Source of the DNA: an uncultured Planctomycetales bacterium | GTDB taxonomy: Bacteria > Omnitrophota > Gorgyraeia > Zapsychrales > JBDRMG01 | Reading direction: 5' to 3' | Length of the DNA: 64,000 nucleotides | Assembly (NCBI GenBank): GCA_964478715.1 | Contig: CAYZIY010000007.1 | Location: 20,220-84,219 of the forward strand | In this document: piece by piece, positions 1 through 64,000 of the stretch | Position numbering within the stretch: position 1 is the stretch's first letter | How the letters are laid out: each line of letters begins with the position of its first letter | Notes under the pieces: generated by a model | The model's input: the letters and a program-made list of their open reading frames with translations, nothing else | What the model was told of the DNA's origin: nothing | Databases searched by the model: none | Made by a program: the position numbers and the translations under genes

Positions 1-823
1 GGGAGTTTCTCAAAAGAAATTCATCCTGCCCCTCCACAGAAAAGCCTAGGGGATAAAGTCCGGTGATTTGATTGAGAGGAGCTTTTCTCAATGTGGGAAG
101 ATCCATCTCCAGATATTTTTCGTAAATTAAAGAACTTCGCTGGCGGTCGATCTCAAGAATCCTCTCGCCGATTGATTTATTAACGAAATGAGGTTTTCCT
201 AAAGGTTTGAACCCATGCCGGGATCCAAAACCGATAGTAAGATCGCCTCCTAAAACGAGACCCACAGCCGATTTCTTGAGAGATTTTTCTTGGTAGAACT
301 GAAAGGTATTTCTGAATCGAAAATTATCGCTTGCGCAACCACCAATAATGGGTAGAAGCCGTCCAAGAATTTCCTGAGTGCCTAGCAGAAAAGACATACA
401 ATTATTGACTAGGCTATCGGTGATGATTAGAGCGCATGCTCGCTTGCTATGTTCAAAATTCTTAAACATGGTTCTGGCTAAGTGAACACCGGCTGAACGC
501 TTGTCTTGATTGAGGAGATCTTCAACGCAGGCGATACCGCACTCAAAATCGTTTCCCGAGAAAGCGGCCAGCCCGATTCCTTGAAGGGTAATCATATCCG
601 CTAAAAAAAGACCGAATGTCGAGCACCCGAGAATTTTGGCTTCGGGGAAAGTTTTTCTTATAATCGGCAAGCTTTCGGAAGGATGATGATGTACTGTCGA
701 AAATAATAAGATCAGCCTGATCGACTGGTTGGAGATCCTGGATTTTGCCTCAAGAGCGGCTTCCCGAGTCGCTAGGGGGGTTCGAAGATCTTGGCTGAAT
801 CCAATTCCGACTTCTATGGGCAC
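1..823 (-). CDS. FIST-domain signalling protein, partial (3' end runs off the window start). Reverse-strand frame is open for more than 270 codons from a GTG at 823, with AAGGAG 11 nt upstream
   Basis: Own translation of the reverse strand gives ...IILLFSTVHHHPSESLPIIRKTF...GIACVEDL...ITDSLVNNCMSFLLG..., resembling FIST N/C domains. It is absent from the ORF track because no stop codon lies inside the window. Confidence 0.45.
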   Translation of the reverse strand, partial: MPIEVGIGFSQDLRTPLATREAALEAKSRISNQSIRLILLFSTVHHHPSESLPIIRKTFPEAKILGCSTFGLFLADMITLQGIGLAAFSGNDFECGIACVEDLLNQDKRSAGVHLARTMFKNFEHSKRACALIITDSLVNNCMSFLLGTQEILGRLLPIIGGCASDNFRFRNTFQFYQEKSLKKSAVGLVLGGDLTIGFGSRHGFKPLGKPHFVNKSIGERILEIDRQRSSLIYEKYLEMDLPTLRKAPLNQITGLYPLGFSVEGQDEFLLRNS

Positions 824-952
824 CGATGACAGAGCTCCTTAAAAGCATTGAAGGGGGCAAATTAATTTTTATTTTATCGACTAATAACTGGAGTGTCAAT
901 ATTTATTGTTGACCTCGAGGAGAAATGTGTTATTATTGAAGAGTTTTCAGGT

Positions 953-1010
953 TTCAGCCCGCAGATATCAGAGATTGTCAATTGAGATTTGAGGGCTGAG
1001 GGCTGAAACC
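953..1010. repeat. 13-bp inverted repeat (CAGGTTTCAGCCC ... GGGCTGAAACCTG) with a ~33-nt loop, in the divergent intergenic region between the FIST gene and tRNA-Glu
   Basis: Perfect reverse-complement arms seen directly in the sequence. Confidence 0.5.
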
Positions 1011-1025
1011 TGAACGCTTACAAAT

Positions 1026-1100
1026 GGCCCCATCGTCTAGCCCGGTCCAGGACAGATGGTTCTCAGCCATCAGACACGAGTTCAAATCTCGTTGGGGCTA
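1026..1100 (+). tRNA. tRNA-Glu (anticodon CTC)
   Basis: 7-bp acceptor stem GGCCCCA/TGGGGCT with a G-U at 1:72. Anticodon stem GATGG/CCATC with loop TTCTCAG. T-arm with TTCAAAT loop. 75 nt. Confidence 0.85.
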
Positions 1101-1148
1101 CAAAAATTTAGGAAATATCCCTCATTCTTACGGCCAGCTTTGATTTTT

Positions 1149-1997
1149 ATGCTTAAAGTTTTTCAATCAAATAAGTTAAGACTCCTTTTTGTTGTAGTTG
1201 TGCTTTCCGGATTTATTTTTTCATCAGCCGAGTATGCGCTTGCTTCCCGCAAAAAGAAATATCACATCAGCGCCAAATCGGTGATCTTTTCAGACTCTAC
1301 GCGCGTTAAACGTCTTTACGGCAAGAGGGTTCATAAGAAAATCCTGCCGGCCAGCACCGTGAAAGTAATGACCGCTTTGCTTGTTCTGGAAAATCTACCG
1401 CTTAATAAAGTGATTACTGTTAGCCGCCGGGCGACGAAAGCCCAGCCCAGCAAGATATATCTGAAACCAGGTGAAAAATATCGGGTTGCGGATCTTTTGT
1501 TGGCGATCTTGATGAAATCTGCCAATGATGCCAGCATTGTTTTGGCCGAAGCGGTGGCCGGCAGTGAGGAAAAATTTGTCGAAATGATGAATCAAAGAGC
1601 CCGCGAGCTAGGGTGCCGCAGTACAAAATTCGCCAACCCCAATGGGCTTCCTAGCAAGCAATCTCAGTATTCGACGGCTTATGATATTTATGTGATTTTT
1701 TTGCAGGCCCTGAAGCATCCTTTTTTTAAAAAGGCTTTAAACTACAAAACCATGACGATCCGCTCGACCTCCGGAAGAAAAATAAACCTCAAGGCACATA
1801 ATAAAATACTTTTTAAAAATTGGAGAAGAAAAATCTACGGAAAAACGGGATATACTCAAAAAGCCAAATCCTGTTTTGTTGGCTATATTCAAAAAGGGAA
1901 CAATACGCTGGTCATCGCGATTTTTGGTTGTGCAAGCGGGCGGCGCTGGGGCGAGATTAAACATATCGTCTCAAGCTATGGAGGGATCTCTCTTTGA
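1149..1997 (+). CDS. D-alanyl-D-alanine carboxypeptidase (peptidase S11, PBP5/6-like) with an N-terminal signal peptide
   Basis: ASTVK (SxxK) and SANDAS (SxN) motifs. The ORF-track start at 1056 would overlap tRNA-Glu, so the ATG at 1149 (MLKVFQSNKLRLLFVVVVLSGFIF, signal-like) is taken as the start. Confidence 0.8.
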   Translation: MLKVFQSNKLRLLFVVVVLSGFIFSSAEYALASRKKKYHISAKSVIFSDSTRVKRLYGKRVHKKILPASTVKVMTALLVLENLPLNKVITVSRRATKAQPSKIYLKPGEKYRVADLLLAILMKSANDASIVLAEAVAGSEEKFVEMMNQRARELGCRSTKFANPNGLPSKQSQYSTAYDIYVIFLQALKHPFFKKALNYKTMTIRSTSGRKINLKAHNKILFKNWRRKIYGKTGYTQKAKSCFVGYIQKGNNTLVIAIFGCASGRRWGEIKHIVSSYGGISL

Positions 1998-2096
1998 TCA
2001 TAGCAGTGTGCGAAACTCATTGAAAAAACAACAACTTTAGGTTAGAATAAAAACACTTTTGGGTTGATTGAAAAGACCAGTGAAGGAGGATTGAGC

Positions 2097-2474
2097 ATGA
2101 AACAGCCCTTATCCATCGATGATGATAAGAGAATTCATCCGCGTTTTAAGAGCCGATTTCGCCAGAATTATCGCATAGACTTGGGCGATATGCAGGATAT
2201 CGGTTGGTTGGTTGACTTTTCGCGTGGCGGCATGTCTTTTATCACAAACCAGGAGATCAAACAAGGACAACCTTATCATTTAAGAATTCGTAATATAGAT
2301 CAGGATAGCGTCATTCCTTGCGAAATTTTTGTTCTATGGGTTCGGCCTAATGTTTTGGAGAAAAACTGTATCTGCGGAGCCAGTATTATCACAATTGATT
2401 CCGAACAAAAAACGGACATTCTCGATAATCTCTACCAAAGCTGGAAGCAGGAATCATTAAGCCGGATATCCTAA
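2097..2474 (+). CDS. PilZ-domain protein (c-di-GMP receptor type)
   Basis: RxxxR-like HPRFKSRF and D-x-S-x-G-G (DFSRGGMSF) motifs. Strong RBS AAGGAGGattgagcATG at 2083-2099. Confidence 0.6.
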   Translation: MKQPLSIDDDKRIHPRFKSRFRQNYRIDLGDMQDIGWLVDFSRGGMSFITNQEIKQGQPYHLRIRNIDQDSVIPCEIFVLWVRPNVLEKNCICGASIITIDSEQKTDILDNLYQSWKQESLSRIS

Positions 2475-2499
2475 CCTATATGCGCCCAAAGGAGATAAA

Positions 2500-3384
2500 A
2501 TGAATAAAGGATTAAAATCGTTTTTATTTTTCGCAGCAACCTTGATCCTATGCAGTTTTTTTTCTTCGGCTCAGGGTGAAGAAGCAACGATTGATCAGCA
2601 GTTGAAAATGATTATTGAAAACCAAAAACGTATGGAACAAAGGTTAACAGTTATCGAGAATTACCAAAAAGCTTTCACGCAAAATATGGTAAAATCTCTC
2701 TCGGAGGCCATCGGGCAGAGGCCCCAGCAGCCTCAGCCGCCACAGATTGATTACGATGAAGTACATGATATCGAAATCGGATCTTCTCCTATCCAAGGAC
2801 CGAAGGATGCTAAGGTGACTATTTATGAATTTTCCGAGATCCAGTGCCCCTATTCTAAGCGATTCCACCCCATTGTCGAGGAGGTTTTAAAGACCTACCC
2901 CAAAGACGTCCGTCATGTGTTTAAACATTTTCCTTTGGGTTTCCATCCCCTGGCCAGGCCTGGGGCTAAAGCCATATTGGCTGCTGGAGAACAGGGCAAA
3001 TACTTCGAGATGCTCGATGCCCTTTTTGCGCTCGACCGCGAAAAGTTAATGGAGATTCGTAAGGTTCCGAAGGATCAGCAGATAGACAAATTTGGAGAAA
3101 TACTCCAGGACGTAGCCGAAGATCTTAAGCTCGATGTAAAAAGGTTTATGAAAGATTACAAAGATAAAGATGCTGATTGGGAAAAGGTGATTGTGCAGGA
3201 TGTGCAAAGTGCGCGCGAGGCTAATGTGCGTGGAACACCTACCTTTTTTATCAACGGACGGCTCACACGGGCTCGGACTCTGGAGCAGTTCAAGCAGGAG
3301 ATTGATAATATTATTGCAGAAAAAGAATCGCAAAAAGAAGCTAAACGTTATACCAACAAAGTCCCGAGAGGTTGCGGAGGTTAA
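2500..3384 (+). CDS. Secreted DsbA-like thioredoxin-fold protein with a CPYS (CxxS) active-site variant
   Basis: Signal peptide FLFFAATLILCSFFSSAQG. QCPYSKRFHP motif. C-terminal GTPTFFINGR typical of the DsbA family. Confidence 0.65.
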   Translation: MNKGLKSFLFFAATLILCSFFSSAQGEEATIDQQLKMIIENQKRMEQRLTVIENYQKAFTQNMVKSLSEAIGQRPQQPQPPQIDYDEVHDIEIGSSPIQGPKDAKVTIYEFSEIQCPYSKRFHPIVEEVLKTYPKDVRHVFKHFPLGFHPLARPGAKAILAAGEQGKYFEMLDALFALDREKLMEIRKVPKDQQIDKFGEILQDVAEDLKLDVKRFMKDYKDKDADWEKVIVQDVQSAREANVRGTPTFFINGRLTRARTLEQFKQEIDNIIAEKESQKEAKRYTNKVPRGCGG

Positions 3385-3402
3385 CGGGAAAGGAGAATTT
3401 TC

Positions 3403-3705
3403 ATGTCACGTCGAGGAGGAATGACAACCAGGTATTATAAAGAAACCCGCGGCTTGAAAGTTAGCGGGGGCCAGTTTGTCAAATCGGGTACGGTTTTAAC
3501 CCGTCAGGGAGATCGCTGGAAGCCGGGCCAGAATGTGACAGGTCGTATGCATTTAGCGGCTGCTTGCGATGGAGAGGTGTATTTTACAAAGAAAAAAGGC
3601 AATTACAAAAGAGCCGTGACTGTTGTTCATATCAAGCCGCTAGAGCAAAAAACCAAAGAAAACAAACTACCCAAAGCCAAAAAAGAAAAACCGAAGAAAT
3701 CTTAA
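3403..3705 (+). CDS. rpmA: Ribosomal protein bL27 homologue with a lysine-rich C-terminal extension
   Basis: GLKVSGGQFVKSGTVLTRQGDRWKPGQNVTGRMHLAAACDGEVYF aligns by eye to the L27 core [61 protein letters not shown]. No rplU next to it. Confidence 0.7.
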   Translation: MSRRGGMTTRYYKETRGLKVSGGQFVKSGTVLTRQGDRWKPGQNVTGRMHLAAACDGEVYFTKKKGNYKRAVTVVHIKPLEQKTKENKLPKAKKEKPKKS

Positions 3706-3714
3706 AACCAAATC

Positions 3715-5547
3715 ATGTGCGGAATTGTCGGATACACCGGGGACAAGCAAGCTGTCCCTGTTTTGCTTGATAGCCTAAAAAAACTGGAATATCGAGGATA
3801 TGATTCCAGCGGAATCGGGGTCATCGCATCGTCAAACGGACACATTGCTCTTCGAAAAACTCAGGGAAAGATTCAGGACCTAGTGTCCTTAATTAAAACC
3901 AAAGTTCTCCCTTCTTCTCATGTCGGTATATCCCATACGCGTTGGGCCACTCATGGCAAGCCTAGTCGCAGTAATGCCCATCCTCATTTTGACGGTTCAA
4001 GAAAATTTCTTGTTGTTCACAACGGGATTATTGAAAACTATCAAATTCTTAAAGATATTCTCAAAAAGAAAGGCCATCGCTTCTTATCGGAAACCGATAC
4101 GGAAATCATTGCGCACTTGATCGAAGATTATTATCATGGTGATCTTCTCAAGGCTGTTCGCCTGGCCATCAAAAGATTGAAAGGGGCTTTTGCCTTGGGC
4201 GTAATCTCTAGCTATCACCCTAAACAGCTTGTCGCGGCTCGCATTGGGTCTCCTCTGATTGTCGGGATTGGGAAAGACGAAAACTATATTGCTTCCGATG
4301 TTCCGGCTATTTTGGATAAAACTAAAAAGGTGATTTATTTAAAAGACGAAGAAATGGCTCTGTTGACCAAAGACAGAGTTGGTATTTATTCCTTCTCGGG
4401 GTGCGAGGTCAAGGGTAAAATTCATACTGTTAACTATCCAATCGGCTCCGCCCAAAAAGAGGGCTTTCCTCATTTTATGCTCAAAGAAATTCATGAGCAG
4501 CCCAAAGTTTTATCTTCTATGTTTTCTTCTCGGATTAAAAAAGAGCGGATTGTTTTTGATGATTTAGGTTTAAAAGAAGAGGAGATTAAGCAGATTTCTA
4601 ATATTGAGATTGTGGCCTGCGGAACAGCCTATCATGCGGGTTTAGTCGGCCGATATGCGATCGAGAAGCTTTCGGGAATTCCCGTTCATGTAGATTTTTC
4701 CAGCGAATTTCGATATCGTCAGCCCATTATTGGCAAAAAAACTTTGGTCATGGCGATCAGTCAGTCGGGAGAGACGGCCGATACTCTAGCGGCTGTTCGG
4801 GAAGCTCGGAAAAAAGGAGCAAAGATTGTCTCAATTGTCAATGTTGTTGGCTCTTCCCTCGCACGAGAATCTCAAGGTGTTCTTTATACTCATGCCGGTC
4901 CCGAAATCGGGGTGGCTTCAACAAAAGCCTATACAGCACAATTGGGAATTCTGTATTTATTGGCTATCAATCTGGGAATGGCCAAAAAAAATCTGTCTGC
5001 CGGAGAGGCTAAAGAAATTTTTAAAAAACTAAAGGCTATTCCTCAGCTTTTAGCTGAGATTTTAAAAGAAAAAAATAAAATTGCCCAGATTGCCCGGGTT
5101 AATGCTCATTTTGGTTGTTTCCTTTTCTTAGGACGCAATGTGAATTTTCCTTCGGCTTTAGAAGGGGCTTTGAAACTCAAAGAAATTTCTTACATTCCGG
5201 CTGAAGGATATGCCGCCGGAGAAATGAAACATGGACCGATTGCTCTCATTGATGAATACCGAGCGGTTGTTTGTATTGCGCCGGAATCGGAGATTTACGA
5301 GAAAATGATTTCCAATATTCAGGAAATTCGGGCGCGAAAAGGAAAAATCATTGCGATAGCCACCAAAGGCGATACGGTAATCACTCAGAATGCCAACCAG
5401 GTTATTTTTTTGCCTTTGGTTGATCCTTTGCTTTCTCCCCTGGCTGTCACTCTGCCTCTGCAATTGATTGCTTATTACATTGCTGTCAAACGGGGTTGTG
5501 ATGTAGATCAGCCCAGGAATTTGGCGAAGTCGGTAACTGTTGAATAA
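3715..5547 (+). CDS. glmS: Glutamine--fructose-6-phosphate aminotransferase
   Basis: N-terminal MCGIVGY (Ntn amidotransferase Cys1), two SIS domains, 610 aa. Confidence 0.95.
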   Translation: MCGIVGYTGDKQAVPVLLDSLKKLEYRGYDSSGIGVIASSNGHIALRKTQGKIQDLVSLIKTKVLPSSHVGISHTRWATHGKPSRSNAHPHFDGSRKFLVVHNGIIENYQILKDILKKKGHRFLSETDTEIIAHLIEDYYHGDLLKAVRLAIKRLKGAFALGVISSYHPKQLVAARIGSPLIVGIGKDENYIASDVPAILDKTKKVIYLKDEEMALLTKDRVGIYSFSGCEVKGKIHTVNYPIGSAQKEGFPHFMLKEIHEQPKVLSSMFSSRIKKERIVFDDLGLKEEEIKQISNIEIVACGTAYHAGLVGRYAIEKLSGIPVHVDFSSEFRYRQPIIGKKTLVMAISQSGETADTLAAVREARKKGAKIVSIVNVVGSSLARESQGVLYTHAGPEIGVASTKAYTAQLGILYLLAINLGMAKKNLSAGEAKEIFKKLKAIPQLLAEILKEKNKIAQIARVNAHFGCFLFLGRNVNFPSALEGALKLKEISYIPAEGYAAGEMKHGPIALIDEYRAVVCIAPESEIYEKMISNIQEIRARKGKIIAIATKGDTVITQNANQVIFLPLVDPLLSPLAVTLPLQLIAYYIAVKRGCDVDQPRNLAKSVTVE

Positions 5548-5582
5548 AGCTATCAGACGTCAGGTGTCAGCTATCAGCTGAT

Positions 5583-5612
5583 GGCTTCTGATACCTGATA
5601 CCTGATACCTGA
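5583..5612. repeat. Tandem heptamer (CTGATAC) about 4.3 copies, preceded by an ATCAGCTGAT palindrome, in the glmS-rsmI intergenic region
   Basis: Direct reading: ctgatacctgatacctgatacctgatacctga. Confidence 0.6.
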
Positions 5613-5628
5613 TACCTGAAAGCTAGAA

Positions 5629-6321
5629 ATGCTATACATCATCTCCACCCCCATCGGCAACCTGAAAGATATCACTTATCGTGCTGTTGAAACGCTAAAC
5701 CAAGTTGATTTAATTGCCGCCGAAGATACCCGCCATACAAAAATTCTATGCAAACACTATGCGATCGAAACACCTCTAACCAGCTATTTTGAACATAACA
5801 AACTCAAAAAAGCGGAGATTCTTATTGAGTGTCTCAAACAGGGCAAGGATATTGCCCTGGTCAGTGATGCCGGTACGCCGGGGATCAGTGATCCGGGATT
5901 TCATTTGATTCGCTTAGCCGGGAAGCATCATATCGCGATGACAGCTATTCCGGGGCCGGCAGCCTTGATTGTGGCTTTGACATTATCCGGGCTGCCGGCC
6001 CATTCTTTTGTTTTTCAAGGGTTTTTGCCAGTTAAAGTTGGCGCCCGACGTAAAATGATTCAACAATTCAAACAACAGGAGGGAACCATCATTTTTTATG
6101 AATCACCTCATCGCATCGTTAAAACCCTTTTTGATTTGAACGACATTCTTAGCGATCCCCTTGTTGTCGTTGCACGCGAGCTGACCAAAAAATTCGAAGA
6201 AATCCGCACAGGTAAATCCAGTGAACTGATTAAACATTTCCAAAAATCAACTCCCAAAGGAGAATTTGTCGTTCTTTTCAACAAAAATTCTAACAAAAAT
6301 TCCTCTGTCTTTTCTCCTTGA
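5629..6321 (+). CDS. rsmI: 16S rRNA (cytidine1402-2'-O)-methyltransferase, tetrapyrrole-methylase fold
   Basis: MLYIISTPIGNLKDITYRAVETL...AAEDTR N-terminus is typical of RsmI. Confidence 0.85.
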   Translation: MLYIISTPIGNLKDITYRAVETLNQVDLIAAEDTRHTKILCKHYAIETPLTSYFEHNKLKKAEILIECLKQGKDIALVSDAGTPGISDPGFHLIRLAGKHHIAMTAIPGPAALIVALTLSGLPAHSFVFQGFLPVKVGARRKMIQQFKQQEGTIIFYESPHRIVKTLFDLNDILSDPLVVVARELTKKFEEIRTGKSSELIKHFQKSTPKGEFVVLFNKNSNKNSSVFSP

Positions 6322-6364
6322 CACTCGCTTCGAAGAATGTTATATTTTCTTAAATATTAGAAAC

Positions 6365-6462
6365 CTTTAAGCTGGTCCGGCGAGGCTGGCAAGGAGTAAA
6401 AATGTTAGATTTAAAGTCAAACGATTGAGCTCACCTTTCAGAAGGGTGGGCATTTTTTATAG
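6365..6462 (+). promoter_or_regulatory. PyrR-binding attenuator: binding loop GGUCCGGCGAGGCUGG followed by an intrinsic terminator (CACCTTTCAGAAGGGTG plus T-run)
   Basis: Matches the ARUCCNGNGAGGYU PyrR RNA motif. Stem-loop plus TTTTTT sits immediately upstream of pyrR. Confidence 0.6.
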
Positions 6463-6490
6463 AATTTCGATTCCGTATCCGGAAAAATGA

Positions 6491-8010
<1,520 letters not shown>

Positions 8011-8015
8011 AATAT

Positions 8016-9296
8016 ATGGGGTTGTTAATAAAAAATGCTCTGATTGTCGACTCAGATTATTCTCAAGATCTGTCTTATGATATTTTGATTGAGAAAAAAA
8101 GCATTGTGAGAGTGGCTTCCTCTATCACGATCGGGAAACACAAAATTATGGATGCCAAGGGCAAACATGTTTTTCCGGGTTTGATTGACATGCACGCGCA
8201 TTTGCGGGAACCGGGATTTGAACATAAAGAGACAATTGAGAGTGGTTCTCGCTCGGCCGCTAAAGGAGGGTTTACTTCAGTTTGCTGTATGCCCAATACC
8301 AATCCTGTGATTGATAATCAAATGGTGATTGAAGGTATTCTCAAAGAGTCCAAACGCGTTGGCTTGATTAATATTTTTCCAATTGGGGCGGTGACCAAAC
8401 AGCAAAAAGGTCAGGAGATGACAGATCTCTTTGAGCTCAAAAAAGCAGGTTGTATTGGCATCTCCGACGATGGATATTCTGTCTTAGATAGTCAATTATT
8501 ACGCCACGCTTTAGATTATGCCCAAATGGTTGGATTGCTTCTTATTGAGCACTGCGAAGAACCGGCATTGAGTTCTTGCGGGGTTATGAACGAGGGATAT
8601 ACATCCACCCTTTTAGGACTCAAAGGTCAAGCCGCGATGGCAGAAACAGCGATTATGGCCCGCGATATCGAAATTGCCCGTTATTGTAAAACAAAAATAC
8701 ATTTTGCGCATATCAGTTTGGAGAGATCCGTTCAGTTAATAAAGGTAGCCAAAAAGCAGGGAATTTCCGTTACCTGCGAGGTCACGCCTCATCACTTTAC
8801 CCTTGATGAAGAAGCGGTAAAAAATTTCGATACCAATACCAAGGTGAATCCTCCTCTTCGCACCAAAAGTGATGTGGATGCCATCAAGGCGGCCCTTAAA
8901 GACGGCATTATCGATTGTATCGCCACGGATCATGCCCCGCATACTATTGAAGATAAAGAGGCAGAATTTGATCATGCCGCCTTTGGGGTTATCGGTTTCG
9001 AGACGGCTTTTGCCTTAGGGATTACTCAGCTCGTCAATCCCGGCATTCTCAGCTTAGTACAGTTGGCTGAGAAAATGTCTGGCCATCCGGCCGCCATTTT
9101 AGGACTCTCTGCTAAAGGGCGAATTCGTGAAGGATTTGATGCGGACCTCATTCTCGTGGATATCGATAAATCCTGGCAGGTTGATTCCGATCAATTTTTT
9201 TCAAAGGCAAGTAATTCTCCTTTTATCGGCCAAAGACTTTTTGGACAGATAGAGAAAACTATATGTAATGGAAAAGTTGTTTACTCAGTTGAATAG
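8016..9296 (+). CDS. pyrC: Dihydroorotase
   Basis: DMHAHLREPG and DHAPH metal-binding motifs. Confidence 0.9.
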   Translation: MGLLIKNALIVDSDYSQDLSYDILIEKKSIVRVASSITIGKHKIMDAKGKHVFPGLIDMHAHLREPGFEHKETIESGSRSAAKGGFTSVCCMPNTNPVIDNQMVIEGILKESKRVGLINIFPIGAVTKQQKGQEMTDLFELKKAGCIGISDDGYSVLDSQLLRHALDYAQMVGLLLIEHCEEPALSSCGVMNEGYTSTLLGLKGQAAMAETAIMARDIEIARYCKTKIHFAHISLERSVQLIKVAKKQGISVTCEVTPHHFTLDEEAVKNFDTNTKVNPPLRTKSDVDAIKAALKDGIIDCIATDHAPHTIEDKEAEFDHAAFGVIGFETAFALGITQLVNPGILSLVQLAEKMSGHPAAILGLSAKGRIREGFDADLILVDIDKSWQVDSDQFFSKASNSPFIGQRLFGQIEKTICNGKVVYSVE

Positions 9297-9366
9297 ACCG
9301 AAAATTCTATCTATAATAGACCAATCTCTATTTGATTGGTTTTTTCTTTTTGATTTATGGAAATTT

Positions 9367-9438
9367 GCGCCTGTAGCCTAATGGATAGGGCATCGGCCTC
9401 CGGCGCCGTGCGTGGTAGTTCGAATCTACCCAGGCGCA
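9367..9438 (+). tRNA. tRNA-Arg (anticodon CCG)
   Basis: Acceptor stem GCGCCTG/CAGGCGC. T-arm GGTAG-TTCGAAT-CTACC. Anticodon loop CTCCGGC with U33 and G37. 72 nt with a 4-nt variable loop. Confidence 0.8.
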
Positions 9439-9635
9439 TTATATAAGAATGTTGGTTTCCATCCCATCCTTGCTTTTGACGCAGGTGAGTTTTTTGCTAA
9501 GCTTCAGGCGGGTGGTTGATTTCTGTCAGACACATTGATTTATGCAGATAACCATTTTTCCACAGGATATACACAATTAAAAGAAATTTTATAAGTGGAG
9601 TATTAAGACCAATTATAATAATATATTAATGTAAA

Positions 9636-10127
9636 GTGGAGAATAAGAATATGTCAAAGAGATCAAACAAACAATTTTTAATATCAGTCATTGGAGGTCA
9701 TAAGATTGATCATGTAATGGAGTGTAATGCCCACCAAATTGGAAAAATAATTGCAGAAATGGGGGCAATATTGGTATGTGGTGGACTCGATGGAGCAATG
9801 AAAGCGACTGCAAAAGGGGTCAAAGAGGGGAATGGTCTATCGATAGGCCTTCTTCCGGGAATAAACAAAAAAGATGCCAATCCTTATATTGATATTGCGT
9901 TACCAACTACAATAGGTTATGCGAGAAATGCTATGGTTGCGGCTGCGGCTGACTTGATTATTGCTCTGCCCGGTAGTCATGGAACAAGATCGGAAATTTC
10001 CTATGGTTTTGTCTACAAGAAACCAATTGTAGATTTCGGAAATTGGAATGTTGAGGGAATGATAAAAGTCAAAACACTCAACGAGTTGCGGCAGTTTATT
10101 GAAGATTATATGAAAAGAAAGTGTTAA
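9636..10127 (+). CDS. TIGR00725 / LOG-SLOG family Rossmann-fold protein
   Basis: GAILVCGGLDGAMKATAKGVKEGNGLSIGLLPG...LPGSHGTRSEI pattern is typical of TIGR00725/LOG. Confidence 0.7.
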   Translation: MENKNMSKRSNKQFLISVIGGHKIDHVMECNAHQIGKIIAEMGAILVCGGLDGAMKATAKGVKEGNGLSIGLLPGINKKDANPYIDIALPTTIGYARNAMVAAAADLIIALPGSHGTRSEISYGFVYKKPIVDFGNWNVEGMIKVKTLNELRQFIEDYMKRKC

Positions 10128-10169
10128 CTTTACGAAGTTCGTTTTAAAAACTATAATAAGAACATTATC

Positions 10170-10844
10170 ATGAAAAGAAGAATCAAAATCGACAGCTCCA
10201 TTCTTTCTTTTATCATCATTTTGACCGGACTTCTTTATCAATTTCAGTGGTTTTATGCTTATGGACTACAGGTTGACGATGTTTTTGATTTTTTGGGAAT
10301 GATTTTGCTTCTTGCCGGCGTATATCTGAGAATGATCGCCCGTGGTCATAAAAAAATGCACTCTGGAAAAGGTCACGAACTTGTAATAGACGGTCCCTAC
10401 ATGGTGACGCGCAATCCCATGTATCTGGGTAGTTTTCTTTTAGGTGCGGGATTTGTCTTGATTGTCTGGCCGTGGTGGACGCTGGTCCTTTTCGGACTTT
10501 TATTTTACTGGAGATTCGAAAAACAGATAAGACTGGAGCAGAAGCATTTGCTTAAAATATTCGGAAAGGAATATGAAGATTACTGCAAACAAGTTCCTCA
10601 GATTTTCCCCGGTATTTGTATCTTATTTAAAAAGAAATTCAGTAAAGTTTTTCCATGGGAGTGCGCCTTAAATACTAAAGAGAAAAGAGGGTTGTTAGCT
10701 TGGCCGCTTCTAGCCCTTGTGCTTGAAGTGCTTCAGGAGAATATTGTTTACGGTGTAATCGACATAAGAAACGCGATGATGGTTTTCTTAAAAGCTATGA
10801 TTCTTTTTGCGATTGGCTTGGGGCTTCTTTACCGTTATGCATAA
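10170..10844 (+). CDS. Isoprenylcysteine carboxyl methyltransferase (ICMT)-family membrane methyltransferase
   Basis: Multi-TM protein with VxDGPYxxxRNPMYLG motif. Confidence 0.7.
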   Translation: MKRRIKIDSSILSFIIILTGLLYQFQWFYAYGLQVDDVFDFLGMILLLAGVYLRMIARGHKKMHSGKGHELVIDGPYMVTRNPMYLGSFLLGAGFVLIVWPWWTLVLFGLLFYWRFEKQIRLEQKHLLKIFGKEYEDYCKQVPQIFPGICILFKKKFSKVFPWECALNTKEKRGLLAWPLLALVLEVLQENIVYGVIDIRNAMMVFLKAMILFAIGLGLLYRYA

Positions 10845-11607
10845 GGTCCATTTTACGGCGGAAATACGATCGAATAAAAAGATTTGCCCAAAGTATTATC
10901 GACTTTCACTTGATGCCAAAGGGATTGTCAAGAAAGTGAAGCCGGGTCAGTTCATTCACCTGAGGGTCACCCAAGGCCTTAATCCATTTTTCCGACGGCC
11001 CTTTAGTATTTTCCAGGCAAAGAAAACTTGTGATATTCTTTACGAGGTGGTCGGACAAGGAACCCAAATACTGGCTGAAAAGAAAAAGGGAGAACATTTG
11101 GATGTTTTAGGTCCACTGGGGCACGGGTTTTCTCTGCCTCAGAGGAGAATCAAACAGATCATTATGGTTGCCGGGGGAGTGGGTATCGCTCCTTTTTTGA
11201 TTCTTTCTGATGCGCTCAAAGAATTTCGAGGGCGAAAGATCTTGCTTTATGGAGCCCGAAGTAAAGGCCATATTTTTCCGTTTAAGGGTTTTCGCGACAG
11301 TGGAGTGAAGACACAAATTTCAACGAATGATGGAAGCGTGGGGCATAAAGGATACGTGACAGAACTGCTTTCTGAGCTGAAAGTGAATCCGAAGGAAGCA
11401 TTTCTTTATGCTTGCGGACCCCGGCCCATGTTAAGGGCTGTCAGCCAGTACGCTCTTGAAAAACAGATTGCTGCTGAAGGATCTTTTGAAGAAGTGATGG
11501 CCTGCGGATTGGGAGCCTGTTTGGGCTGTGCTATTAAAACAAAACAGGGATATCAAACTGTCTGTCGCGACGGCCCTGTTTTTAAGTTCGAGGATATCGT
11601 TTCTTGA
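10836..11607 (+). CDS. pyrK: Dihydroorotate dehydrogenase electron-transfer subunit
   Basis: FAD/NAD-binding fold and C-terminal CGLGACLGC...C 2Fe-2S cysteine cluster. ATG at 10836 overlaps the upstream stop. Confidence 0.85.
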
Positions 11608-11618
11608 GACAGGGGAGC

Positions 11619-12040
11619 TATGTTGTCCGTGCGAGCATTATTGTTGGAACTGTCCGGTAGACTTATCGGGGGAATTTTTGGTATCGGCGGTGGCATTGTC
11701 AGGGTGCCGATTCCAGCCTATTTCTTGAGTTTGGCTCAGCAGGATACTTAGGTAGCTTCGTTTGTGATCATGCTCGCGCGGGTTACCTGTTTCGCTGAAT
11801 CGCTTTACTGCTATGCGGGTCATGTGAAAGTCAGGATTTCGATTTTTTTCCGCTTCGGGATTTTTTAGGCGCTTTTATCGGAATGCCTATTACTCAAGCT
11901 TTTCCGGATCAGAACTTGAAAAGGGATTTGGAATCTTTCTGATTTCTATTGGAATGCAAAGGGCACTATTGCAGTAAGGCATCAAGTGCCCGGTCTCATC
12001 CATTAGATTCATCTTTACTGACACCTGAAGCCTAAATGAT
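11619..12040 (+). pseudogene. Decayed TauE/SafE (DUF81) family permease remnant between pyrK and pyrD
   Basis: A 43-codon ORF, MLSVRALLLELSGRLIGGIFGIGGGIVRVPIPAYFLSLAQQDT*, carries a GxGGG motif. Further TauE-like segments (GAFIGMPITQ...) continue in other frames across stops. No intact ORF of 60 aa or more in 440 bp. Confidence 0.5.
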
Positions 12041-12049
12041 GACCGTATA

Positions 12050-12979
12050 TTGAGCTCAAAAATGAACTTATCCGTCCACATAGGAAAACTAAAACTAAAG
12101 AATCCGGTGACTGTTGCCTCCGGAACGTTTGGTTATGTCGACGCCTATTGCGATACTAAAAAACTCAGTCGGCTCGGCTGCCTGATTCCCAAGACTGTCA
12201 CACTCAAGGCTCAGCAAGGCAATCGGCCGCCTCGGATATGTGAAACCGCTTCGGGGATGCTCAATGCCATAGGAATTGAAAATGAAGGAGTGGATTCTTT
12301 TATTAAGAATAAGATTCCATTTCTCAAAAAGATTGGCGTTCCTTTGATTATCAGTATTCTCGGTTATTCGGATCGGGAATTTTCCATCTTGACAGAAAAA
12401 CTTCAAGGCATTAAAGGCGTGAAAGCTCTCGAGGCCAATCTTTCTTGTCCTAATTTGAAACAAAAAGAACTTGTGGCTCAGGATCCCCGGGCAACTGAGA
12501 GGGTTATTCGCAAGATAAAAAAAGCCAGTCGTTTACCAGTAATAGCCAAGCTTTCTCCTAATGTTACCGATATTGTTTCCATTGCCAAGGCCGCAGAAGC
12601 TGCCGGAGCGGATGCTCTGAGTTTGATCAATACTTATCGGGGAATGGCGATTGACAGCAAGGGTCGGAAACCGGTCTTAGGTAATATCACCGGTGGATTG
12701 AGCGGGCCAGCCATAAAACCTTTGGCTTTACGGATTGTATTTGAGGCGGCCGCAAACGTGCAAATTCCCATTATAGCCATGGGCGGAATAACAAACGCGC
12801 AGGATGCGATTGAGTTCTTTTTAGCCGGGGCCACAGTTGTGGCTGTGGGGACCGCTAATTTCCTTAATCCCTTAACGCCTCTTATCGTTATTGACGGAAT
12901 AAAGAAATATATGAAAAAATATCAATATCGTGATATCAATGATTTGATTGGAGATCTTGAGTCCCATGACAGAAAATAA
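12050..12979 (+). CDS. pyrD: Dihydroorotate dehydrogenase (class 1B) catalytic subunit
   Basis: KLKNPVTVASGTFGY N-terminus, TIM-barrel motifs. Downstream of pyrK. Confidence 0.9.
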   Translation: MSSKMNLSVHIGKLKLKNPVTVASGTFGYVDAYCDTKKLSRLGCLIPKTVTLKAQQGNRPPRICETASGMLNAIGIENEGVDSFIKNKIPFLKKIGVPLIISILGYSDREFSILTEKLQGIKGVKALEANLSCPNLKQKELVAQDPRATERVIRKIKKASRLPVIAKLSPNVTDIVSIAKAAEAAGADALSLINTYRGMAIDSKGRKPVLGNITGGLSGPAIKPLALRIVFEAAANVQIPIIAMGGITNAQDAIEFFLAGATVVAVGTANFLNPLTPLIVIDGIKKYMKKYQYRDINDLIGDLESHDRK

Positions 12980-13712
12980 ATCCAGACTGATTGTTGCTTT
13001 GGATGTAGAATCATTGGCTAAAGCCGGGGAACTAATCGATCTTCTGTATCCGGTTGTTGAGATTTTTAAAGTCGGTAGCCAACTTTTTACAGCCTGTGGT
13101 CCCGCTGCGGTGCGTTTTGTCCAGGCTCGCGGAGGAAAAGTTTTTTTGGATCTGAAATATCACGATATTCCAAATACGGTCGCTCAGGCCGTTACCCGGG
13201 CGGTGAGCCTGACTCTTCCTGAGCACGATGCCTCTGGATCAAATGGACAGACACCATCGGAAAAAGGCCTTTTTATGTTGACGATTCATACGCAAGGCGG
13301 CCTCGAGATGTGTCAGAGAGCTGCCGAGGCCGCCCAAAAAACAGCCTTAGAAAAAGGTCTGCGTAAGCCCGTTGTGTTAGGGATTACTGTCTTGACAAGC
13401 GAAAAGAAAGCCGATAGGATACAATTTCTTGTTATCGAACGAGCTCAACTAGCCAGGAAATCCGGCTGTGACGGAGTAGTCGCCTCTGTTGAGGAGGCTG
13501 CCTTAATCCGGCGAGAAATTGGAGAAGATTTCATTATTGTCACGCCGGGAATCCGATCCGAAGGTGCGCAAAAAGGGGATCAAAAAAGGGTTGCTACCCC
13601 CAAAGAGGCTATCACTCAGGGCAGTGATTTTATTGTTGTTGGACGACCAGTCATCCAAGCACAGGATCCCCTTAAAGCAGTTCGCGCGATTATTGATGAA
13701 ATGAATTCATGA
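12966..13712 (+). CDS. pyrF: Orotidine 5'-phosphate decarboxylase
   Basis: LIVALDV...K motif. Start taken at the internal ATG (MTENKSR). Confidence 0.9.
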   Translation: MTENKSRLIVALDVESLAKAGELIDLLYPVVEIFKVGSQLFTACGPAAVRFVQARGGKVFLDLKYHDIPNTVAQAVTRAVSLTLPEHDASGSNGQTPSEKGLFMLTIHTQGGLEMCQRAAEAAQKTALEKGLRKPVVLGITVLTSEKKADRIQFLVIERAQLARKSGCDGVVASVEEAALIRREIGEDFIIVTPGIRSEGAQKGDQKRVATPKEAITQGSDFIVVGRPVIQAQDPLKAVRAIIDEMNS

Positions 13713-13728
13713 TAAGGAGAACGCAACG

Positions 13729-14364
13729 ATGTCTCAGCAAGTTCAGGAATTGATTAATAAGATCAAGAGCGAAGGAATTGATTCGGCCAAACAAAAAGCC
13801 TCTGAGATAGAAAAGCAGGCACAACAAAAAGCCCAGGATATTATCGAAAAGGCCCAGCAAGAAGCTGAGCAAATCATCCAGAAGGCCGAAAATGAATCTC
13901 AGCTGAAGAAAGAAAAAACGGAAAATGCTCTTAAGCAGTCTTCCCGCGATATGATTCTCACGCTGAAAAAAGAGATTAAAAAAATTCTTGATAACATTAT
14001 CCAGGAGGATGTCAAGGAGGTTTTATCTCGGGATCGGATGGCCCAGATCATCGCTGTTTCCATCAATGCATTTCTGGATCAAGGAAAACCAGATCACGAC
14101 ATCATCGTGACCGTTTCCGAAAAAGATCAGCAAGCGATCAAGAAAAGCGTTTTTACCAAAATCAAGGGTAAAGTCAAAGAGGGGATTGTTTTTAGAACGA
14201 GCGGTCTGCTCGATAAGGGTTTTTCAATCAGCTTCGATGCAGGAAAATCGGCTTTTGATTTTAGCGACCAGGCATTAGCGGAGTATTTAAGCAATTTTCT
14301 CCACGCGGAAACATCCCAGATCATTCAAAGCGCAGTAGATCAAAAAGACTCAAAAATCCAATGA
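13729..14364 (+). CDS. atpE: V/A-type ATP synthase subunit E
   Basis: 211 aa, lysine- and glutamate-rich coiled-coil N-terminus. First gene of the V-ATPase operon. Confidence 0.8.
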   Translation: MSQQVQELINKIKSEGIDSAKQKASEIEKQAQQKAQDIIEKAQQEAEQIIQKAENESQLKKEKTENALKQSSRDMILTLKKEIKKILDNIIQEDVKEVLSRDRMAQIIAVSINAFLDQGKPDHDIIVTVSEKDQQAIKKSVFTKIKGKVKEGIVFRTSGLLDKGFSISFDAGKSAFDFSDQALAEYLSNFLHAETSQIIQSAVDQKDSKIQ

Positions 14365-14924
14365 CAAACTATTATTATCTGGTCTCAAGTTTGCCGATAC
14401 TTAAAAAAGACGAGAAGCCTTTTCTGAGTTACGGAGATTTTCTTAAAGAATGCGAGAGGATTTGTTCACGCGATGATTTCTCACTGATTCAAAAAGCGAA
14501 TTTTGAGATTTCTGTGGATGATCCCGCATGCCGGCGCAACGATCTCTTAAAGCATTGGGCTGTTTATCTCAATTGCTATTCTAATGAAATGGCTCGATTC
14601 CGGGCCTTGCGTGCTCATAAAGATCCCATGGGTTATCTGCGCGGGGATAAATGCGTCAATCCGTTTCTTGCCGATGCCGTGAGCCAGGCTTTCAAGCAAA
14701 CCGATCCTCTCAAAGGAGAATTATTTTTAGATGAAACAATATGGGAATTTATTGAATGTTTGAGCAGTTACCATCAATTTGATCTGGAAACGCTGATTGC
14801 CTATGGATTGAAGCTACAGATTCTTGATCGCAAGCAAGTCTTTGAGTCCTCTGAAGGTCAAAAAATTTTGGACAGTTACAGCGGGGAAGTCCTGGAAGCT
14901 ATCAATAAAGGTGGAGACTCATGA
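14361..14924 (+). CDS. DUF2764-like V-ATPase-associated protein
   Basis: 187-aa ORF between atpE and atpA, the same position as the conserved hypothetical gene in Chlamydia and spirochaete V-ATPase operons. Confidence 0.6.
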   Translation: MTNYYYLVSSLPILKKDEKPFLSYGDFLKECERICSRDDFSLIQKANFEISVDDPACRRNDLLKHWAVYLNCYSNEMARFRALRAHKDPMGYLRGDKCVNPFLADAVSQAFKQTDPLKGELFLDETIWEFIECLSSYHQFDLETLIAYGLKLQILDRKQVFESSEGQKILDSYSGEVLEAINKGGDS

Positions 14925-16675
14925 CACAAACACAAGAAAAAAGACGAATAGGAAAAGTTATCGGTGTTAACGGTAACATGGTCAAAGTTGCCTTTGATAC
15001 TCACGTGATCCAAAATGAGGTCGCTTATATTCTCTGCGGGCAAGAACGTCTTAAATCAGAAGTGATTCGTATCCGGGGAAAACAGGCCGAGATTCAATGT
15101 TTCGAAGATACCCAGAACATTCAAGTGGGTTTTGATGTGGAATTTAGCAATGAACTTCTTAGCGTCGAACTCGGTCCGGGTTTGATCGGTCAAGTATTTG
15201 ACGGGTTGCAGAATCCCTTGCCGCAGTTGGCGAAAAAATATGGTTTTTTCTTAAAGCGCGGGAAATATCTGGATCCTTTGCCCGATGACAGTCGCTGGGA
15301 ATTCACGCCGAGAGCAAAAGAAGGCGATAGGGTGCGCGCCGGTTCAAAACTTGGAGAGGTTCCTGAGAAGATCTTCCAGCATTGGATTATGGTTCCTTTT
15401 TATTTGCGGGGAGAATGCGAAATCACTGAAATCGCATTCAAAGGAACTTATCGCTTGACGCAGGAGATTGCTAAAGTACGTGATGAAAAGGGACAAGTCC
15501 ATCCAGTGACAATGCAGCAAACCTGGCCTGTGAAAATTCCTATCAGTGCTTATGAGCAGAAACTGCTCCCCCGGGAACCTTTAGTTACCAAAATTCGAAT
15601 CATTGATGCCTTAATGCCGGTGGCCCGCGGAGGAACTTTTTGTACGCCCGGTCCCTTTGGTAGCGGTAAAACTGTTCTGCAGCATTTGATCAGCCGGCAT
15701 GCGGAAGCCGATCTTGTCATTATCGCTGCCTGCGGAGAGCGCGCCGGTGAAGTCGTTGAAGTCTTAAGAACCTTTCCGGAGTTGACAGATCCACGGACCG
15801 GAAAGAAATTGATTGATCGGACCATTATTATCTGCAACACAAGTTCCATGCCGGTGGCTGCCCGGGAATCCAGCGTCTATACAGCGGTAACCCTGGGGGA
15901 ATATTATCGCCAGATGGGATTAAATGTTTTACTTTTGGCTGATTCGACTTCCCGATGGGCGCAGGCCATGCGTGAAGTGTCCGGTCGCTTAGAAGAAATA
16001 CCCGGCGAGGAAGCTTTTCCAGCCTATTTAGAAACGCGCATTGCCTCTTTTTATGAGCGGGCCGGTCTGGTTAAGTTGCATGACGGAAGCTGTGGGTCTG
16101 TTACTATCGGTGGGGCGGTTTCTCCCGCCGGAGGCAATTTTGAAGAACCGGTTACACAGGCCACACTAAAGGTTGTTGGTGCTTTTCACGGGCTCTCGCG
16201 AGATCGGGCTAATGCCAGACGGTATCCGGCCATAGATCCTTTAGAAAGTTGGAGTAAATACCAAAGCTTTATCCCTCAGCAGGCTATTCAAAAGGGGACG
16301 AAAATTATCCAAAGAAGCAATTCCGTTCATCAAATGATGAAAGTGATTGGCGAAGAAGGGACATCTTTGGGAGATTTTATTGATTATTTAAAAGGAGAAT
16401 TTTTTGATGCCGTTTTCTTGCAGCAGAACGCTTTCGATAAGGTTGATGAGGCTACAACCGCAGAGCGTCAGAAACATGTTATTGGTTTGATCGAAGAAAT
16501 TCTTGATCTTGAGATGGATTTTGAGTCTAAAGAAAAAGCCCGGCGGTTTTTTCAGGAGTTAAGGCAAAAATTCATCAACTGGAATTCAACGGAATTTCAG
16601 GTCGATGCTTTCAAGAGAATCGAAAAAGAATTGCGCGACAAAATCGGTAATAAAGGCGGTTCTGACAATGCGTAA
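14921..16675 (+). CDS. atpA: V-type ATP synthase catalytic subunit A
   Basis: P-loop GPFGSGKTV, 584 aa. Confidence 0.95.
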
Positions 16676-18005
16676 AATTTACAGTCAAATTCTTCAGATC
16701 GCAGGTGATGTCATCACAGTGGAAGCCGAAAACGTAGGCTATCGGGAGCTTGCTGAAATCAAGACAAAACGGGGCGCGTCATTGGCCCAGGTGATTCGGT
16801 TGGACGGGAACAAGGTTTCCCTTCAAGTGCTCGCCGGAAGCCGCGGTATTTCAACAGACGATCAAGTGCGTTTTCTTCGGCATCCAATGCGTATTTCCTA
16901 TTCAAGTAATCTTTTGGGTCGTATATTTACCGGAAGCGGTCTGCCGCGCGATCAAGGCCCGTCTTTGTCCGAGAATATGATTGATATCGGAGGTCCCCCT
17001 GTCAATCCTTCCAAGAGAATCATTCCTAAGAATATGATCAGGACAGGAATCCCGATGATCGATATTTTCAATTCGCTGGTGGAATCGCAAAAACTGCCTG
17101 TTTTTTCTGTCGCCGGCGAACCCTACAATCCTCTGCTCGCCAGGATAGCGATGCAGGCTGAGGTAGATATCATCATTTTGGGTGCGATGGGTTTAAAGTA
17201 CGACGATTATCTTTATTTTAAAAATACCTTCGAACAAAATGGTTCGCTGTCACGATCCATCTTCTTTGTTCATACGGCCAGCGATCCAACGGTGGAATGT
17301 TTACTTGTTCCCGATGTGAGTTTGGCTGTGGCCGAGCAGTTTGCGCTTGAAGGCAAACGGGTATTGGTGCTTTTAAGCGACATGACCAATTTCTGTGATG
17401 CCTTAAAGGAAATTGCCATTACGATGGAACAGATTCCCTCTAATCGGGGGTATCCCGGAGATCTCTACAGCCAGTTAGCCGGCCGTTATGAAAAGGCCGT
17501 AGATTTTGATACGGCCGGCTCCATCACTATCCTGGCGGCGACAACCATGCCGGGTGACGACGTGACCCATCCGGTTCCTGACAACACAGGCTATATCACC
17601 GAGGGCCAATTTTATCTTAGGGGTGGACATATTGAACCCTTCGGCTCCTTGAGCCGTTTAAAGCAACAGGTAAACGGTGAGACAAGAGATGATCATCGCG
17701 CGATCATGGATCGAATGATTCAGTTATTCGCCGATTATCGCGAAGCCTTGGAGAAGAAATCTCTGGGTTTTCAGATGAGTCATTGGGATAAAAAGCTTTT
17801 GGCTTATGGAAAACGTTTCGAAGAAGAACTCATGGATCTTTCGGTCAACATTCCTCTTGAAGAGGCTTTGGATCGGGGATGGACCATTTTGGCGGACATA
17901 TTCGATCAGACTGAGACGGGAATGAAGGATTTCTTGCTGGAAAAACACTGGCCGAAGGAAAAAAAGCAAAAAGATCATGAGCAAGATCAAACTGACCAAA
18001 GGTGA
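16668..18005 (+). CDS. atpB: V-type ATP synthase subunit B
   Basis: Non-catalytic nucleotide-binding fold. ATG at 16668 overlaps the atpA stop (ATGCGTAA). Confidence 0.95.
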
Positions 18006-18585
18006 ACTCAAGCGCCAGCGTGACAGCTTGCAGCAATATGAGCATTATCTACCGACCTTACAGCTTAAGAAACAGCAGCTTCAAGCTAAAATTCTGGAAG
18101 TCAAAAGAGGATTGGCTGAAAGGGAAAAACTTTTGGATGAAAAAAAGCAATTCATTGAACAATGGAGCGGGTTGCTGGCCGACGTTCGCTTTGAAATCAG
18201 ACCATGGGTGATCCCTGTTCAGGTTGTAAAGGAAGATGTCAATATCGCAGGCGTCAGACTTCCGTTGTGCAAATCCATCCAGTATAAAGACATTGATTAC
18301 GATTTTTATGCAACTCCTTTTTGGACTGACCAAGCCATTGAGCGGATGAGAGATTTCTTTAATATCCTTATTGAAGTAAATCTGATCAAAAGACAAATAG
18401 ATATTCTGGCTCAAGAGTTACGCATAATTACTCAACGCGTTAATCTTTTTGAGAAGGTCAAAATACCCGAATGCATGGATCATATCAGAAAAATACGGAT
18501 TTATCTTGGTGATCAGCAGGCTAGTGCCGTTGGGATCAGTAAGGTTGCCAAGAAAAAGATCGAATCCCTCAGCGTGGTCGGATAA
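17977..18585 (+). CDS. atpD: V-type ATP synthase subunit D
   Basis: 202 aa, N-terminal [15 protein letters not shown]...LKKQQL coiled coil typical of subunit D. Confidence 0.85.
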
Positions 18586-18587
18586 CT

Positions 18588-20354
18588 ATGATTGTTTCCA
18601 TGAAAAAAGTTTATGTCATTACCCAAGACAAGGACGTCTCTCTTGCTGTAGGGGCACTTAAAAGTTTCGGTGCTTTGCACATTGAGCATGAACAATCTCC
18701 TTTAAGCGATGATGTGAACAAACTAAAAGAACAGATTGATACTGTTTCTCGCGTCATTGAATTTTTATCGATTAAGCAGGAGAAGCAGGGGAATATGGCC
18801 ACCGATCAGTGGCTGGAGACGGCACAGCGTATTGTCCGTACTCAGGAAGAGATTCATGAGCTTCAAGATGAAATGATTAGCCGCAAGATGGTCATTCAGC
18901 AATGGGAGCCCTGGGGCGATTTTTCTCTTAAAGATATCAATTATTTAAAGAACCATGGCATTTATCTCGGACTTTATCGAATTCCCTTAAAAGCATTGAA
19001 AAGCATCGGTGAGGATATTGTTTTGCAGGTGGTTTTCCGTTTTTCCGGCATGGCTTATTGTGTGGTCGTTAGTGATTATGAGATTAAACTTGATTTTGAA
19101 CAAATAAAATTTCCTGAAACGGGACTGAGTCAACTAAAGATATTGCAGAGCCAAGATGCTGACAAGCTAGAGAAAAAAGAAAAAAGACTCAAAGAAATGG
19201 CTCAATATCGGCAGTATTATCTGGAGCTGATCGAACAGCTGAAAATGGAATTAAAAACCAAGGAAGCTATCGCCGCTGTAAAACAGGCAGAATCTCTGGC
19301 TTATCTCAAGGGTTTTTGTCCGAAACCGTCTTGTGAGTCTCTGCGCCATTATGCCAAAAGAAAGAAATGGGGTCTTATCATGGAGGACCCGGGCGAAGGT
19401 GAAAGAGTGCCTACCATGCTTCGTAATCCAAGATGGGTCGAAATCATTCAGCCGGTTTTTAGGATGATGAATATTCTTCCCGGATATTGCGAAGTGGATA
19501 TCAGTCTGTTTTTTCTGATTTTCTTTTCAGTTTTCTTCGGTATGCTGATTGGCGATGCTGGATATGGGCTGGTTTTTGCAGGGCTGACGATTTGGGGACA
19601 TCTAAAAACAAAAGGAAAACCGAATCAGTCTCTTTTTATTCTGATGTATGTTCTTAGCGGTTGTGCGGTTATCTGGGGAGTCTTAACCGGGACGTTTTTC
19701 GGGCAAAAGTGGCTGGCTGGAAACATCCAGCCACTTTTGCCCTGGCTTGCGGATAATACGCATATCCAGAAACTTTGTTTTTTGATTGGCGCGATTCATT
19801 TAAGTATTGCGCACGCCTGGCGGGCGTTAATTAAATGGCCTTCGAAAAGCGTTGTCAGTGAATTTGGCTGGCTGAGTTTGCTTTGGGGGATGTATTTTCT
19901 GGCAAAGTTATTAATTTTGAATCAACCGTTGCCTCCATTTTCAAACGTTCTTTTTATCGGCGGAGCGCTGGGTGTAATATTTTTTAGCAAACCGCAAAAG
20001 AATATCCTGAAAGGTATGGCGGTTGGCTTAGGGGAATTATTAATTAATGTTCTAAATACGTTTACCGATGTGGTGTCCTATATCCGACTATTTGCCGTTG
20101 GTTTAGCGACCGTTGCCGTAGCTGATGCCTTTAATCAGATGGCGGCGGAAATCGGCATGGGGAGTTTTCTATCGGGCCTGGCCATGTCCCTGATTCTGGT
20201 TTTTGGACACTTGCTGAATATTCTTCTAGGAGCGATGGCGATCTTGGTACACGGGGTAAGATTAAATGTTTTGGAATTTTCTAGTCATTTGAATATGGAA
20301 TGGAGCGGGATCCCGTATGATCCCCTAAGAGAGACCAAAAACATCAAAGTTTAA
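18588..20354 (+). CDS. atpI: V-type ATP synthase subunit I (membrane a subunit)
   Basis: 588 aa, soluble coiled-coil N-terminal half and multi-TM C-terminal half with conserved Arg (YIRLFAVGLA). Confidence 0.85.
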   Translation: MIVSMKKVYVITQDKDVSLAVGALKSFGALHIEHEQSPLSDDVNKLKEQIDTVSRVIEFLSIKQEKQGNMATDQWLETAQRIVRTQEEIHELQDEMISRKMVIQQWEPWGDFSLKDINYLKNHGIYLGLYRIPLKALKSIGEDIVLQVVFRFSGMAYCVVVSDYEIKLDFEQIKFPETGLSQLKILQSQDADKLEKKEKRLKEMAQYRQYYLELIEQLKMELKTKEAIAAVKQAESLAYLKGFCPKPSCESLRHYAKRKKWGLIMEDPGEGERVPTMLRNPRWVEIIQPVFRMMNILPGYCEVDISLFFLIFFSVFFGMLIGDAGYGLVFAGLTIWGHLKTKGKPNQSLFILMYVLSGCAVIWGVLTGTFFGQKWLAGNIQPLLPWLADNTHIQKLCFLIGAIHLSIAHAWRALIKWPSKSVVSEFGWLSLLWGMYFLAKLLILNQPLPPFSNVLFIGGALGVIFFSKPQKNILKGMAVGLGELLINVLNTFTDVVSYIRLFAVGLATVAVADAFNQMAAEIGMGSFLSGLAMSLILVFGHLLNILLGAMAILVHGVRLNVLEFSSHLNMEWSGIPYDPLRETKNIKV

Positions 20355-20364
20355 CACAAGGAGT

Positions 20365-20826
20365 TTGATTATGGAAAATGCGGTTCTTTGGCAGCTTCAG
20401 GATTTAGGGGTCGCCGGTGCTTTAGCTTTGGCAGCGGCAGGTTCAGCTCTGGGCACCGGGGTAGCCGGTATGGCGGCTGTCGGAGCGTGGAAAAAGTGTT
20501 TTGCGATGAGTAAAGCGGCACCTTTTATCTTAACGGTTTTTGTGGGTGCGCCATTATCCCAAACGATTTACGGGATGATTGTGATGAATTCCTTAATCAA
20601 TAACGTGACTCAGGGAGATTTCTTCTGGGGCGCGGGTCTGCTCGGCGGAATAGCGATGGGACTGTCGGCCTGGATGCAGGGCAAAGCCGGTGCTGCCGCC
20701 GCCGATGCGCTAGCCGAAACAGGCAAGGGATTTGGAAATTATCTGATTGTTTTAGGGATTATCGAGACGGTCGCCCTGTTTGTTATGGTTTTTACTTTGA
20801 TGGGTACCGGGAAGATAGTTGGCTAG
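20365..20826 (+). CDS. atpK: V-type ATP synthase proteolipid subunit K
   Basis: 153-aa glycine- and alanine-rich hairpin protein with the essential acidic residue (GIIETVAL). Confidence 0.8.
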   Translation: MIMENAVLWQLQDLGVAGALALAAAGSALGTGVAGMAAVGAWKKCFAMSKAAPFILTVFVGAPLSQTIYGMIVMNSLINNVTQGDFFWGAGLLGGIAMGLSAWMQGKAGAAAADALAETGKGFGNYLIVLGIIETVALFVMVFTLMGTGKIVG

Positions 20827-20833
20827 ATTTAAC

Positions 20834-20907
20834 GGGGAATTAGCTCAGTTGGTTAGAGCGTCTGACTTACATTCAGAAGGCCAGGGGTTCGAGTCCTCTA
20901 TTCCCCA
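20834..20907 (+). tRNA. tRNA-Val (anticodon TAC)
   Basis: Acceptor stem GGGGAAT/ATTCCCC. D-arm GCTC...GAGC. Anticodon stem TCTGA/TCAGA with loop CTTACAT. T-arm CCAGGGG-TTCGAGT-CCTCT? 74 nt. Confidence 0.85.
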
Positions 20908-20971
20908 TTAAACAGAATGAAATTGAATGCGGGCTAGGGAGTTCTGCACTGCCCACCATTTTTTTAGACCT

Positions 20972-21008
20972 CATTTATTAAACTGCGTAGTCACTACGCA
21001 GTTTTTTT
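20972..21008 (+). terminator. Rho-independent terminator (CTGCGTAGT-CACTACGCAG plus 7 T) after the atp operon and tRNA-Val
   Basis: Perfect 9-bp stem followed by TTTTTTT. Confidence 0.6.
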
Positions 21009-21087
21009 ATCAAGAACGAACCCAGTTAACGGCTGAATCCATATCTTCAAAAATCTTCACGCGATTGGTGGTTTTAATCTTTTGACC

Positions 21088-21294
21088 CTAACTCCAGAGG
21101 CGATTCCAATTCGATTCAGATTCTACCACAATGGCGCATTTGCCGTCTCCGATTTTTTCTTCATTTTCCATGTGAAATTTCCTGATCATTTTGAGGTCTT
21201 CTAAAGTCGCTTGAGAAAGATCAATGCCGCGGTGGTCGAAGATTATCTTTCCGCTTGGTTGATAAGAAGGAGATTCAAGGATCGCTTTGGCCAT
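21088..21294 (-). CDS. Hypothetical small protein (68 aa), uncharacterised
   Basis: ORF only. No recognisable motif. Lies in an AT-rich region with a 15-bp direct repeat (gtgatcaaaagtttt, two copies) upstream of tRNA-Asp. Confidence 0.25.
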   Translation of the reverse strand: MAKAILESPSYQPSGKIIFDHRGIDLSQATLEDLKMIRKFHMENEEKIGDGKCAIVVESESNWNRLWS

Positions 21295-21589
21295 ATCAAT
21301 AAAACCCTCCTTGGCCGTTCATGAGCTCTGTGGTTTTGATTAACAAAAAATCTTCAGGATTATGAGATGTTAAGTCAACTTCCAATATTTTCTATATAAA
21401 TCCGTGTTTATCGTTTTATGTTGTAAGTTGCTCAGTTTATCATTAATACATTTTATAAACAATAGGTTGCGACCATTTCCAAAAATTAACCTTAACAATG
21501 TGTTGTGATCAAAAGTTTTCGTGATCAAAAGTTTTTCTTTACAAACCCTTATTTCCATATTAAACTTGGAATCAAAATTTAAATTGGAT

Positions 21590-21667
21590 GGGCCCGTGGT
21601 GTAGCCCGGTTAACATATCTGCTTGTCACGCAGAAGATCGCGAGTTCAAATCTCGTCGGGCCCGCCA
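21590..21667 (+). tRNA. tRNA-Asp (anticodon GTC) with encoded 3' CCA
   Basis: Acceptor stem GGGCCCG/CGGGCCC. Anticodon stem TCTGC/GCAGA with loop TTGTCAC. T-arm GCGAG-TTCAAAT-CTCGT. Ends GCCA. Confidence 0.85.
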
Positions 21668-22094
21668 AATGAAATCCTGCTTTTGCAGGATTTCTTATTT
21701 GGTAAAGCTCACCCGTTTATCATAACGATGGTAGGGTTGATATAGCGGTCCGCTAGTGTGATTCTTTTAAATCAACTCTGGCGCATAAACGGAAGTCAAA
21801 ATTAATGCCGAGCCCTTCCTTGCTTTACTGACACGATTTTCAAATAAAAAAGAAGTTGTCTTGCGTCTTCTTTCGGTTGACGCGCTAGTTAAAAACTATT
21901 GGCTTTTTGCTCAAGAATGATCACGCCTTGATTTCAGGCCCAGCCGGGCCGACTGGTAAACTGGTTGAACTGTGCTGTAATCTCGAAGTGTTTTTATAGA
22001 AAACTATTAAAACGATTGTTGGGCATATCAATGAAAATAAATGATACCAAGTATGCAGACAACGCCTTCGATATGGTTGTATGCGTGAAACACT

Positions 22095-22470
22095 TCAGGG
22101 CGAAACAGTAAAAAACAGGTCACAGCGATACCCCCCCATGATGGGGAGCCTCCCCAAAGACAGGCTGGCATAAATAAGAATCCTCGCAGCCAAAACCAGC
22201 AATAAATATCCGGACAAAGCGCTTTGAATGCTTACGCCTAAAACTTTAAAAATCAGAGCATAATAGTAAGGCATAAAAGGTCTATAGTGCCACCAGAAAT
22301 AGCAGTAAGGTAAGGTGCCTTTACATGCTTTCTTGAATGCGTACAAATCCCGGCCATGGTCACCAGCGGCAAGGAAATATTGGAAATTGTAAAATGGCCA
22401 CAGGGTAAAGGCACCAAGACGCCCTAAGAGTCTCCAGCCAAAATATTTTTTATACTTAGACGTAAATAAA
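22095..22470 (-). pseudogene. N-terminal remnant of an ArnT/PMT-like (GT83/GT39) membrane glycosyltransferase
   Basis: Reverse-frame translation ...GDHGRDLYAFKKACKGTLPYCYFWWHYRPFMPYYYALIFKVLGVSIQSALSGYLLLVLAARILIYASLSLGRL matches the ArnT N-terminal pattern D..RYA...G.W..P...Y..KPPL.YW..A..FKLFGV.E...RL.SAL.G. No in-frame ATG, GTG or TTG after an upstream TAA. Frame stops after about 110 codons. Downstream sequence is non-coding. Confidence 0.4.
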
Positions 22471-22640
22471 GATGAATGCCAGATTTAATTAGTTTAATTC
22501 TAAAAGAGTTTTCATGAAGCGGCAAATACCTTTCCTCTTTTCAATAAGTGGGGGTGGGTATCAGGACATAAATTATAGAAAAATAATTTGACATTGTATA
22601 GATTATAATATATAAGTATATACGTATAAAGGAATAATGC

Positions 22641-22997
22641 ATGAACAAAAAAATGACCATGAATATTAAATTCTTAAGACAAATATTAAAAACGCTTGGA
22701 GACGACACAAGGCTAAGGATTCTTTATCTTCTTTCTCAAAAAGAAATCAGTGTCAAAGATATCTGTAAAAAGCTTCATGTCTCACAGCCAACTATTTCAA
22801 AGCATTTGATGCGTTTGCGTATGATGCGTATGGTCACCGATCGAAGATGCGGCAATCAGGTTAATTACAGAATTGAATATGACAGCGAGCAGGGGCAATT
22901 GATTCATTTGGTGATCCAAGAGGGCCGCAGGCTGGGCGTTTTCTCAAAAAAGACGGAAGCAGAAAAAGGTCATAAAGTCTCAGCGGGAAGGAGGTGA
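22641..22997 (+). CDS. ArsR/SmtB-family metalloregulator-type transcriptional repressor
   Basis: LGDDTRLRILYLLSQKEISVKDICKKLHVSQPTISKHLMRL winged-HTH. TTGACA and an AT-rich palindrome (tatagattataatatata) upstream. Confidence 0.8.
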   Translation: MNKKMTMNIKFLRQILKTLGDDTRLRILYLLSQKEISVKDICKKLHVSQPTISKHLMRLRMMRMVTDRRCGNQVNYRIEYDSEQGQLIHLVIQEGRRLGVFSKKTEAEKGHKVSAGRR

Positions 22998-23004
22998 TGT
23001 AGAC

Positions 23005-23364
23005 ATGATTAGTAGAAGTGCAACGATATTATTAATATTGTCTTTAGTCTTTGCGGGAGGCGGGGTTTGGGCGCAAGAGAATGAGCAAGCAATGAAAATC
23101 AATTTTTCATACGGCAGGGTTGTAAGAATTTTGGATGATCAGATTGTGGTGAATGAATATGATGAAATGGGAGAAAAAGAGATTGAAGTTATTTATGTCA
23201 TCAACGATCAGACTGCTCTTGAGAACGCAAATTCTATCACAGACCTAATTGAGGGAGATTATATTGATATTGATTATCGTATTATTGATGGACAAAATAT
23301 AGCTTTGTTGATAGTCGGAGATACTTATGATGAAGAAGAATTCGAATTCTGGGGCAATGAATGA
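23005..23364 (+). CDS. Hypothetical secreted protein (signal peptide, acidic)
   Basis: N-terminal ILLILSLVFAGGGVWA signal peptide. No known domain. Confidence 0.5.
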   Translation: MISRSATILLILSLVFAGGGVWAQENEQAMKINFSYGRVVRILDDQIVVNEYDEMGEKEIEVIYVINDQTALENANSITDLIEGDYIDIDYRIIDGQNIALLIVGDTYDEEEFEFWGNE

Positions 23365-23429
23365 CAATAGACAAGTGTCTTAGGGCGTCTATTCTCTGGG
23401 ACATTCAGTCATACTGAAAGGATGAAGAA

Positions 23430-23705
23430 ATGAGAAGATTAGGCGTTATTGTATTGATTATTCTACTTATGAGTTCCACAATGGCTTCGGCGGCGCTTCG
23501 CAGTGATCGAATCGCGGTGCGTGGGGAAATCGTGTCGACCGATACTTACAGGGGCACAGTAACGGTTAAGGTTGGTGATGAAAGAATGACATTCCAGGTT
23601 TTAAAAGGGGTGAGCCCTTCTTTGAGCCAGGGAGATCGCGTTCTAGTTATCTACAAGAAGGGGACGACACAAGCAACAATGGTCAGAAAAACAAAGGTCA
23701 GATAA
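23430..23705 (+). CDS. Hypothetical small secreted protein
   Basis: Signal peptide VIVLIILLMSSTMASA. 91 aa. Confidence 0.5.
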   Translation: MRRLGVIVLIILLMSSTMASAALRSDRIAVRGEIVSTDTYRGTVTVKVGDERMTFQVLKGVSPSLSQGDRVLVIYKKGTTQATMVRKTKVR

Positions 23706-23735
23706 CAGGACCTATTGAATTTTGGAAAAGAGGCT

Positions 23736-23786
23736 CAAGAAGCGGCCGTCAGTCGAATGATTGTTTTCAAGGCCGCTTCTTGAGCC
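23736..23786 (+). terminator. 16-bp perfect inverted repeat (GGCTCAAGAAGCGGCC ... GGCCGCTTCTTGAGCC), a likely terminator for the ArsR island
   Basis: Seen directly. No long T-run, so it may be a bidirectional or Rho-assisted stop. Confidence 0.45.
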
Positions 23787-23868
23787 TATTCTGTTAAATA
23801 AAACCTTTGACTGTCTTTCTTGATATGATATAAATACTAGCATTAACTCCAATTAAAAAATAACAATT

Positions 23869-24522
23869 ATGCAAAAATTTCATTTTACTGATTGCATTGA
23901 AATCAAAGAGCTTTTGGGGAAGAAAGCAGAAAACGAAAAACAGCTTCTCGATTATATTGAAGAAGTTCCGGCGGATTCGATTTATTTTCATACGCACAGT
24001 TATTTCTTAAGACATTTCTATATTGCCGGACCTTATCCCAATGATTTTGCCAATTGGGCTGCCATTCAGTTGCGCGACAAAGTTCTGGGGGAAAAGCTTT
24101 CGGCTATTACTCCTAAGGCCAGTTACAGTATTGAATCAATCCGCAATGAATTGATCGAAGTGATCGACGATCATCTGTCCTCTTATCAAGTTGCCCCCGC
24201 TTTGCAGTACGGTCAGCCTTTTTATTTTATGAAATCCAAGATTATCGAAGTGCCTACTCATTTAAAGGCGGAGAATCTTAACGAGTTCAGAGAGGCTTTG
24301 AAAATTGTTGACGCTAGCGCGATCTATAATCATATTTTTGAATCGCGAATGCGTATACGCAAAGGCAAAAGCGATTTTTCTATTTGGCTGGACCAGTCAC
24401 TGGGATTAAAAGAATTATCCGATAAAATCGAAGGGATTGATTGTTATATGTATTCTCTCGAAGACCTGCGGGAAAGAATCCTTCATTTATGCGATCAGCA
24501 ACTGAAAAGGATCCAGTTATGA
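23869..24522 (+). CDS. Conserved hypothetical protein (DUF5752-like), translationally coupled to treT
   Basis: 217-aa ORF whose stop overlaps the treT ATG (ATGA). Assignment to DUF5752 is from memory only. Confidence 0.5.
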   Translation: MQKFHFTDCIEIKELLGKKAENEKQLLDYIEEVPADSIYFHTHSYFLRHFYIAGPYPNDFANWAAIQLRDKVLGEKLSAITPKASYSIESIRNELIEVIDDHLSSYQVAPALQYGQPFYFMKSKIIEVPTHLKAENLNEFREALKIVDASAIYNHIFESRMRIRKGKSDFSIWLDQSLGLKELSDKIEGIDCYMYSLEDLRERILHLCDQQLKRIQL

Positions 24523-25730
24523 ACCGCCATTCAGTGACGATAGAATCCTATCGCGAGATTGCCCCTCCGGGTATTGTTGATTTGGCCTATCGCTTGGCCG
24601 AAAAACTCAAAGGCCGTTCTTTTCTTCATGTCAATTCAACGCGTTACGGCGGTGGCGTGGCCGAAATGCTTCATCGCTTGCTTCCTCTTTTTGAGAACCT
24701 CGGATTAAATGTTCGCTGGGAAGTGATCGAAGGTTATCCGGAATTCTATCAGGTCACCAAAAGTTTTCATAATGCTCTCCAGGGACAGTTGCAAATCATC
24801 ACGGATGAAATGTACGATGCTTATGTGAAATGTAATCGAAAAAACGCCAGGTCGTTGGATCTTAAGGCCGATATGGTTGTCATTCATGATCCCCAACCCG
24901 CCGCCATGATTCCTAAAAACCGACGTTCCTCCAAATGGGTATGGCGTTGTCATATAGATGCATCTAGACCCCAGCGTAAAGTTTGGAATTTTTTAAGAAA
25001 TTACGTCTCTCTTTATGATGGAGCCATATTTTCACTACCGGATTTTGCCCAGAAGCTGAGTATCCCCCAGTTTTTGATTTATCCGTCCATTGATCCTCTG
25101 GCCGATAAAAACCGAGATCTCTCGAATAAAGAAATCGATACCGTGATAAAAAAATATGATTTGCCAACGGATAAGCCAATGATTTTACAAGTATCCCGTT
25201 TTGATCGTTTTAAAGATCCTATCGGAGTGATTCAGGCTTATCAGATGGTCAAGAAACACAATGACTGTTGCCTCGTATTGGCTGGGGGCGGAGCTGCTGA
25301 CGATCCTGAGGGGCTCCAGGTCCTCAATGAGGTTAAGGACGTGGCTAGCCACGATTCGGATCTTTATATTTTAGATCTTCCGCCGGATTCCAATATAGAA
25401 ATCAATGCTCTGCAAAGAGCGGCTGCCGTGGTTTTGCAAAAATCTATTAAAGAAGGATTCGGTTTGACCGTGGCTGAAGCGATGTGGAAGGCCAAGCCGG
25501 TGATCGGTGGATTTGTGGGTGGGATTACTGTCCAGGTTGTTTATGGACAAACAGGTTATACCGTTCACTCCATTGAAGGGTGTGCTCACCGAATCCGTTA
25601 TTTTCTTAATAATCCGCTTATTGCCCAAGAAATGGGCCAGAGAGCTAAAGAATATACCCGAAGAAATTTCTTGATCACCCGTCATGTTTGCGACTACCTA
25701 GCCTTGATGACATCTCTGTTGAAGCTTTAA
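24519..25730 (+). CDS. treT: Trehalose glycosyltransferring synthase (GT4; NDP-glucose plus glucose gives trehalose)
   Basis: LKGRSFLHVNSTRYGGGVAEMLHRLLPLF...EFYQVTKSFHNALQG and REGFGLTVAEAMWKAKPVIGG blocks closely parallel archaeal/Thermococcales TreT. Confidence 0.85.
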   Translation: MNRHSVTIESYREIAPPGIVDLAYRLAEKLKGRSFLHVNSTRYGGGVAEMLHRLLPLFENLGLNVRWEVIEGYPEFYQVTKSFHNALQGQLQIITDEMYDAYVKCNRKNARSLDLKADMVVIHDPQPAAMIPKNRRSSKWVWRCHIDASRPQRKVWNFLRNYVSLYDGAIFSLPDFAQKLSIPQFLIYPSIDPLADKNRDLSNKEIDTVIKKYDLPTDKPMILQVSRFDRFKDPIGVIQAYQMVKKHNDCCLVLAGGGAADDPEGLQVLNEVKDVASHDSDLYILDLPPDSNIEINALQRAAAVVLQKSIKEGFGLTVAEAMWKAKPVIGGFVGGITVQVVYGQTGYTVHSIEGCAHRIRYFLNNPLIAQEMGQRAKEYTRRNFLITRHVCDYLALMTSLLKL

Positions 25731-25837
25731 TTTGCTCAATTTTGGCTCAATTTTGGCCTTTTCATTTCTCCTGCCTTTTTGCACGAATTGTGTTAAAATA
25801 GCCCGCAATAAAAACACATTAGCGAGAGGGTTGTTAA

Positions 25838-26161
25838 ATGCCAATTTCCATTGACGAATTTAAGAAATTAGAACTCAAAATAGGCCAAATTAAGGAAGCT
25901 TCCGATCATCCCAACGCCGACAAGCTGTATCTTCTGAAGGTCGATATCGGCGGGGAGATTAGGCAGCTGGTGGCTGGAATCAGAAATTCGTACACAAAAG
26001 AGTCCCTGATAGGAAAATATGTAGCCGTTGTTTCTAATCTTCAGCCGGCAACGATCCGGGGAGAAGAGTCTCAGGGAATGGTGTTGGCTGCATCCGATAA
26101 GAAAGGCATTGCCTTACTTTCTCCAGATCGGGAAGTGGTCCCGGGAAGCGGGATTCGTTAA
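25838..26161 (+). CDS. tRNA-binding OB-fold protein (CsaA / Trbp111 / EMAP-II-like)
   Basis: LELKIGQIKEASDHPNADKLYLLKVDIGGEIRQLVAGIRNSY is the classic Myf/EMAP tRNA-binding domain signature. Confidence 0.7.
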   Translation: MPISIDEFKKLELKIGQIKEASDHPNADKLYLLKVDIGGEIRQLVAGIRNSYTKESLIGKYVAVVSNLQPATIRGEESQGMVLAASDKKGIALLSPDREVVPGSGIR

Positions 26162-26163
26162 TT

Positions 26164-26580
26164 ATGACAGTCAAAACCCAATATCTTCATTTTTCTTCTC
26201 AGGGTCATACGGATATTATTGATTTGACGCGCAAGGTTATCCAGGAACTTGAGACAACCCGATTACAAAACGGCATAGTGACTATGAATGTGGGCGGCTC
26301 TACCGCGGCCTTGACGACTTGCGAATATGAATCCGGATTAATCCAGGATCTCAAAGAACTTTTTGCCCGCCTGATTCCTCCCGGCAATTATCATCATGAC
26401 CGGGCCTGGGGTGATGGTAACGGACATTCGCATTTGCGCGCTTCACTGATAGGGCCGTCTTTGAGTATTCCCTTTTCGAAGGGAGAGCTGGTCTTGGGGA
26501 CCTGGCAGCAGATTATTTTTATCGATTTTGATAACCGAGCCCGTCGGCGAAAAGTTATTCTGCAGTTTTTGGGAGAATAG
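26164..26580 (+). CDS. YjbQ/UPF0047 family protein (secondary thiamine-phosphate synthase-like)
   Basis: HTDIIDLT...GIVTMNVGGSTAALTTCEYESG...HLRASLIGPSLSIP family pattern. Second paralogue at 40721-41137. Confidence 0.8.
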   Translation: MTVKTQYLHFSSQGHTDIIDLTRKVIQELETTRLQNGIVTMNVGGSTAALTTCEYESGLIQDLKELFARLIPPGNYHHDRAWGDGNGHSHLRASLIGPSLSIPFSKGELVLGTWQQIIFIDFDNRARRRKVILQFLGE

Positions 26581-26582
26581 GA

Positions 26583-27068
26583 ATGTTGAAAAATCTCAAA
26601 TCCTTTGTTTCTGAAACCTTTTGTTTGCAGTGCGAAGGATGCTGTCGCTTTGATCAGAAAGACAGTGTCTGGCGTCCTCGTATCAGTGATTCAGAGAAAG
26701 AGACTTTTGCTTCTGCAATGGATGAAAATGGATTCTTGATGACGAACAAATCGGATGATCACTATATTTGCCAGTTTTTTGATCCGGCCAGTCACCGCTG
26801 CCATATCTATCAAACGCGACCGTTTGAATGTCGTCTTTATCCGTTTATGATCACAAAGAGCAGTGATTTTCTTCATTTGCTGGCGCATCGGCACTGTGCT
26901 TTTATCCTGCAGACAGAGAAAACGGACGAATTTGTTTCCTATATTGAATATTTAAGAGAACTTTTTTCTCAACAAGCCGTACGAAGATGGCTTGCGCAAT
27001 ATCAACCTTACGCTTTGGATTATTCCCGCTTTCATGAGGAATTTGCTTATCTTTTCCAGCTCACCTAA
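26583..27068 (+). CDS. YkgJ-family CxxCxxCC zinc/iron-sulfur cluster protein (UPF0153)
   Basis: CLQCEGCCRF ... CQFFDPASHRCHIYQTRPFECRLYPF cysteine pattern. Confidence 0.65.
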   Translation: MLKNLKSFVSETFCLQCEGCCRFDQKDSVWRPRISDSEKETFASAMDENGFLMTNKSDDHYICQFFDPASHRCHIYQTRPFECRLYPFMITKSSDFLHLLAHRHCAFILQTEKTDEFVSYIEYLRELFSQQAVRRWLAQYQPYALDYSRFHEEFAYLFQLT

Positions 27069-27071
27069 AGG

Positions 27072-27968
27072 ATGGTTAAGGTGTCGTTTTTATTTCATAA
27101 AGAAAAAATTGAATTCTATTTGAAAAAAACAGATCGTTATTGTTCCGCTTTCTCCTTTGTTAGCTTATTTGCCTGGGATGATTATTTTGATTATGATTGT
27201 CAAGTTCATGACGATCAGTTGTGTATTTTTGCCGAAAATAATGTGGGAACGTTTTTGGTTCTGCCGCCTTTGGGAAAAACGCTTAATCGAGAAGTCATAG
27301 ATTTCTGTTTTAAGCAGATGCAGTATAAAAACAAAAACGGTGGAATTTCACGCATCGAAAACATCACTGAGTCTCTTTTGCCTTTCTATAGGGCAAACAA
27401 ATATTGTTTGTATGAAAAATCTAAGGAATATATCTATCGACGGGAAGATATTGCCGAGCTTAAAGGCGCGCGCTTTAAAAACAGACGCCATCAGCTGAAT
27501 CAGTTTCAAAGTCATTTCCGGGGTCGTTTTGTTCCTTATGAGTCCAGTATGCTGGATGACTGTGGCAGGCTCTATTCCCGTTGGTCCAAACAGCGCCTGA
27601 CTAAAAACCAGGATTCTGTTTACGCGCAGATGATTAAAGACAATGAGAGCGTTCATCAAAAACTTCTTCGTTTTCATAGGGAACTGGGACTGATTGGGCG
27701 CGTGGTGGAAATTGACGAGAGTCTCTGCGGTTACAGCTTTGGATACGCTTTAAACGAAACAACATTTTGTATTGTATTGGAGATTGCGGATCTTGAGGTC
27801 AAAGGATTACCGGCTTATATCTTTAATCAATTCTGCCGGGATGATGAAGTCAAAAATTATCTCTGGATCAATGCCATGGATGACTTTGAGATGGAACAAT
27901 TGCAAAGGACGAAACTATCCTATCGGCCAACCTCAACACCGGGGATGTATGTAGCCAGCCAGAACTAG
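27072..27968 (+). CDS. DUF2156 / LPG-synthase C-terminal-domain-like protein (aminoacyl-tRNA-dependent acyltransferase fold?)
   Basis: CSAFSFVSLFAWDDYF resembles the conserved opening of PF09924 (ysdfsFaNLfsW). No membrane domain. Confidence 0.45.
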   Translation: MVKVSFLFHKEKIEFYLKKTDRYCSAFSFVSLFAWDDYFDYDCQVHDDQLCIFAENNVGTFLVLPPLGKTLNREVIDFCFKQMQYKNKNGGISRIENITESLLPFYRANKYCLYEKSKEYIYRREDIAELKGARFKNRRHQLNQFQSHFRGRFVPYESSMLDDCGRLYSRWSKQRLTKNQDSVYAQMIKDNESVHQKLLRFHRELGLIGRVVEIDESLCGYSFGYALNETTFCIVLEIADLEVKGLPAYIFNQFCRDDEVKNYLWINAMDDFEMEQLQRTKLSYRPTSTPGMYVASQN

Positions 27969-27972
27969 AGCC

Positions 27973-28791
27973 ATGCAGGAATTATTTACAAATCGGTATA
28001 TCATTTTTGATGTCGAGACGACGGGATTATCCCCGGCTTATGGAGATCGAGTCGTTGAAATTGCCGCTGTGAAACTTCAAGATATGAAGATTGTTGATCA
28101 GTTTCATGCACTGGTTAATCCTGAGCGCGAAATTTCCTTTCGGGCCTACCTCGTTAACGGCATTACCCCGGAAATGGTTCAGGATGCCTTGAAGGCGGAG
28201 GATGTCTTTCCTTCATTTTTGCAGTTTATCGGCTCTTCCACTTTGGTGGGGCACAATGTCAAATTCGATACAGCTTTTCTAAGCAATGAGTTGGCATTAA
28301 TCGGCGAGAGACAAAAAAGGAAGTGGAAAACGGTTGATACGCTTCGTATGGCCAGGGGGCTTCGGCCCGGTCTTTCCAGTTATTCTTTATTATCAGTCGC
28401 CCAAAGTTTTCAGATTAAGAAAAACCAGGAGCATAGAGCTCTCTCCGATGTTTATCTTACATATGATATTTTCTGCCGATTGATGGAGTTAGCCGCAGAA
28501 AAAGCTTTGAACGAGGATCACCTTTTAGTGCGCTTGTTTGGTCAGGGAGAAACAAGCCGTCGCGAAGAAGAGAGGCAGAAGATTTCTTTGATCCGCGAAG
28601 CCATTGAACAAAAGAGAGAAGTACGCCTCGCTTACTTTAGCGCCGCAAGAATTTCTTTAACAGAGCGAAGAGTGCTGCCTCAAAAAATTGTCAAAGAGAG
28701 AAGCATAACCAAACTGGTCGGTTTTTGTCACTTGCGTAGAGAGCAAAGGGATTTTCGTCTTGATCGAATCATGCAATTACAAAAAATATAA
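27973..28791 (+). CDS. DEDDh 3'-5' exonuclease (DnaQ/epsilon-like) fused to a C-terminal WYL-like domain
   Basis: IIFDVETTGL Exo I motif and H-x4-D (HRALSDV) Exo III motif. C-terminal LVGFCHLRREQRDFRLDRI matches the WYL core (ayc.lr...R.FrldRI). Confidence 0.65.
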   Translation: MQELFTNRYIIFDVETTGLSPAYGDRVVEIAAVKLQDMKIVDQFHALVNPEREISFRAYLVNGITPEMVQDALKAEDVFPSFLQFIGSSTLVGHNVKFDTAFLSNELALIGERQKRKWKTVDTLRMARGLRPGLSSYSLLSVAQSFQIKKNQEHRALSDVYLTYDIFCRLMELAAEKALNEDHLLVRLFGQGETSRREEERQKISLIREAIEQKREVRLAYFSAARISLTERRVLPQKIVKERSITKLVGFCHLRREQRDFRLDRIMQLQKI

Positions 28792-30169
28792 GGTTGATGC
28801 GGATGCTTTTGATATCTTTTCTCTGTTTTGTAATCGACCTTATTGTTTTTTTCTTGATAGCAGCTTAAAAAACGTTTCCAGCAGTCGGTATTCCTTTATC
28901 GGTTTTGATCCTTTCGACGTTTTCGAAGCCAAAGATGCCAAGGAGCTTTGCTCCTTACGCCGGAAGTTCAATAAATATCAGCTTCCTCGTCAATATTGGC
29001 CTACTCCTTTTCCTGCCGGACTGATGGGTTTTTTCAGCTATGATTTTGGTTTGACCTTTGAACGGTTGAAAAGAAGTATTCCCTCTGAATTAAATGGATC
29101 CGAATGCCTGTTTGGTTTTTATGATACGGTTATCACGATAGATCATCAAAGAAAGACGTTAATTATCACATCAACCGGATTGCCGGAAACAAACACTTCG
29201 ATGAGAGAAAAACGAAGCCGACAGAGACTTAAGATGATCGAAAAACGTCTTTCTCAATTACGTCCAAAAAAAGAATGGGAAGGTAGTCCTTTCGATTCCG
29301 ATGATCTTCGCATAAACACAGAGCGGATGATATCCAATTTTACCAAAGGGGATTATCTTCAAGCTGTTCAAAAAGCCCGGGATTACATCGAGCAGGGAGA
29401 TATTTATCAGGTCAACTTATCTCAAAAATTCCAATGTCCTTTTGTAAATGATTTCTCTAATTCGCTTGCGGGTCTCTATCAAAGATTGCGCGAACTTTCT
29501 CCATCAAGTTTCGGGGCTTATTTTGATGCCCAATCTTTGCGAATATTGTGCACATCACCGGAAGAGTTCGTTAAGATTAACGGCCAGAAAATTTGGACTC
29601 GTCCCATGAAAGGAACACGTCCGCGCGGGTCAGATGCCCAAAAGGATAATCTATTGCGCAAAGAATTGCTGGCAAGTTCCAAAGAACGGGCCGAGCTGAT
29701 GATGATCACCGATATGTTACGAAATGACTTAGGGCGGATCTGCCGTTTTGGAAGTGTCAATGTCCGTCAATTGAGAACTTTGGAAGCTTATGCAACAGTG
29801 TTTCAAACAACCTCATGGATCGAGGGAATCCTTGACAGAAATAGGGATGTTTTTGATGTTTGGGAGGCCCTTTTGCCAGGGGGATCCATTACCGGTTGTC
29901 CTAAAATTCGCGCCATGGAGATTATCGAAGAGCTGGAGCCCAGCCGTCGGTCGCTTTATACCGGCACGCTGGGTTATTTGAGTTTTACCGGTAATGTAAA
30001 CTTCAATATTTTGATCCGGACAGCCTTGGCCCGGAGAAATACGTTAAGCTTTCAGGTCGGAGGCGGTATTGTCGCCGACAGCGACCCCGAAAGAGAATAT
30101 GCCGAAACTTTGGTCAAGGCTAAGGCGATGATTCAGGCGATGAACAAACGAGCTTTAACTGCAGGATGA
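28760..30169 (+). CDS. pabB: Aminodeoxychorismate synthase component I (chorismate-binding enzyme)
   Basis: N-terminal PYCFFLDSS and GDIYQVNLSQKF, C-terminal chorismate-binding block (PGGSITGCPK). The start is uncertain because the ORF overlaps the upstream gene by 32 nt. Confidence 0.8.
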   Translation: MIESCNYKKYKVDADAFDIFSLFCNRPYCFFLDSSLKNVSSSRYSFIGFDPFDVFEAKDAKELCSLRRKFNKYQLPRQYWPTPFPAGLMGFFSYDFGLTFERLKRSIPSELNGSECLFGFYDTVITIDHQRKTLIITSTGLPETNTSMREKRSRQRLKMIEKRLSQLRPKKEWEGSPFDSDDLRINTERMISNFTKGDYLQAVQKARDYIEQGDIYQVNLSQKFQCPFVNDFSNSLAGLYQRLRELSPSSFGAYFDAQSLRILCTSPEEFVKINGQKIWTRPMKGTRPRGSDAQKDNLLRKELLASSKERAELMMITDMLRNDLGRICRFGSVNVRQLRTLEAYATVFQTTSWIEGILDRNRDVFDVWEALLPGGSITGCPKIRAMEIIEELEPSRRSLYTGTLGYLSFTGNVNFNILIRTALARRNTLSFQVGGGIVADSDPEREYAETLVKAKAMIQAMNKRALTAG

Positions 30170-30176
30170 TCTATCG

Positions 30177-31001
30177 ATGAAATGCGCTTTTATCATTATT
30201 GACGATCGGGTAATGCCCCCAAATCCAAGAATTTTGCGCGATTATTCCCCCGGTTACTTGCTCGGTAATGGTTTGTTTGAAACCTTGCGGCTAAGAAAGG
30301 GGTATCCTGTTGATTTCAAGGCGCATTTAACGCGCATGAAAAAAGGAATTTCCGTATTGAATCTTTCTCCTCCTTTTTCGTTTAAAAAAGTTGAAAGATC
30401 TGTTTTAGAAGCGATTGAAAAAAGCGGTATCGATAACGGTCGCTTACGTTTTAGCATTTGGAAAAGATACGGGAAAATCCATACGAGCACGGTCATCCAG
30501 CGCCAGGGGGTGCGTTTAAAGAGTGATTCGTCAAAAGCGTACAGGGCGTGTTGGGCTCATCTAATTATCAATGAGGCATCACCGACAATCGGTATTAAAT
30601 CATTTGACTACAGATTATTTCTTAGGGCTCGCCGTTATGCAGAGCGAAGAGGATACGAGGAGGCGCTTTTGTGCAATCGCAAAAATTGTATCGTCGAAGG
30701 ATCTCACTCCAATATTTTTTGGATCAAGAGGGGTTGTCTGCATACTCCCGACCTGAAGACCGGCTGTCTGCCCGGCATTACCAGGGCCAGGGTGATGCGG
30801 ATTGCTAAACAGCTCGGCCTTAAGATTCGCCGAACCCAAAGCCGCAGGAAAGAGCTTTTTGATTGTCAGGAGGTTTTTCTGACAAATAGCCTGTTTGGAA
30901 TCATGCCCCTGGTATCTCTGGAAAGAATCAAAATTGCCGACGGCAGACCTGGGCAATTGACAAAGCAATTACGCGTAAAATTAGAAAAAGAGATTGGGTA
31001 A
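30177..31001 (+). CDS. pabC: Class IV aminotransferase-fold protein, probable aminodeoxychorismate lyase
   Basis: Fold-type IV PLP enzyme pattern (GLFET, EGSHSNIF). Adjacent to pabB. Confidence 0.7.
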   Translation: MKCAFIIIDDRVMPPNPRILRDYSPGYLLGNGLFETLRLRKGYPVDFKAHLTRMKKGISVLNLSPPFSFKKVERSVLEAIEKSGIDNGRLRFSIWKRYGKIHTSTVIQRQGVRLKSDSSKAYRACWAHLIINEASPTIGIKSFDYRLFLRARRYAERRGYEEALLCNRKNCIVEGSHSNIFWIKRGCLHTPDLKTGCLPGITRARVMRIAKQLGLKIRRTQSRRKELFDCQEVFLTNSLFGIMPLVSLERIKIADGRPGQLTKQLRVKLEKEIG

Positions 31002-31039
31002 TTTCTTAAAAAAATATAAGTTTTTAGTTTGCTTGTCTT

Positions 31040-32446
31040 TTGTTTGATCGGTATAATAAAAGAAAAATGCGAATATTAATATTCATCCTAATAAGCCTAT
31101 TAGTATCAAGCCTCATTCCGGAATACGGCTTTGGGCAAGATTCTTATCCCTACACCATCAAACGTCAAGAAGGTATCTCTCCCACTTATATTTGGCGTGA
31201 AAGTGTTGATTCCCTCAGGCGAAGTGTCGGTCACGTGATCCAGGATTTCGATTTGATTGTCAAAGAGAACGATCTCCTCAAGGAAGAAATTGTGTACATC
31301 CAGAAAGAAATCGAAGACGCCAAAAAAGAAAACGAGAGGTTACGTAATGAGCCTCCTCGATTAAAAAGCCTTATCCGGGAATCGGGGAAAATTATTCAAA
31401 AACTGGAAAATGACAAGAAATTCTTCAATGAGAAAATCAAAACCCTTCAAGATGAAGAGGCTTATTTGACTAAAGAACTCGCCCGTCTCGAAGAAGAAAA
31501 AATAAAATGGAGCCAACAGAAGCAAGATGCGCAAGACAATCAACAAAGCGCCAAGGAAAAATTGGAGTATGCCCGGAATTTGCTTAAGATCGAGATTAGC
31601 GATATGAAGAAAGAGATTGACAATTTGCAATCCGCTATACCGGAAACCCGTCAAGAGATCGAGCAGATTGACCAAAACATTACGCAAAGCAAACAAAAAT
31701 TGGCGGATTTGCAGACAGAGATTCGGGAAATCCAGTCTGGCAATCGGGATATCGAAGGAGAAATCGCTCGAATAAACAGAGAGATGGATATCATCGAACG
31801 CGACATCAACAGGCAACAAACGAAGAATGAACGCTTAAAGTATTCCGAGAATCGATTAACCGATCGTCTCGAAAATGAGCGTCAGAATTGGCAGCAGCAG
31901 CTTGACAATCTTTCTGGAGATCTGCAAGCTGAGCGGGCCGAAATTCCTGAAATTCCAGCGGCTCTTGAGAGGGAAGAAGAAAAGATTAACGAAAGACGCA
32001 AAGACATTCAAGTGGAAATTAACTCCTATCAATCCAAGGTGGCTGATTTAACAGACGCTCTGCAAGACCTGAAGCGGGAAAAAAGCATGGCGGAAGCTCT
32101 TCTGGCCGAGAACCGCCGGGCCCGTCAAGAAACCATGGACCAGGGCGAGGATATTGATCTAACACCGTTTCTGGAATCCCACGAGTTTGATAATATTCAG
32201 GAAGCCATGGCCTATGCCTATGCCCATCAGGATCTTTACGAAAAAGCGATTGAAAAATACAAAGAGGCCTTAGAGGCAGGAGCGGATCCCAAGAATGTTT
32301 ATTTTAATCTCGGGTACATTTATTATCGCATGGGAAATCTGAAATACGCTTTGCATTATTATAAGAAATCTTATGCTCAAGACCGCAGCGACAAGGAAGC
32401 TCTTGCCAATATTGAACTGATCAAACAAGAGATGAGGAACCGCTGA
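31040..32446 (+). CDS. Membrane-anchored coiled-coil protein with C-terminal TPR repeats
   Basis: N-terminal TM/signal, about 300 aa of heptad-rich lysine/glutamate/glutamine sequence, C-terminal TPR-like YEKAIEKYKEALEAGADPKNVYFNLGYIYYRMGNLKYALHYYKKS. Confidence 0.5.
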   Translation: MFDRYNKRKMRILIFILISLLVSSLIPEYGFGQDSYPYTIKRQEGISPTYIWRESVDSLRRSVGHVIQDFDLIVKENDLLKEEIVYIQKEIEDAKKENERLRNEPPRLKSLIRESGKIIQKLENDKKFFNEKIKTLQDEEAYLTKELARLEEEKIKWSQQKQDAQDNQQSAKEKLEYARNLLKIEISDMKKEIDNLQSAIPETRQEIEQIDQNITQSKQKLADLQTEIREIQSGNRDIEGEIARINREMDIIERDINRQQTKNERLKYSENRLTDRLENERQNWQQQLDNLSGDLQAERAEIPEIPAALEREEEKINERRKDIQVEINSYQSKVADLTDALQDLKREKSMAEALLAENRRARQETMDQGEDIDLTPFLESHEFDNIQEAMAYAYAHQDLYEKAIEKYKEALEAGADPKNVYFNLGYIYYRMGNLKYALHYYKKSYAQDRSDKEALANIELIKQEMRNR

Positions 32447-32582
32447 GGCGGCTCTTCGTTTTCCTGCCGAAGAGATGACTGGCCCGGGGAAAGGGCCGGA
32501 ATCAGGGAACCTATTGACGCGAAAGACCCACCTGGGTTACAATAACTTATTCTTGAAAAAGCAATCAATCAAGGGGGATAAT

Positions 32583-33068
32583 ATGGATGAGATACTCGAA
32601 GTTTTAACCCAAGATGCCCGTCGTACATCGGCGGAGATCGCCAGATTAACCGGAAAGACGGAGCAGGCGGTCAAAAAAGCGATCAAAAACTATGAAAAAA
32701 ACGGTACGATTGTGAAATATAAAACCGTGATCAACCGGGAGCTGGCGGAAGATGAGGGTGCTTTTGTCCAGGCGCTGATTGAGGTGAGCATTACCCCGCA
32801 AAAAAATGTCGGATTCGATTATATCGCCGAGAGGATTTACAGCTTTCCGGAAGTCAAGAGCTGCTATCTTCTTTCGGGAACCTATGATTTGCTCTTGATC
32901 GTGGAAGGCCAAAATATCCAGACGGTGGCGAATTTTGTTGCCTCCAAGCTTTCTCCCATGGAAAATGTGAGAGCGACGACCACACATTTTCTATTAAAAA
33001 AATATAAAGAAGACGGACATATTTTGAAAAAATCCAAACCGAAAGGAAGATTAAACATTTCCTATTAA
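32583..33068 (+). CDS. Lrp/AsnC-family transcriptional regulator
   Basis: HTH (ARRTSAEIARLTGKTEQAVKKAIKNYEKNG) plus RAM domain. RBS AAGGGGGATAAT-ATG. The ORF-track start at 32475 is an upstream extension. Confidence 0.8.
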   Translation: MDEILEVLTQDARRTSAEIARLTGKTEQAVKKAIKNYEKNGTIVKYKTVINRELAEDEGAFVQALIEVSITPQKNVGFDYIAERIYSFPEVKSCYLLSGTYDLLLIVEGQNIQTVANFVASKLSPMENVRATTTHFLLKKYKEDGHILKKSKPKGRLNISY

Positions 33069-33091
33069 TCTACGATTATTAAGGATTTCTA

Positions 33092-34249
33092 TTGATGGTG
33101 ATATCAAAAAAAGTAAATCAAATCCCCCCGTCGGGCATTCGGGAATTCTTCGATCTGGTTTTAACAATGAAAAATGTCATTTCGTTGGGCGTCGGAGAGC
33201 CTGATTTCGTGACCCCCTGGCGAATCAGGGAAAAAGCCATTTATGCGATCGAAAAGGGATATACGTCTTACACATCCAACCAGGGATTGATTGAGCTAAG
33301 AACACAAATTGCCTCTTTTCTGCGTCATCGCTACGGAATATCTTACAATCCTCAAAACGAAATTTTAATTACGGTTGGAGTGAGCGAAGGCATGGATTTG
33401 GTTGTGCGCTCTCTTGTTGATCCCGGCGATAAAGTGATGATCCCTCAGCCGTGCTATGTTTCCTATGCGCCCGAAGTGGAACTGGCCGGCGGAAAGCCTG
33501 TTACCATTGAGACCAGTGCCGATAACGGCTTTAAATGTACGCCTGAACTTGTTAAAAAAAGCTATCGAGAAGGCGTTAAGGCTCTTATCCTGAACTATCC
33601 GGCCAATCCAACGGGAACGTCTTATTCTAAGAAAGAACTTAGCGACCTGTGCAGGATTTTTAAAAAACTTAATCTTTTTGTGATTAGCGATGAAATTTAT
33701 GATGAATTGACTTATGATTTTCAGCACATTCCGCTGGCCGTATTTCCGGGGATGAAAGAGAGAGTGATTACTCTCAATGGTTTTTCCAAAGGATACGCGA
33801 TGACAGGTTTTCGAATCGGGTGGGCTTGCGGGAACCGCCAAATTATTTCGGCGATGACAAAAATCCATCAATATACCATGATGTGCGTTCCTATCATAAG
33901 CCAAATGGCCGGCATCGAGGCCCTCAAGCATGGACAGCGCGATGTCGCTGACATGAAAAGGGAATATATGCGACGCCGGCGGTTCATTGTCGCTGCCTTA
34001 AATGACATCGGCCTGGATTGCCATATGCCGCAGGGGGCTTTCTATGCCTTTCCGTCTATTAAAAGGACAAAAATGAAATCTTTGGATTTTGCCAAAGATC
34101 TTCTAAAAGAACAAAAAGTCGCCCTCGTGCCTGGCGTGGCCTTTGGGCCTTCAGCTGAAGGATATGTCAGGATTTCTTACGCTTCCAGTTATGAAAATCT
34201 CAAAGAAGCTGTTTCAAGAATTGACCGCTATCTTCAAAGAAAAAAATAG
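33092..34249 (+). CDS. Class I/II pyridoxal-phosphate aminotransferase (aspartate/aromatic family)
   Basis: GVGEPDF, NPTGT and SFSKGYAMTGFRIGW (PLP lysine) motifs. Confidence 0.85.
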   Translation: MMVISKKVNQIPPSGIREFFDLVLTMKNVISLGVGEPDFVTPWRIREKAIYAIEKGYTSYTSNQGLIELRTQIASFLRHRYGISYNPQNEILITVGVSEGMDLVVRSLVDPGDKVMIPQPCYVSYAPEVELAGGKPVTIETSADNGFKCTPELVKKSYREGVKALILNYPANPTGTSYSKKELSDLCRIFKKLNLFVISDEIYDELTYDFQHIPLAVFPGMKERVITLNGFSKGYAMTGFRIGWACGNRQIISAMTKIHQYTMMCVPIISQMAGIEALKHGQRDVADMKREYMRRRRFIVAALNDIGLDCHMPQGAFYAFPSIKRTKMKSLDFAKDLLKEQKVALVPGVAFGPSAEGYVRISYASSYENLKEAVSRIDRYLQRKK

Positions 34250-34263
34250 GGTGGCATCATCTC

Positions 34264-34656
34264 ATGAGGAATCCGCATAAAAAAACAGAAGATCTCGACT
34301 TTGAAATTTCTTTTTATGAAGGAATTATAAGAAATTCTCCCGGCTTTGTTCAGGCCTTGGCCGCCTTGGGGGATCTCTATACTAAGGCTGGACGCTATCA
34401 ACAGGGATTGGCTATTGATCAACGGTTGATTCTTCTTTGTCCCGACGATCCGATTGTGCACTATAATCTGGCCTGCAGCTATTCACTCTGCGGGAATTTG
34501 CCTCAAGCCTTGGAGGCCTTAAAGAGGGCTGTCGAATTTGGCTATGATGATTTTAAATATATGATGAAAGATGAAGACTTGAAGTCTTTAATGGAAGATT
34601 CTCAATTCAAGGACTTCATTCAGAAAATGGCCACGCAGAAAAACATGCAATTATGA
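34264..34656 (+). CDS. TPR-repeat protein (130 aa)
   Basis: Tandem TPR-like helices (ALAALGDLYTKAGRYQQGL..., HYNLACSYSLCGNLPQALEALKRAVEFGY). Confidence 0.5.
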   Translation: MRNPHKKTEDLDFEISFYEGIIRNSPGFVQALAALGDLYTKAGRYQQGLAIDQRLILLCPDDPIVHYNLACSYSLCGNLPQALEALKRAVEFGYDDFKYMMKDEDLKSLMEDSQFKDFIQKMATQKNMQL

Positions 34657-35786
34657 CACAAGCCAATCAGCATCCCGAAGCCAAACAGTATCATGCGATC
34701 AAAAACCGTCTGTTTTTTGTTCATTTAGGCCTTAATGTCTTATTTCTTGTTCTATTTTTCTTAAGCGGTTTTAGTGAACAAATTCGCTCAATGGCTTTTG
34801 GTTTGAGCAACAATTATTATTTGGGTAATGCGATTTATTTGATGGGTTTCTTTGCCATCCTTTTACTCATCAATCTTCCTTTAGATATCTATGAGGGATT
34901 TTTTCTGGAACATCGCTACCAGCTTTCTAACCAGGCTTTTTTATCCTGGTCAATCGATGAAATGAAAAAGGCCCTTTTAAGCGGCCTGATTATGTTGATT
35001 GCCATTGAAGTTGTATATTTCTTCCTACGAGCTTTTCCCAATCAGTGGTGGCTGTTAGCGACTTTTTTCTGGCTTTTCTTTAGCTTGATTCTGGCCCGTT
35101 TGGTGCCCACTGTTATTCTTCCTCTGTTTTACAAATATAAAGATTTCGACAATGCGCAAATTAAGGGGCGCATTATCAGTCTTTTTCAGAAAGTCGGTCT
35201 GAAGCTGAAAGATATCTATCTTATCGATTTCTCATCCAAGACAAAGAAGGTTAATGCCATGGTCTGCGGCCTGGGGCGCAATCGGCGGGTTATTTTAACC
35301 GATAATCTTTTAAATCTCTTCAGCGACGGAGAGATTGAGAGCATTGTGGCTCATGAAATGGGTCATTATGTTCACAAGGATATCATCAAATTAACAGCTT
35401 TTAATACATTGTTGACCTTTGGCAGTTTTTATCTGATGAATTTGGTTTTAAAACATACATTGAAATTTACACATATCAGTTCTGTCGATGATATTGCCTT
35501 TTTGCCTGTCATGGCCCTGGTTTTTCTTCTGTTTAGTTTTCTGATGATGCCGCTAGCCAATGCTTTCAGCCGTTTTCTGGAAGAGCAGGCCGATCGGTAT
35601 TCTCTTTTCTTGACGCAGAATGCGAAAGATTTCATGGCGGCCTTTGAGAAGCTGGGAGAGATGAATTTATCTGAATTCCAGCCCTCGGCCTTGGTAGAAA
35701 TGCTGTTTTATGACCACCCCCCGCTATCTAAGCGAATCCAAATGTGCCGGAAATTTCAGAATCAAGCATTGCATCCGAATTTATGA
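34653..35786 (+). CDS. M48-family (Ste24/HtpX-like) integral-membrane zinc metalloprotease
   Basis: Multi-TM with HEMGHYVHKD (HExxH) and downstream E in LEEQADRYS. Confidence 0.8.
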   Translation: MTQANQHPEAKQYHAIKNRLFFVHLGLNVLFLVLFFLSGFSEQIRSMAFGLSNNYYLGNAIYLMGFFAILLLINLPLDIYEGFFLEHRYQLSNQAFLSWSIDEMKKALLSGLIMLIAIEVVYFFLRAFPNQWWLLATFFWLFFSLILARLVPTVILPLFYKYKDFDNAQIKGRIISLFQKVGLKLKDIYLIDFSSKTKKVNAMVCGLGRNRRVILTDNLLNLFSDGEIESIVAHEMGHYVHKDIIKLTAFNTLLTFGSFYLMNLVLKHTLKFTHISSVDDIAFLPVMALVFLLFSFLMMPLANAFSRFLEEQADRYSLFLTQNAKDFMAAFEKLGEMNLSEFQPSALVEMLFYDHPPLSKRIQMCRKFQNQALHPNL

Positions 35787-37786
35787 ATCGCTTAAAGCAA
35801 AAAGTTGAGAATGAAAAAAGACGCTATCTGCGGCTTGCGCATGTTTATCCTGTGGAATTTGCTTTTTGCAATTTGCAGGGCCAACTCATTTCTTCCTGGC
35901 AGCAGGGTTTTACCTGCAATATCAGTCAGGGCGGTATTTGTCTTAATGCGCAGGCCAGTTCTCTGGTAGTCGATCATCTAAAGGAAGAAAAAGAGCGTTA
36001 TCTTCGGCTCAAGATCAGTATTCCGCTTTTCTCTCCGCCGGTTGAGGCATTTTCTAAGGTTGCCTGGATGGCTCAGCAGACTGAATCTTATCCGAGAGGA
36101 TTTCTTATCGGTCTGCAGTTTTTGGAGATCCAGAAATCGCAAGCTAGACGGATGCTTAGATATGCGCGGATTATTAAACGCACGCCTCTGGTGATGGCCG
36201 CATTTATCTGTATTTTGTTTACTTTTCTAGCCGGGCATACCTACATGAATTATCGTCTGCGGATAAGTAATGAAGAACTGGTTCAGCAGTTTGTGTTCTT
36301 GCAAAGCGACCAGACGAAAAACCAGAACCGCCTGAAGACCATTCAAGGTGAGAAAACACTTCTGGCAGAAACCATCAATGATTATAATGCTGATATTCGC
36401 GATCTCAAGCGGGGGCTTGATCGCGCTCTTGGCGAAATTAATAGAAAGACACAGAACCAGAAAGTATTGCGCGATCAAGCCAATCAGCTGACACGAACTA
36501 TCGCCGAGCTTCAAACCAGGATTCAGCTTTTGGAGAGTGAAAAGGCCCCTTTAGCCAATCAGCTTGAGATTCTTGTGAAAAACGAAGAAATGATCCAGGA
36601 CCGATTAAGACTCATGGAAAGAAATAAGCGGGACTTAGAGAATGAAATTGTTGCCCAGATGATTCAGTGGCTTAAAAATCATCAAAATCAGTCGACTGGA
36701 CTGATTTCGAGTTTCGAGGGGCCGGTCGGTATCATCAAGCATTGGGCTTTTATTTACGATCAGGCCCTGGCCGCGAATGTCTTTCTTATTGATAATGATC
36801 TTAAGGCTTGCAAAAAGATTCTCAATTTCTTTGCCCGGAAAATGCAAAACGATTTTAATGGTTTTCATAATGCCTATTACAGCGATACTGAAGATATTGC
36901 CGAATTTACGATTCACAGCGGTCCCAATATTTGGGCTGGCATGGCTATTGCCCAGTATGCGGATCAAACAGGAGATCGCCAGTATTTGCCTTTGGCGCAA
37001 AAGATTGCCGATTGGCTTATTGCTTTACAGGAACAGGATAAAGACGGAGGTTTACGCGGAGGACCGGACGTTTTCTGGTATGCAACTGAGCATAATCTAG
37101 ATGCCTATGCTTTTCTTGACATGATGGCGAAGCTGACCGGTGAGGAAAAATATTATTTGGCCCAGAAAAAGATTTTGAGCTGGCTTGAAAAACATGCCAT
37201 GGTGGCTCATGAAAACGATCACCGCAAGCCGCCGGTAAAAAGAGGCCGCGGAGACGCCACAATCGCCACCGACACATTTGCCTGGTCCCTGGCTGCGATC
37301 GGCCCTCCCGTCTTGAGACAATTACAGATGGATCCTGAGGCGATCATGGCATTTGCCGAAAAACACTGCAAAGTCCAAACAAGATTTCGCCGACCCAGCG
37401 GAGTAGTTATTGATGTAGAAGGTTTTGATTTTTCCAAACCGGCTCATGTGGCTCGCGGTGGCATTCTTTCTCCGGAATGGACTTCTCAGATGATTGTCTC
37501 GTTTCAAATTTTGGCCGATGATTTCCAAAAGGAAAATGATTTAACCAAGACTGTTTTTTACCGTCAAAAAGCCGTCCACTATCTCAATGAACTCAATAAA
37601 CTGATTATATCGAGTCCTTCTCCGCGCGGGTTGGGTGAAGGATGTCTTCCTTATGCGACTGTCCCGCAGGCTGATACAGGTCACGGCTGGCGCACGCCCA
37701 AAGGGACAGATACCGGATCGATCGCTGGTACGGCCTATATGATTATGGCTATTTATGGCTACAATCCGTTGGAGCTGGGAGGCTAA
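35783..37786 (+). CDS. PilZ-domain / TM / coiled-coil / (alpha/alpha)6-barrel-like multidomain protein
   Basis: N-terminal RRYLRL...NISQGGICL (PilZ RxxxR and D/NxSxGG), a second PilZ-like half, a TM helix, about 150 aa of coiled coil, and a C-terminal region with six-hairpin-glycosidase-like composition. ATGA overlap with the M48 gene. Confidence 0.5.
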   Translation: MNRLKQKVENEKRRYLRLAHVYPVEFAFCNLQGQLISSWQQGFTCNISQGGICLNAQASSLVVDHLKEEKERYLRLKISIPLFSPPVEAFSKVAWMAQQTESYPRGFLIGLQFLEIQKSQARRMLRYARIIKRTPLVMAAFICILFTFLAGHTYMNYRLRISNEELVQQFVFLQSDQTKNQNRLKTIQGEKTLLAETINDYNADIRDLKRGLDRALGEINRKTQNQKVLRDQANQLTRTIAELQTRIQLLESEKAPLANQLEILVKNEEMIQDRLRLMERNKRDLENEIVAQMIQWLKNHQNQSTGLISSFEGPVGIIKHWAFIYDQALAANVFLIDNDLKACKKILNFFARKMQNDFNGFHNAYYSDTEDIAEFTIHSGPNIWAGMAIAQYADQTGDRQYLPLAQKIADWLIALQEQDKDGGLRGGPDVFWYATEHNLDAYAFLDMMAKLTGEEKYYLAQKKILSWLEKHAMVAHENDHRKPPVKRGRGDATIATDTFAWSLAAIGPPVLRQLQMDPEAIMAFAEKHCKVQTRFRRPSGVVIDVEGFDFSKPAHVARGGILSPEWTSQMIVSFQILADDFQKENDLTKTVFYRQKAVHYLNELNKLIISSPSPRGLGEGCLPYATVPQADTGHGWRTPKGTDTGSIAGTAYMIMAIYGYNPLELGG

Positions 37787-40606
37787 ATGCGAAAGAAGGA
37801 AATAACAGAAAATTTAACTATGTGTTTGTTTGCGATTTTTTTTCTGTCTAGCGCAAAACCTCTCATGGCCTTTGAGCATCCTGCTTATACAATCAAGGCC
37901 CAACTGGATGTCTCAAGCAAACAGCTTGAGGTTCAACAAAAGGTTCGTTTCAGTAATCAATCGGCTAGAGCAGTCGAAGCCATCTATTTCCATGTTTATC
38001 CCAACCGAATTTTCTCAAAGGCCGAAAAAGTTTTCATGCAGCAGTATGCCAGTTATTTCAAAGTTGATCCCTTTCCGGATGGTTTTCAGCAGGGAAAGGT
38101 GGTATTCGGTTCGATTTTCGCAGAAAACCGGAATCTAAACTTTTCTTACGAAGGCGAAGATCAAACGCTTCTGAAAGTCGAATTGGACCAAGTTCTGGCA
38201 CCCGGTTCATCCGTAGAGGTCAATATGGAATATCAGCTAAGAATTCCCCATTCCTACGGTCGTTTTGGCTGGCATAATGATATTATTGCTCTCTCGCGAT
38301 TTTATCCGATTTTAGCTGTTTTATCCGATGAGGGATGGAATAAAAATCCATTCTATCCCTTTCACCGGCCCTTTTATTCTGAAGCCGCTTATTATCAGGT
38401 GCAACTGACTATGCCGTCCTCATGGGAAGCGATTCATAGCGGGGTTCTCAAAAAAGAAAAACAAAACGGCGCCAATAAACAGCTCGTGATTGAATCGGAC
38501 CATCCTATTCGCGAATTTACTGTTGCGCTAAGCCCTGATTACCGTTTAATCGAAAAAAAAATTGAGGGTGTTACGGTGAAGTCGTTTTACCTTCCAGGTG
38601 ATCGAGACCGTGCCAGTGAGGCCCTTTCCCATGCCGCGGATCTTATGAAATTTTATGCGGATCTTTTCAAACCTTATCCTTATGCGCAATTTAGCATCGC
38701 GCCGGTTTATCTGGGTTATGGTGGAGAACAGATGTCCAATATGATCTTGATCGATACCCGGGTTTATCAACTCCCCAGAATTCTCGATCGCCATTTCGAA
38801 TTTTTGATTGCGCACGAAACCGGTCATCAATGGTTTTATAATCTGGTGGGGATTGACGAGTTTCATCACATGTGGCTGGAAGAAGGGGTCAATTCCTATT
38901 TTATTTTGCAATATCTCGAAGATAAATACGGAGACAATGCGAAAGTCATCGAATGGCCCAGGCCGCTTGAGTGGTTTCTGCCCAGTTTTTCTTTCCGGCG
39001 CGCTCGCGATTTCCGATATAAAATGATTGCCCGCACGAAGATGAATTATTCGCTCTCCGGAAAACTATCGAGCTTCAAAGAGCCCAGCAGTATTTTTTCG
39101 ATTGCTTATGGAAAAGGATCGGCGGTTGTGGCTATGCTCAAAAGCGTTGCGGGCAGAGAGGCTTTTAGGAAAATTTTCCAGAGAATTTTTAAGCAATATT
39201 CCTATAGGAATCTTAGCTTGAGAGAATTTCAAGATATCTGCCATCATGAAAGCCAAATAGATTTGGAATATTTCTTTGATCAATGGTTGACGACTACCCA
39301 TAACTGTGATTATGCGGTCAATGGCATCAAAGACGCGAAGGTATTGATTGAAAACAGAGCCTCAATCGAAATGCCGCTTGATGTAAGAATCGATTATCAG
39401 GACGGGAATTCAAAGACAATCCAAACCGGCTTTGATGATCAGGTCAAAAATGTATTTGTCAATCCGCGAAAAAAAATTAAGAGAATTATTCTGGATCCGC
39501 AAAAAGAAATCTTGGATATTGACCGTACCAATAATATTTGGCCGCGACGTATTCACATCAAGGTGGTGCCTTTGTATTTGCCTGTTCACGATTTAGCCAT
39601 CACGCTTCCCGAAGATTCTTATAATGTGGTGATCGGTCCTGAGACAAGCGGCGGCGGCTTAGGCTTAAAGGCCTCTTTGCAGAAACCCATGGACTGGATG
39701 AGTTATGCGGCGACAACGTATGAATTCCGTGAGAGCATCCAGCACACTCGAGGGGGCTTTGTGCTCAAGAATGTCGCCCATCAGATGAATTCTCTAGGAT
39801 TTGAACTATTCAATAAATCCGATTATGACGGCGGTGATCAGGATTTGGTCGGCGGGAAGGTTTTTTTCAGAAGAGAATTAAAACTGGCTGCCTATAGCCT
39901 GAGTGATCTCAATGATCATGTGAGCCTTTATTTTCTGCGCAATCAGAGCCTCAATCGCGGGGCCTTAAGCGCGCAGGAAGATGAGCGCAATATTTCTTAT
40001 TTGAAAAAGAATGAAGCGATTTGGGGTACGGCGCTTCATCTGGCTTCCTGTGGGCCTCATCCGGATCCGCGTCAGGGCTATCGGGCCGATCTTATTTTAG
40101 AGAACTCAAACCATATTCTGGGAGGCACACAGTTCTTTTACAGAGGATCGGCAGATTTCAGTTATTACTATCCGTTGGCATTTAAATCCAAGCTGGCTTT
40201 TCGTCTGAAATACGGCTGGGGGTTTCCCGACGATAAAAATCTCTATGAACTCGGAGGATGGGACGGGTTAAGAGGATATGACCGTAAGACTTTGCGCGGC
40301 TCGCATGTGGCCCTGGGCGCTTTAGAGCTTCGTTTTCCGCTTCTTCAGAATATCAATGTATCTTTTGCGGATAATATTTTGCGGCTGGATGAAATCTCGG
40401 GCGTTGTTTTTGCCGAGACCGGCCAGAATTGGTTTGATGATATGGATGAAACAACTTTAAGAAAAGATGCCGGCGGGGGACTGCGTTTTATTTTCAGTGT
40501 CGGTTCATTTCTTGAAAAAGTGATGGTTCGAGTGGATGTGGCCCAGGCGATTAATGACAGCAGCGAAGAGACAAAAGTGTGGGCTGGCGTGAATCATGCT
40601 TTCTAA
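37787..40606 (+). CDS. Secreted M1-family zinc aminopeptidase domain fused to a C-terminal Omp85/bacterial-surface-antigen beta-barrel
   Basis: Signal peptide. HETGHQWFYNLVGIDEFHHMWLEEG equals the gluzincin HExxH-x18-E with WLxEG. The C-terminal block YYPLAFKSKLAFRLKYGWGF...ELGGWDGLRGY...ALELRFPL matches the PF01103 barrel motifs. Confidence 0.6.
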   Translation: MRKKEITENLTMCLFAIFFLSSAKPLMAFEHPAYTIKAQLDVSSKQLEVQQKVRFSNQSARAVEAIYFHVYPNRIFSKAEKVFMQQYASYFKVDPFPDGFQQGKVVFGSIFAENRNLNFSYEGEDQTLLKVELDQVLAPGSSVEVNMEYQLRIPHSYGRFGWHNDIIALSRFYPILAVLSDEGWNKNPFYPFHRPFYSEAAYYQVQLTMPSSWEAIHSGVLKKEKQNGANKQLVIESDHPIREFTVALSPDYRLIEKKIEGVTVKSFYLPGDRDRASEALSHAADLMKFYADLFKPYPYAQFSIAPVYLGYGGEQMSNMILIDTRVYQLPRILDRHFEFLIAHETGHQWFYNLVGIDEFHHMWLEEGVNSYFILQYLEDKYGDNAKVIEWPRPLEWFLPSFSFRRARDFRYKMIARTKMNYSLSGKLSSFKEPSSIFSIAYGKGSAVVAMLKSVAGREAFRKIFQRIFKQYSYRNLSLREFQDICHHESQIDLEYFFDQWLTTTHNCDYAVNGIKDAKVLIENRASIEMPLDVRIDYQDGNSKTIQTGFDDQVKNVFVNPRKKIKRIILDPQKEILDIDRTNNIWPRRIHIKVVPLYLPVHDLAITLPEDSYNVVIGPETSGGGLGLKASLQKPMDWMSYAATTYEFRESIQHTRGGFVLKNVAHQMNSLGFELFNKSDYDGGDQDLVGGKVFFRRELKLAAYSLSDLNDHVSLYFLRNQSLNRGALSAQEDERNISYLKKNEAIWGTALHLASCGPHPDPRQGYRADLILENSNHILGGTQFFYRGSADFSYYYPLAFKSKLAFRLKYGWGFPDDKNLYELGGWDGLRGYDRKTLRGSHVALGALELRFPLLQNINVSFADNILRLDEISGVVFAETGQNWFDDMDETTLRKDAGGGLRFIFSVGSFLEKVMVRVDVAQAINDSSEETKVWAGVNHAF

Positions 40607-40720
40607 ATGAGGACACAGCTTGCGGATTTCTTGTGCAGATTACTTGTGATCTTTCGCTTCCTGAATGCCAGCAGGCGCTCGCTTTATAAGTAACGAGCTG
40701 ATCGAAGGGAGAATGGAATT

Positions 40721-41137
40721 ATGAAGTCATATCGCGAAGAACTCTGGTTTAATACAAAGTCTCGTCGAGACTATATCAATATAACCGATACAGTGCAAGG
40801 CATTGTGACCAAAAGCGGCATCCAGGAAGGCTTGGTTTTGGTCAATGCCATGCATATCACGGCCAGTGTTTATATTAATGATGATGAAAGCGGATTGATC
40901 CAGGATTTTGACGACTGGCTGGAAGGATTGGCTCCGCATGAACCGGTGACGCACTATCGTCATAATGTCGGTGAGGATAACGGCGATGCCCACTGCAAAC
41001 GCCAGATCATGGGCCGTGAAGTAGTGGTAGCTGTTACCAAAGGCAAGCTGGATTTCGGCCCTTGGGAACAGATTTTTTACGGGGAGTTCGACGGCAGAAG
41101 ACGTAAAAGAGTCCTTGTGAAAGTCATCGGAGAATAA
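40721..41137 (+). CDS. YjbQ/UPF0047 family protein (second paralogue)
   Basis: Same family pattern as 26164-26580 ([21 protein letters not shown]...[11 protein letters not shown]). Confidence 0.8.
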
Positions 41138-41196
41138 GGACAGGGAATTTTTTATTTGCATGAATGAAAGACGATAGATAAAATGGGAGTATATTT

Positions 41197-42099
41197 ATGA
41201 GCTTGCTTGTTTTAGGAACAGTCGCCTTAGATCATGTCAAAACACCCAGCGGGAATAAAAAAGATCTGTTGGGTGGTTCAGCCGCCCATTTTGCCATGGC
41301 GGCCCGTCTTTTTACCAAGGTCCATATGGTGGGCATTATCGGCTGGGATTTCCCGACCCGCCATTTAAATTACCTGAAAAAAAAAGAAATCGATATTGCT
41401 TCCTTAAAGAAAACATCAGGAAAAAGCTTCCGCTGGATGGGGGAATACAAAAAGGAAAATCTCAACCAGGCCCTCACTCTCAAAACTGAACTGGGTGTTC
41501 TCGCCGATTATGACCCCTGGATTGCGGCTCGCCAGCAGTCTCTTAAGGATATTTTTCTGGCCAATATTGATCCGGATATGCAGATGAATCTTTTACAGAA
41601 ACTGAAGAAGGTGCACTTTGTCGGTTGTGACAGTATGAATTTATGGATTCATCATAAGAGAAAATCACTCAAGAAATTACTGAAAAAAGTGGATCTTTTT
41701 GTCGTTAATGATCAGGAAGCCCGTGATCTTTCCGGCGAAATGAATTTAATCAAAGCGGCCAAGCTGTTGAGAAAGATGGGCCCGAGTCTTATCGTCATTA
41801 AAAAAGGGGAGCATGGCGTTTATTTTTATTGTGACCGTTTTCATTTTTCTTATCCGGCTTATCCGATTGAAAAAGTAATTGATCCTACCGGAGCGGGAGA
41901 CACCTTTGCCGGAGGGCTGATGGGTTATCTGACCAAAGTGAAAAAACATAACAACCCATCTTTAAAAAAGGCCGTTTTATATGCCACAACCGTGGCTTCA
42001 TTTAATGTGGAGGGATTTGGATTAAGCAGAACTTCGCGCCTGTCGATGGCACGCGTAAATCGAAGGCTTAAGGAATATCAACAGTTCATTTCTTTTTAA
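41197..42099 (+). CDS. PfkB-family carbohydrate/nucleoside kinase
   Basis: Ribokinase fold with DPTGAGDTFAGG anion-hole motif. Confidence 0.8.
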   Translation: MSLLVLGTVALDHVKTPSGNKKDLLGGSAAHFAMAARLFTKVHMVGIIGWDFPTRHLNYLKKKEIDIASLKKTSGKSFRWMGEYKKENLNQALTLKTELGVLADYDPWIAARQQSLKDIFLANIDPDMQMNLLQKLKKVHFVGCDSMNLWIHHKRKSLKKLLKKVDLFVVNDQEARDLSGEMNLIKAAKLLRKMGPSLIVIKKGEHGVYFYCDRFHFSYPAYPIEKVIDPTGAGDTFAGGLMGYLTKVKKHNNPSLKKAVLYATTVASFNVEGFGLSRTSRLSMARVNRRLKEYQQFISF

Positions 42100-42105
42100 A
42101 ACTTT

Positions 42106-43122
42106 ATGGCTTCTTATTCTTTTGAAAAAAATCTCAACGAGACAGCTCAGCTGATCCGTAAGGCGAAAAAAATCATCATTGCCTGTCATATGAATCCTGA
42201 TGGGGATGCCCTGGGATCCCTGCTGGGGCTGGGAATTGCCTTAAGACGGATTAAGAAGAAAGTGATTCTTCTTTGTCCGGATAAGGTCCCCAGCCGGTAT
42301 ATCGCCTTGCCCTGCGCCAGGCAGGTTCGTCAAAAATATTCTCAAGGGGCCGATGTGGCGATTAGCGTGGATTGCGGCTCACTGGCCCAGCTTTCCCGCC
42401 TAGAGCAGGCCTTTCATCAGTCCAGGCGGATTATCGAAATTGATCATCATGAATATCGCACCCGGTTTGGCGACATCCAGCTTGTGGATCGCAAAAAGGC
42501 CTCGGTGGGCGAGATCATTTATTTGCTGGCCAGAAAAATGAGGATCAAGATCACCAAGCCGGTGGCCGAATGCCTGCTTACGTCGATGTTGGTTGAAACC
42601 TGCTCTTTTTCCCGTCCGGATGTCAAAGAATCCACTTTCGAGATTTGCTCTCATTTGATGCAGTCTGGCGCGGATTTTATGAAAATCAGCAATCATTATT
42701 ACTGGAAGAAGAAACTTTCCGTTCTGCGTTTAAGCGGTTTATGTTTTGTTCGGATTCGTATAAGCGTCAGCAACCAGCTGGCCTGGTCCATCCTTACTCA
42801 AAAAGATTTCGAAGATTATCAGGGTGGTCAGGAAGATGTGGATTCGGTTCCGGATGATATGCTCACCATAGATAGCGTGCAGGTGACTCTGCTTTTCAGG
42901 GAGATAGACAATAATATGCTGCGCGTTAGCCTGCGCTCTAAAGGAAAAATCGATGTCGGGTATTTGGCCAGTATTTACGGTGGCGGCGGACATCAGAATG
43001 TGGGCGGCTGTCGCATTCATAACAATAAGAAAATGATTGAGCGCTTTATCGAACAGGCCGGCCAGCTTATTCAATACAAGAAAACGATTCCAATCCATCC
43101 TGCCCAAAGTGCCATCCGATAA
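42106..43122 (+). CDS. nrnA: DHH/DHHA1 phosphoesterase (NrnA-type oligoribonuclease / pAp phosphatase)
   Basis: DHH motifs (HMNPDGDALGS, DHH) and GGGH in the DHHA1 domain. Confidence 0.8.
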   Translation: MASYSFEKNLNETAQLIRKAKKIIIACHMNPDGDALGSLLGLGIALRRIKKKVILLCPDKVPSRYIALPCARQVRQKYSQGADVAISVDCGSLAQLSRLEQAFHQSRRIIEIDHHEYRTRFGDIQLVDRKKASVGEIIYLLARKMRIKITKPVAECLLTSMLVETCSFSRPDVKESTFEICSHLMQSGADFMKISNHYYWKKKLSVLRLSGLCFVRIRISVSNQLAWSILTQKDFEDYQGGQEDVDSVPDDMLTIDSVQVTLLFREIDNNMLRVSLRSKGKIDVGYLASIYGGGGHQNVGGCRIHNNKKMIERFIEQAGQLIQYKKTIPIHPAQSAIR

Positions 43123-43123
43123 A

Positions 43124-44044
43124 ATGACAACACGCTGCGGTTTTGTTTCTATTGTGGGTCGGCCCAATGTCGGCAAATCCACGCTTTTAAATACCATTCT
43201 TAAAAGAAAAGTGGCGATTGTTTCCAAAATCCCCCAGACCACCCGTAATCAAATCCGGGGTATTTATAATGAAGAGCGCGGGCAGATTGTTTTTCTGGAT
43301 ACTCCGGGTATGCATTTAGCCAAAGACCGCCTGGATCAGATGATGAATAAAGACAGCCTGGCCACTTTAGAGGGAGCCGATTGCGTGATTCATGTGACAG
43401 ATCCGACCCGCGCCATTGGTCCGGAAGAGCGAATGGTTGTAGACCGCTTAAAGACTATTGAGGCGCCTGTGATTTTGGCTTTCAATAAAGCGGACTGTAA
43501 GCCGCGATTTATGGATCAGTATATTTCCTTGTGGGAGCAGGTGAAGCTCCGAAGCATTCAGGAATGTGACCATATGATTCTGCTTCCTATTTCGGCTAAG
43601 ACAGGCGTCAATATCGCGAAAATGATCGATCTAATTTTTGAAAAACTTCCCTCAAGCCCGCCCTTTTATCCGCTCACCCAATTTTCGGATATCCCTCAGC
43701 CTGTATGGATTGGCGATATTATTCGGGAAAAGTTCTTAGATTTGATGCGTCAGGAAATTCCCCATGCCCTGGCTGTGGTGATCGAAAACATGACCTTTAA
43801 AGCGAGTAAGGTTCTGGTCCTTCAGGTGGCCGTTTATGTAGAGCGGCCATCACAGAAAGAAATCGTGATCGGGAAAAAGGGTCAGATTTTGAAGAAAGTC
43901 GGCACAAAATCCCGTCAGGAACTCGAGCAGGAATTTAAACGCAAAATATTCTTGGAATTAAACGTGAAAGTCAAGAAAAACTGGCGGGACAATAGCGAAG
44001 TTCTCGAAAGATTAGGTTATGATTTGTTCTCTTCCCAGCAATGA
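43124..44044 (+). CDS. era: GTPase Era
   Basis: GRPNVGKSTLLN G1 motif, DTPG, NKAD, C-terminal KH domain. ATG one nucleotide after the nrnA stop. Confidence 0.9.
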   Translation: MTTRCGFVSIVGRPNVGKSTLLNTILKRKVAIVSKIPQTTRNQIRGIYNEERGQIVFLDTPGMHLAKDRLDQMMNKDSLATLEGADCVIHVTDPTRAIGPEERMVVDRLKTIEAPVILAFNKADCKPRFMDQYISLWEQVKLRSIQECDHMILLPISAKTGVNIAKMIDLIFEKLPSSPPFYPLTQFSDIPQPVWIGDIIREKFLDLMRQEIPHALAVVIENMTFKASKVLVLQVAVYVERPSQKEIVIGKKGQILKKVGTKSRQELEQEFKRKIFLELNVKVKKNWRDNSEVLERLGYDLFSSQQ

Positions 44045-44054
44045 TCCCCTGCTG

Positions 44055-46916
44055 TTACATTTCTTTCGGTTGAGTTAAGAGAATTTCGTCATCCGGGGTC
44101 AGAGCCAGCGGGTGATAATCCCAGGTATTTCCGCTTAAGGCCGAGGCGGCCGTGGCATTTAACGGCAGTTCCACAGAAAGAATTTCCGAAATAAAAACAA
44201 GGTCTCCCGGAGGTCGGCTACTTGAGAGCAGATAGCTGATATCGTAAATTTTTCTCGGCTCGCCATTAAAACTCAGCAAATCCCAGGGGGCCGCTTCTGT
44301 GACACCAAACGCCGATTGTCCTGACTGATCACGTCCGCGAACCCAGTAGGCGGAATGCCCCGAAAAATTATCTATTAAATTCTGTGGTTCCGGTGACAAT
44401 GCGCTGAAAGGAATAGGATTCTCCGTATATGACTGGTCCCAGTATCTGCTGTTGGGCTCAATCGGGCCGTGAAGAGGCCGGAATTCATTACCCAGCTGGA
44501 TGAAAGATCCGGTAACAACAGGTTCATTTTGATGCCAGCAGGATAAAGGATCTCCGCCGCAAGGCGGGGTTAAGTGATCTCCGGGATCGCTGTGAAAATT
44601 CCAGAGTTCTTCGGTGACATGCGGATCCCAGGCTCTGGGCCCAATAAGAGAGATATTATAATTAATCACATTGTTGCCAGAACTGTCTTCAACGGTCCCC
44701 TCGACGAAATTGGGCATTTGCGGCTCATCGGGATTTTCATCATCCGGAAACATATCATAAAGATAATTGTAGCCATCCTGGCCGTTTTCATCAAAGGCAT
44801 AATCGGTCTCAAAACCGGATCCTTCCGGTAGAGTGATATAGACAGCTGAAGCGGGATTGATAGGAGAGACTACTGTTTCTGCGTAAGGATAGTCTGGATG
44901 ATGATGCGGCATGCGCAGATAGCGGGGATAGCGAAAGCCTTCGCTTACTAAAAAGACATCATCGCTGACAATGGCGGCCGAGGGTTTTCGGGCATTTGTA
45001 TTGTAATGACCTTCCAGAATCAGATCGCCATGGATGACGAAGGTGGCTCCGTTGGGGGCACCGTCTTTTTGAGGGAGTTCTCCGGCATTATACACGGCAG
45101 CACCGACGTAATACTGCCTTTGATCCCCTTCGGATTCGATAAATTGTACGTCAGAAATATATAGCCCGTTTTCAGGCAGCCAGTCTGAAGAATCATTGGC
45201 CGCGCAGTCTTTCAAGGCCGACATGTTTGTTCGCAAAACTGTCATGGGAAGCCCGTCGACATGCCGGATAAAACTGCGCAGTTCAAAAAGGCTCTCTTCG
45301 TCTGATCCGCATTCTATCGGGGGAGCAATGGACCGATTCTCATAAGGGTTGTCAAAATCGAAACGCAGATCCGTATCATCGGTAACGGGAATTCCGTTTA
45401 CGCTGACTTCGAGGTAATAAGTACCGTTTTTTTCTTTGGCTGCGGCCACAAAGGCCTGGTCCGAATTTTTATTGAGAATCGAGTTCAGATTCATTTCAGG
45501 CGGGCTGATGGTGCTGACATCATCCTGGAACACTCCGGCGAGTCCTTCAATTCTATAAGGGGTATCTTCTCCGGAAGGATAATTTCGATTGATGCTTTCA
45601 CTGAAGGCAAAAAATTCCGGTTGCTTTTCGGAATCTGTCAACTGCATGCCGGTCACCCGCGGATCGCCCGGCGCATGACGGCCCATATACATGAATCTGT
45701 CATTGTAAGCGGTGCCAAAACGATTGGGGAGATAATAGTCGTTGATCTTGGGCATCGCCTCGTAATAATTTTCGTTATTGGAAGTTCCGTCGGCGCAGGT
45801 ATTTGTTGAATGGCAATTGATATCCTGCTGCCAGTACACATAGGCCCGGCTTTCTGACGACCCGTCCCAGGCCCCCGCATCAAACGGTGGATTTAAAAAT
45901 GGTGTCTGCGGCCAGGGCCAGATTGGCAGATTGTTGGATTCTTGGTCCCATTCGACGAATTTGCCTGTAGCGGTATCAAAGGCCAGCAAGCCCTGTCTGT
46001 CACCGGCATAATGGCCGTCCATTTTATTGATATAGTTTTCCTGATCCCACAGCCATCTATCTAGTGTATCGTTAGGTAAAATCAGAGGTCGGCGCAGATG
46101 GGGATAGATATTTGTATAATCATGACTATCGACTGCTCCTCCGCTGACAGGATCATATACCTGGCCGTCGATAAAATCATCAGGATGGACAAAGGGCGAG
46201 AAGGCATAGGAAATCTTTCCGGTGGCCTTAAGCTCATCCACGTTTTCGATGATGGTGTAATCATTCAAAAGGATATTGCCGTTAGTGTGGATTTTTCCGC
46301 CCTGGGCGTTAAGCAGCTGCCATCCGAGAGAGAGGTCTTCGTTGTTAAACAGGGCATATTGAAACATATCGGTGATTTCTATTTTCATGGCAAAAAGGCG
46401 GGTCACCGTATTATGAATGCCCAGAGCCAGGACATAGAGAGCGTTCTCATTGTCTTTACAATATGTTTTTAGGGCAAAAAGAGGATGGCCGTTTTCATCC
46501 AGCGCTCCGTAGTCAATAGAATCAATACCCCGGCTCACCAAATAAGGGAAATCATCAGCCGATAACTGGTGGTTAAATACAATACCGGGGATGTCGGAAT
46601 CTGTCGGGCAATTATCAACACAATGTTCAAGCGCGTTATTTTCGGTATTGAGAATATGGGTGGTGAATTCACCTGTGGATATCGATGCATTATTTTTGAT
46701 TTCATGATAGGCGTATTCTACGCCTTTACGGGCATGCAATTCCGCGGCCAAACTGTCATGCAGGATATGCCCTTGATTATTGCCCGAGACAGCCCGGGCA
46801 AAATTGGCCGCGGCATAGGTGACCACCAGGATCAAGACAGGATACAAAACCAGCGAGAAGGCGATGCCTTTTTGATTCTTTTTTCTTTGATCTTTTTTTA
46901 AAATTATTTGGCTCAT
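44055..46916 (-). CDS. Giant (953 aa) secreted or pilus-associated protein with a TadE/TadG-like pseudopilin N-terminus. Paralogue of 49211-52015
   Basis: N-terminal KGIAFSLVLYPVLILVVTYAAANFARAV resembles the TadE-like anchor (RGAAAVEFALVLPVLLLLLFGIVEFG). Shared blocks with the paralogue include KIHTNGNILLNDYTIIENV...FVHPDD, ILEGHYNTN...SEGFRYPRYL..HHPDYPYAE and a C-terminal PWDLLSFN. Confidence 0.6.
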   Translation of the reverse strand: MSQIILKKDQRKKNQKGIAFSLVLYPVLILVVTYAAANFARAVSGNNQGHILHDSLAAELHARKGVEYAYHEIKNNASISTGEFTTHILNTENNALEHCVDNCPTDSDIPGIVFNHQLSADDFPYLVSRGIDSIDYGALDENGHPLFALKTYCKDNENALYVLALGIHNTVTRLFAMKIEITDMFQYALFNNEDLSLGWQLLNAQGGKIHTNGNILLNDYTIIENVDELKATGKISYAFSPFVHPDDFIDGQVYDPVSGGAVDSHDYTNIYPHLRRPLILPNDTLDRWLWDQENYINKMDGHYAGDRQGLLAFDTATGKFVEWDQESNNLPIWPWPQTPFLNPPFDAGAWDGSSESRAYVYWQQDINCHSTNTCADGTSNNENYYEAMPKINDYYLPNRFGTAYNDRFMYMGRHAPGDPRVTGMQLTDSEKQPEFFAFSESINRNYPSGEDTPYRIEGLAGVFQDDVSTISPPEMNLNSILNKNSDQAFVAAAKEKNGTYYLEVSVNGIPVTDDTDLRFDFDNPYENRSIAPPIECGSDEESLFELRSFIRHVDGLPMTVLRTNMSALKDCAANDSSDWLPENGLYISDVQFIESEGDQRQYYVGAAVYNAGELPQKDGAPNGATFVIHGDLILEGHYNTNARKPSAAIVSDDVFLVSEGFRYPRYLRMPHHHPDYPYAETVVSPINPASAVYITLPEGSGFETDYAFDENGQDGYNYLYDMFPDDENPDEPQMPNFVEGTVEDSSGNNVINYNISLIGPRAWDPHVTEELWNFHSDPGDHLTPPCGGDPLSCWHQNEPVVTGSFIQLGNEFRPLHGPIEPNSRYWDQSYTENPIPFSALSPEPQNLIDNFSGHSAYWVRGRDQSGQSAFGVTEAAPWDLLSFNGEPRKIYDISYLLSSSRPPGDLVFISEILSVELPLNATAASALSGNTWDYHPLALTPDDEILLTQPKEM

Positions 46917-46942
46917 GATTATTGCTCGTTTTGCTTACTTTA

Positions 46943-47812
46943 TCAGCGTATTTCTTTAGGCGCCGTTCGGCAGTCATCAGGGCAAGTTACTGATGTTTCA
47001 TCACCGCTGCAAATTCCGTCACCGCAGCGCGTGCAATCTTCCGGACAGCTTATGGCGGTTTCATCACCGTTACACATTTCGTCACCGCAATGTTGACAAT
47101 CTTGAGCACAATTGTCCGGGTCTTCATCAATGTCGCAGTTTCCATCGCCGCAAAAAGTTTGAGGCTCACAATCCGCGGGGCAGGTGGTTTCGCTCTCAGT
47201 GGCATCGCAGACGCCGTCACCGCAGACCACACACACGCCGCAGTCCTGAGGGCAGGAATAACAGTCTTCGGATTGGTCACATTTATCATTGCCGCAGAAC
47301 TCGCAAGTGGTCATATCTTGCTGACAGTTTTCGCAGGTTTCGTCGGGGTCTTCTATGCCGTTTCCGCAGTCCGGCAGTTCATCGCAGTCCTGGGGGCATT
47401 CTTCGAACGTTTCGCGGATATCGCATAGGCCGTTACCGCAGAGAATGGAGGTATAAATATTATCGATATCATTAAGCTGAACTTTTGTTTCGATGTTCAT
47501 GGCTCTGATAGAGGGATAAAGCTCTTGATCGGGTGTGATTTTGATGTGCACCGTCTGGTTACTCAAGTTTCGGGTTACTTCCAGAGAATCAGCCACACCC
47601 AGAGTGCGCCACGAGCGGATTTCGGGGTCAGGAACCTCATCCGCGCCGGTTTGCATCCCGCCGCCAGGTTGGCCGCCTCCGGGGAGGCTATCCGCCCAAG
47701 ATGTCGCCGATGCGAGGCTTATGCAAAACCAAACGATTAAAAAGAAAAAGACGCTAAAAAAGGAAAGATTTTTTGCTAGGATGTTTATCTTGAATGTTTT
47801 CATTGAGAGCAT
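46943..47812 (-). CDS. Secreted cysteine-rich repeat protein with about 7 tandem CGDGxC-x8-10-CPxDC modules
   Basis: Signal peptide MKTFKINILAKNLSFFSVFFFLIVWFCISLASA. Repeats include CGNGLCDIRETFEECPQDC, CGDGVCDATESETTCPADC, CGDGNCDIDEDPDNCAQDC and CGDGICSGDETSVTCPDDC. The ORF-track N-terminal extension into the upstream gene is probably spurious, so the start is uncertain (47812 or 47803). Confidence 0.55.
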   Translation of the reverse strand: MLSMKTFKINILAKNLSFFSVFFFLIVWFCISLASATSWADSLPGGGQPGGGMQTGADEVPDPEIRSWRTLGVADSLEVTRNLSNQTVHIKITPDQELYPSIRAMNIETKVQLNDIDNIYTSILCGNGLCDIRETFEECPQDCDELPDCGNGIEDPDETCENCQQDMTTCEFCGNDKCDQSEDCYSCPQDCGVCVVCGDGVCDATESETTCPADCEPQTFCGDGNCDIDEDPDNCAQDCQHCGDEMCNGDETAISCPEDCTRCGDGICSGDETSVTCPDDCRTAPKEIR

Positions 47813-47819
47813 GTTCTTT

Positions 47820-48905
47820 CTATTTTTCATTATTTTCTGGACCCTCATTATGGACAATAATCCCATCGGCGATATACGTATGCAGAGGATTGACGACAAA
47901 ATTATAGCTTGTAACTGTTTCATGAATTTCGTCGATCGAATTAATGCGAAAGTCACGGCCTTGTTCATCGGTCAGAAAGTCTCCTATCCGCAAAGTGTCC
48001 AACCGCACATAACGGCCCCGGCTTAAGACCGGATGATTAGGAGAGACTTTGATCGAATCATTGATGATCCAGTATTTATGAGTATTATTGTGCGACAGGG
48101 TGCCTGTGACACGGTCGGGTTGAAATTTTTGACTGGAAGCATCGAAGGCCAGAACGATATCCCCGACAGCGATATTTTCAATTGGCTTGGTGGATCCCCC
48201 GGCCATCGTGATTTTGGTCCCGGCCAGAAAACAGTTTCCGGCGCCGCAGGTTCCACAGTCGGCGCTGCACGAGCAGGCGGTCTCTCCGGCCTCACCACAG
48301 CAGACCCCATCCCCGCAGACAATTGCCCCGCACTCCGCGCAATTGCACACACTTTCTCCTCGGGTGGATTCACAGACCCCGTCACCGCAGCAATCGGTGC
48401 CGGTGGCTATATAATCTTCCTCGCACCAGGAGCAGTCTTCACCAAGATCCACATCTACTTTGCCGTCTCCGCAGAAATCTTCGTAACAAAGCACCCGCTC
48501 TATCAATTGCCCGTCGGTTGCGCCGCCGGAAGCCACATAATATTCATAATAACAACCGATATCATTAAGCGCGCCGAATTTAATATTGTCGTATTCATTA
48601 ATATAGCTTTCGCCGACTTTGGTGGGAATTTTAAAGCGGATCAGATGGCCCGAGCACGGGGGAGAATCCAATTCGTCACAGTTTTTGATGGTAACCATTT
48701 TGATATCCGATTGGCTAAGTATATTGGCCATACGCCCGACCGCATTACGGGCATCGGAGACCTGCTGAATAGCTTCATCCGCGATCTTGTAGCTTTCGCG
48801 TGTTTGAATCAAGGATGTGGCAAAGGCCCCGCCGATGATCACCAGAATAGTCATCACGGCCAGGATCTCAGTCAGGGTAAAGGCGTTTATTCTAAAGATT
48901 TTCAT
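47820..48905 (-). CDS. Type IV pilin/pseudopilin-like protein with extracellular Cys-rich repeats and a C-terminal Hint (bacterial intein-like) domain
   Basis: MKIFRINA-FTLTEILAVMTILVIIGG is a class III signal with Glu at +5. Repeats CGDGKVDVDLGEDCSWC, CGDGVCESTRGESVCNCAEC, CGDGVCCGEAGETACSCSADC. Hint block CFLAGTKITMAGG...IAVGDIVLAFD...VSPNHPVL...HTYIADGIIVHN ending in HN then E. Confidence 0.65.
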   Translation of the reverse strand: MKIFRINAFTLTEILAVMTILVIIGGAFATSLIQTRESYKIADEAIQQVSDARNAVGRMANILSQSDIKMVTIKNCDELDSPPCSGHLIRFKIPTKVGESYINEYDNIKFGALNDIGCYYEYYVASGGATDGQLIERVLCYEDFCGDGKVDVDLGEDCSWCEEDYIATGTDCCGDGVCESTRGESVCNCAECGAIVCGDGVCCGEAGETACSCSADCGTCGAGNCFLAGTKITMAGGSTKPIENIAVGDIVLAFDASSQKFQPDRVTGTLSHNNTHKYWIINDSIKVSPNHPVLSRGRYVRLDTLRIGDFLTDEQGRDFRINSIDEIHETVTSYNFVVNPLHTYIADGIIVHNEGPENNEK

Positions 48906-49107
48906 TGCCGGCTCCTAAACAAAAAACCCATCCGCAAAGGATGGGTTTTAAAGAGTTGACAGTATGTTGGCGGCCAGGCTGTCTCACCGATTAAATCGGC
49001 GGACCCTATAGCTTTGCGTCCTATCCTTGCGGATTCCGCTGAAAACTTAAGCGGATCTACCGTTGTTAGCGGCGGAAGTTTACCTTTATCAGCATCTAAT
49101 AGTACTC
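48906..49107 (-). promoter_or_regulatory. Conserved structured 5' leader RNA (copy 1) with a terminator-like hairpin abutting the RBS. Candidate riboswitch or attenuator
   Basis: Minus-strand reading: ...GCGGAATCCGCAAGGATAGGACGCAAAGCTATAGGGTCC...GCCAACATA...AAAACCCATCC-TTTGC-GGATGGGTTTTTTGTTT-AGGAGCCGGCA-ATG. Homologous to copy 2 (53659-53916) with compensatory stem changes. Confidence 0.45.
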
Positions 49108-49150
49108 TAGGATAAGTATAACACATAGATATGTCCCGACAAGAAGAGCA
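49108..49150 (-). promoter_or_regulatory. Sigma70-like promoter (TTGTCG, 18 nt, TGTGTTATACT extended -10) driving leader copy 1
   Basis: The -35, spacer and extended -10 arrangement is conserved with copy 2 (TTGTCC, 17 nt, TGTGTTATACT). Confidence 0.4.
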
Positions 49151-49210
49151 TACCAAAAATGGGAGTGAAAAGGAAGCGTTTTTCTAAAAACTACTTCTAA
49201 AAACTGCCTT

Positions 49211-52015
49211 TTATGTGGGGGGTTCGTATTTATTTCTCCAATGATCAGAAGTCCATGCAATTTCCACTACCCTTGATCGCAAACCCAGCATCTCTCCGGG
49301 AGGGTAGATCGGATCCGCAAGCCCTTCCCGGCGCAGATAATCCTGATCGTATTCATGGGCCGGCTGGGGATTGCTGGCCAAAAGGTCCCAGGGAGTCGAT
49401 TTATTATCTGTAGCCCGGCAAGGATGGGGATCCTTATCGGAGTTCCATCCAATCTGGGTATCTAAGTCAGAAAAGGGAATGGCAAAGTTCTTGTAAGAAT
49501 TCTGGTTGCAATCTCGGTTGTTGGCCGTCGTGGGAACCAGGCCGACAGGAGGAAACTCATTACCCAGTTGAATGACCGAGCCGATAATAACCGGCTGGAT
49601 TTCCGTCCAGCTGGAAGGGTCGGGAGCATTAAGGAGATCTCCAAGTTCTGTATAATAAGACCAGCGTTCCAAGAGATCAGGGTCAGGGGCATATTTTCCG
49701 ATCAAAGAGACATTATACACATAAGAATTCGGAGTTTCGGGGTCATTATCATGATCGACTGGGCCGATCGTATCCTGATCGGATTCCCAGGGTACTTTGT
49801 TTGCCATATTGCCATCTTGTTCTGCGAGCCAGTTGGCAACGCCTGGAATAAAATCGGCACGGAAACCATGTCCATCCTGGTTAAACTCTTCAAAATCCAT
49901 TCCACTTAATTCTGCTTCGGGATAGGACGGATGATGCTGGGGCCACGTTAATTTCCGGGGATAATCAAAATCTTCGGAAACTAAAGAGATTCTATTGGAG
50001 GCAATGATGGCTGCCGATTGCTTGGTCCAATCAGCATAGCCAGCATCAGCCTCATGGACATAATTGACATGGCCTTCCAAAATGGCATTATTGGCAATAA
50101 CGGTTAGTCCTCCTTGGGGCAATTGCCGCGCGTTGTAGAGCGCTACTCCGATCGGCTTGTCCGTGACCTGTGGAGAGTCTGCGGCAATAATGATCCCGCT
50201 CGAAGGCAGAAAATTTGGCTGTCCGCCTTCAGGAGGATTAACGACGCCAAATTGATGACAGCGATTTAAGTGTTCGATATTCATGCGAATCGTATTCTCG
50301 GGCAGTCCCGATTTGGGATTGATGAATTCTTTTTTTTCAAAGAGAGTGTCATTTATATCTTCGGAGCAATTTAGATCTGCGCAGCATCTTTCGTTTTTCA
50401 TCCATGAAGTCGTATCGTTTAATTTGATACTATTATTTCCCACATTGATAATATATTCTTTAAGCGCGCTTTCTTCAATCTCTTGCTCGATAGTCATTTG
50501 AATTTGTCCCGCACTGTGGCTGGATGAGTCACTTGAACTGTTGATTGTCTTTAAGGTATCAAGATGTATTTGGGGCACGGTGATTTCTTCAACACCGTCT
50601 GTGCTGTCCTTGAGCACATTAATTTGATCTTCCACAACGGCTGCCAGGCCTGTGATGGTGTCGTCTAAGGGATTATCCGGATCATCGCCTTGATCTATTT
50701 CAATGGGAAAATGGGACACATAATTATCCCAGTCCGACTCTTGATCAACAGAGTCGGTTAACCGGACAGGGGCTGTAAGATTACGTCCGTAATAAACTTC
50801 TTTATCATAGGGGGAGGAATCCGGCAGGATACTGGGAATAAAGTAACCGTTGATCTTGACATTGGCTTCATAATAGTTGGCATTATTATTTCCGTAAGGA
50901 TCTTGCCAGGCGCATGTATTTGTTTCATAACAACTGAGATCTTGTTCCCAATAGGAATTAACGAGGGTATTATGCCATTCAGGTTTATTATTAATCCAGC
51001 TTCCTTCATACCACATATTTTGATCACCCCAAGCAGGATCCCATATATAAGGAGAAGTGTCTTCCGGCACAGGTGCCGTGAAATTCGTATCCCAATAAAA
51101 AGGCCAGACGGGTTGCTTAATGTCCTGTGTTATTGTCTCTCCCTTCCAGGGGATAATACCATTTGTTGACATACGAAAAAGCCCCCGACGCATCCCTGGA
51201 TAATGGCCGTCCATGCTGTTGACATAATTGCCTTGGTTTAGTCCCACAGGAACCACTTCACCGCCCGAATAGGTTAAGTCATTCGGGTTAACGTGCGGCC
51301 AACGTCTGGTCTGATACTTGTTTTTATCATCCGGGTGGACAAAAGGTGTCATTTCCCATTCAAATTTTCCTGCTGTTGATATTTCACTGACATTTTCGAT
51401 TTCCACAAAATCATTGAATTTAATTTTCCCGTTGGCGTGGATTTTCGCCTGGCCGGCATTGATTTTTTTCCATCCGAAATCCGCATCATTCGAGTAAAAG
51501 GCCAGATAATCAAAAAGAGGCGTTCCTTTTATGATCCCCACAAAAAGACGGGTTTGGCCTTCTCTGTTGGTTTCTGCGAAACTGGTTGATTTCACTAGCG
51601 CATAATAGGCCCCGTCTTCCATGTAGACTTTAGCTTGGAAAATACTTCCCGTTTCTTCGTCACGAACCTGATACACATAGTCTTCGTTTTTATTAATCTG
51701 GGCGTCGGGAACATACAAATCAGCGGTGGCCGGCGGGTCATCGTGGGGGGCCAATGTGTCAGTCCCTGCTGCGATTTTGTGTGTCAGAAACGGATTACTG
51801 GTATATTGCCGGGCGGCAATTTCGGCAAAGACATATTCCACGCCGCTCATGGCGGTCATCTCGGTTTGATTGCGGGTATAAATCCGCCGGAAATGACGGG
51901 TATTATGCGTAGATTGCACAAAAACCGTTATTCCGTATCCTGCCAGCAGAATCAACAGAGGCAGGACAATCACATTCATGAGAAATTGTCCGTTTTTGTT
52001 TGAAATGCGTATCAT
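49211..52015 (-). CDS. Giant (934 aa) secreted or pilus-associated protein with a TadE/TadG-like N-terminus. Paralogue of 44055-46916
   Basis: N-terminal NGQFLMNVIVLPLLILLAGYGITVF (TadE-like). Conserved blocks as listed for the paralogue. RBS AGGGAGA upstream. Confidence 0.6.
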   Translation of the reverse strand: MIRISNKNGQFLMNVIVLPLLILLAGYGITVFVQSTHNTRHFRRIYTRNQTEMTAMSGVEYVFAEIAARQYTSNPFLTHKIAAGTDTLAPHDDPPATADLYVPDAQINKNEDYVYQVRDEETGSIFQAKVYMEDGAYYALVKSTSFAETNREGQTRLFVGIIKGTPLFDYLAFYSNDADFGWKKINAGQAKIHANGKIKFNDFVEIENVSEISTAGKFEWEMTPFVHPDDKNKYQTRRWPHVNPNDLTYSGGEVVPVGLNQGNYVNSMDGHYPGMRRGLFRMSTNGIIPWKGETITQDIKQPVWPFYWDTNFTAPVPEDTSPYIWDPAWGDQNMWYEGSWINNKPEWHNTLVNSYWEQDLSCYETNTCAWQDPYGNNNANYYEANVKINGYFIPSILPDSSPYDKEVYYGRNLTAPVRLTDSVDQESDWDNYVSHFPIEIDQGDDPDNPLDDTITGLAAVVEDQINVLKDSTDGVEEITVPQIHLDTLKTINSSSDSSSHSAGQIQMTIEQEIEESALKEYIINVGNNSIKLNDTTSWMKNERCCADLNCSEDINDTLFEKKEFINPKSGLPENTIRMNIEHLNRCHQFGVVNPPEGGQPNFLPSSGIIIAADSPQVTDKPIGVALYNARQLPQGGLTVIANNAILEGHVNYVHEADAGYADWTKQSAAIIASNRISLVSEDFDYPRKLTWPQHHPSYPEAELSGMDFEEFNQDGHGFRADFIPGVANWLAEQDGNMANKVPWESDQDTIGPVDHDNDPETPNSYVYNVSLIGKYAPDPDLLERWSYYTELGDLLNAPDPSSWTEIQPVIIGSVIQLGNEFPPVGLVPTTANNRDCNQNSYKNFAIPFSDLDTQIGWNSDKDPHPCRATDNKSTPWDLLASNPQPAHEYDQDYLRREGLADPIYPPGEMLGLRSRVVEIAWTSDHWRNKYEPPT

Positions 52016-52054
52016 GAGTTATTTTTCTCCCTCTCGAGATTGATCCTAATTACT

Positions 52055-52783
52055 TCATTCGGGTTCTCCCCAGTTATTGAATTCACAATTAAGTTCTTGT
52101 CCGCCTTCGGCTACATAGATCGACAAATCAACAAGGTCTGATATGTTGATTCCGTATTCATTACCTCCGCTACCTGAATTATTAACATTGGCGCGCTCGG
52201 GGTCTTCGGGAGGCGGGCAGATTGTATTTGGTGGCTCTGTTTCAGTACAGGCATCACTGCCTTCAGCACAACAGTTGGGCAGATCACCAAACATATAAGC
52301 GGATAATAAATCTAGGTCCGCTTTATTGACTATTCCGTCTCCGGTGAGCTCTCCGCATTCCGGGGCCGGCGGGCAGTCTTGAGCGCACCATTGCGAATTT
52401 TCGCTGGGGGGATCGCAAAAACCATCCCCGCAGACGGTAATGGTCAGAGGATCCGAGTCATTATCCGGATAAACAGTGGTGCTGAGCTTAATTTCCCCGC
52501 CTGATGGATAAGAGGAAGAGCTTATCTCCGGTTGAGCGGCGTAGAAACCGATCTGGACTGTTTTTGGGATATAGGTTGTGGAAAAAGTACCCTTTTCGAT
52601 GCGGCTGGCGATTACCTGAGAGGAGCGCACGGTTTCGACTGGTTGGGCGTAGGCAATTTGACCGCCTATAAGGAAAATCCAAAAAAAGACAGTTATCCCG
52701 ACAACCATCACAAATAGCATACTGAGAAAGGGCCTAATCTCATTTAACGTTTTTACATTAGGATAATCCATTAATCTAATCAT
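52055..52783 (-). CDS. Signal-anchored small protein with one Cys-rich repeat and a dockerin-like calcium-binding repeat pair
   Basis: TM anchor FLSMLFVMVVGITVFFWIFLIGG. CGDGFCDPPSENSQWCAQDC repeat. TGDGIVNKADLDLLSAYMFG and NNSGSGGNEYGINISDLVDLSIYV fit the dockerin D-x-D/N-x-DG-x-V/I-N-x2-D-x3-L-x2-Y pattern. Strong RBS AAAGGAG. Confidence 0.55.
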   Translation of the reverse strand: MIRLMDYPNVKTLNEIRPFLSMLFVMVVGITVFFWIFLIGGQIAYAQPVETVRSSQVIASRIEKGTFSTTYIPKTVQIGFYAAQPEISSSSYPSGGEIKLSTTVYPDNDSDPLTITVCGDGFCDPPSENSQWCAQDCPPAPECGELTGDGIVNKADLDLLSAYMFGDLPNCCAEGSDACTETEPPNTICPPPEDPERANVNNSGSGGNEYGINISDLVDLSIYVAEGGQELNCEFNNWGEPE

Positions 52784-52815
52784 CGCACGACTCCTTTTAT
52801 GGTTTTCTTTCTGTC

Positions 52816-53658
52816 CTATCTGTCCACGGGGGTCTCTCCGGTATCACAGTCGGCTGCGCAGGAAGAAACCGTTTCTCCGATACTGGCATCGCAAAAGCGG
52901 TCACCGCACCAGCCGAAATTCTCTTGTGCGGCCGCGACCTGATTTTCGCAGATACCGCAGTCGGCCGGACATTTTAAGCAATCTTCATGGATATCACAGA
53001 ATCCGTTCGGGCAGCAGACACCTCCGCAATCCTCAGGGCAGGACAGGCAGTTTTCTCCCAAATCCTCTTCAGGGTTGGGACCGCCAGTTTCCGGAATGCC
53101 GTCTTGGCAGATTCGGTCGCCGCAGGTACAGCGGTCTTCGCAATCAGGAAAACAGGTGTCGCAGTCTTCGCCGTAGTCTTCATTACAAGTACCATCGCCG
53201 CAATAGGGCTGGCTTTCATCGCAAATAACCTGTTTGTAGAGTTGATTGTCATTGACCAAGTATCTGTACCAGCAATATTGGTAACATTCATTCTCAGAAA
53301 TACAAGCGCCGAAAGCGACTCGGCCGTCATTGATTTCTAATGTATCCACAATAGGAGTTTTGAAGATTAAATAACTTCCTTGACAGACCGGCTCTCCCTC
53401 TTCGGGGCATGGATGGTGAACCGGAGCGCCCGGTTTATTGCTCTGGGGGGGCACCGACTGCTGAACATGGGCAGCGACACGCTGTAAAATATTTTCCAGA
53501 TGAATATTTTGATCGCTGCGGATTTTCGATATAATCGACGCCTGCATTCCTTTTTGCGCGGCAGCCGAAATCCCGCCGATGACAATGACCGAAGCCGCGA
53601 TGGAGACGACAAGCTCGGTTAGCGTAAATGCTTCTTTATTTTTTGTGTATCTTTTCAT
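52816..53658 (-). CDS. Type IV pilin/pseudopilin-like protein with 4 extracellular Cys-rich repeats
   Basis: MKRYTKNKEA-FTLTELVVSIAASVIVIGG prepilin-type N-terminus. Repeats CGDGTCNEDYGEDCDTCFPDC, CGDRICQDG...CLSCPEDC, CPNGFCDIHEDCLKCPADC, CGDRFCDASIGETVSSCAADC. The ORF-track start at 53712 would translate through the leader hairpin. The ATG at 53658 has RBS GGGAGAAG. Confidence 0.6.
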   Translation of the reverse strand: MKRYTKNKEAFTLTELVVSIAASVIVIGGISAAAQKGMQASIISKIRSDQNIHLENILQRVAAHVQQSVPPQSNKPGAPVHHPCPEEGEPVCQGSYLIFKTPIVDTLEINDGRVAFGACISENECYQYCWYRYLVNDNQLYKQVICDESQPYCGDGTCNEDYGEDCDTCFPDCEDRCTCGDRICQDGIPETGGPNPEEDLGENCLSCPEDCGGVCCPNGFCDIHEDCLKCPADCGICENQVAAAQENFGWCGDRFCDASIGETVSSCAADCDTGETPVDR

Positions 53659-53916
53659 GTCTTCTCCCAATTTCTGTTGTAACCGAAAAAAATCCCACTC
53701 CTTAAACTTCAAGGAATGGGTTTATCCGTTTTGTTGGCAGCTGGCTGCCCCTCTGCTTTCTTGCCTGCCTTTCAGAAAACAAGCGAAAACAAGAAGCGGG
53801 GTCCTTTAGCTTTGTGCCCCATCCTTGCGGTCCCGCGTGGGTTTCTCGCGGGATCTCCGGTCTCAAAGGATTGCAGGCCGGAGAATAGTTTACCTTTTTC
53901 AACACCAATGAATTGT
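53659..53916 (-). promoter_or_regulatory. Conserved structured 5' leader RNA (copy 2) with a terminator-like hairpin abutting the RBS
   Basis: Minus-strand reading: ...CCCGCGAGAAACCCACGCGGGACCGCAAGGATGGGGCACAAAGCTAAAGGACCCC...GCCAACAAA...AAACCCATTCCTT-GAAGTTT-AAGGAGTGGGATTTTTTT-CGG...GGGAGAAGAC-ATG. Confidence 0.45.
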
Positions 53917-53960
53917 TAATAAAAGTATAACACATTTTTTCTTGCGGACAATTCAGCATC
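53917..53960 (-). promoter_or_regulatory. Sigma70-like promoter (TTGTCC, 17 nt, TGTGTTATACT) driving leader copy 2
   Basis: Same architecture as the 49108-49150 promoter. Confidence 0.4.
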
Positions 53961-54159
53961 AAAAAAAAAGCCCAAAGCGAAAAAACGCTTTCTTTTTCAG
54001 TTAAGACGCCTGACTTTAATTTTATTATATTATAAGGGAAGCCCGAAGAGACTGTCTAGATAAATATGGCAAAAAAGAGCCGGACAATCCATTTGCAAAT
54101 GTCAAAATCGCGTGATAAAATGGCTGCGAAAAATACAATGAGATAAAAAAATAAAAATT

Positions 54160-55131
54160 ATGATTCAGGTGACCCGAAAAATTTCTGCCAAAAATCCGGT
54201 TTTGATTGCCGCCTGGCCGGGCATGGGCTATGTGGCTCTCAATGCGGCTAATTATCTGAAAGACCAGCTGAAGCCTGAAACCTTTGCCCGCTATCGAAGC
54301 GACCGGGTATTTTTCCAAAGAGACATTGAGGTCAGCGGCGGCTTGATCCGTCTGCCAAAAATTCCCGACGGCCAGTTTTATCACTGGAAAAATCCGGCTG
54401 GTCGTCATGATGTGATTTTTTTTATCAGTACCCAGCAGCCGCCGATGGAAAAAGGCCTGATCTATGCCCGCTCGATTGTTGATTTTATCGCTACATTCAA
54501 TATTCATACCGTCTATACCTTTGCCGCGCTTTTAACCTCGATGGATTACCTGCAGAGGCCCAAGGTTTGGTTGACAGCCACCGATAAAGATCTTTTGCAC
54601 CAACTCAAGGGAAAGAAAACGAAAATTCTACGCTCCGGTCATGTCAGCGGACTCAATGGTTTGTTTTTAGGCGCAGCCAAACAGCGCCATATCCGCGGGG
54701 CCTGTCTGCTGGGGGAGATTCCTTTTTACATGACGCAGATTGAAAACCCGCGCGCCTCTATGGCAGTGTTGGAGAAAATAAGCAGCATTTTGGGAATCAC
54801 TCTGGATTACCGTGAGCTGATCGCCGCCGATCAAACCCTGATTGAAGAAATAGAGAAATTGATTGAACAGGTCAGGGATCCCTCTAAAGAGCTACCCAGC
54901 GAACAGCCGATCTCCGACGAGGATATGGCTGTCTTTCGGAAAATGCTATCGGCCCAGTGCCGTCTGCCCAATTCGGCCCGGGAAGAAATCGAAGAGTTGT
55001 TTCACCGCGCCAAAGATGATCTGTCTCAGGCCCATTCGCTGAAGAAAAAGCTCGACGAATGGCATGCCTACCGTGATTATGAAGATCGGTTTCTGAGTCT
55101 TTTTAAGAAACATAACGAAGAAAACAATTAA
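54160..55131 (+). CDS. PAC2-family (proteasome-assembly-chaperone-like) protein
   Basis: N-terminal NPVLIAAWPGMGYVALNAANYL resembles the PAC2 family opening. 323 aa with an acidic C-terminal tail. Confidence 0.5.
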   Translation: MIQVTRKISAKNPVLIAAWPGMGYVALNAANYLKDQLKPETFARYRSDRVFFQRDIEVSGGLIRLPKIPDGQFYHWKNPAGRHDVIFFISTQQPPMEKGLIYARSIVDFIATFNIHTVYTFAALLTSMDYLQRPKVWLTATDKDLLHQLKGKKTKILRSGHVSGLNGLFLGAAKQRHIRGACLLGEIPFYMTQIENPRASMAVLEKISSILGITLDYRELIAADQTLIEEIEKLIEQVRDPSKELPSEQPISDEDMAVFRKMLSAQCRLPNSAREEIEELFHRAKDDLSQAHSLKKKLDEWHAYRDYEDRFLSLFKKHNEENN

Positions 55132-55133
55132 GG

Positions 55134-55802
55134 GTGAATACTCTAACGACCAAGCAAGCCCAAAGACTGGATCGTTATGCCATCGAGATTTTCGGGATCC
55201 CCTCGATTGTTTTGATGGAAAATGCCGGACGTCTGGTAGCAGAGTCGGTCAAGCGGAGATGGAAAAGAAAAAAGGATCGCGTGGTTGTGATTTGCGGCCC
55301 GGGAAACAATGCCGGCGACGGTTTTGTGACGGCGCGTCATCTTTATCTAAGCGGGATTCCTTGCCGTGTTTATTGTCTGAGTGATCCGCGAAAATTCAAG
55401 GAAGATTCCCGTATCAATTTTTCGCTTTTGAAAAAAAGTCAGTGTCCGGTAGCTCTCATCCGCAAAGTCGATGCCAAGGTTTTGCGTCAGTGGCGACAGG
55501 CCGCTTTGATTGTTGATGCGATTTTCGGTATTGGTTTGAACCGTGAGGTGGCCTCGCCCTTTAAGGAAGCAATTGAAGCGATCAATATCTGCCGTGGGCG
55601 TGTATTTGCCGTTGATATTCCTTCAGGGCTTAATGCTACCACTGGAGACATTTTTGGTTCTTGCATCAAAGCCGATGAAACCATTACGTTTGTGACGGTC
55701 AAAAGAGGATTTTGTCTTTCACAGGGTAAAGAAAGAGCGGGTCAAATCAAGGTGGTCGATATCGGTATTCCCGAGACGGTGATCCGTAAAGTGTTGCGAT
55801 GA
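55134..55802 (+). CDS. nnrE: NAD(P)H-hydrate epimerase (YjeF N-terminal domain)
   Basis: VVVICGPGNNAGDGFV and DAIFGIGL motifs of YjeF_N. Confidence 0.75.
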   Translation: MNTLTTKQAQRLDRYAIEIFGIPSIVLMENAGRLVAESVKRRWKRKKDRVVVICGPGNNAGDGFVTARHLYLSGIPCRVYCLSDPRKFKEDSRINFSLLKKSQCPVALIRKVDAKVLRQWRQAALIVDAIFGIGLNREVASPFKEAIEAINICRGRVFAVDIPSGLNATTGDIFGSCIKADETITFVTVKRGFCLSQGKERAGQIKVVDIGIPETVIRKVLR

Positions 55803-56461
55803 AAAATCCTACCCGCACAATCAGTCGCATCATTGAAATATTACAAAAAAATGCCGAAGAACTTAAAGATCCTTCCGTGACAATGGTCGCCAGGCAGTTT
55901 CAAGATCCGTTTCTGGTTCTGATTTCTTGTCTGCTGAGTTTGCGCACTAAAGACGCGGTCACGCTTAAGGCCAGCGAGCGGCTTTTTCGAATAGGCAAAA
56001 CACCCCAAACGATTACCCGGATTCCAGTTTCCAAAATTGAAAGGGCGATTTACCCGGTTGGATTTTACCGGACCAAGGCCCGGACCATTCGAACTCTTTG
56101 CCGCGATTTGGTCAAGAATTTTCACGGGCGTGTTCCCGATGATATCGAAACGCTCTTGACCTTTAAAGGCGTGGGACGCAAAACCGCTAATCTGGTTTTA
56201 ACCGAAGGATTTGGAAAACCGGGGATGTGTGTGGATACACATGTGCATCGGATTTCCAACCGGCTGGGATTTGTTCAAACCGCAAACCCTTTAGAAACCG
56301 AGATGGCCTTAAGAAAAAAGTTGCCTCAACGCTTTTGGATCGAGTATAATGCCTTACTTGTTATGTGGGGGCAGAATGTGTGCAAACCTGTTTCTCCTTT
56401 ATGTTCGCGTTGTGCTGTTTTTAAGTGGTGCGATCGAAAGAAAGTGAGTGTCAGCCGTTGA
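55799..56461 (+). CDS. nth: Endonuclease III (HhH-GPD DNA glycosylase with 4Fe-4S cluster)
   Basis: HhH-GPD (LLTFKGVGRKTANLVL...D) and C-x6-C-x2-C-x5-C (CKPVSPLCSRCAVFKWC). Confidence 0.85.
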   Translation: MKNPTRTISRIIEILQKNAEELKDPSVTMVARQFQDPFLVLISCLLSLRTKDAVTLKASERLFRIGKTPQTITRIPVSKIERAIYPVGFYRTKARTIRTLCRDLVKNFHGRVPDDIETLLTFKGVGRKTANLVLTEGFGKPGMCVDTHVHRISNRLGFVQTANPLETEMALRKKLPQRFWIEYNALLVMWGQNVCKPVSPLCSRCAVFKWCDRKKVSVSR

Positions 56462-56469
56462 ATAAGTAC

Positions 56470-56600
56470 ATTCAAGAAACAAGAAACAAGAAATAAATAA
56501 GCACCAAGTTCCAAATTACAAATCACAAGCGTTTGAAATCTGAATTTTTGAATTTGCATCTTGTTTGCATCTCGTAATTTGTATCTTCGTTACTGAAATC
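56470..56600. repeat. AT-rich leader containing short direct repeats (aacaagaaacaagaaa; ttgcatcttgtttgcatctcg; tttgtatcttcg) upstream of the MgtE-like gene
   Basis: Direct reading. No match to the M-box consensus recognisable. Confidence 0.4.
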
Positions 56601-56607
56601 GAAAATC

Positions 56608-57894
56608 ATGGACATCTTTATTTACTTTTCAGATTTATTAGGTTTGCCTGTTATCGATCATGCCGGTGAGAAAATCGGGGTATTTGATGATATGGCTCTA
56701 CGGGTGACCGATGAGAATTTCCCTCGGGCTACAACTCTCGTCGTCAAAAGAGGCAGGTTGCGTCCGCAGTTTGCCGAGATTGACTGGAGCCTGATCAAGA
56801 AAATCGATCAAACCATTACGCTTAAAGAAGAAGCGGGCGACGTTTCTTTTTCTCATTTTAAACCCAAACAGGATTTAGCGATCTGTGCCGATATCCTCGA
56901 CCGGCAGGTCGTGGATACCGATCACCAGAAAGTTGTGCGGGTCAATGATGTGCATCTTCTTCGCGTTGATCAACAGCTTTATCTGGCCCATGTGGATGTG
57001 AGTCTGCGTGCACTTTTGCGTCGTCTGGGGTGGGGTTCTTTTATCGATCGCTTGATGCATCTGCTGGTTCCGCGTTCTGCCTATTTTACAAAAGAAGAAT
57101 TTATCCCCTGGAAATACACTCAAGTATTGACTCTCGGGCGGACCCGCAATCTCCTGCGTCTGGAAGTGGCCCGGAAAAAGCTGGCTCAGATTCCTCCCAC
57201 GGAAATGGCCGAGATCATGGAAGATCTGGACATTTTTGAGAAATATTCCTTTTTCAAATCTTTGGATGTCGGCATCCAGAGAAAAGTTTTCTCCGATATG
57301 GCGACCAGCGAACAGGAAGAGCTGATCGATCAGATGAATGATCAGGAAGCCGTTGATCTGATCGAAGATATTCCCTCTGATGAGGCGGCTGACCTTTTGA
57401 TGAACCTGCCGAAAGAGAAAACCCTCAAATTTATGCGTCTGATGGAGACTGGCGATTCGAAACGGCTGCGCAAGCTACTGGGATTTGCGAAAGATTCAGC
57501 CGGCGGGTTAATGACAACGGAATATCTTTCCTTGCCTGAAGACTCTCTGGTCGAAGATGCCCTTCAGAAAATCAAAGACAATGTTCACTATCCAGGCAAT
57601 ATCTATCATATTTATCTGGTCGATTCTAAAGAGCGCTTAGAAGGCATTACTCCTTTAAGACGTTTTATCAGCGAGGACTTGAAAAAACCGCTGGCCGAGT
57701 GCTGCTTCCCTAAGACCGTCTCGGTGAAAACGGATGACGGCATGGAAGAGATTGCCTTGCTTTTGGAAAAATATAAATTCAGCGCCATTCCGGTTGTCGA
57801 TGAACAGAATGTTTTACAGGGTGTGATCACCGCCGATGACGTGATGGAAGAATTGATCGCCAATATTTGGGGCAAATACAAGGAGAAACTTTAG
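56608..57894 (+). CDS. Stand-alone MgtE-type cytosolic magnesium-sensing module (PRC-barrel, MgtE_N and tandem CBS) without the MgtE membrane domain
   Basis: MgtE_N-like acidic helices (DIPSDEAADLLMNLPKEKTLKFMRLME), CBS pair (IYHIYLVDSKERLEGITPLRRFI; IPVVDEQNVLQGVITADDVME). No TM segments. Confidence 0.7.
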   Translation: MDIFIYFSDLLGLPVIDHAGEKIGVFDDMALRVTDENFPRATTLVVKRGRLRPQFAEIDWSLIKKIDQTITLKEEAGDVSFSHFKPKQDLAICADILDRQVVDTDHQKVVRVNDVHLLRVDQQLYLAHVDVSLRALLRRLGWGSFIDRLMHLLVPRSAYFTKEEFIPWKYTQVLTLGRTRNLLRLEVARKKLAQIPPTEMAEIMEDLDIFEKYSFFKSLDVGIQRKVFSDMATSEQEELIDQMNDQEAVDLIEDIPSDEAADLLMNLPKEKTLKFMRLMETGDSKRLRKLLGFAKDSAGGLMTTEYLSLPEDSLVEDALQKIKDNVHYPGNIYHIYLVDSKERLEGITPLRRFISEDLKKPLAECCFPKTVSVKTDDGMEEIALLLEKYKFSAIPVVDEQNVLQGVITADDVMEELIANIWGKYKEKL

Positions 57895-59150
57895 TGGCCT
57901 TTAAGGACAATCGTTTTATCAAAAACATGCTTTTATTTCTGGCCATTATGGGTCCGGGTATTATCACGGCCAATGTGGATAATGACGCCGGCGGGATTGC
58001 GACGTATTCTTTGGCCGGCGCTCAATTCGGTTATTCGCTTTTATGGTCGCTGATTCCGATAACCCTTTCTCTCATTGTGGTTCAGGAAATGTGCGCGCGC
58101 ATGGCTGTGGCGACAGGCAAGGGCCTGGCGGATTTGATTCGTGAAAATTTTGGCGTCAAGGTTACGTTTTATCTGATGCTGGTGCTTTTATTTGTCAATC
58201 TCCTCAACACCATGGCTGAATTTGCCGGTGTGGCGGCGGCAATGGAGATTTTCGGAATTTATAAATGGCTTTCAGTTCCTCTGGCCGGGCTTTTTGTCTG
58301 GATGCTGGTGGTACGCGGGACATATAAATCCGTCGAGAAAATATTCCTGGCGGCCTGCTTTTTTTATGTGGCCTATGTGATTTCCGGTTTTATTGCTGAT
58401 CCCGATTGGGGGGAAGTGGCTCGGTCAACGATCCGGCCGCAGTTTTCTTTTGATTTGAAATATGCGGTGATGCTGGTCGGATTGATTGGAACCACCATTG
58501 CGCCCTGGATGCAGTTTTATCTACAGTCTTCCATTGTCGATAAAGGGATCAGTGCCGAGGAATACCGGCACTTGCGCATGGATGTCGTTGGCGGATGTAT
58601 CATCGCTCCTGTAGTGGCTTTTTTTATCGTAGTGGCTTGTGCGGCCACCATGCATCAGCACGGGGTTCATATCGAAAGCGCGAAAGATGCGGCTCTCGCT
58701 TTGCGTCCTTTGGCCGGGCCTTATGCCAGTCTGCTTTTTGCATTCGGACTTTTTAATGCCTCTATTTTTGCCGCCTCCGTGCTTCCTTTATCCACTGCTT
58801 ATTGTATCTGTGAGGGGATGGGCTGGAACGCGGGTGTGGACAGCCGTTTTGAAGAAGCGCCCCAGTTTTTCGGGCTCTACACGGCTATCATTCTGATCGG
58901 TGCCGGCGTTGTTCTCATTCCAAAATTTCCGCTTTTGAAAATCATGTATTTTTCTCAGGTCGGAAATGGAATCCTCCTTCCCTTTATTTTGATTTTCATG
59001 CTGATTCTCATTAACAATAAGGAGATCATGGGAGAATTCGTCAACAGCCGGTTGTTTAATATCGTGGCCTGGCTGACGGTTATTGTTGTCATCGCCTTGA
59101 CGTTTTTGATGTGCGCGTTTTTGGTGATGATGCCCGAGACGGTTCTTTAG
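57867..59150 (+). CDS. NRAMP-family divalent metal cation transporter
   Basis: GPGIITANVDNDAGGIATYSLAGAQFGYSLLW (NRAMP DPGN-type motif region), 11-12 TM. An alternative GTG start at 57894 has RBS AAGGAG 8 nt upstream. Confidence 0.8.
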   Translation: MGQIQGETLVAFKDNRFIKNMLLFLAIMGPGIITANVDNDAGGIATYSLAGAQFGYSLLWSLIPITLSLIVVQEMCARMAVATGKGLADLIRENFGVKVTFYLMLVLLFVNLLNTMAEFAGVAAAMEIFGIYKWLSVPLAGLFVWMLVVRGTYKSVEKIFLAACFFYVAYVISGFIADPDWGEVARSTIRPQFSFDLKYAVMLVGLIGTTIAPWMQFYLQSSIVDKGISAEEYRHLRMDVVGGCIIAPVVAFFIVVACAATMHQHGVHIESAKDAALALRPLAGPYASLLFAFGLFNASIFAASVLPLSTAYCICEGMGWNAGVDSRFEEAPQFFGLYTAIILIGAGVVLIPKFPLLKIMYFSQVGNGILLPFILIFMLILINNKEIMGEFVNSRLFNIVAWLTVIVVIALTFLMCAFLVMMPETVL

Positions 59151-59194
59151 ATTTCGAAATATACAAAATATACAAAAGGAAGTGAAAAATCTTG

Positions 59195-59403
59195 ACAACA
59201 CTTTTGATATATGATAAAAAAAATGATAATAGAAACTGAAAAGATAAGAAAAATTATATGAGAATTATCGACGAGAATCAAATATCAATGGAAGGCAAGG
59301 TGAAGGGAAGCTTCACTGAAAAGCTTCCTTTGGGAAGTTAGGAGAACAAAAGGAATTGAAAGAAGCGATACGATAGGGGACCTTAAAATTAAGGTCCCTT
59401 TTT
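59195..59403 (+). promoter_or_regulatory. Leader region upstream of the ATP-grasp/kamA pair: promoter-like TTGACA...TAAAAA, a 27-codon mini-ORF (MRIIDENQISMEGKVKGSFTEKLPLGS), an 8-bp hairpin and an intrinsic terminator (AGGGACCTTAAAATTAAGGTCCC plus TTTTT) ending 10 nt before the gene start
   Basis: Seen directly. The gene start at 59413 lacks a Shine-Dalgarno sequence, while AGGAG lies inside the leader. Confidence 0.4.
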
Positions 59404-59412
59404 CTGTGTATT

Positions 59413-60432
59413 ATGAAAAAAGTTATTGGACTGACATACGATTGCAAAGAAGATTGGAAGATGACAGAGGGTCTTCCGCGCGATTTTAACGCCGAGTTTG
59501 ATCCCCCTCAAACGATTGCGCAGATTATCGAGGCGATAGAAGCCTGTGGTTATCAAACAAAAAAGATTGGCAATGTTTATCAGTTATTGAAAATGATTGA
59601 TACGCTGGATGTGGACATTGTTTTCAATATTGCCGAAGGGTATTACGGGCGCAATCGCGAATCGCAGGTTCCTATTCTTTTAGAGGCCAAAAATATTCCC
59701 TACATAGGCAGCGACGGATTAACGCTGGGTTTGACTTTGGATAAAATCATTGCCAAGAAAATATTTCAGGCCGAAGGGGTTCCCACTCCGCGGTATTTTG
59801 AAGCCTCTTCCGTTGACAATTTAGAAAGAATGAACATGCTCGGCTATCCACTTTTCGTTAAAACCCGGCATGAAGGATCATCTAAAGGGCTTTCGGAAAA
59901 ATCCCGCGTTCACAGCAAGGAGGAATTAAAACGTCAGGTGGCTTTGATCAATGATGTCTATCAACAAAGTGCATTGGTCGAAGAATTTATCCGCGGCAGT
60001 GAATTTACCGTGGCCGTGATCGGCAATAAACAGCCCGAGGCGCTTCCGGTGGTTCAGATTCAGATCAACGGAAAGCTTGATTTGAAAGACGACTTCTATA
60101 CCTTTGCCCATATTTCTTCTGATAAAGTTCAATACATTTGCCCGGCGCCGATTGATGCAGGTCTTGAAAAGAAATTGAAAGACTTAGCCTTAAAGGTTTA
60201 TCAATCGGTGGGCTGTCGCGATCTCGGACGGATTGATTTTCGCGTTGATGAAAAAGGTAATCCTTATGTCCTTGAAATCAATCCTCTGCCCTGCTTGGGA
60301 CGTGATGATGTCTTTTATTTTATCCCCAAGGCGCTGGGATTCTCTTACGAAGAGATGATCGGCCGGATTATCGATCAGGGATTAGAGCGCAACGGACTTA
60401 ATAACGGAAAACTTGAGGAAGCAATCCGGTGA
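59413..60432 (+). CDS. D-alanine--D-alanine ligase-family ATP-grasp enzyme
   Basis: Ddl-like N-domain and ATP-grasp motifs (YPLFVKTRHEGSSKG, EINPLPCLG). Overlaps kamA by ATGA. Confidence 0.7.
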   Translation: MKKVIGLTYDCKEDWKMTEGLPRDFNAEFDPPQTIAQIIEAIEACGYQTKKIGNVYQLLKMIDTLDVDIVFNIAEGYYGRNRESQVPILLEAKNIPYIGSDGLTLGLTLDKIIAKKIFQAEGVPTPRYFEASSVDNLERMNMLGYPLFVKTRHEGSSKGLSEKSRVHSKEELKRQVALINDVYQQSALVEEFIRGSEFTVAVIGNKQPEALPVVQIQINGKLDLKDDFYTFAHISSDKVQYICPAPIDAGLEKKLKDLALKVYQSVGCRDLGRIDFRVDEKGNPYVLEINPLPCLGRDDVFYFIPKALGFSYEEMIGRIIDQGLERNGLNNGKLEEAIR

Positions 60433-61625
60433 AATCGTCAGAAACTATTGAAAGACAAAAAATCGTTCTCAAACAGGAAACCCAATCGCAGCCTGTCATT
60501 AATCTGACACGCAAAGAAAACCGTGTGTTTAACTTCTTTCATGATGCCACGCCTCTAGATTGGGAAGACTGGCGCTGGCAGCTTAGAAATCGCATTCGCA
60601 CCAAAGATGTTTTATCCAATGTGATCAATCTCACCGAAGAAGAGATTCAGGGTCTGGAGATGGTTAACGGACGGCCGAATATGGCTATTCCGCCTTATTT
60701 TGCTTCTCTAATGGATCCCGATGATCCCAAATGCCCGATTCGTCTTCAGTGCGTTCCCCGCAAACAGGAATTCATCAAAAGCGAGCACGAAATGGAAGAT
60801 CCCTGTGGGGAGGATAATCATTCACCCACACCGGGATTGGTTCATCGCTATCCGGATCGGGTTTTATTTTTGGTCAGCGAGATGTGTCCCATGTATTGCC
60901 GTTATTGTACCCGTTCGCGTTTAGTGGGAGACGGAAAGAAGAAACTCCGATCCTCCACTTATCAGGCCGCTTTTGATTATATCCGGACGAATAAAAAAAT
61001 CCGCGATGTTTTGATTTCCGGCGGTGATCCCTTGATTCTCGGCGATGAAATCCTCGAAGATATTATCGCTCAGGTCAAGGCCATTCCACATGTGGAATTT
61101 GTGCGCCTGGGCACGCGGGTTCCCGTAACATTGCCGCAGAGAATCACAGACGATCTTATCCGGATCTTTAAAAAATACAGTCCTCTTTGGATCAGTATTC
61201 ATTTTACGCATCCTAAGGAAATCACCAAGCGGGTACGGTTTGCCTGTGATTTGCTGGCCGAGAGCGGGATGCCTTTAGGGAGCCAGACCGTTTTGCTTAA
61301 GGGCATCAACGACAAGCCTTATATAATAAAGAAACTCATGCAGGAGCTTCTCAAGATTCGCGTCAGACCCTATTATATTTATCAATGCGATCCTATTTAC
61401 GGATCGGCGCATTTCCGCACGCCTCTTATCAGTGGAATCAATATCATCGATAAGCTCAGGGGGCACACCAGCGGTTATGCGGTGCCTACCTTTGTGGTCG
61501 ACAGTCCCGGCGGGGGCGGAAAAATTCCGGTTGGACCCGATTATGTTGTTTCCAAGACGGAAAAGACCGTTGTCCTTAAGAATTTTGCCGGCGAACAATA
61601 CACCCATTATGATCCCGATCAATAG
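60429..61625 (+). CDS. kamA: Lysine 2,3-aminomutase (radical SAM, KamA/AblA family)
   Basis: CPMYCRYCTRS radical-SAM cluster motif, PLP-binding region, C-terminal zinc-site cysteines. Confidence 0.85.
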   Translation: MKSSETIERQKIVLKQETQSQPVINLTRKENRVFNFFHDATPLDWEDWRWQLRNRIRTKDVLSNVINLTEEEIQGLEMVNGRPNMAIPPYFASLMDPDDPKCPIRLQCVPRKQEFIKSEHEMEDPCGEDNHSPTPGLVHRYPDRVLFLVSEMCPMYCRYCTRSRLVGDGKKKLRSSTYQAAFDYIRTNKKIRDVLISGGDPLILGDEILEDIIAQVKAIPHVEFVRLGTRVPVTLPQRITDDLIRIFKKYSPLWISIHFTHPKEITKRVRFACDLLAESGMPLGSQTVLLKGINDKPYIIKKLMQELLKIRVRPYYIYQCDPIYGSAHFRTPLISGINIIDKLRGHTSGYAVPTFVVDSPGGGGKIPVGPDYVVSKTEKTVVLKNFAGEQYTHYDPDQ

Positions 61626-61773
61626 GTTTTTCTTTCCCGAGCCAGTTAATCTTAAGAACATCTTAAGGATATCTTCTTAAGGATATCTTTCTTTACAAAT
61701 CAGATGTCTTTTGTATAATAGGGGCATCCTTTACCAAGTGAAAATATTCAGGAAAGTAGGTGAATAACTTAAT

Positions 61774-61935
61774 ATGGTAGAAATCAAAGTCAGAGATAAA
61801 GCCGGCTTCGAGAAGGCCATGAGGATCTTCAAAAAGCAGTGCCAAAAAGAAGGATTTCTCATGGAAATCAAAGAACGGCGATATTATTCTAAACCGTCAG
61901 AAAAAAAGAGACGCCGCGGAAAGAAAAAACGCTGA
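61774..61935 (+). CDS. rpsU: Ribosomal protein bS21
   Basis: 53-aa ORF MVEIKVRDKAGFEKAMRIFKKQCQKEGFLMEIKERRYYSKPSEKKRRRGKKKR parallels E. coli S21 ([42 protein letters not shown]...). Below the ORF-track length cutoff. SD AGGTGA 10 nt upstream. Confidence 0.8.
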   Translation: MVEIKVRDKAGFEKAMRIFKKQCQKEGFLMEIKERRYYSKPSEKKRRRGKKKR

Positions 61936-61953
61936 TCGTAACGATTTGTCTTT

Positions 61954-62472
61954 ATGGAACAAAATCCGAAAAAAATCGCTATTTTGATTGAAGACCTTTA
62001 TCAGGTTTTGGAAGTCTGGTATCCTCTTTTTCGGCTTAAAGAAGAAGGATACGATGTTATTTTGGTCGGTACCGGTACCAAGGACCAATATGCCAGCAAG
62101 GAAGGTTATCCCGTTAGGGTTGATTGTGCGATCGATGATGTTGATCCCCAGACCTTTGCTGCGGTGGTGATTCCCGGCGGGTATGCGCCCGATATTCTCA
62201 GGCGGTATCCGCAGATAGTATCTTTTATCAAGGAGATCGAGAAGCAGAAGAAAATTGTCGCTGCGATCTGTCATGGCGGGTGGCTTTTGGTTTCGGCTGA
62301 TATTGTCCGCGGTAAAAAAGCTACCTGTTTTTACGCGATCAAAGACGATTTGATCGCTGCCGGAGCAAGCTATGTGGATGAAGAAACCGTTGTCGACGGA
62401 AATTTAATTACGGCCCGAAAACCCAGTGATCTGATTCGCTTTACCAAGGCTATCATCGACGGTGTTCAGTAA
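61954..62472 (+). CDS. DJ-1/PfpI-family protein (class I glutamine-amidotransferase-like)
   Basis: Nucleophile-elbow AICHGG with conserved His, 172 aa. Confidence 0.8.
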   Translation: MEQNPKKIAILIEDLYQVLEVWYPLFRLKEEGYDVILVGTGTKDQYASKEGYPVRVDCAIDDVDPQTFAAVVIPGGYAPDILRRYPQIVSFIKEIEKQKKIVAAICHGGWLLVSADIVRGKKATCFYAIKDDLIAAGASYVDEETVVDGNLITARKPSDLIRFTKAIIDGVQ

Positions 62473-62508
62473 ATATATCTTTCCTGATTCGAGCGAAATC
62501 CAAATTCC

Positions 62509-64000
62509 ATGATTAAAGTCAAGCGTGCGCTTATCAGTGTTTCCGATAAAACCGGGCTCATTCCTTTTGCCAAAGGACTTTATCGCTCAGGTATCGAGAT
62601 CATATCGACGGGAGGAACGGCTAAACAGTTAAAAAAGGCCGGGATTCCGGTAGGGGAGGTTGATACCTACACCGGCTTCCCTGAGATGCTTGACGGCAGA
62701 GTCAAGACACTTCATCCGGTGATTCACGCCGGCCTTTTAGCTTTACGCGATAATCCCCAGCATATGCAGGAGGTCAGTCAACATCAGATCGGTTTGATCG
62801 ATATGGTGGTTGTCAATCTTTATCCCTTTGAGCAAATTATCCGCAAACCGAATGTATTGCTCGCGGAGGTGATCGATCATATTGATATCGGGGGTCCTTC
62901 CATGATCCGCTCGGCCGCGAAAAACTACAGGAGCGTAGCGGTGATCTGCAATCCGGCGCGTTATCATGATATCCTCAAAGAACTGGATACCAACAGCGGT
63001 ATCCTCGCCGATACTGTTTTGATGGGTTTAGCTTTAGAGGCATTCGATCGTTCGGCTCGCTATGACAGCGCGATTTATCATTATCTCAATGAACGATTGC
63101 GTACAGGAGAGATCACCCAATTCCCAAAGGAATTATCCGTGCGTTTGCAGAAAGTGCGGGATCTGCGTTACGGAGAAAATCCGCATCAACAGGCCGCTTT
63201 TTATCAATATGGCTCTCAGGCAAGCGGTATGGCGGCTATCAGACAATTGCACGGGAAAGAGCTATCTTTTAATAATTATCTCGATCTGGAGGCAGCGGCC
63301 AAGGTGGTGTGTGATTTTAAGGAACCCGCAGCTGTCATTGTTAAACATAATAATCCGACGGGAGTAGCCCTTGAGAAAACGGCCACCAAAGCTTTCCGCC
63401 TGGCCTTACAATGCGACCGGCTCTCGGCTTTTGGCGGGATTATCGGATTTAATAGAAAGATTGACGGTCCTTGCGCCAAAGAAATAATCAAAAGCGGTTT
63501 TATGGAATGTGTGCTGGCTCCTTCTTTTAACCGGCAGGCGCTTAAAACCTTGAGAACAAAAAAGAATCTGCGGTTGATTGAAGTTTCTCTGGATAAATAC
63601 CGTTACAAACAGCATGATCTTAAAGGTCTTCAAGGCGGCTTTTTGGCTCAGGACCAGGACCGCCGGGAGATCAGCAAGAAGGAAGTCAAGTGCGTTACAA
63701 AAATCAAGCCGACATCAGCTCAGATAGACGCACTGCTTTTCGGATGGACAGTCGTCAAGCATGTGCGCTCTAATGCGATTGTTTTGGTGAAAGGCAGAAA
63801 GACCGTCGGCATTGGCTGCGGACAGACTTCTCGGGTTGAAGCCGTTGATCTGGCGATTAAAAAAGCAGGAAAAAAAGCCAAAGGTGCCTGCCTGGCTTCC
63901 GATGCATTTTTCCCGAAAGCCGATAATATCCATCTGGCGGCCAAGGCCGGAGTTAAAGCGATCATTCAGCCCGGCGGCTCAATCGCTGATCAGGAAGTTA
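62509..64000 (+). CDS. purH: Bifunctional AICAR transformylase / IMP cyclohydrolase, partial (runs off the window end)
   Basis: MIKVKRALISVSDKTGL MGS-like N-terminus and downstream AICARFT domain. Open to the window end. Confidence 0.9.
   Translation, partial: MIKVKRALISVSDKTGLIPFAKGLYRSGIEIISTGGTAKQLKKAGIPVGEVDTYTGFPEMLDGRVKTLHPVIHAGLLALRDNPQHMQEVSQHQIGLIDMVVVNLYPFEQIIRKPNVLLAEVIDHIDIGGPSMIRSAAKNYRSVAVICNPARYHDILKELDTNSGILADTVLMGLALEAFDRSARYDSAIYHYLNERLRTGEITQFPKELSVRLQKVRDLRYGENPHQQAAFYQYGSQASGMAAIRQLHGKELSFNNYLDLEAAAKVVCDFKEPAAVIVKHNNPTGVALEKTATKAFRLALQCDRLSAFGGIIGFNRKIDGPCAKEIIKSGFMECVLAPSFNRQALKTLRTKKNLRLIEVSLDKYRYKQHDLKGLQGGFLAQDQDRREISKKEVKCVTKIKPTSAQIDALLFGWTVVKHVRSNAIVLVKGRKTVGIGCGQTSRVEAVDLAIKKAGKKAKGACLASDAFFPKADNIHLAAKAGVKAIIQPGGSIADQEV

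Follow-up and report, generated by a model that had tools for sequence, protein, structure and literature searches.

We found that a single gene in a 64,000-nucleotide stretch of Omnitrophota DNA (hereafter, the window) encodes an M1-family peptidase joined to an Omp85-type outer-membrane β-barrel, and that this fusion is conserved across Omnitrophota and Planctomycetota. With a probability of roughly 60%, we read the protein as a periplasmic M1 peptidase that is tethered beneath the outer membrane by a barrel anchor without POTRA domains and that cleaves periplasmic or envelope polypeptides. In this arrangement, the C-terminal 328 residues would form a BamA/TamA-type barrel of 16 strands in the outer membrane, serving mainly as an anchor and scaffold. 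A short, rigid and conserved linker would hold the peptidase to the barrel at its periplasmic rim, placing the enzyme just under the outer membrane, where it would cut its substrates.

The complete gene lies at 37787..40606 (+ strand, stop codon included) and encodes 939 amino acids. A sequence-only reading of the window had reported it as one open reading frame, and the list of open reading frames confirmed that it is uninterrupted, with no internal stop. Its ATG directly adjoins the TAA of the upstream gene (a TAAATG junction), and a Shine-Dalgarno sequence (GGGAGG) is located 6 nt 5' of this ATG. Both domains named in the earlier reading were recovered by Pfam above the curated thresholds: Peptidase_M1 at residues 282–500 (81 bits against a cut-off of 27.7; E = 1.2e-22) and the Omp85 family PF01103 at residues 669–908 (41.9 bits against a cut-off of 24; E = 1.2e-10). 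The AlphaFold2 model of the fusion protein was confident (pLDDT 88.9, pTM 0.89) and comprised a signal peptide, M1 domains I–III, a 42-residue linker and a 16-strand barrel with the L6 motif GLRGY.

Residues 1–28 (37787..37870, +; MRKKEITENLTMCLFAIFFLSSAKPLMA, followed by FE) constitute a predicted Sec signal peptide. As read from the sequence, this segment has a basic n-region, a hydrophobic core and small residues at positions −3/−1 (LMA before FE); in the model, residues 3–21 form a lone helix of low pLDDT. The N-termini of homologues are equivalent but poorly conserved. We thus predict from these features that the protein is secreted through Sec.

Fusions of two separate genes can arise, if rarely, through metagenome assembly, but we found no support for such an origin, or for an error of gene calling, and consider either vanishingly improbable here. 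The reading frame is continuous, without a stop; an identical protein (P0001) is present in the database from an independent assembly; and the independent gene calls of JGI, ENA and NCBI agree on one gene. The same architecture occurs in the 120 homologues listed and in the 80 genome loci retained, and the linker at the junction is among the most conserved segments of the protein. Given the continuous frame, the homologues and the agreeing gene calls, we excluded a frameshift, assembly or gene-calling artefact; the sequence-only reading had likewise seen no frameshift.

Both Pfam domains were present in all 120 homologues listed, which share 46–59% identity with the protein. Relatives are encoded by 402 stretches in species-representative genomes. 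In the best 80 of these 402 loci, nearly all of them from Omnitrophota, the relatives span both domains, with a few cut at contig ends. A homologous M1-Omp85 fusion family occurs in Gemmataceae (Planctomycetota), the taxonomy of this one distant family coming from homology search; Pfam recognised the barrel in only 11 of the 120 Gemmataceae members listed. Clustered at 90% identity, the family as a whole comprises over 1,500 sequence clusters (487 + 1,068 matches). Stand-alone proteins of ~500 amino acids also occur among the relatives.

The N-terminal half has the M1 fold. An N-terminal β domain (domain I, residues 33–270; 37883..38596, +) is followed by a thermolysin-like catalytic domain (domain II, residues 273–501; 38603..39289, +), and the M1 family PF01433 matched above its gathering score. 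The full gluzincin signature noted earlier (HETGH...WLEEG) held up: the zinc-binding and catalytic motif HEXXH-X18-E is encoded at 38813..38884 (+), with HETGH at residues 343–347, WLEEG at residues 363–367 and an 18-residue spacing that is correct for M1. H343, E344, H347 and E366 were invariant in the 66 homologues over which we scored column counts and invariance, and E366 was the sole invariant column among 47 distant relatives. Tyr441, the transition-state-stabilising tyrosine of M1 enzymes (codon 39107..39109, +; motif YGKG), was also conserved in 66 of 66 homologues and aligned with the Y of isYsKGs in aminopeptidase A. The invariance of every catalytic residue led us to reject a pseudo-enzyme for the Omnitrophota family. 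From these residues, we infer that the N-terminal ~540 amino acids are a catalytically competent M1-family zinc metallopeptidase with domains I–III and without the lid domain IV. One distant relative, P0286, has lost HEXXH and kept the C-terminal region, which may indicate that some lineages use the protein in a non-catalytic role.

M1 aminopeptidases carry a GXMEN exopeptidase motif, whereas the fusion protein has a conserved, non-canonical GGEQMSN in its place (G312–N318; 38720..38740, +). Among the 66 homologues, G313 and Q315 were each found in 66, E314 and N318 each in 64, M316 in 62 and S317 in 52. With phmmer, GAMEN of aminopeptidase A aligned to EQMSN, so that Ser or Ala occupies the canonical Glu position; MAFFT alignment with distant relatives placed this Glu at Q315. 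The Glu of GXMEN binds the free N-terminus of the substrate, and the nearby conserved E314 might substitute for it.

Behind the catalytic domain lies a small β-sandwich (residues 509–569; 39311..39493, +) with six strands in the model. It is probably the equivalent of M1 domain III, as suggested by the model and by Foldseek alignments of the fusion protein to four-domain M1 enzymes, which reach about 580–600 columns. This sandwich is the most variable and indel-rich part of the protein, with the lowest conservation and 53 inserted alignment columns. The model contains no helical (ARM/HEAT-like) domain IV after residue 501, and the barrel takes that position. A helical domain IV that caps the active site is typical of M1 enzymes, although not universal; it is dispensable, since the two-domain M1 enzyme 6a8z of Deinococcus radiodurans has no such domain. 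With the lid lacking and the amine-binding GXMEN motif altered, the enzyme is not necessarily restricted to aminopeptidase activity. Identity to M1 aminopeptidases (ERAP1, IRAP, APN, PepN, tricorn factor F3, LTA4H and 6a8z) was 12–17%. Those enzymes are soluble or anchored by a transmembrane helix, whereas the fusion protein has a β-barrel as its anchor.

The peptidase is connected to barrel strand 1 by a conserved linker (residues 570–611; 39494..39619, +) with the motif DPxxxLLDIDRTNNxWPR...KPVPLY...PEDSY. This linker is not a POTRA domain; it was modelled at a pLDDT of about 88–93, and its secondary structure is limited to two helices of 4 residues each and one short strand. Its conservation matches that of the catalytic domain, and indels are almost absent. 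Indeed, both halves and the linker are conserved to a similar degree (mean top-residue frequency 0.62–0.71), which, together with the near absence of indels in the linker, points to selection on the fusion as such. The same linker motif is found in the Gemmataceae family. The proposal that the peptidase replaces the POTRA domains was borne out: Pfam detected no POTRA domain at E ≤ 1, and in the model nothing but the small all-β sandwich and the short linker separates the peptidase from strand 1.

The barrel itself (residues 612–939; 39620..40603, +) had been estimated from the sequence at about 300 residues. It comprises 328 residues and 16 strands in the model, matches PF01103 above the gathering score and ends in NHAF. 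The segment ELGGWDGLRGY (residues 821–831) falls between strands 11 and 12, in loop L6 (residues 814–839; 40226..40303, +), a 26-residue loop that the model places between strands 802–813 and 840–860. L6 carries the Omp85 signature (V/I/L)RG(Y/F), here as GLRGY at residues 827–831, and is the most conserved element of the barrel: the five residues are conserved in at least 62 of 66 homologues, L828, R829 and G830 are each found in 65 of 66, and position 831 is Y or F in 65 of 66. The strand-16 glycine G934 and the C-terminal aromatic residue F939 are each at least 90% conserved. Structurally, the fold is nearest to the insertase clade of BamA, Sam50 and TamA. The protein differs from BamA, TamA and Sam50 in lacking POTRA domains and in having shorter outer loops, and the NCBIfam BamA model scored it far below the cut-off (26.7 bits against 297). 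The high conservation of L6, together with that of the strand-16 glycine, suggests that the role of the barrel may go beyond passive anchoring.

Omp85 topology, the pattern of conservation and the precedent of PlpD lead us to infer that the peptidase most likely faces the periplasm rather than the cell surface. To our knowledge, whatever precedes strand 1 lies in the periplasm in all Omp85 proteins characterised so far. The position of L6 fixes the Omp85 strand register, so strand 1 would begin on the periplasmic side. Conservation is higher in the predicted periplasmic turns T1, T3, T4 and T7 (0.77–0.90) than in the short outer loops L1, L2, L7 and L8 (0.44–0.58), which fits an interface facing the periplasm. 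In PlpD, the only enzyme-Omp85 fusion to have been studied experimentally, a 2024 study found the patatin domain exclusively in the periplasm, and translocation of a folded enzyme through the closed Omp85 barrel was judged to be energetically implausible (PMC11116518).

The sequence-only reading had suggested a surface-displayed protease, a description that Omp85 topology, the L6 register and the periplasmic enzyme domain of PlpD all oppose. For the protein to be displayed or secreted, the Omp85 barrel would have to export its own N-terminal M1 passenger in a type Vd- or AaaA-like manner, giving a cell-surface protease for nutrient acquisition or for attack on prey or host cells; we consider this unlikely. 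Formally, a barrel preceded by an enzyme corresponds to the layout of type V systems, and there is no POTRA domain to retain the enzyme in the periplasm. AaaA of Pseudomonas aeruginosa, an M28 enzyme tethered to the cell surface on a classical 12-strand type Va barrel, is likewise an aminopeptidase-family enzyme covalently joined to an outer-membrane β-barrel. AaaA is described as an autotransporter with arginine-specific aminopeptidase activity (PMC3426542), and it provides an existing example of a surface-tethered aminopeptidase. Furthermore, many Omnitrophota have been proposed to be predators or parasites (PMC10066038); a surface peptidase would make sense for such a way of life, which counts against the periplasmic reading.

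By contrast, the architecture of the fusion protein is not that of a type Va autotransporter, with its 12-strand PF03797 barrel and pore-spanning helix: the barrel has 16 strands and matches Omp85, and the linker is short, structured and conserved, with no long helix. The conserved, lumen-filling L6 loop has been kept in the barrel, and the outer loops are short and variable. The passenger would be a ~540-residue α/β zinc enzyme, unlike the β-helical passengers, which fold outside the cell. Compared with AaaA, the topology of the fusion protein is probably the opposite. Even for PlpD, the type Vd model has been refuted: the enzyme domain of PlpD lies in the periplasm (PMC11116518).

By analogy, PlpD is the best functional counterpart of the M1-Omp85 fusion. 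PlpD and FplA (patatin-like Omp85 proteins, formerly "type Vd secretion") share with it an N-terminal hydrolytic enzyme and a C-terminal 16-strand barrel with a conserved L6. The PlpD enzyme, however, is a ~31-kDa patatin phospholipase rather than an M1 zinc peptidase of about 540 amino acids, and PlpD has POTRA between enzyme and barrel, whereas the M1-Omp85 fusion does not. The PlpD/FplA type is found in Proteobacteria and Fusobacteria, and the M1-Omp85 family in PVC phyla. Since Pfam found neither a patatin nor a POTRA match in the fusion protein, only the general enzyme-plus-Omp85 layout is common to both; the protein may work like PlpD but is not a PlpD-type member.

The 2014 data set of Heinz and Lithgow probably held few or no Omnitrophota genomes. 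Patatin, PF00149 "Metallo" and WD40 subfamilies of Omp85 were catalogued in that year, and none of the ten subfamilies has Peptidase_M1 (PMC4104836, Heinz & Lithgow). Like the fusion protein, the functionally uncharacterised "Metallo", WD40 and "noNterm" subfamilies are without POTRA and have an alternative N-terminal domain or none; whether the domain is periplasmic or exported was a question raised for the "Metallo" group as well (PMC4104836). The M1-Omp85 proteins are thus a new addition to a known class of enzyme-Omp85 fusions. The novelty claimed for the exchange of POTRA for a peptidase stands only in part: the M1 version seems to be undescribed, but swaps of POTRA for an enzyme have precedents in the patatin, "Metallo" and WD40 groups (PMC4104836). 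Full-text literature searches found no paper describing M1-Omp85 proteins, and the fusion seems never to have been studied before.

In Omnitrophota, the fusion gene comes last in a translationally coupled cluster of four. The first gene (34264..34656, +) encodes a small TPR protein of 130 amino acids (Pfam TPR families) with no signal peptide. Its stop overlaps the start of the second gene (ATGA, 34653–34656), which encodes a Ste24-type integral-membrane M48 zinc peptidase (34653..35786, +; Pfam Peptidase_M48_N and Peptidase_M48). The stop of the M48 gene in turn overlaps the start of a PilZ gene (ATGA, 35783–35786) that is translationally coupled to the fusion gene (35783..37786, +; 667 amino acids from the ATG at 35783, a start adopted from the identical database protein P0121). 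The operon assignment is based on the ATGA and TAAATG junctions; a scan of 32000–44500 for promoters and terminators gave counts no higher than those for shuffled sequence.

The PilZ gene product consists of a PilZ domain (Pfam, E = 1.9e-7), one transmembrane helix, a long coiled coil and a periplasmic (α/α)6-barrel domain (AlphaFold2 model, pLDDT 86.8), and its predicted periplasmic portion covers about residues 160–667. The (α/α)6 fold was identified from structure prediction, not sequence search: Foldseek matched it to MmpH, GH76 and AGE-type (α/α)6 enzymes (E about 1e-6), and a PDB sequence search returned chance-level matches only. Upstream of the fusion gene, TPR homologues were found in 49 out of 80 loci, and M48 and PilZ-gene homologues on the same strand in 22 and 33 out of 80, respectively, the latter including the most divergent loci. 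The gene order is retained to the deepest divergences of the Omnitrophota family. This conserved housekeeping neighbourhood suggests that the protein has a core role in the envelope and is not an accessory weapon. The Gemmataceae orthologues are without TPR, M48 and PilZ neighbours, so the operon link is not universal. We did not adopt an analogy of the upstream genes with BepA (M48 plus TPR acting at BamA) because the TPR protein lacks a signal peptide and the M48 peptidase is of the Ste24-type integral-membrane form.

The persistence of this gene order, and the translational coupling of the fusion gene to the genes of two further envelope proteins, including a membrane zinc peptidase, would also fit an Omp85 machine with a built-in protease. 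Such a machine would have a BamA/TamA-like lateral seam and β-signal binding, and its peptidase would degrade or process engaged polypeptides; it would be an outer-membrane quality-control or processing device that combines a BamA-like receptor with BepA-like activity and may cooperate with the co-transcribed M48 peptidase and PilZ/(α/α)6 protein. The structural proximity of the barrel to BamA, Sam50 and TamA, the conservation of L6, G934 and the C-terminal aromatic residue, and a rigid linker that fixes the peptidase relative to the barrel are consistent with this idea. However, the POTRA domains that normally deliver substrates are absent, and the Gemmataceae orthologues do without these neighbours; we regard it as quite unlikely.

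Very unlikely, in our estimate, is that the four coupled genes form a c-di-GMP-controlled, envelope-spanning processing module in which the barrel, rather than anchoring passively, serves as a gated receptor or conduit and passes polypeptides on to the M1 peptidase tethered to it. In this module, the TPR protein would be cytoplasmic, the Ste24-type M48 peptidase would sit in the inner membrane together with the PilZ protein, which has a periplasmic coiled coil and a glycan-enzyme-like (α/α)6 domain, and the M1-Omp85 protein would sit in the outer membrane. The polypeptides handled may be outer-membrane proteins that have stalled, or glycoproteins in the course of export. If true, the fusion would represent a functional class of Omp85 proteins that is new and restricted to PVC bacteria.

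The familiar role of Omp85 proteins is to insert or translocate outer-membrane proteins. PlpD has recently shown that this scaffold can instead keep an enzyme beneath the outer membrane (PMC11116518). As a tethered periplasmic peptidase, the M1-Omp85 protein would bring to this scaffold a second enzyme class, the zinc peptidases, which is unrelated to the first, and would do so without any POTRA domain; it offers a testable case for the generality of the Omp85 barrel as an enzyme tether. A further implication is an envelope component, so far unstudied, that is shared phylum-wide by the uncultivated Omnitrophota. The fusion was already apparent in automatic annotations, in which the proteins are named either "M1 family aminopeptidase" or "BamA/TamA family outer membrane protein"; each of these current names covers only half of the protein.

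The gene at 37787..40606 on the plus strand is a single uninterrupted open reading frame encoding a 939-aa protein. Its ATG start codon at 37787 abuts the TAA of the preceding gene, with a Shine-Dalgarno sequence (GGGAGG) 6 nt 5' of the start. Pfam assigned residues 282-500 to Peptidase_M1 (81 bits, E 1.2e-22; curated cut-off 27.7 bits) and residues 669-908 to Omp85 (PF01103; 41.9 bits, E 1.2e-10; curated cut-off 24 bits). No third Pfam family exceeded its cut-off, and no Pfam POTRA family matched even at E<=1. The NCBIfam matches (aminopeptidase N, LTA4 hydrolase, a generic Omp85 family and BamA) were all sub-threshold, and the fusion is thus an orthologue of no named protein. In sequence searches of the PDB, M1 aminopeptidases matched the fusion (top match, aminopeptidase A, E 3e-12), and a profile of residues 505-939 matched BamA of Fusobacterium nucleatum (E 1e-9) and TamA.

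An AlphaFold2 model of the fusion, built from 66 homologues, was confident (mean pLDDT 88.9, pTM 0.89). In this model, an N-terminal helix (residues 3-21), which reads as a Sec signal peptide, is followed by an all-beta domain (residues 33-270), a thermolysin-like helical domain (residues 273-501) and a small six-stranded sandwich (residues 509-569). A 42-residue linker (570-611) with only one short strand and two 4-residue helices leads into a barrel of sixteen long beta-strands (residues 612-935). Strands 11 and 12 of the barrel are connected by a 26-residue loop containing G-L-R-G-Y; this motif and its position are those of Omp85 loop L6. As modelled, M1 domains I-III are followed by a BamA/TamA-type barrel, which lacks POTRA domains and takes the place of the helical lid domain IV. 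Motif and fold put the protein in peptidase family M1, although its exopeptidase motif is atypical and domain IV is missing; its barrel and L6 put it in the Omp85 superfamily. The sequence-only reading had proposed both the fusion and the replacement of POTRA domains, and both were borne out by the Pfam results and by the model, where only the sandwich and the linker separate the peptidase from strand 1.

All 120 homologues among the matches listed carry both Pfam domains, are ~930-1090 aa long and come, where a source is named, from Candidatus Omnitrophota; they are 46-59% identical to the fusion, apart from one identical database protein (P0001). With one genome considered per GTDB species, relatives are encoded by 402 stretches. 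Of these 402 loci, the best 80 cover both domains, with identities of 38-59% and a few of them cut at contig ends, and nearly all come from Omnitrophota MAGs. Many loci (L002, L003, L007 and many more) lie in MAGs labelled 'uncultured Planctomycetales/Planctomycetia bacterium', though their close homologues and synteny are Omnitrophota-like, and one MAG of the same kind (L070) is labelled 'Deltaproteobacteria'; these labels are probably placeholders or wrong taxonomy.

When 1.84 billion cluster representatives were searched exhaustively with phmmer, 978 matched at E<=1e-30. Among them are full-length, single-stretch matches with as little as 26-31% identity, and many proteins of 900-1050 aa in which a C-terminal extension follows an M1 half. 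One such group, the family of the distant relative P0276 (1,068 matches), contains proteins named 'M1 family aminopeptidase [Gemmataceae bacterium]'. The Gemmataceae (Planctomycetota) orthologues in this family, at loci L083 and L084, are ~1050 aa long. In hhalign, the Omnitrophota C-terminal profile and the Gemmataceae protein aligned over 395 columns (E 1e-28, probability 99.8%), taking in the sandwich end, the linker motif and the entire barrel. Of 120 P0276-family members listed, only 11 had an Omp85 domain detected by Pfam; the barrel half is therefore systematically missed in annotation. Given its occurrence in Omnitrophota and Gemmataceae, the fusion spans at least two PVC phyla. These comparisons indicate that it is real, old and widespread. 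The earlier impression that no frameshift joins two genes agrees with the single reading frame and with the retention of the fusion in relatives; the homologues, genome loci and Gemmataceae family exclude a frameshift or assembly artefact.

Because H343, E344, H347, E366 and Y441 are invariant across 66 Omnitrophota sequences, the peptidase is very probably active. Instead of a canonical GXMEN exopeptidase motif, the Omnitrophota family has a conserved G-G-E-Q-M-S-N, in which the canonical Glu corresponds to S317 or Q315 depending on the alignment. At this site, fusion families at a greater distance show GGNE(T/S)SN, WNGNECSG or an ordinary GGMEYP. With an altered GXMEN and no lid domain IV, the enzyme may be an aminopeptidase or may take longer or internal sites. 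P0286, a distant M1-plus-barrel relative of 983 aa, has ARQLARA where HEXXH is expected and Cys where the catalytic Tyr is expected. Its C-terminal region is retained, including a terminal Phe and an FRG motif that resembles L6, and the protein is possibly a pseudo-peptidase form of the fusion.

We propose, at a probability of roughly 0.6, that the peptidase sits in the periplasm, tethered to the outer-membrane barrel. To our knowledge, the chain of every characterised Omp85 protein enters strand 1 on the periplasmic side, and the L6 position fixes the same strand register in the fusion. With sides assigned from this register, conservation was 0.77-0.90 in periplasmic turns T1, T3, T4 and T7 versus 0.44-0.58 in the short outer loops L1, L2, L7 and L8. 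The linker has almost no indels and equals the catalytic domain in conservation. Conservation of these turns and of the linker suggests that the peptidase would be docked in a fixed manner on the periplasmic rim of the barrel. In PlpD, the founding 'type Vd' protein, the patatin domain was shown in 2024 to stay in the periplasm, and its authors considered it implausible that a folded enzyme is pushed through a closed Omp85 barrel (PMC11116518). The passenger of the fusion is a ~540-residue alpha/beta zinc enzyme, and the modelled linker has no pore-spanning helix. The sequence-only reading had favoured surface display, which would serve the predatory or parasitic lifestyles proposed for many Omnitrophota (PMC10066038), but register, turn and linker conservation, the PlpD precedent and the type of passenger and linker all favour the periplasmic side, making surface display unlikely and that claim probably wrong. 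We consider it more doubtful still that the barrel itself actively handles substrates for the peptidase.

In its probable mode of working, the fusion comes closest to PlpD. Lacking POTRA domains, the fusion is neither BamA nor TamA; lacking both POTRA and patatin domains, it is not a PlpD member. Heinz & Lithgow (2014) defined ten Omp85/TpsB subfamilies, among them the POTRA-less patatin, PF00149 'Metallo', WD40 and 'noNterm' types, and none of the ten has an M1 peptidase (PMC4104836). Full-text searches of the Omp85/Peptidase_M1, Omnitrophota/Omp85 and Planctomycetes/Omp85/aminopeptidase literature found no paper on an M1-Omp85 fusion. The earlier view that it is undescribed thus appears right for the literature, although automatic annotation already shows the architecture, through NCBI names and precomputed Pfam domain pairs. 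That an Omp85 barrel can carry some other N-terminal domain is a known concept, and the mechanism given here is a proposal; the family itself, which is unstudied, has many members and is conserved in more than one phylum, and it extends the emerging idea of Omp85 as an enzyme scaffold to a peptidase.

The fusion gene is the last of four on the plus strand (34264-40606), whose junctions (ATGA, ATGA and TAAATG) indicate translational coupling. The first (34264-34656) encodes a 130-aa TPR protein with no signal peptide, and the second (34653-35786) an integral-membrane M48 zinc peptidase of the Ste24/CAAX-prenyl-protease type, with Peptidase_M48_N (five membrane helices) and Peptidase_M48 domains. 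The third (35783-37786) encodes a 667-aa protein with an N-terminal PilZ domain, one transmembrane helix, two very long helices (~170 residues) and a C-terminal (alpha/alpha)6 barrel, which is predicted to be periplasmic and resembles MmpH, GH76 mannanases and AGE-type epimerases. The family of this protein, with 537 homologues, occurs throughout Omnitrophota, and the layout resembles a c-di-GMP receptor coupled to a glycan-active-like domain. The longest reading frame of its gene begins at GTG 35744, but the ATGA overlap and an identical database protein (P0121) favour ATG 35783 as the start. The four products include two predicted zinc peptidases, one per membrane.

Among the best 80 of 402 loci, the TPR gene has a same-strand upstream homologue in 49, the PilZ gene in 33 and the M48 gene in 22. 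The order TPR, M48, PilZ, M1-Omp85 is kept in the most divergent members (38-45% identity), and an independent genome has an identical ten-gene order. Further out, the neighbouring genes are of housekeeping type (AsnC, aminotransferase, YjbQ, PfkB, DHH and Era), and the neighbours of the Gemmataceae orthologues are unrelated to the Omnitrophota ones. In Omnitrophota, the fusion may plausibly be linked in function to the PilZ and M48 proteins.

A block of minus-strand reading frames (44055-46916, 46943-47968, 49211-52015 and 52055-53712), two of them 953 and 934 aa long, had no Pfam matches at E<=1e-3 or 1e-4. It adjoins a Pretoxin-HINT domain protein (47820-48905), and related genomes (loci L081 and L082) carry weak homologues of the 953-aa frame together with Hint-domain genes at the same position.

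Follow-up and report, generated by a model that had tools for sequence, protein, structure and literature searches.

Two tandem gene modules of an uncultured Omnitrophota bacterium, found in the window (the whole stretch of 64,000 nucleotides that was analysed), are likely to be alternative, fast-evolving cassettes of tip adhesins for a type IV pilus whose machine is encoded elsewhere, and their expression would be gated by c-di-GMP. The sequence-only reading had proposed an undescribed surface-filament system that fits no textbook operon. This does not hold, because the leaders belong to the known c-di-GMP-I riboswitch class and the solved pilin ComZ is an analogue of the large proteins (PMC6561018). 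What is new is how the parts are combined, together with the accessory domains, while the kind of system is already known. Several additions are unusual: one pilin carries a Hint domain at its C-terminus, the small protein of relatives has a dockerin, and the aptamers contain large inserts.

Organization of the modules

Six co-directional open reading frames on the minus strand form two paralogous three-gene modules, and both the ORF coordinates (Table 1) and the paralogue alignments agree with what had been read from the sequence. Each module encodes a protein of the prepilin type (G-1/F+1/E+5) that bears Cys-rich repeats, a second, Sec-secreted protein with Cys repeats, and a protein of ~940 aa, called the giant here. 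The giants share 29% identity across their full length (E 8e-87) and the pilins match at E 1e-19, whereas the match between the small proteins is confined to the Cys repeats (E 1e-6). The CGDGxC...CxxDC repeat is found three times in pilinA, twice in pilinB, once in smallA, and six times in smallB, and is absent from the giants. The true start of pilinA is the ATG at 53658, as the listed TTG at 53712 falls within the terminator. The two cassettes are arranged in tandem and are anciently duplicated.

Table 1. Features of the two modules, with positions in the window
Feature	Position	Strand	Description
Module 1 promoter	53924..53951	-	TTGTCC, 16 nt, extended -10 TGtgTTATACT; promoter scan
Module 1 c-di-GMP-I aptamer	53732..53903	-	58-nt insert in P1a, long P1b loop
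Leader 1 intrinsic terminator	53694..53720	-	12-bp stem and U7; terminator scan
pilinA	52816-53658	-	280 aa; prepilin-type N-terminus KEA/FTLTE, ~150-aa globular domain with conserved Cys pair, 3 Cys-rich repeats
smallA	52055-52783	-	242 aa; Sec signal peptide, beta-rich domain, one Cys repeat, degenerate dockerin-like pair of Ca-loop segments
giantA	49211-52015	-	934 aa; GspK/PilX/ComZ-class minor pilin with large beta-rich insert, assigned by paralogy to giantB and N-terminal signature
Module 2 promoter	49115..49142	-	TTGTCG, 16 nt, TGtgTTATACT; promoter scan and sequence
Module 2 c-di-GMP-I aptamer	48966..49094	-	52-54-nt insert in P1a
Leader 2 intrinsic terminator	48923..48949	-	11-bp stem and U tract; terminator scan
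pilinB	47820-48905	-	361 aa; prepilin N-terminus INA/FTLTE, globular domain, 2 Cys repeats, C-terminal Hint domain
pilinB Hint domain	47847-48233		residues ~225-353; Cys1, SPNH, terminal HN
smallB	46943-~47827	-	~290 aa, start uncertain; Sec signal peptide, beta-rich domain, 6 Cys-rich repeats replacing dockerin
giantB	44055-46916	-	953 aa; GspK/PilX/ComZ-class minor pilin; N-terminal helix at residues 10-76, pilin beta-sheet, beta-solenoid-rich body

Promoters and riboswitches

The promoter scan and the riboswitch models bear out that the same promoter and a conserved structured leader precede each module and place both under shared RNA control. Both promoters follow the pattern TTGTC[CG]-16-TGtgTTATACT, and the 11-mer TGTGTTATACT of the module 1 promoter also occurs upstream of module 2, of L003 module 2, and of L004 module 1 (L numbers denote the loci of relatives). 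Judged by sequence and covariance, the leader is a class I c-di-GMP riboswitch. The module 1 aptamer matches clan CL00126 at 31.2 bits (E 3.5e-4), below the Rfam gathering score, and that of module 2 reaches 35.3 bits with RF01051, whose gathering score is 35. With R1, a custom covariance model, they score 62 bits (E 1e-13) and 62.7 bits, respectively, within the range of 57-68 bits that R1 gives to compact GEMM-I aptamers from unrelated metagenomes. In the aptamer alignment 93.7% of cells are paired, compared with at most 46% for slid control structures, and 12 of the 21 pairs show compensatory change. The inserts of 52-58 nt in both window aptamers might impair function. Aptamers with terminators also lie upstream of the modules of relatives, namely L003 (two), L004 (two), L005, and L001.

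In leader 1 the terminator 5' arm CCCAUUCCUU is complementary to the aptamer segment AAGGAUGGGG, and the duplex (-15.3 kcal/mol) nearly equals the hairpin (-15.8 kcal/mol). In leader 2 the hairpin reaches -15.6 kcal/mol and the duplex with AAGGAUAGG is weaker at -8.7 kcal/mol. Across seven leaders, the best duplex of the 5' arm is with the aptamer segment AAGGAUGGG in five, and in four of these it is about iso-energetic with the terminator hairpin; by the same energy comparison, L003 module 1 has no antiterminator. Once the 3' arm is blocked, the antiterminator appears in the minimum free energy fold of only three of six leaders. Because the 5' arm can pair with AAGGAUGGG in most leaders, OFF logic is the likeliest, and we infer that the riboswitch is probably an OFF switch that leaves the cassette on at low c-di-GMP.

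Pilins and small secreted proteins

Within the window, the two pilins are the only carriers of the FTLTE class III motif. The motif scan, together with N_methyl matches in eight of nine pilin family members (best 1.3e-7), substantiates the suggestion of pilin-like genes with Cys repeats. The window pilins themselves fall under the Pfam N_methyl cutoff (pilinA E 0.0027-0.0057, pilinB E 0.023), and the E+5 residue is invariant in all nine members. Moreover, a PDB search with the family profile hit the alpha1 helix of type IV pilins (E 3e-4), and the N-terminus alone of pilinB matches TIGR02599, Verru_Chthon cassette protein C (E 5e-5). The structure prediction for pilinB gave a low-confidence model (pLDDT 30). 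The suspected intein-like domain is present in pilinB as PT-HINT, which scores 49.1 bits where the cutoff is 27.7 (E 8.9e-13), and is followed by just 8 residues. Two relatives have PT-HINT domains as well, L005 in its pilin and L004 in module 3.

The signal anchor that had been proposed for the small proteins is not supported, since the Sec signal peptides of both are of the ordinary kind and have cleavage sites of the AxA type. The proposed dockerin-like domain stands in part: orthologues of smallA match Dockerin_1 above the Pfam cutoff (44.5 and 27.4 bits against 22.9), whereas smallA itself, dockerin-like stretch included, has no Pfam match. Its Ca-loop pair was recognised by alignment with the Dockerin_1-carrying orthologues.

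Giant proteins

By modelled fold and N-terminus, the giants belong to the GspK/PilX/ComZ class of minor pilins. The AF2 model of the giant is confident (pLDDT 82.5, pTM 0.84) and has a 67-residue N-terminal helix that packs on a pilin-type sheet, with similarity to GspK and ComZ. ComZ was the sole significant Foldseek match (E 2.6e-4), at 9-16% sequence identity and with the giants almost twice its size; structure comparison shows further resemblance to GspK, XcpX, ice-binding solenoids, and tapirins. In 73 of the 84 giant family members a hydrophobic stretch of 20 residues follows [KR]G, and none has E+5; the N-terminal signature of the family reads NG/QFLMNVIVLPLLILL in giantA. The window giants have no PilX_N match in Pfam and are unrecognised by the Pfam and NCBIfam models of the GspK/XcpX/PilX families, and PilX_N matches three of 41 distant family members (best 5.8e-8). 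Domain searches with Pfam and NCBIfam found no TadE, TadF, or TadG in the module proteins. The TadE/TadG-like anchor once assigned to the ~940-aa proteins was rejected on this ground and on that of the fold and the Gly-1 N-terminus without Glu+5. The giants consistently adjoin a prepilin gene, and an N_methyl gene also follows the distant family member L129.

Conservation in Omnitrophota

The locus lies between PAC2 and era, and the frame of PAC2, one to three modules, and era-DHH-PfkB-M1/Omp85 recurs in L003, L004, L005, L127, and L128. The number of modules at this site varies from one to three among Omnitrophota relatives, mostly with the riboswitch. In L001 an RHS toxin gene adjoins the module, on the opposite strand. 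Identity to relatives is 48-66% for the flanking genes and 24-33% for the giants, and the module proteins diverge about twice as fast as the flanking genes. The fast divergence and the varying cassette number suggest that the cassettes have diversified in what they bind, be it a host, prey, or a surface.

Proposed mechanism and alternative explanations

Alternative sets of minor pilins are an established concept. In the proposed mechanism, a conventional minor pilin (Gly-1, Phe+1, Glu+5) would display the disulfide-rich CGDGxC...CxxDC repeats, and the giant (Gly-1, no Glu+5) would carry on its pilin domain a beta-solenoid-rich body serving as adhesin or receptor, whose size would permit a position at the filament tip only. 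The small protein is exported by Sec and combines Cys repeats with a dockerin in the module-1 type, while the module 2 form has the Cys repeats alone; it probably acts as a partner of the tip complex in the periplasm or at the surface. Both pilins would be cut by a PilD-type peptidase, the pair would enter the core priming complex in the manner of PilA2-ComZ or GspJ-GspK, and the complex would be extruded on the pilus tip. Ligand binding to the aptamer would let the terminator form, confining expression to low c-di-GMP.

Each cassette encodes two pilins only, short of the four core minor pilins that a complete priming complex normally requires, which counts against a tip cassette. As had been noted before, pilus ATPase, platform, and secretin genes are absent from the window, here judged by the 20 other ORFs that are largest or likeliest, and no pilus machinery lies in the flanks retrieved for relatives. 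Which machine the cassettes serve is therefore something that we infer, most likely a type IVa pilus encoded elsewhere; nearly all Omnitrophota are reported to have such pili (PMC10066038). The earlier view of cargo, tip, or adhesin modules for a pilus encoded elsewhere gains support from the pilin-based proteins and the lack of an assembly machine of their own.

It is unlikely that the cassettes instead encode a ComZ/PilA2-type DNA receptor of a competence pilus for natural transformation. ComZ is the best and sole significant structural match, and it is a DNA-binding protein with a small pilin as its partner (PMC6561018); the pilinB N-terminus is weakly similar to ComGD/ComGE. However, size and low identity separate the giants from ComZ, tapirin adhesins and ice-binding proteins are further matches to the same solenoid fold, fast divergence and one to three copies are expected for variable surfaces and not for DNA, and competence systems have nothing equivalent to the Cys-repeat and dockerin partners. 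A pseudopilus tip of a type II secretion system or Tad-type pilus is quite unlikely: a 900-aa solenoid body with such partners is hard to fit on a periplasmic pseudopilus, TadE/TadF/TadG matches are lacking, and pilins of the GspK class are also known outside such systems, as PilX of type IVa pili and ComZ of the Thermus competence pilus. What favours it are the resemblance of the giant fold to GspK and XcpX, the weak match of pilinB to the pseudopilin-like protein C, and the frequency of Tad systems in Omnitrophota.

The giants might also be Sec-inserted, signal-anchored adhesins independent of any pilus, with incidental pilin-like N-termini, as the missing Pfam pilin domain and the lack of machinery nearby would allow. 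The conserved [KR]G signature, the modelled helix on a pilin-type sheet, and the constant prepilin neighbour make this improbable. Delivery cassettes for polymorphic toxins (RHS/PT-HINT) are highly improbable, despite the PT-HINT domains and the L001 neighbour, since domain searches found RHS/YD repeats or a toxin domain in none of the six proteins, the residues after the pilinB Hint domain leave no room for cargo, and the L001 RHS gene is missing from all other relatives.

Comparison with known systems

The closest analogue of the tip cassettes is ComZ-PilA2 of the Thermus thermophilus competence pilus tip (PDB 6QVI), where ComZ is a GspK-like pilin whose large ice-binding-protein-like beta-solenoid fits at the tip only, and which pairs with PilA2, the smaller pilin encoded next to it (PMC6561018). 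In contrast, the window giants have ~940 aa against ~550 aa in ComZ, and the cassettes lie outside any pilus gene cluster, are tandemly duplicated, and are riboswitch-controlled. The partner pilin bears Cys-rich repeats and in one copy the Hint domain, and there is an extra secreted protein with dockerin or Cys repeats. GspK, XcpX, and PilX, which cap the GspI-J-K or PilV-W-X priming complex, share with the giants Gly-1 without Glu+5, the PilX_N domain of distant family members, and the position of largest subunit with an inserted domain. The insert of the giants is beta-solenoid-rich rather than alpha-helical and several times larger, and the cassette encodes one other pilin, not three. The tapirins of Caldicellulosiruptor, adhesins from a type IV pilus locus, show no detected sequence similarity to the giants; they are not pilins, lack a class III N-terminus, and bind cellulose.

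Regarding control, Cdi-2-4 upstream of pilA1 in Clostridioides difficile is likewise a c-di-GMP riboswitch and terminator platform that gates pilus genes (PMC6366702). Unlike it, the window aptamers are class I, not class II, carry large inserts, control accessory tip cassettes and not the major pilin, are probably OFF and not ON switches, and occur in 2-3 independent copies per locus. Myxococcus xanthus has three alternative minor-pilin/PilY1 clusters, similarly several interchangeable tip-complex gene sets per pilus machine. The window sets differ in having two pilins each and no PilY1 homologue, in their tandem arrangement at one conserved chromosomal site, and in their riboswitch control.

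Organization of the paired modules

Six co-directional ORFs make up two paralogous three-gene modules, as the sequence-only reading had recognized. Each module encodes a prepilin-type protein (pilinA or pilinB), a small secreted Cys-repeat protein (smallA or smallB), and a giant protein of ~940 aa (giantA or giantB). Intra-module genes are separated by 26–39 nt or overlap slightly, and each trio is thus considered an operon. The giants share 29% identity over their full length (E 8e-87), the pilins match at E 1e-19, and the similarity of the small proteins is confined to the Cys repeats. The true start of pilinA, the ATG at 53658, yields the 280-aa product that public collections contain. The TTG at 53712 selected by the ORF finder was rejected, as it falls within the leader terminator. 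At the other end, giantB and era are convergent with ~10 nt between their stop codons (window 44044–44055), where a recognisable terminator was not found; a giantB read-through transcript would run antisense to era.

Coordinates of the module genes, leader elements, and neighboring features in the window
Feature	Position	Strand	Product or note
pilinA	52816–53658	minus	280 aa
smallA	52055–52783	minus	242 aa
giantA	49211–52015	minus	934 aa
pilinB	47820–48905	minus	361 aa
smallB	46943–~47827	minus	~290 aa
giantB	44055–46916	minus	953 aa
Leader 1 aptamer	53732–53903	minus	upstream of module 1 (pilinA, smallA, giantA)
Leader 1 terminator	53720–53694		strong, intrinsic
Leader 2 aptamer	48966–49094	minus	upstream of module 2 (pilinB, smallB, giantB)
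Leader 2 terminator	48949–48923		strong, intrinsic
PilZ-domain protein	35744–37786	plus	680 aa
M1/Omp85 fusion	37787–40606	plus	939 aa
V/A-type ATPase operon	~12050–20354	plus	
V/A-ATPase A/B subunits	14921–18005		
V/A-ATPase I subunit	18588–20354		

Giant proteins

Word-indexed searches recover only the giants themselves and one relative, and with pilinA only pilinA itself, so that the giants could pass for orphans. This was ruled out by an exhaustive profile search, which finds 249 cluster representatives of the family at E<=1e-3 and 62 at E<=1e-30. The window giants have no match at E<=1 in Pfam (including PilX_N, PF14341, and T2SSK) or NCBIfam. Among 41 distant relatives, three match PilX_N (best 5.8e-8), and Dockerin_1 also matches three distant members of the family. 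The N-terminus carries [KR]G and then a hydrophobic stretch of 20 residues in 73 of 84 family members, and Glu+5 is present in none of the 84. Gly-1 without Glu+5 is the GspK/PilX signature.

AlphaFold gave a confident model of giantB from an alignment of 43 sequences (pLDDT 82.5, pTM 0.84), in which an N-terminal helix of 67 residues precedes a sheet of pilin type and a long β-rich body. The giants thus show a trait of the GspK/PilX/ComZ class, a large domain set into the sheet of a pilin fold. The highest structural resemblance score is to ComZ of Thermus thermophilus (10.3 over 277 aligned residues), followed by DUF3494 ice-binding solenoids (8.7–9.7), tapirin adhesins (8.5–9.0), GspK (8.1), and XcpX, PilE, PilX, and other pilins (5–6.7), and ComZ is also the sole significant Foldseek match. 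ComZ itself carries an ice-binding-protein-like solenoid on a GspK-like pilin domain, fits in the fibre only at the tip, and binds the small pilin PilA2 (PMC6561018). The fold resemblances of giantB are identical to the set published for ComZ (PMC6561018).

Two other identities have been considered for these proteins. The TadE/TadG pseudopilin anchor suggested for the giants from their N-termini did not survive the domain searches, since TadE (PF07811) is absent at E<=1 from all six module proteins. The RHS/YD-repeat polymorphic toxins were likewise rejected because none of the six matches an RHS/YD or toxin domain. Signature and model together identify the ~940-aa proteins as predicted tip pilins of the ComZ/GspK class. 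Each module supplies only one prepilin partner, and the core minor-pilin set is not encoded alongside the giants. A pilus ATPase, platform, or secretin was not found among the 20 largest or likeliest other ORFs of the window, in agreement with the earlier reading, and pilus machinery was not found in the fetched flanks of relatives.

Prepilin-type proteins and the Hint domain

Class III prepilins are recognized by a short basic leader ending in Gly or Ala, Phe+1...Glu+5, and a hydrophobic helix of ~20 residues. All of these are present in pilinA (cleavage motif KEA/FTLTELVVSIAASVIVIGG) and pilinB (INA/FTLTEILAVMTILVIIGG), the two genes for which such an N-terminus had been proposed, and the FTLTE motif occurs nowhere else in the entire 64-kb window. 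Across nine pilin homologues Glu+5 is invariant in a common N-terminus, MKNK-G/FTLxE. A domain of ~150 aa is also common to them; it contains a conserved Cys pair and the motif FKxPxVD...YGA...CxYxY and precedes CGDGxC...CxxDC repeats of varying copy number. The window pilins score 16.6–17.7 and 14.7 bits, under the Pfam N_methyl (PF07963) gathering cutoff of 21.2 bits; in the family, N_methyl is recovered at E<=0.1 in eight of nine members, with 1.3e-7 as the best value. Type IV pilins of the PDB are matched by the family profile over α1 only, and the AF2 model of pilinB, from a two-sequence alignment, has a pLDDT of 30.4.

The intein-like domain noted previously is confirmed as a PT-HINT domain (PF07591) at the pilinB C-terminus, scoring 49.1 bits (cutoff 27.7). 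Its catalytic residues are present, namely Cys1 (CFLAGT...), SPNH, and the terminal HN (VHN), and only eight residues lie beyond it. Because residue +1 is Glu, self-cleavage or thioester chemistry is expected rather than splicing. Hint domains recur in the family, with two in the pilin of the single-module relative L005 and one, as a separate ORF, in the third module of the relative L004. As far as could be found, a prepilin-Hint fusion has no prior description.

Small secreted proteins

The small proteins begin with Sec-type signal peptides (AYA/QP, ASA/TS, and similar), continue with a β-rich domain, and carry one Cys repeat, after which the module-1 type has a dockerin. The dockerin-like domain of the sequence-only reading is present in the smallA orthologues of L004 (7391–8017, 44.5 bits) and of a second relative, L003 (7645–8418, 27.4 bits), both over the Pfam Dockerin type I (PF00404) cutoff of 22.9 bits, but smallA of the window has no Dockerin_1 match in the Pfam search. 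It aligns across the dockerin region of its orthologues and is degenerate there, and smallB has six Cys repeats where the dockerin would be. The small-protein gene is missing from L005 and is thus accessory. A dockerin protein within a minor-pilin operon has not been described before, as far as could be found.

Riboswitch leaders

Each aptamer is preceded by the promoter TTGTC[CG]-16-TGtgTTATACT and followed by an intrinsic terminator, with 26–36 nt from the U tract to the start codon; the shared promoter and conserved structured leader claimed earlier for both modules are real features. In Rfam, the leader 2 aptamer scores 35.3 bits against RF01051 (GEMM-I; gathering 35), and leader 1 has only a clan match of 31.2 bits. 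Both scores are low because of 52–58-nt insertions in the P1a hairpin. With R1, a covariance model from insert-trimmed aptamer copies, both leaders score 62–63 bits, within the 57–68 bits of compact GEMM-I aptamers upstream of unrelated genes on seven metagenome contigs. These seven loci, which serve as the control set, come from a metagenome scan with the aptamer 5' motif that otherwise gave mostly chance matches; since ordinary GEMM-I aptamers there precede unrelated genes, the motif is not cassette-specific. An unrelated metagenome contig, L037 (Ga0268278_1002300, 2879–10080), carries five c-di-GMP-I aptamers within 10 kb, in tandem pairs upstream of paralogous Cys-rich lipoproteins of 712 and 791 aa.

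In an alignment of 18 aptamers, pairing holds in 93.7% of cells, with compensatory change at 12 of 21 pairs, whereas slid control structures reach at most 46% of cells paired. These figures are biased in favour of the model because the alignment was fitted to it. The P1, P1a, and P1b helices are backed by covariation, and the GNRA loop (GCAA/GUAA) on P1a is kept in all copies. Conservation extends to AAAGGUAAAC, to the central A in GACGC-A-AAGC or GGCAC-A-AAGC, and to a GC left unpaired ahead of CAAC and the 3' strand of P1, which correspond to the known ligand contacts G20, A47, and C92 of Vc2. The related c-di-GMP-I-GGC variant (RF03167) was weighed and rejected, with 34.5 and 31.2 bits against a gathering cutoff of 59; at the A47 position the leaders have A, against G in the variant consensus, which argues for ordinary class I sites. 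From sequence and covariation, the leaders are classified as predicted c-di-GMP class I riboswitches of the ordinary type.

Lineage-specific inserts occupy fixed places in the aptamers of both window leaders, L003 (6045–6365), and L004 (10712–10920). One type, of 52–58 nt, adds two hairpins within P1a ahead of the retained GNRA loop, and the other, of 100–230 nt, lies between P1a and the A47 junction. GEMM-I aptamers with 50–230-nt inserts at conserved positions should interest riboswitch specialists.

The 5' arm of the terminator (CCCAUCC or CUCAUCC) is conserved among leaders, and the loops are variable. Its best aptamer partner in five of seven leaders is AAGGAUGGG, the 3' strand of P1a, and in four of those five the duplex energy is close to that of the terminator hairpin; in module 2 the duplex is weak. 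A strict thermodynamic test, with the 3' arm blocked, was mixed, with the antiterminator in the MFE fold of three of six leaders. Ligand binding that locks P1a would leave the terminator free to form, which is OFF-switch architecture, and the balance tips slightly and tentatively toward OFF. In C. difficile the class I c-di-GMP switches are all OFF, and the class II switch of pilA1 is ON (PMC6366702). A protein with an N-terminal PilZ domain (PF07238, E 1.9e-7) is encoded 6 kb from the cassettes, and a similarly sized gene lies at the equivalent place in L005. PilZ domains are c-di-GMP receptors.

Genomic context and evolution

The window otherwise has housekeeping content, including V/A-ATPase, GlmS, anthranilate synthase, Era, NrnA-like DHH, and PfkB, and among named relatives a Candidatus Omnitrophota MAG (L003) comes closest. 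The modules lie in a common frame between PAC2 and era-DHH-PfkB-M1/Omp85, and their number varies: L003 has two, L004 has three, L005 has a single module of two genes, and L001, L127, and L128 have at least one each. Leaders with riboswitch and terminator precede both modules of L003, the first and third of L004, and those of L005 and L001. GiantA best matches the first giant of L003 and giantB the second, which places the duplication before that split. Flanking proteins are 48–66% identical to those of relatives and the giants 24–33%; the cassette site is, judged by these identities, a fast-evolving island within a conserved frame.

Two further features are recorded. The M1 aminopeptidase-Omp85-type outer-membrane barrel fusion has an unusual architecture and is kept at 49–59% identity in L003, L005, and L127. 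In L001 (5209–12414), a 1817-aa RHS/YD-shell toxin and a HEPN/nucleotidyltransferase pair lie between the pilin cassette and era, and the site thus takes other cargo too.

Proposed mechanism

Sequence analysis shows two operons, predicted to be independently transcribed, each with a class I c-di-GMP aptamer and terminator and each encoding a Glu+5 prepilin and a GspK/ComZ-class giant pilin. PilD would process both pilins, which may then pair in a J/K-like (PilA2/ComZ-like) manner and cap a type IV filament from machinery encoded elsewhere. For the Omnitrophota, the literature reports type IVa pili nearly throughout and Tad systems in many members (PMC10066038). The solenoid body could serve as the binding surface, and the Cys-repeat stalks, dockerin protein, and Hint domain might add to the tip or help it mature. 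Alternative specificities would come from duplication and rapid divergence, and low c-di-GMP probably favours cassette expression.

A bolder and unlikely proposal treats the cassettes as swappable pilus "warheads" that determine which host or prey is recognized by ultra-small, host-dependent Omnitrophota, with every cassette gated independently by c-di-GMP. The Hint domain would turn the pilin C-terminus into a thioester for covalent ligation to a partner or target, the dockerin-bearing secreted subunit would clip further components onto the tip, and the disulfide-rich mini-repeats would form a rigid stalk; insert-bearing aptamers might integrate a second signal. No pilus is known to use such assembly chemistry. 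The preferred reading remains the capping of a type IV filament by tip pilins. Omnitrophota are uncultured nanobacteria thought to be attached to or to prey on other cells, and among their "symbiosis" traits type IV pili are the most conserved (PMC10066038). A conserved site with one to three fast-evolving, proposed tip-adhesin cassettes offers concrete candidates for partner-cell recognition, and the predicted riboswitches would tie this attachment hardware to c-di-GMP in a way that is testable in vitro without cultivation.

Comparison with known systems

The suggestion of an undescribed surface-filament system is not upheld, as parallels are already known for all the major elements, namely GEMM-I riboswitches close to pilus genes, tip pilins of the ComZ type, and alternative sets of minor pilins. 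New are the ComZ-like giant pilin family, with its size of ~250 clusters and no Pfam or NCBIfam model or annotation, and its riboswitch-gated tandem cassettes at one conserved site, in a phylum whose members are putative epibionts. The prepilin with a Hint domain, the partner with a dockerin, and the aptamers with inserts are new as well.

Follow-up and report, generated by a model that had tools for sequence, protein, structure and literature searches.

What does a Hint domain do at the C-terminus of a protein that begins like a pilin? One gene in the window, the 64,000-nucleotide stretch of DNA analysed here, raises this question. Our answer, which we hold to be probable, is that the gene encodes a minor-pilin-like protein capped by a Hint of the type-A bacterial intein-like (BIL) class, predicted to excise itself after export through a thioester at Asn224-Cys225. 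Most likely, the Hint either detaches itself or primes the C-terminal tail of its own subunit for attachment. The open reading frame at 47820..48905 (minus strand) has a Shine-Dalgarno sequence, AGGAG, 6 nt 5′ of its ATG, and the protein P0001 in public data is identical to its 361-residue product. The gene is laid out as follows.

47820..48905, minus strand: gene for the pilin-like, Cys-repeat and Hint protein, 361 aa (uninterrupted open reading frame, Shine-Dalgarno AGGAG)
48816..48905, minus strand: prepilin-type (class III signal peptide-like) N-terminus, MKIFRINA/FTLTEILAVMTILVIIGGAF (TIGR02532, Glu5)
48471..48905, minus strand: pilin-like module spanning residues 1-145; conserved Cys76/Cys84 pair, motifs G.LIRFK.P and FGA (homology)
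48234..48470, minus strand: three Cys-rich repeats CGDGxC...E...C..(D/E)C, residues 146-224 (sequence reading)
47847..48233, minus strand: Hint domain, type-A BIL or PT-HINT in kind, residues 225-353 (PF07591, AF2, Foldseek)
47823..47846, minus strand: C-terminal tail or 'C-extein' EGPENNEK, 8 residues, with Glu at +1 (sequence reading)

An earlier, sequence-only reading had placed a Hint domain at residues 225-353; these residues map exactly to nucleotides 48233..47847, and the sequence quoted for them, CFLAGTKITMAGG...IAVGDIVLAFD...VSPNHPVLS...SYNFVVNPLHTYIADGIIVHN, agrees with the protein. The Pfam model PT-HINT (PF07591) scored 49.1 bits (E 8.9e-13) against a gathering score of 27.7, a match that lies far beyond chance, and five further Hint models gave sub-threshold matches with the same domain ends. 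In the AF2 model, residues 225-355 reached a pLDDT of about 90 or higher. When the Hint model was compared with the PDB using Foldseek, the best 50 matches were all Hint domains (TM up to 0.83), led by the BIL domains 6Y75, 6TMM and 2LWY (TM 0.77-0.83), with inteins and Hedgehog ranking lower. The profile of the Hint family likewise had the BIL structure 2LWY as its closest sequence among solved structures (E 1.4e-27). The locus scan for relatives used a trimmed Hint alignment (A3); the metagenome scan with the full-length 361-residue protein as single query returned no relative. The Hints nearest to that of the window are those of L002, L004 and L005.

The catalytic set comprises Cys225, Ser288-x-x-His291 in block B, Asn335 (block F, where inteins have Asp) and His352-Asn353. 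Of the Thr-x-x-His motif expected in block B, the His stood, being invariant in the family as His291, but the Thr did not: the protein reads Ser-Pro-Asn-His, and this Ser is unique to it, with Thr present in 14 of the 15 aligned relatives. His352-Asn353 is invariant in the alignment, and Cys1, the block-B His and the terminal His-Asn are kept among relatives that are only 30-50% identical, which argues for selection on activity. The residue at -1 is Asn224 instead of the usual Gly, the family consensus junction being GG/CF, and Glu at +1 occurs in only 3 of 402 domains; within the clade the +1 residue is Lys in 61% of domains and Cys, Ser or Thr in 12%. The retained residues point to a catalytically competent domain. 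Given Ser288, Asn at -1 and Glu at +1, its kinetics could be poor, or a single junction could be active. The catalytic Cys could also be trapped in a disulfide, because the periplasm is oxidising, the window contains a DsbA-like gene and about 20 Cys residues lie N-terminal of Cys225.

Type-A BILs are defined by a terminal His-Asn followed by a non-nucleophilic +1 residue (PMC4031507), and by sequence and model the Hint at the C-terminus of the 361-residue protein fits this class. The call of a BIL-type Hint and not a splicing intein was borne out, as the nearest solved structures are BILs and His-Asn is followed by Glu354, correctly read before as neither Cys, Ser nor Thr. The setting is also that of type-A BILs, a variable part of non-conserved proteins that is absent or relocated in the cassettes of relatives. 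A canonical (class 1) intein was rejected on the basis of Glu at +1, a C-extein of 8 non-conserved residues and the lack of an endonuclease domain in its 129 aa. A type-B BIL was rejected as well: Hint_2 (PF13403), the model first suggested for the search, stayed below threshold (20.0 against 28.4 bits) and covered only the first 36 residues (225-260), and the block G His-Asn is present. No adduct (sterol)-recognition region follows the Hint, and the Pfam Hint model PF01079 reached a sub-threshold 22.0 bits against 29.7 on the 361-residue protein, so a Hedgehog/Hog domain was discarded; the same applied to a pretoxin Hint, given an 8-residue tail without a toxin domain and a downstream gene that is a Sec-signal, Cys-repeat member of the cassette.

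The stop codon, earlier implied to lie about six residues past Asn353, actually follows eight, EGPENNEK (Glu plus seven). Tails after the terminal His-Asn are not conserved across the Hint family. In the same clade, 15 of 37, 40 of 79 and 36 of 153 proteins have at most 30 residues past the last His-Asn, and 20 of 79 clade proteins end exactly in HNK and a stop. The proposal that the Hint handles cargo at a filament had to be given up, with eight residues and no cargo behind the domain; it is the pilin-like C-terminus itself that would be processed. The functional junction must be the N-terminal one, because the tail is 8 residues long, there is no cargo and tails in the clade are short.

At the other end of the protein, the leader is basic, with Ala at -1, and beyond it the N-terminus has Phe at +1, Glu at +5 and a hydrophobic helix. 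The description of the carrier as pilin-like held, with TIGR02532 at 17.3 bits against a cut-off of 16.3 on the isolated module (15.7 bits on the full-length protein) and a module profile whose matches in the PDB were all type IV pilins (6 of 6, via the helix only, E 0.0013-1.7); Pfam N_methyl stayed sub-threshold (14.7 against 21.2). Glu5 is invariant in all 7 cassette homologues compared. AF2 modelled a 55-residue helix (residues 11-65, pLDDT 70-83), with pLDDT below 50 for residues 69-222. The module is 31% identical to that of a paralogue in the window (E 1e-19) and homologous to pilin-like genes of the relatives' loci L010, L021 and L129. Residues 1-158, the pilin module by itself, gave no match in a word-indexed homology search, because the module is too divergent, and its homologues came only via loci fetched with the Hint. 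Within the 64-kb window, neither a prepilin peptidase nor pilus or T2SS machinery (assembly ATPase/platform) is encoded. Overall, the 361-residue protein is minor-pilin-like, resembling a type 4 filament subunit, and a filament role is predicted from its sequence and model.

The stretch that joins the two modules, residues 146-224, terminates in GAGN directly before the Hint and matched no family in the Pfam search. Its type of Cys repeat is common to the window paralogue, the downstream gene, P0002, P0003, L021 and L129. The GC content is 46% in the Hint part and 52% in the remainder of the gene; as evidence of a recent horizontal origin of the Hint this contrast is uninformative, because the Cys/Gly repeats are GC-rich and account for it.

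Ten pilin-plus-Hint proteins were found in total. The layout, flagged before as unusual, is thus rare but not unique, with ten examples and one in a 2021 survey, whose Dataset S1 contains the architecture IPR012902-PF07591 once among 1,219 proteins, without comment (PMC8179133). On a pilin-like subunit the Hint, a known domain, has a use that is uncommon and so far uncharacterised.

The carrier belongs to a rare, fast-evolving cassette composed of a pilin-like protein, a Cys-rich secreted protein and a protein of about 950 aa, and this cassette is duplicated in the window.

46943..47830, minus strand: downstream cassette gene, Sec-signal, Cys-repeat secreted protein (homologous to L129 gene 2)
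44055..46916, minus strand: 953-aa cassette partner with an N-terminal basic stretch, Gly and hydrophobic helix (paralogue homology)
49211..53658, minus strand: paralogous upstream cassette without a Hint (homology to the Hint cassette)
52816..53658, minus strand: paralogous pilin-like gene (homology)
52055..52783, minus strand: paralogous Cys-rich secreted gene
49211..52015, minus strand: paralogous 934-aa gene (homology to the 953-aa partner)

The downstream gene matches L129 gene 2 with E 5e-24, and its true start is probably the ATG at 47830 (MKNRKNML...), giving an 11-nt overlap with the stop of the Hint gene. Its 295-residue product is predicted to begin with TSWADS... once mature. The 953-aa protein is 29% identical to its 934-aa paralogue (E 1e-75) and has homologues in L010, L021, L056 and L129. 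It matched nothing in Pfam or NCBIfam, its N-terminus was not called PilX or pilin by Pfam, and its AF2 model has a mean pLDDT of 30; its similarity to a GspK/PilX-like tip subunit is a resemblance only. The cassette nearest to those of the window is that of L010; together with the nearest Hints (L002, L004, L005) it suggests, tentatively, an Omnitrophota/PVC affiliation.

In the cassettes of relatives the Hint is terminal, internal or absent, in one to three copies. It is missing from the window paralogue, from the syntenic L129 cassette and from one L010 paralogue, and for this reason we regard it as an add-on. It is placed elsewhere in L021, L010 and L056, and in the last two it is internal, interrupting the pilin fold as inteins do. 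Four of the five sources of the cassette family carry the Hint, on the pilin-like or the Cys-rich partner. From these comparisons the Hint appears to be an accessory that some versions of a hypervariable surface-protein cassette carry and others lack; such cassettes are the typical setting for BIL domains.

Both cassettes of the window are preceded by structured leaders.

48966..49094, minus strand: GEMM-I (c-di-GMP-I class) aptamer in the leader of the Hint-pilin gene (RF01051, 35.3 bits)
48923..48949, minus strand: terminator-like hairpin, 11-bp stem then T-run, candidate expression platform (between aptamer and Shine-Dalgarno)
49115..49142, minus strand: sigma-70-like promoter candidate upstream of the aptamer (consensus scan, weak)
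53694..53903, minus strand: leader of the paralogous cassette, GEMM-I-clan aptamer and hairpin (RF03167)
53694..53720, minus strand: terminator-like hairpin of the paralogous leader (after the aptamer match)

At the Hint-pilin leader the RF01051 score of 35.3 bits is borderline against a gathering score of 35, and the clan sibling RF03167 gave 34.5 bits. The promoter candidate, from the consensus scan only, has 9 of 12 consensus matches plus an extended TG. In the paralogous leader the aptamer at 53732..53903 matched RF03167 with 31.2 bits (E 1.3e-5), below the gathering score. Aptamers were also found 5′ of the pilin-Hint genes of L056 (RF03167, 63.6 bits, gathering score 59) and L010 (45.3 bits), and the 3′ part of a GEMM-I element is visible in L129. 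Both window cassettes thus appear to lie behind GEMM-I (c-di-GMP-I-type) leaders, in an arrangement conserved in relatives.

Taken in sequence, the favoured self-excision would proceed as follows. Transcription would be placed under the GEMM-I cyclic-dinucleotide riboswitch, itself seen in the leader, with the terminator as its platform. The prepilin-type helix would insert the protein into the inner membrane, leaving the Cys-repeat stalk and the Hint in the periplasm. The folded Hint would then carry out an N-to-S acyl shift at Asn224-Cys225, assisted by Ser288 and His291 of block B, to give a thioester; this chemistry is taken from the Hint family, and the residues are those present in the protein. 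The thioester would be mainly hydrolysed, releasing the 129-aa Hint and a mature protein ending in ...CGAGN, of the same extent as the Hint-less paralogue, and cyclisation at His352/Asn353 may clip the 8-residue tail. For type-A BILs, cleavage products prevail and attack by a free amine can yield splicing (PMC4031507, PMC7664689); in this alternative the freed alpha-amine would attack the thioester and produce pilin-EGPENNEK. Overall, the pilin would have a C-terminal module that can be removed, and its own C-terminus would be processed or activated; no cargo would be delivered. A self-cleaving C-terminal module on pilins has a precedent in IPR030392 (S74 peptidase), present on at least 29 modular pilins (PMC8179133).

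The thioester could also have another fate. It is unlikely, in our estimate, that the Hint acts as a ligase, with an amine or hydroxyl of another molecule attacking the Asn224-Cys225 thioester so that the pilin-like C-terminus becomes attached and the Hint is released. Possible acceptors are a Lys on a partner subunit, the N-terminal Thr or Ser that signal peptidase leaves on the co-encoded Cys-rich protein, an envelope component or a surface protein of a target cell. The leading structural match, Tetrahymena BUBL BIL2, provides one precedent, as it was reported to form K(epsilon-NH2)-C-terminus isopeptide bonds with several substrates without ATP (PMC8616854), and the Hedgehog Hint provides another, its acyl shift alone transferring the N-terminal domain to a nucleophile (PMC7664689). 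The occurrence of the Hint on a pilin-like or Cys-rich partner in four of five cassette sources fits a role within the complex, and the +1 Lys is strongly conserved in the family. Moreover, from established intein chemistry a terminal Hint without a +1 nucleophile would be expected to hold a latent thioester. However, each acceptor is a candidate only and the window protein has Glu and not Lys at +1, published assays of type-A BILs gave mostly cleavage products, and the Hint-less paralogues together with the Hint-less orthologous cassette of L129 show that the cassette works without the Hint.

We consider it quite unlikely that the Hint turns a filament-tip subunit into an ATP-independent, single-use 'thioester warhead', with a thioester that stays latent until attack by an amine or hydroxyl couples the subunit covalently and releases the Hint. 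The attacking group could belong to either co-encoded partner, Cys-rich or ~950-aa, or to the surface of a host or prey cell. If true, prokaryotes would have an extracellular equivalent of the cholesterol transfer by Hedgehog and the isopeptide conjugation by BUBL, and the large clade ending in ...HN(K) and a stop (Omnitrophota, Patescibacteria, DPANN/Thermoplasmata archaea) would represent a Hint-based system of C-terminal anchoring or ligation.

The variable occurrence of the Hint would also suit a neutral or selfish passenger, a reading that we judge unlikely, in which BILs spread by recombination, self-excise and are tolerated, the only gain being variability of sequence and architecture. 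Presence, position (terminal or internal) and copy number (one to three) differ among homologous cassettes, the Hints of L010 and L056 interrupt the pilin fold in the manner of inteins, and Hints on very different carriers are about equally related (40-64% identity). A role of BILs in the variability of secreted proteins has been proposed in the literature (PMC7765530), in line with such a passenger. Against it, the Hint carries neither a homing endonuclease nor any further mobility function, the catalytic residues, the +1 Lys and the many HNK-stop ends suggest selection beyond harmless excision, and the association of the Hint with a rare cassette recurs.

That the Hint is a decayed polymorphic-toxin module which lost its C-terminal toxin is highly improbable. 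PT-HINT is the best Pfam model and some distant relatives have long C-terminal regions (P0013, P0014; 8W20 Umb toxin), but only 8 residues follow the Hint here, and the next gene is not an immunity gene but the Sec-signal, Cys-repeat cassette member, which has homologues in Hint-less cassettes. Short tails are conserved in the close clade, unlike what decay would leave, and the reading frame and catalytic residues are intact; this reading is already largely refuted. That the Hint stays on the filament for good, as a non-catalytic module for binding or structure, is just as hard to credit: grafted binding modules are common on modular pilins (PMC8179133), and the Ser in place of the block-B Thr and the residues at -1 and +1 are atypical, yet all nucleophile and general-base positions, needless for binding, are kept.

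BIL domains have been recognised since 2003, and the one in the window has a defined context that lends itself to experiment, a pilin-like surface cassette under riboswitch control. Natural controls are at hand in the Hint-less paralogue, the Hint-less syntenic orthologue, the internal Hints and the three-Hint tandem versions. Cleavage and ligation can be distinguished directly, because the carrier's C-terminus is the sole possible substrate, with essentially nothing following the Hint. If the Hint ligates, it would represent a novel means of assembling or anchoring filament tips and a natural tool for protein ligation; if it only cleaves, Hint domains would be added to the few C-terminal modules known to remove themselves from type 4 filament subunits. 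The locus also brings to light a cassette family that combines a pilin-like protein, a Cys-repeat protein and a protein of about 800-950 aa with no detectable domains. Its control is of the GEMM-I cyclic-dinucleotide type, and it occurs in bacteria of candidate phyla with a presumed life attached to other cells.

Compared with known systems, the leaders resemble GEMM-I/c-di-GMP-I riboswitches (RF01051, RF03167) in having an aptamer in the 5′ leader, then a terminator-like hairpin and surface-appendage genes downstream, whereas the window aptamer is borderline, with a 54-58 nt insertion in the first hairpin, and relatives are best matched by the GGC variant. We know of no established ligand for GGC-variant riboswitches. 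The pretoxin Hint (PF07591) is the sole Pfam model above its curated threshold, but the window Hint has neither a following toxin domain nor a downstream immunity gene. Hedgehog/Hog proteins share a C-terminal Hint whose N-terminal thioester releases or modifies the N-terminal domain, and the family consensus junction GG/CF is a further likeness; in contrast to them, the window Hint has no sterol/adduct-recognition region and keeps the terminal His-Asn, and it resembles them less in structure than it does BILs (1AT0 and 6TYY rank 27-36). Tetrahymena BUBL BIL2 (6Y75/6TMM) is the leading structural match (Foldseek E 2e-12) and also activates the C-terminus of its N-extein. BUBL, however, is eukaryotic and cytosolic, flanked by ubiquitin-like domains and conjugates to Lys, and the window protein has no evident ubiquitin-like domain or acceptor Lys.

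With modular type IV pilins (Raynaud et al., 2021, PMC8179133), the protein shares an N-terminal pilin module and a grafted C-terminal module, although the pilin-Hint architecture is not discussed there. In S74 pilins (IPR030392, intramolecular-chaperone domain) the C-terminal module is autoproteolytic, but Hint chemistry (thioester, Asn cyclisation) is unrelated to that of S74. Type-A BILs, such as 2LWY of Clostridium thermocellum (Amitai et al., 2003; Dassa et al., 2004; Aranko et al., 2013, as far as related in PMC4031507 and PMC7664689), share with the window Hint the fold, Cys1, the block-B His, the terminal His-Asn and the lack of a +1 nucleophile, and they too sit in variable regions of non-conserved secreted proteins; 2LWY is the best sequence match to a solved structure (E 1.4e-27, TM 0.83). 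The window Hint differs in having Ser and not Thr in block B, and in standing at the extreme C-terminus, with an 8-aa C-extein, of a prepilin-type protein.

The 361-aa pilin-like protein is encoded by an unbroken ORF (47820..48905, minus strand) with a Shine-Dalgarno sequence, AGGAG, 6 nt 5′ of its ATG, and an identical protein, P0001, is present in public data. The C-terminal Hint domain that the sequence-only reading had placed at residues 225-353 maps exactly to nt 48233..47847 (CFLAGTKITMAGG...IAVGDIVLAFD...IKVSPNHPVLS...SYNFVVNPLHTYIADGIIVHN), and the Pfam family PT-HINT (PF07591) matches residues 239-353 above its gathering score (E 8.9e-13; 49.1 bits vs 27.7). The Hint-family match proposed there as a check was thus found through PF07591, but Hint_2 stayed below threshold (20.0 vs 28.4 bits); Hom_end_hint, Intein_splicing, Hint and Vint likewise gave sub-threshold matches at the ends of the domain. 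The tail past Asn353 is EGPENNEK, eight residues and then the stop; its first Glu had been read correctly, but its length had been slightly understated.

An alignment of the window Hint domain and its nearest relatives (A1, 15 sequences) served as the profile for a search of PDB sequences, in which 2LWY (E 1.4e-27), deposited as 'bacterial intein-like domain', ranked first, followed by the Streptomyces Umb toxin Hint 8W20, Tetrahymena BUBL BIL2 (6Y75/6TMM) and then ordinary inteins. In the AlphaFold2 model of the protein, residues 225-355 have a pLDDT of about 90 or higher, and the leading Foldseek PDB matches were BUBL BIL2 (E 2e-12) and 2LWY (TM 0.83), with mini-inteins ranking below the bacterial intein-like (BIL) domains and Hedgehog Hint domains no higher than ranks 27-36. 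Both searches bear out the original proposal of a BIL domain.

The catalytic positions are largely conserved in A1: Cys at Hint position 1 in 14 of the 15 sequences (Cys225 in the window protein), the block-B His in all 15 (His291) and an invariant terminal His-Asn (His352-Asn353), the last as the reading had anticipated. The Thr-x-x-His block B expected there held for the His, but the Thr, found three residues ahead of it in 14 of the 15, is replaced in the window protein alone (Ser288). At the block-F position the window clade (Asn335) and 2LWY have Asn, whereas class 1 inteins have Asp. The window protein has every residue that the N-S acyl shift and Asn cyclisation require, as well as the Hint fold. 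The +1 residue is Glu and there is no functional C-extein, in agreement with the view that this is not a splicing intein. Type-A BILs are defined by a terminal His-Asn without a +1 nucleophile, yield mainly cleavage products and can splice by attack of a freed alpha-amine on the thioester, while type-B BILs lack block G (PMC4031507, PMC7664689, PMC7765530). Because it has the terminal His-Asn and no +1 nucleophile, the window domain is classed on its sequence as a type-A BIL by these published criteria. Other assignments were ruled out: a canonical intein (no +1 nucleophile or functional C-extein), a pretoxin Hint (no toxin domain or immunity gene), a Hedgehog-type domain (no adduct-recognition region) and a type-B BIL (Hint_2 at 20.0 vs 28.4 bits).

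The N-terminus of the carrier has a class III signal-peptide layout, with the boundary between MKIFRINA and FTLTEILAVMTILVIIGGAF. NCBIfam TIGR02532 scored 17.3 bits on the isolated pilin module and 15.7 on the whole protein (cut-off 16.3), Pfam N_methyl remained under threshold, and the next NCBIfam matches were pilin-like (Verru_Chthon cassette protein C, ComGD/E/F, GspG/H/I). In a profile from seven homologous pilin-like modules (A5), Glu at mature position 5 is invariant and a Cys pair is conserved; its PDB matches were type IV pilins only (6/6, E 0.0013-1.7), every one via the alpha-1 helix. AlphaFold2 predicted a 55-residue helix (residues 11-65, pLDDT 70-83), without a confident model for the globular part of the module. 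These results support the 'pilin-like' label of the earlier reading as far as the N-terminal signature goes. Three Cys-rich repeats of the CGDGxC...E...C..DC type, for which no Pfam family was matched, separate the pilin module from the Hint.

The Hint gene heads a three-gene unit, the cassette, which has a paralogous copy in the window. The features of the two units and their leaders are as follows.

46943..47830 (minus): cassette gene 2, Sec-signal Cys-repeat protein, likely true ATG start at 47830
44055..46916 (minus): cassette gene 3, 953-aa protein with no detectable domains
53658..49211 (minus): paralogous cassette directly upstream of the Hint cassette, by paralogue identity
49142..49115 (minus): sigma-70-like site 5′ of the Hint-gene aptamer
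48966..49094 (minus): c-di-GMP-I riboswitch aptamer in the Hint-gene leader, RF01051 at 35.3 bits (gathering 35)
48949..48923 (minus): 11-bp terminator-like hairpin 3′ of the aptamer, ending 13 nt ahead of the Shine-Dalgarno sequence
53732..53903 (minus): weaker GEMM-I-clan aptamer match of the paralogous cassette (31.2 bits, E 1.3e-5), followed by a hairpin

The mechanical ORF of gene 2 (46943..47968, minus strand) starts at 47968, overlapping the Hint gene; its true start is likely the ATG at 47830 (MKNRKNMLSMKTFKINIL...), which gives a Sec signal with predicted cleavage between ...SLASA and TSWADS. This start overlaps the Hint-gene stop by 11 nt, implying translational coupling. The pilin-like paralogues of the two cassettes share 31% identity (E 1e-19) and the large proteins 29% (E 1e-75); the pilin-like protein of the upstream cassette lacks a Hint and ends past one more Cys repeat. 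The ~950-aa paralogues (44055..46916 and 49211..52015, both minus strand) matched nothing in Pfam or NCBIfam, and a search of 5.8 billion clustered proteins gave a single further, distant relative, meaning that the family is either rare or fast-evolving; AlphaFold2 failed on them (pLDDT 30). The N-terminal layout of each (basic stretch, Gly, hydrophobic helix) recalls minor pilins that lack Glu5, but is not recognised as such. Gene 2 of the Hint-less cassette (52055..52783, minus strand) contains, besides a Cys repeat, a segment that resembles a dockerin/EF-hand-like repeat (GDGIVNKADLDLL...), a resemblance also seen in locus L021 at 4616..5400 (GDGQIDGWDLQMIV...DLNGDGVHNAFDIVMMINFL).

No prepilin peptidase or assembly genes were found within the 64-kb window, whose remaining genes serve housekeeping functions (among them pyrimidine synthesis, a V-type ATPase, Era and an Omp85-family protein). 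A 680-aa protein (35744..37786, plus strand) with a PilZ domain, known as a c-di-GMP receptor, at its N-terminus is consistent with c-di-GMP signalling; a DsbA-like thioredoxin (2500..3384, plus strand) is consistent with periplasmic disulfide formation in the Cys-rich cassette proteins. A 939-aa protein (37787..40606, plus strand) is an unusual fusion of Peptidase_M1 with a C-terminal Omp85-family domain, indicating that the organism has an outer membrane.

Using the Hint and the large protein to retrieve further loci revealed the same cassette in other sources.

L129: syntenic, with Era close by; a single cassette copy, no Hint anywhere
L021: three cassette copies; terminal Hint on the Cys-repeat protein
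L010 (Omnitrophota single-cell genome): three two-gene cassettes; one pilin-like gene with three tandem Hints, a second with one and the third with none
L056 (metagenome): at least two cassette copies; a large-protein homologue lies between two pilin-like genes, each with one Hint

Beside the L129 cassette, 5209..12414 holds an RHS/YD-shell toxin-like gene (1,817 aa) and a HEPN/nucleotidyltransferase pair. In L056, RF03167 (c-di-GMP-I-GGC) scored 63.6 bits (gathering 59) at 2008..2087, directly 5′ of the first pilin-Hint gene; in L010 it scored 45.3 bits at 4451..4533, 5′ of the three-Hint pilin gene, and L129 opens (1..100) with the 3′ half of a GEMM-I aptamer and then a terminator. An aptamer with a terminator-like hairpin precedes pilin-like genes in both window cassettes and three other sources, and this conserved position lends support to the borderline scores of the window aptamers, in both of which the first hairpin is enlarged by an insertion of 54-58 nt. 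Aptamer matches, position and hairpins together predict that the cassette arrays are under GEMM-I-type cyclic-dinucleotide riboswitch control, which fits a surface-appendage or adhesion role.

Terminal in the window protein, the Hint (single or three in tandem) lies inside the pilin-like protein in L010 (4566..6600, 8851..10183) and L056 (2132..3270, 5433..6660). There it precedes a C-terminal segment of ~85-90 aa ending ...LRN, contiguous in a Hint-less paralogue, and the +1 residue is Ser in one L010 Hint and Lys in the rest. The Hint-bearing and Hint-less L010 paralogues are collinear (N-terminal 58% identity over 147 aa, C-terminal 48% over 63 aa) around a 190-aa insertion of Cys repeat, Hint and linker. 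In L010, and in L056 too, the Hint interrupts the pilin fold in an intein-like manner. Prepilin-plus-Hint proteins number 10, including unrelated pilin-like carriers (P0012, of the H-X9-DG type, P0028, P0049, L007 and L050). Among 1,219 modular pilins, Dataset S1 of Raynaud et al. (2021) lists the combination IPR012902-PF07591 (prepilin motif and PT-HINT) once, an entry not discussed in the paper, and at least 29 pilins with a self-cleaving S74 intramolecular-chaperone domain (PMC8179133).

The Hint profile retrieved 72,128 cluster representatives at E <= 1e-3, of which 1,630 also passed E <= 1e-30. The top of the search was dominated by head-to-tail arrays of 2-10 Hints joined by ...HNK(G)nC..., found among database proteins P0015-P0163 (8 copies in P0015, 10 in P0100); P0004 has 3. 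In a set of 402 Hint domains, position +1 is occupied by Lys in 61% and by Cys/Ser/Thr in 12%. A tail of at most 30 aa past the last His-Asn occurs in 15/37 genome-locus, 40/79 metagenome-locus and 36/153 representative proteins, and 20 of the 79 metagenome-locus proteins end exactly in ...HNK, with a single lysine as C-extein (L059, L080, L101, L104, L106, L109-L114, L118-L120, L122, L123, L125, L126, L128). The window protein is therefore one example of a common architecture, in which the Hint has virtually no C-extein. Proteins that carry the Hint can be as small as ~220 aa (Cys-rich and secreted) or exceed 3,000 aa (surface proteins), and come from Omnitrophota, Planctomycetes-labelled MAGs, Acidobacteriota, Patescibacteria, Thermoplasmata and DPANN archaea.

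No cargo follows the window Hint, and the domain is dispensable for the cassette. After export, the Hint would form a thioester at Asn224-Cys225, and hydrolysis, or attack by the amine of the clipped tail, would remove it and leave a mature pilin-like protein; we consider such self-removal the probable outcome. The main rival, rather unlikely in our estimate, is capture of the thioester by another molecule, giving covalent attachment, for which Hedgehog and BUBL BIL2 are precedents, the latter making Lys isopeptides without ATP (PMC8616854). Any reading as an active enzyme, self-removal included, has against it the atypical Ser288, Asn at -1 and Glu at +1, and a compartment that is oxidising and Cys-rich. 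That the Hint is a neutral or selfish passenger ranks third and seems improbable. A decayed toxin module is very unlikely, and a non-catalytic display module hardly to be expected.

The window domain clearly belongs to a known family, the type-A BIL/PT-HINT clade. What is new is its recurrent placement on prepilin-type proteins of a hypervariable cassette with predicted riboswitch control, the naturally occurring range of homologous genes in which the Hint is terminal, internal, tandem or absent, and the finding that this clade commonly has C-exteins of near-zero length.
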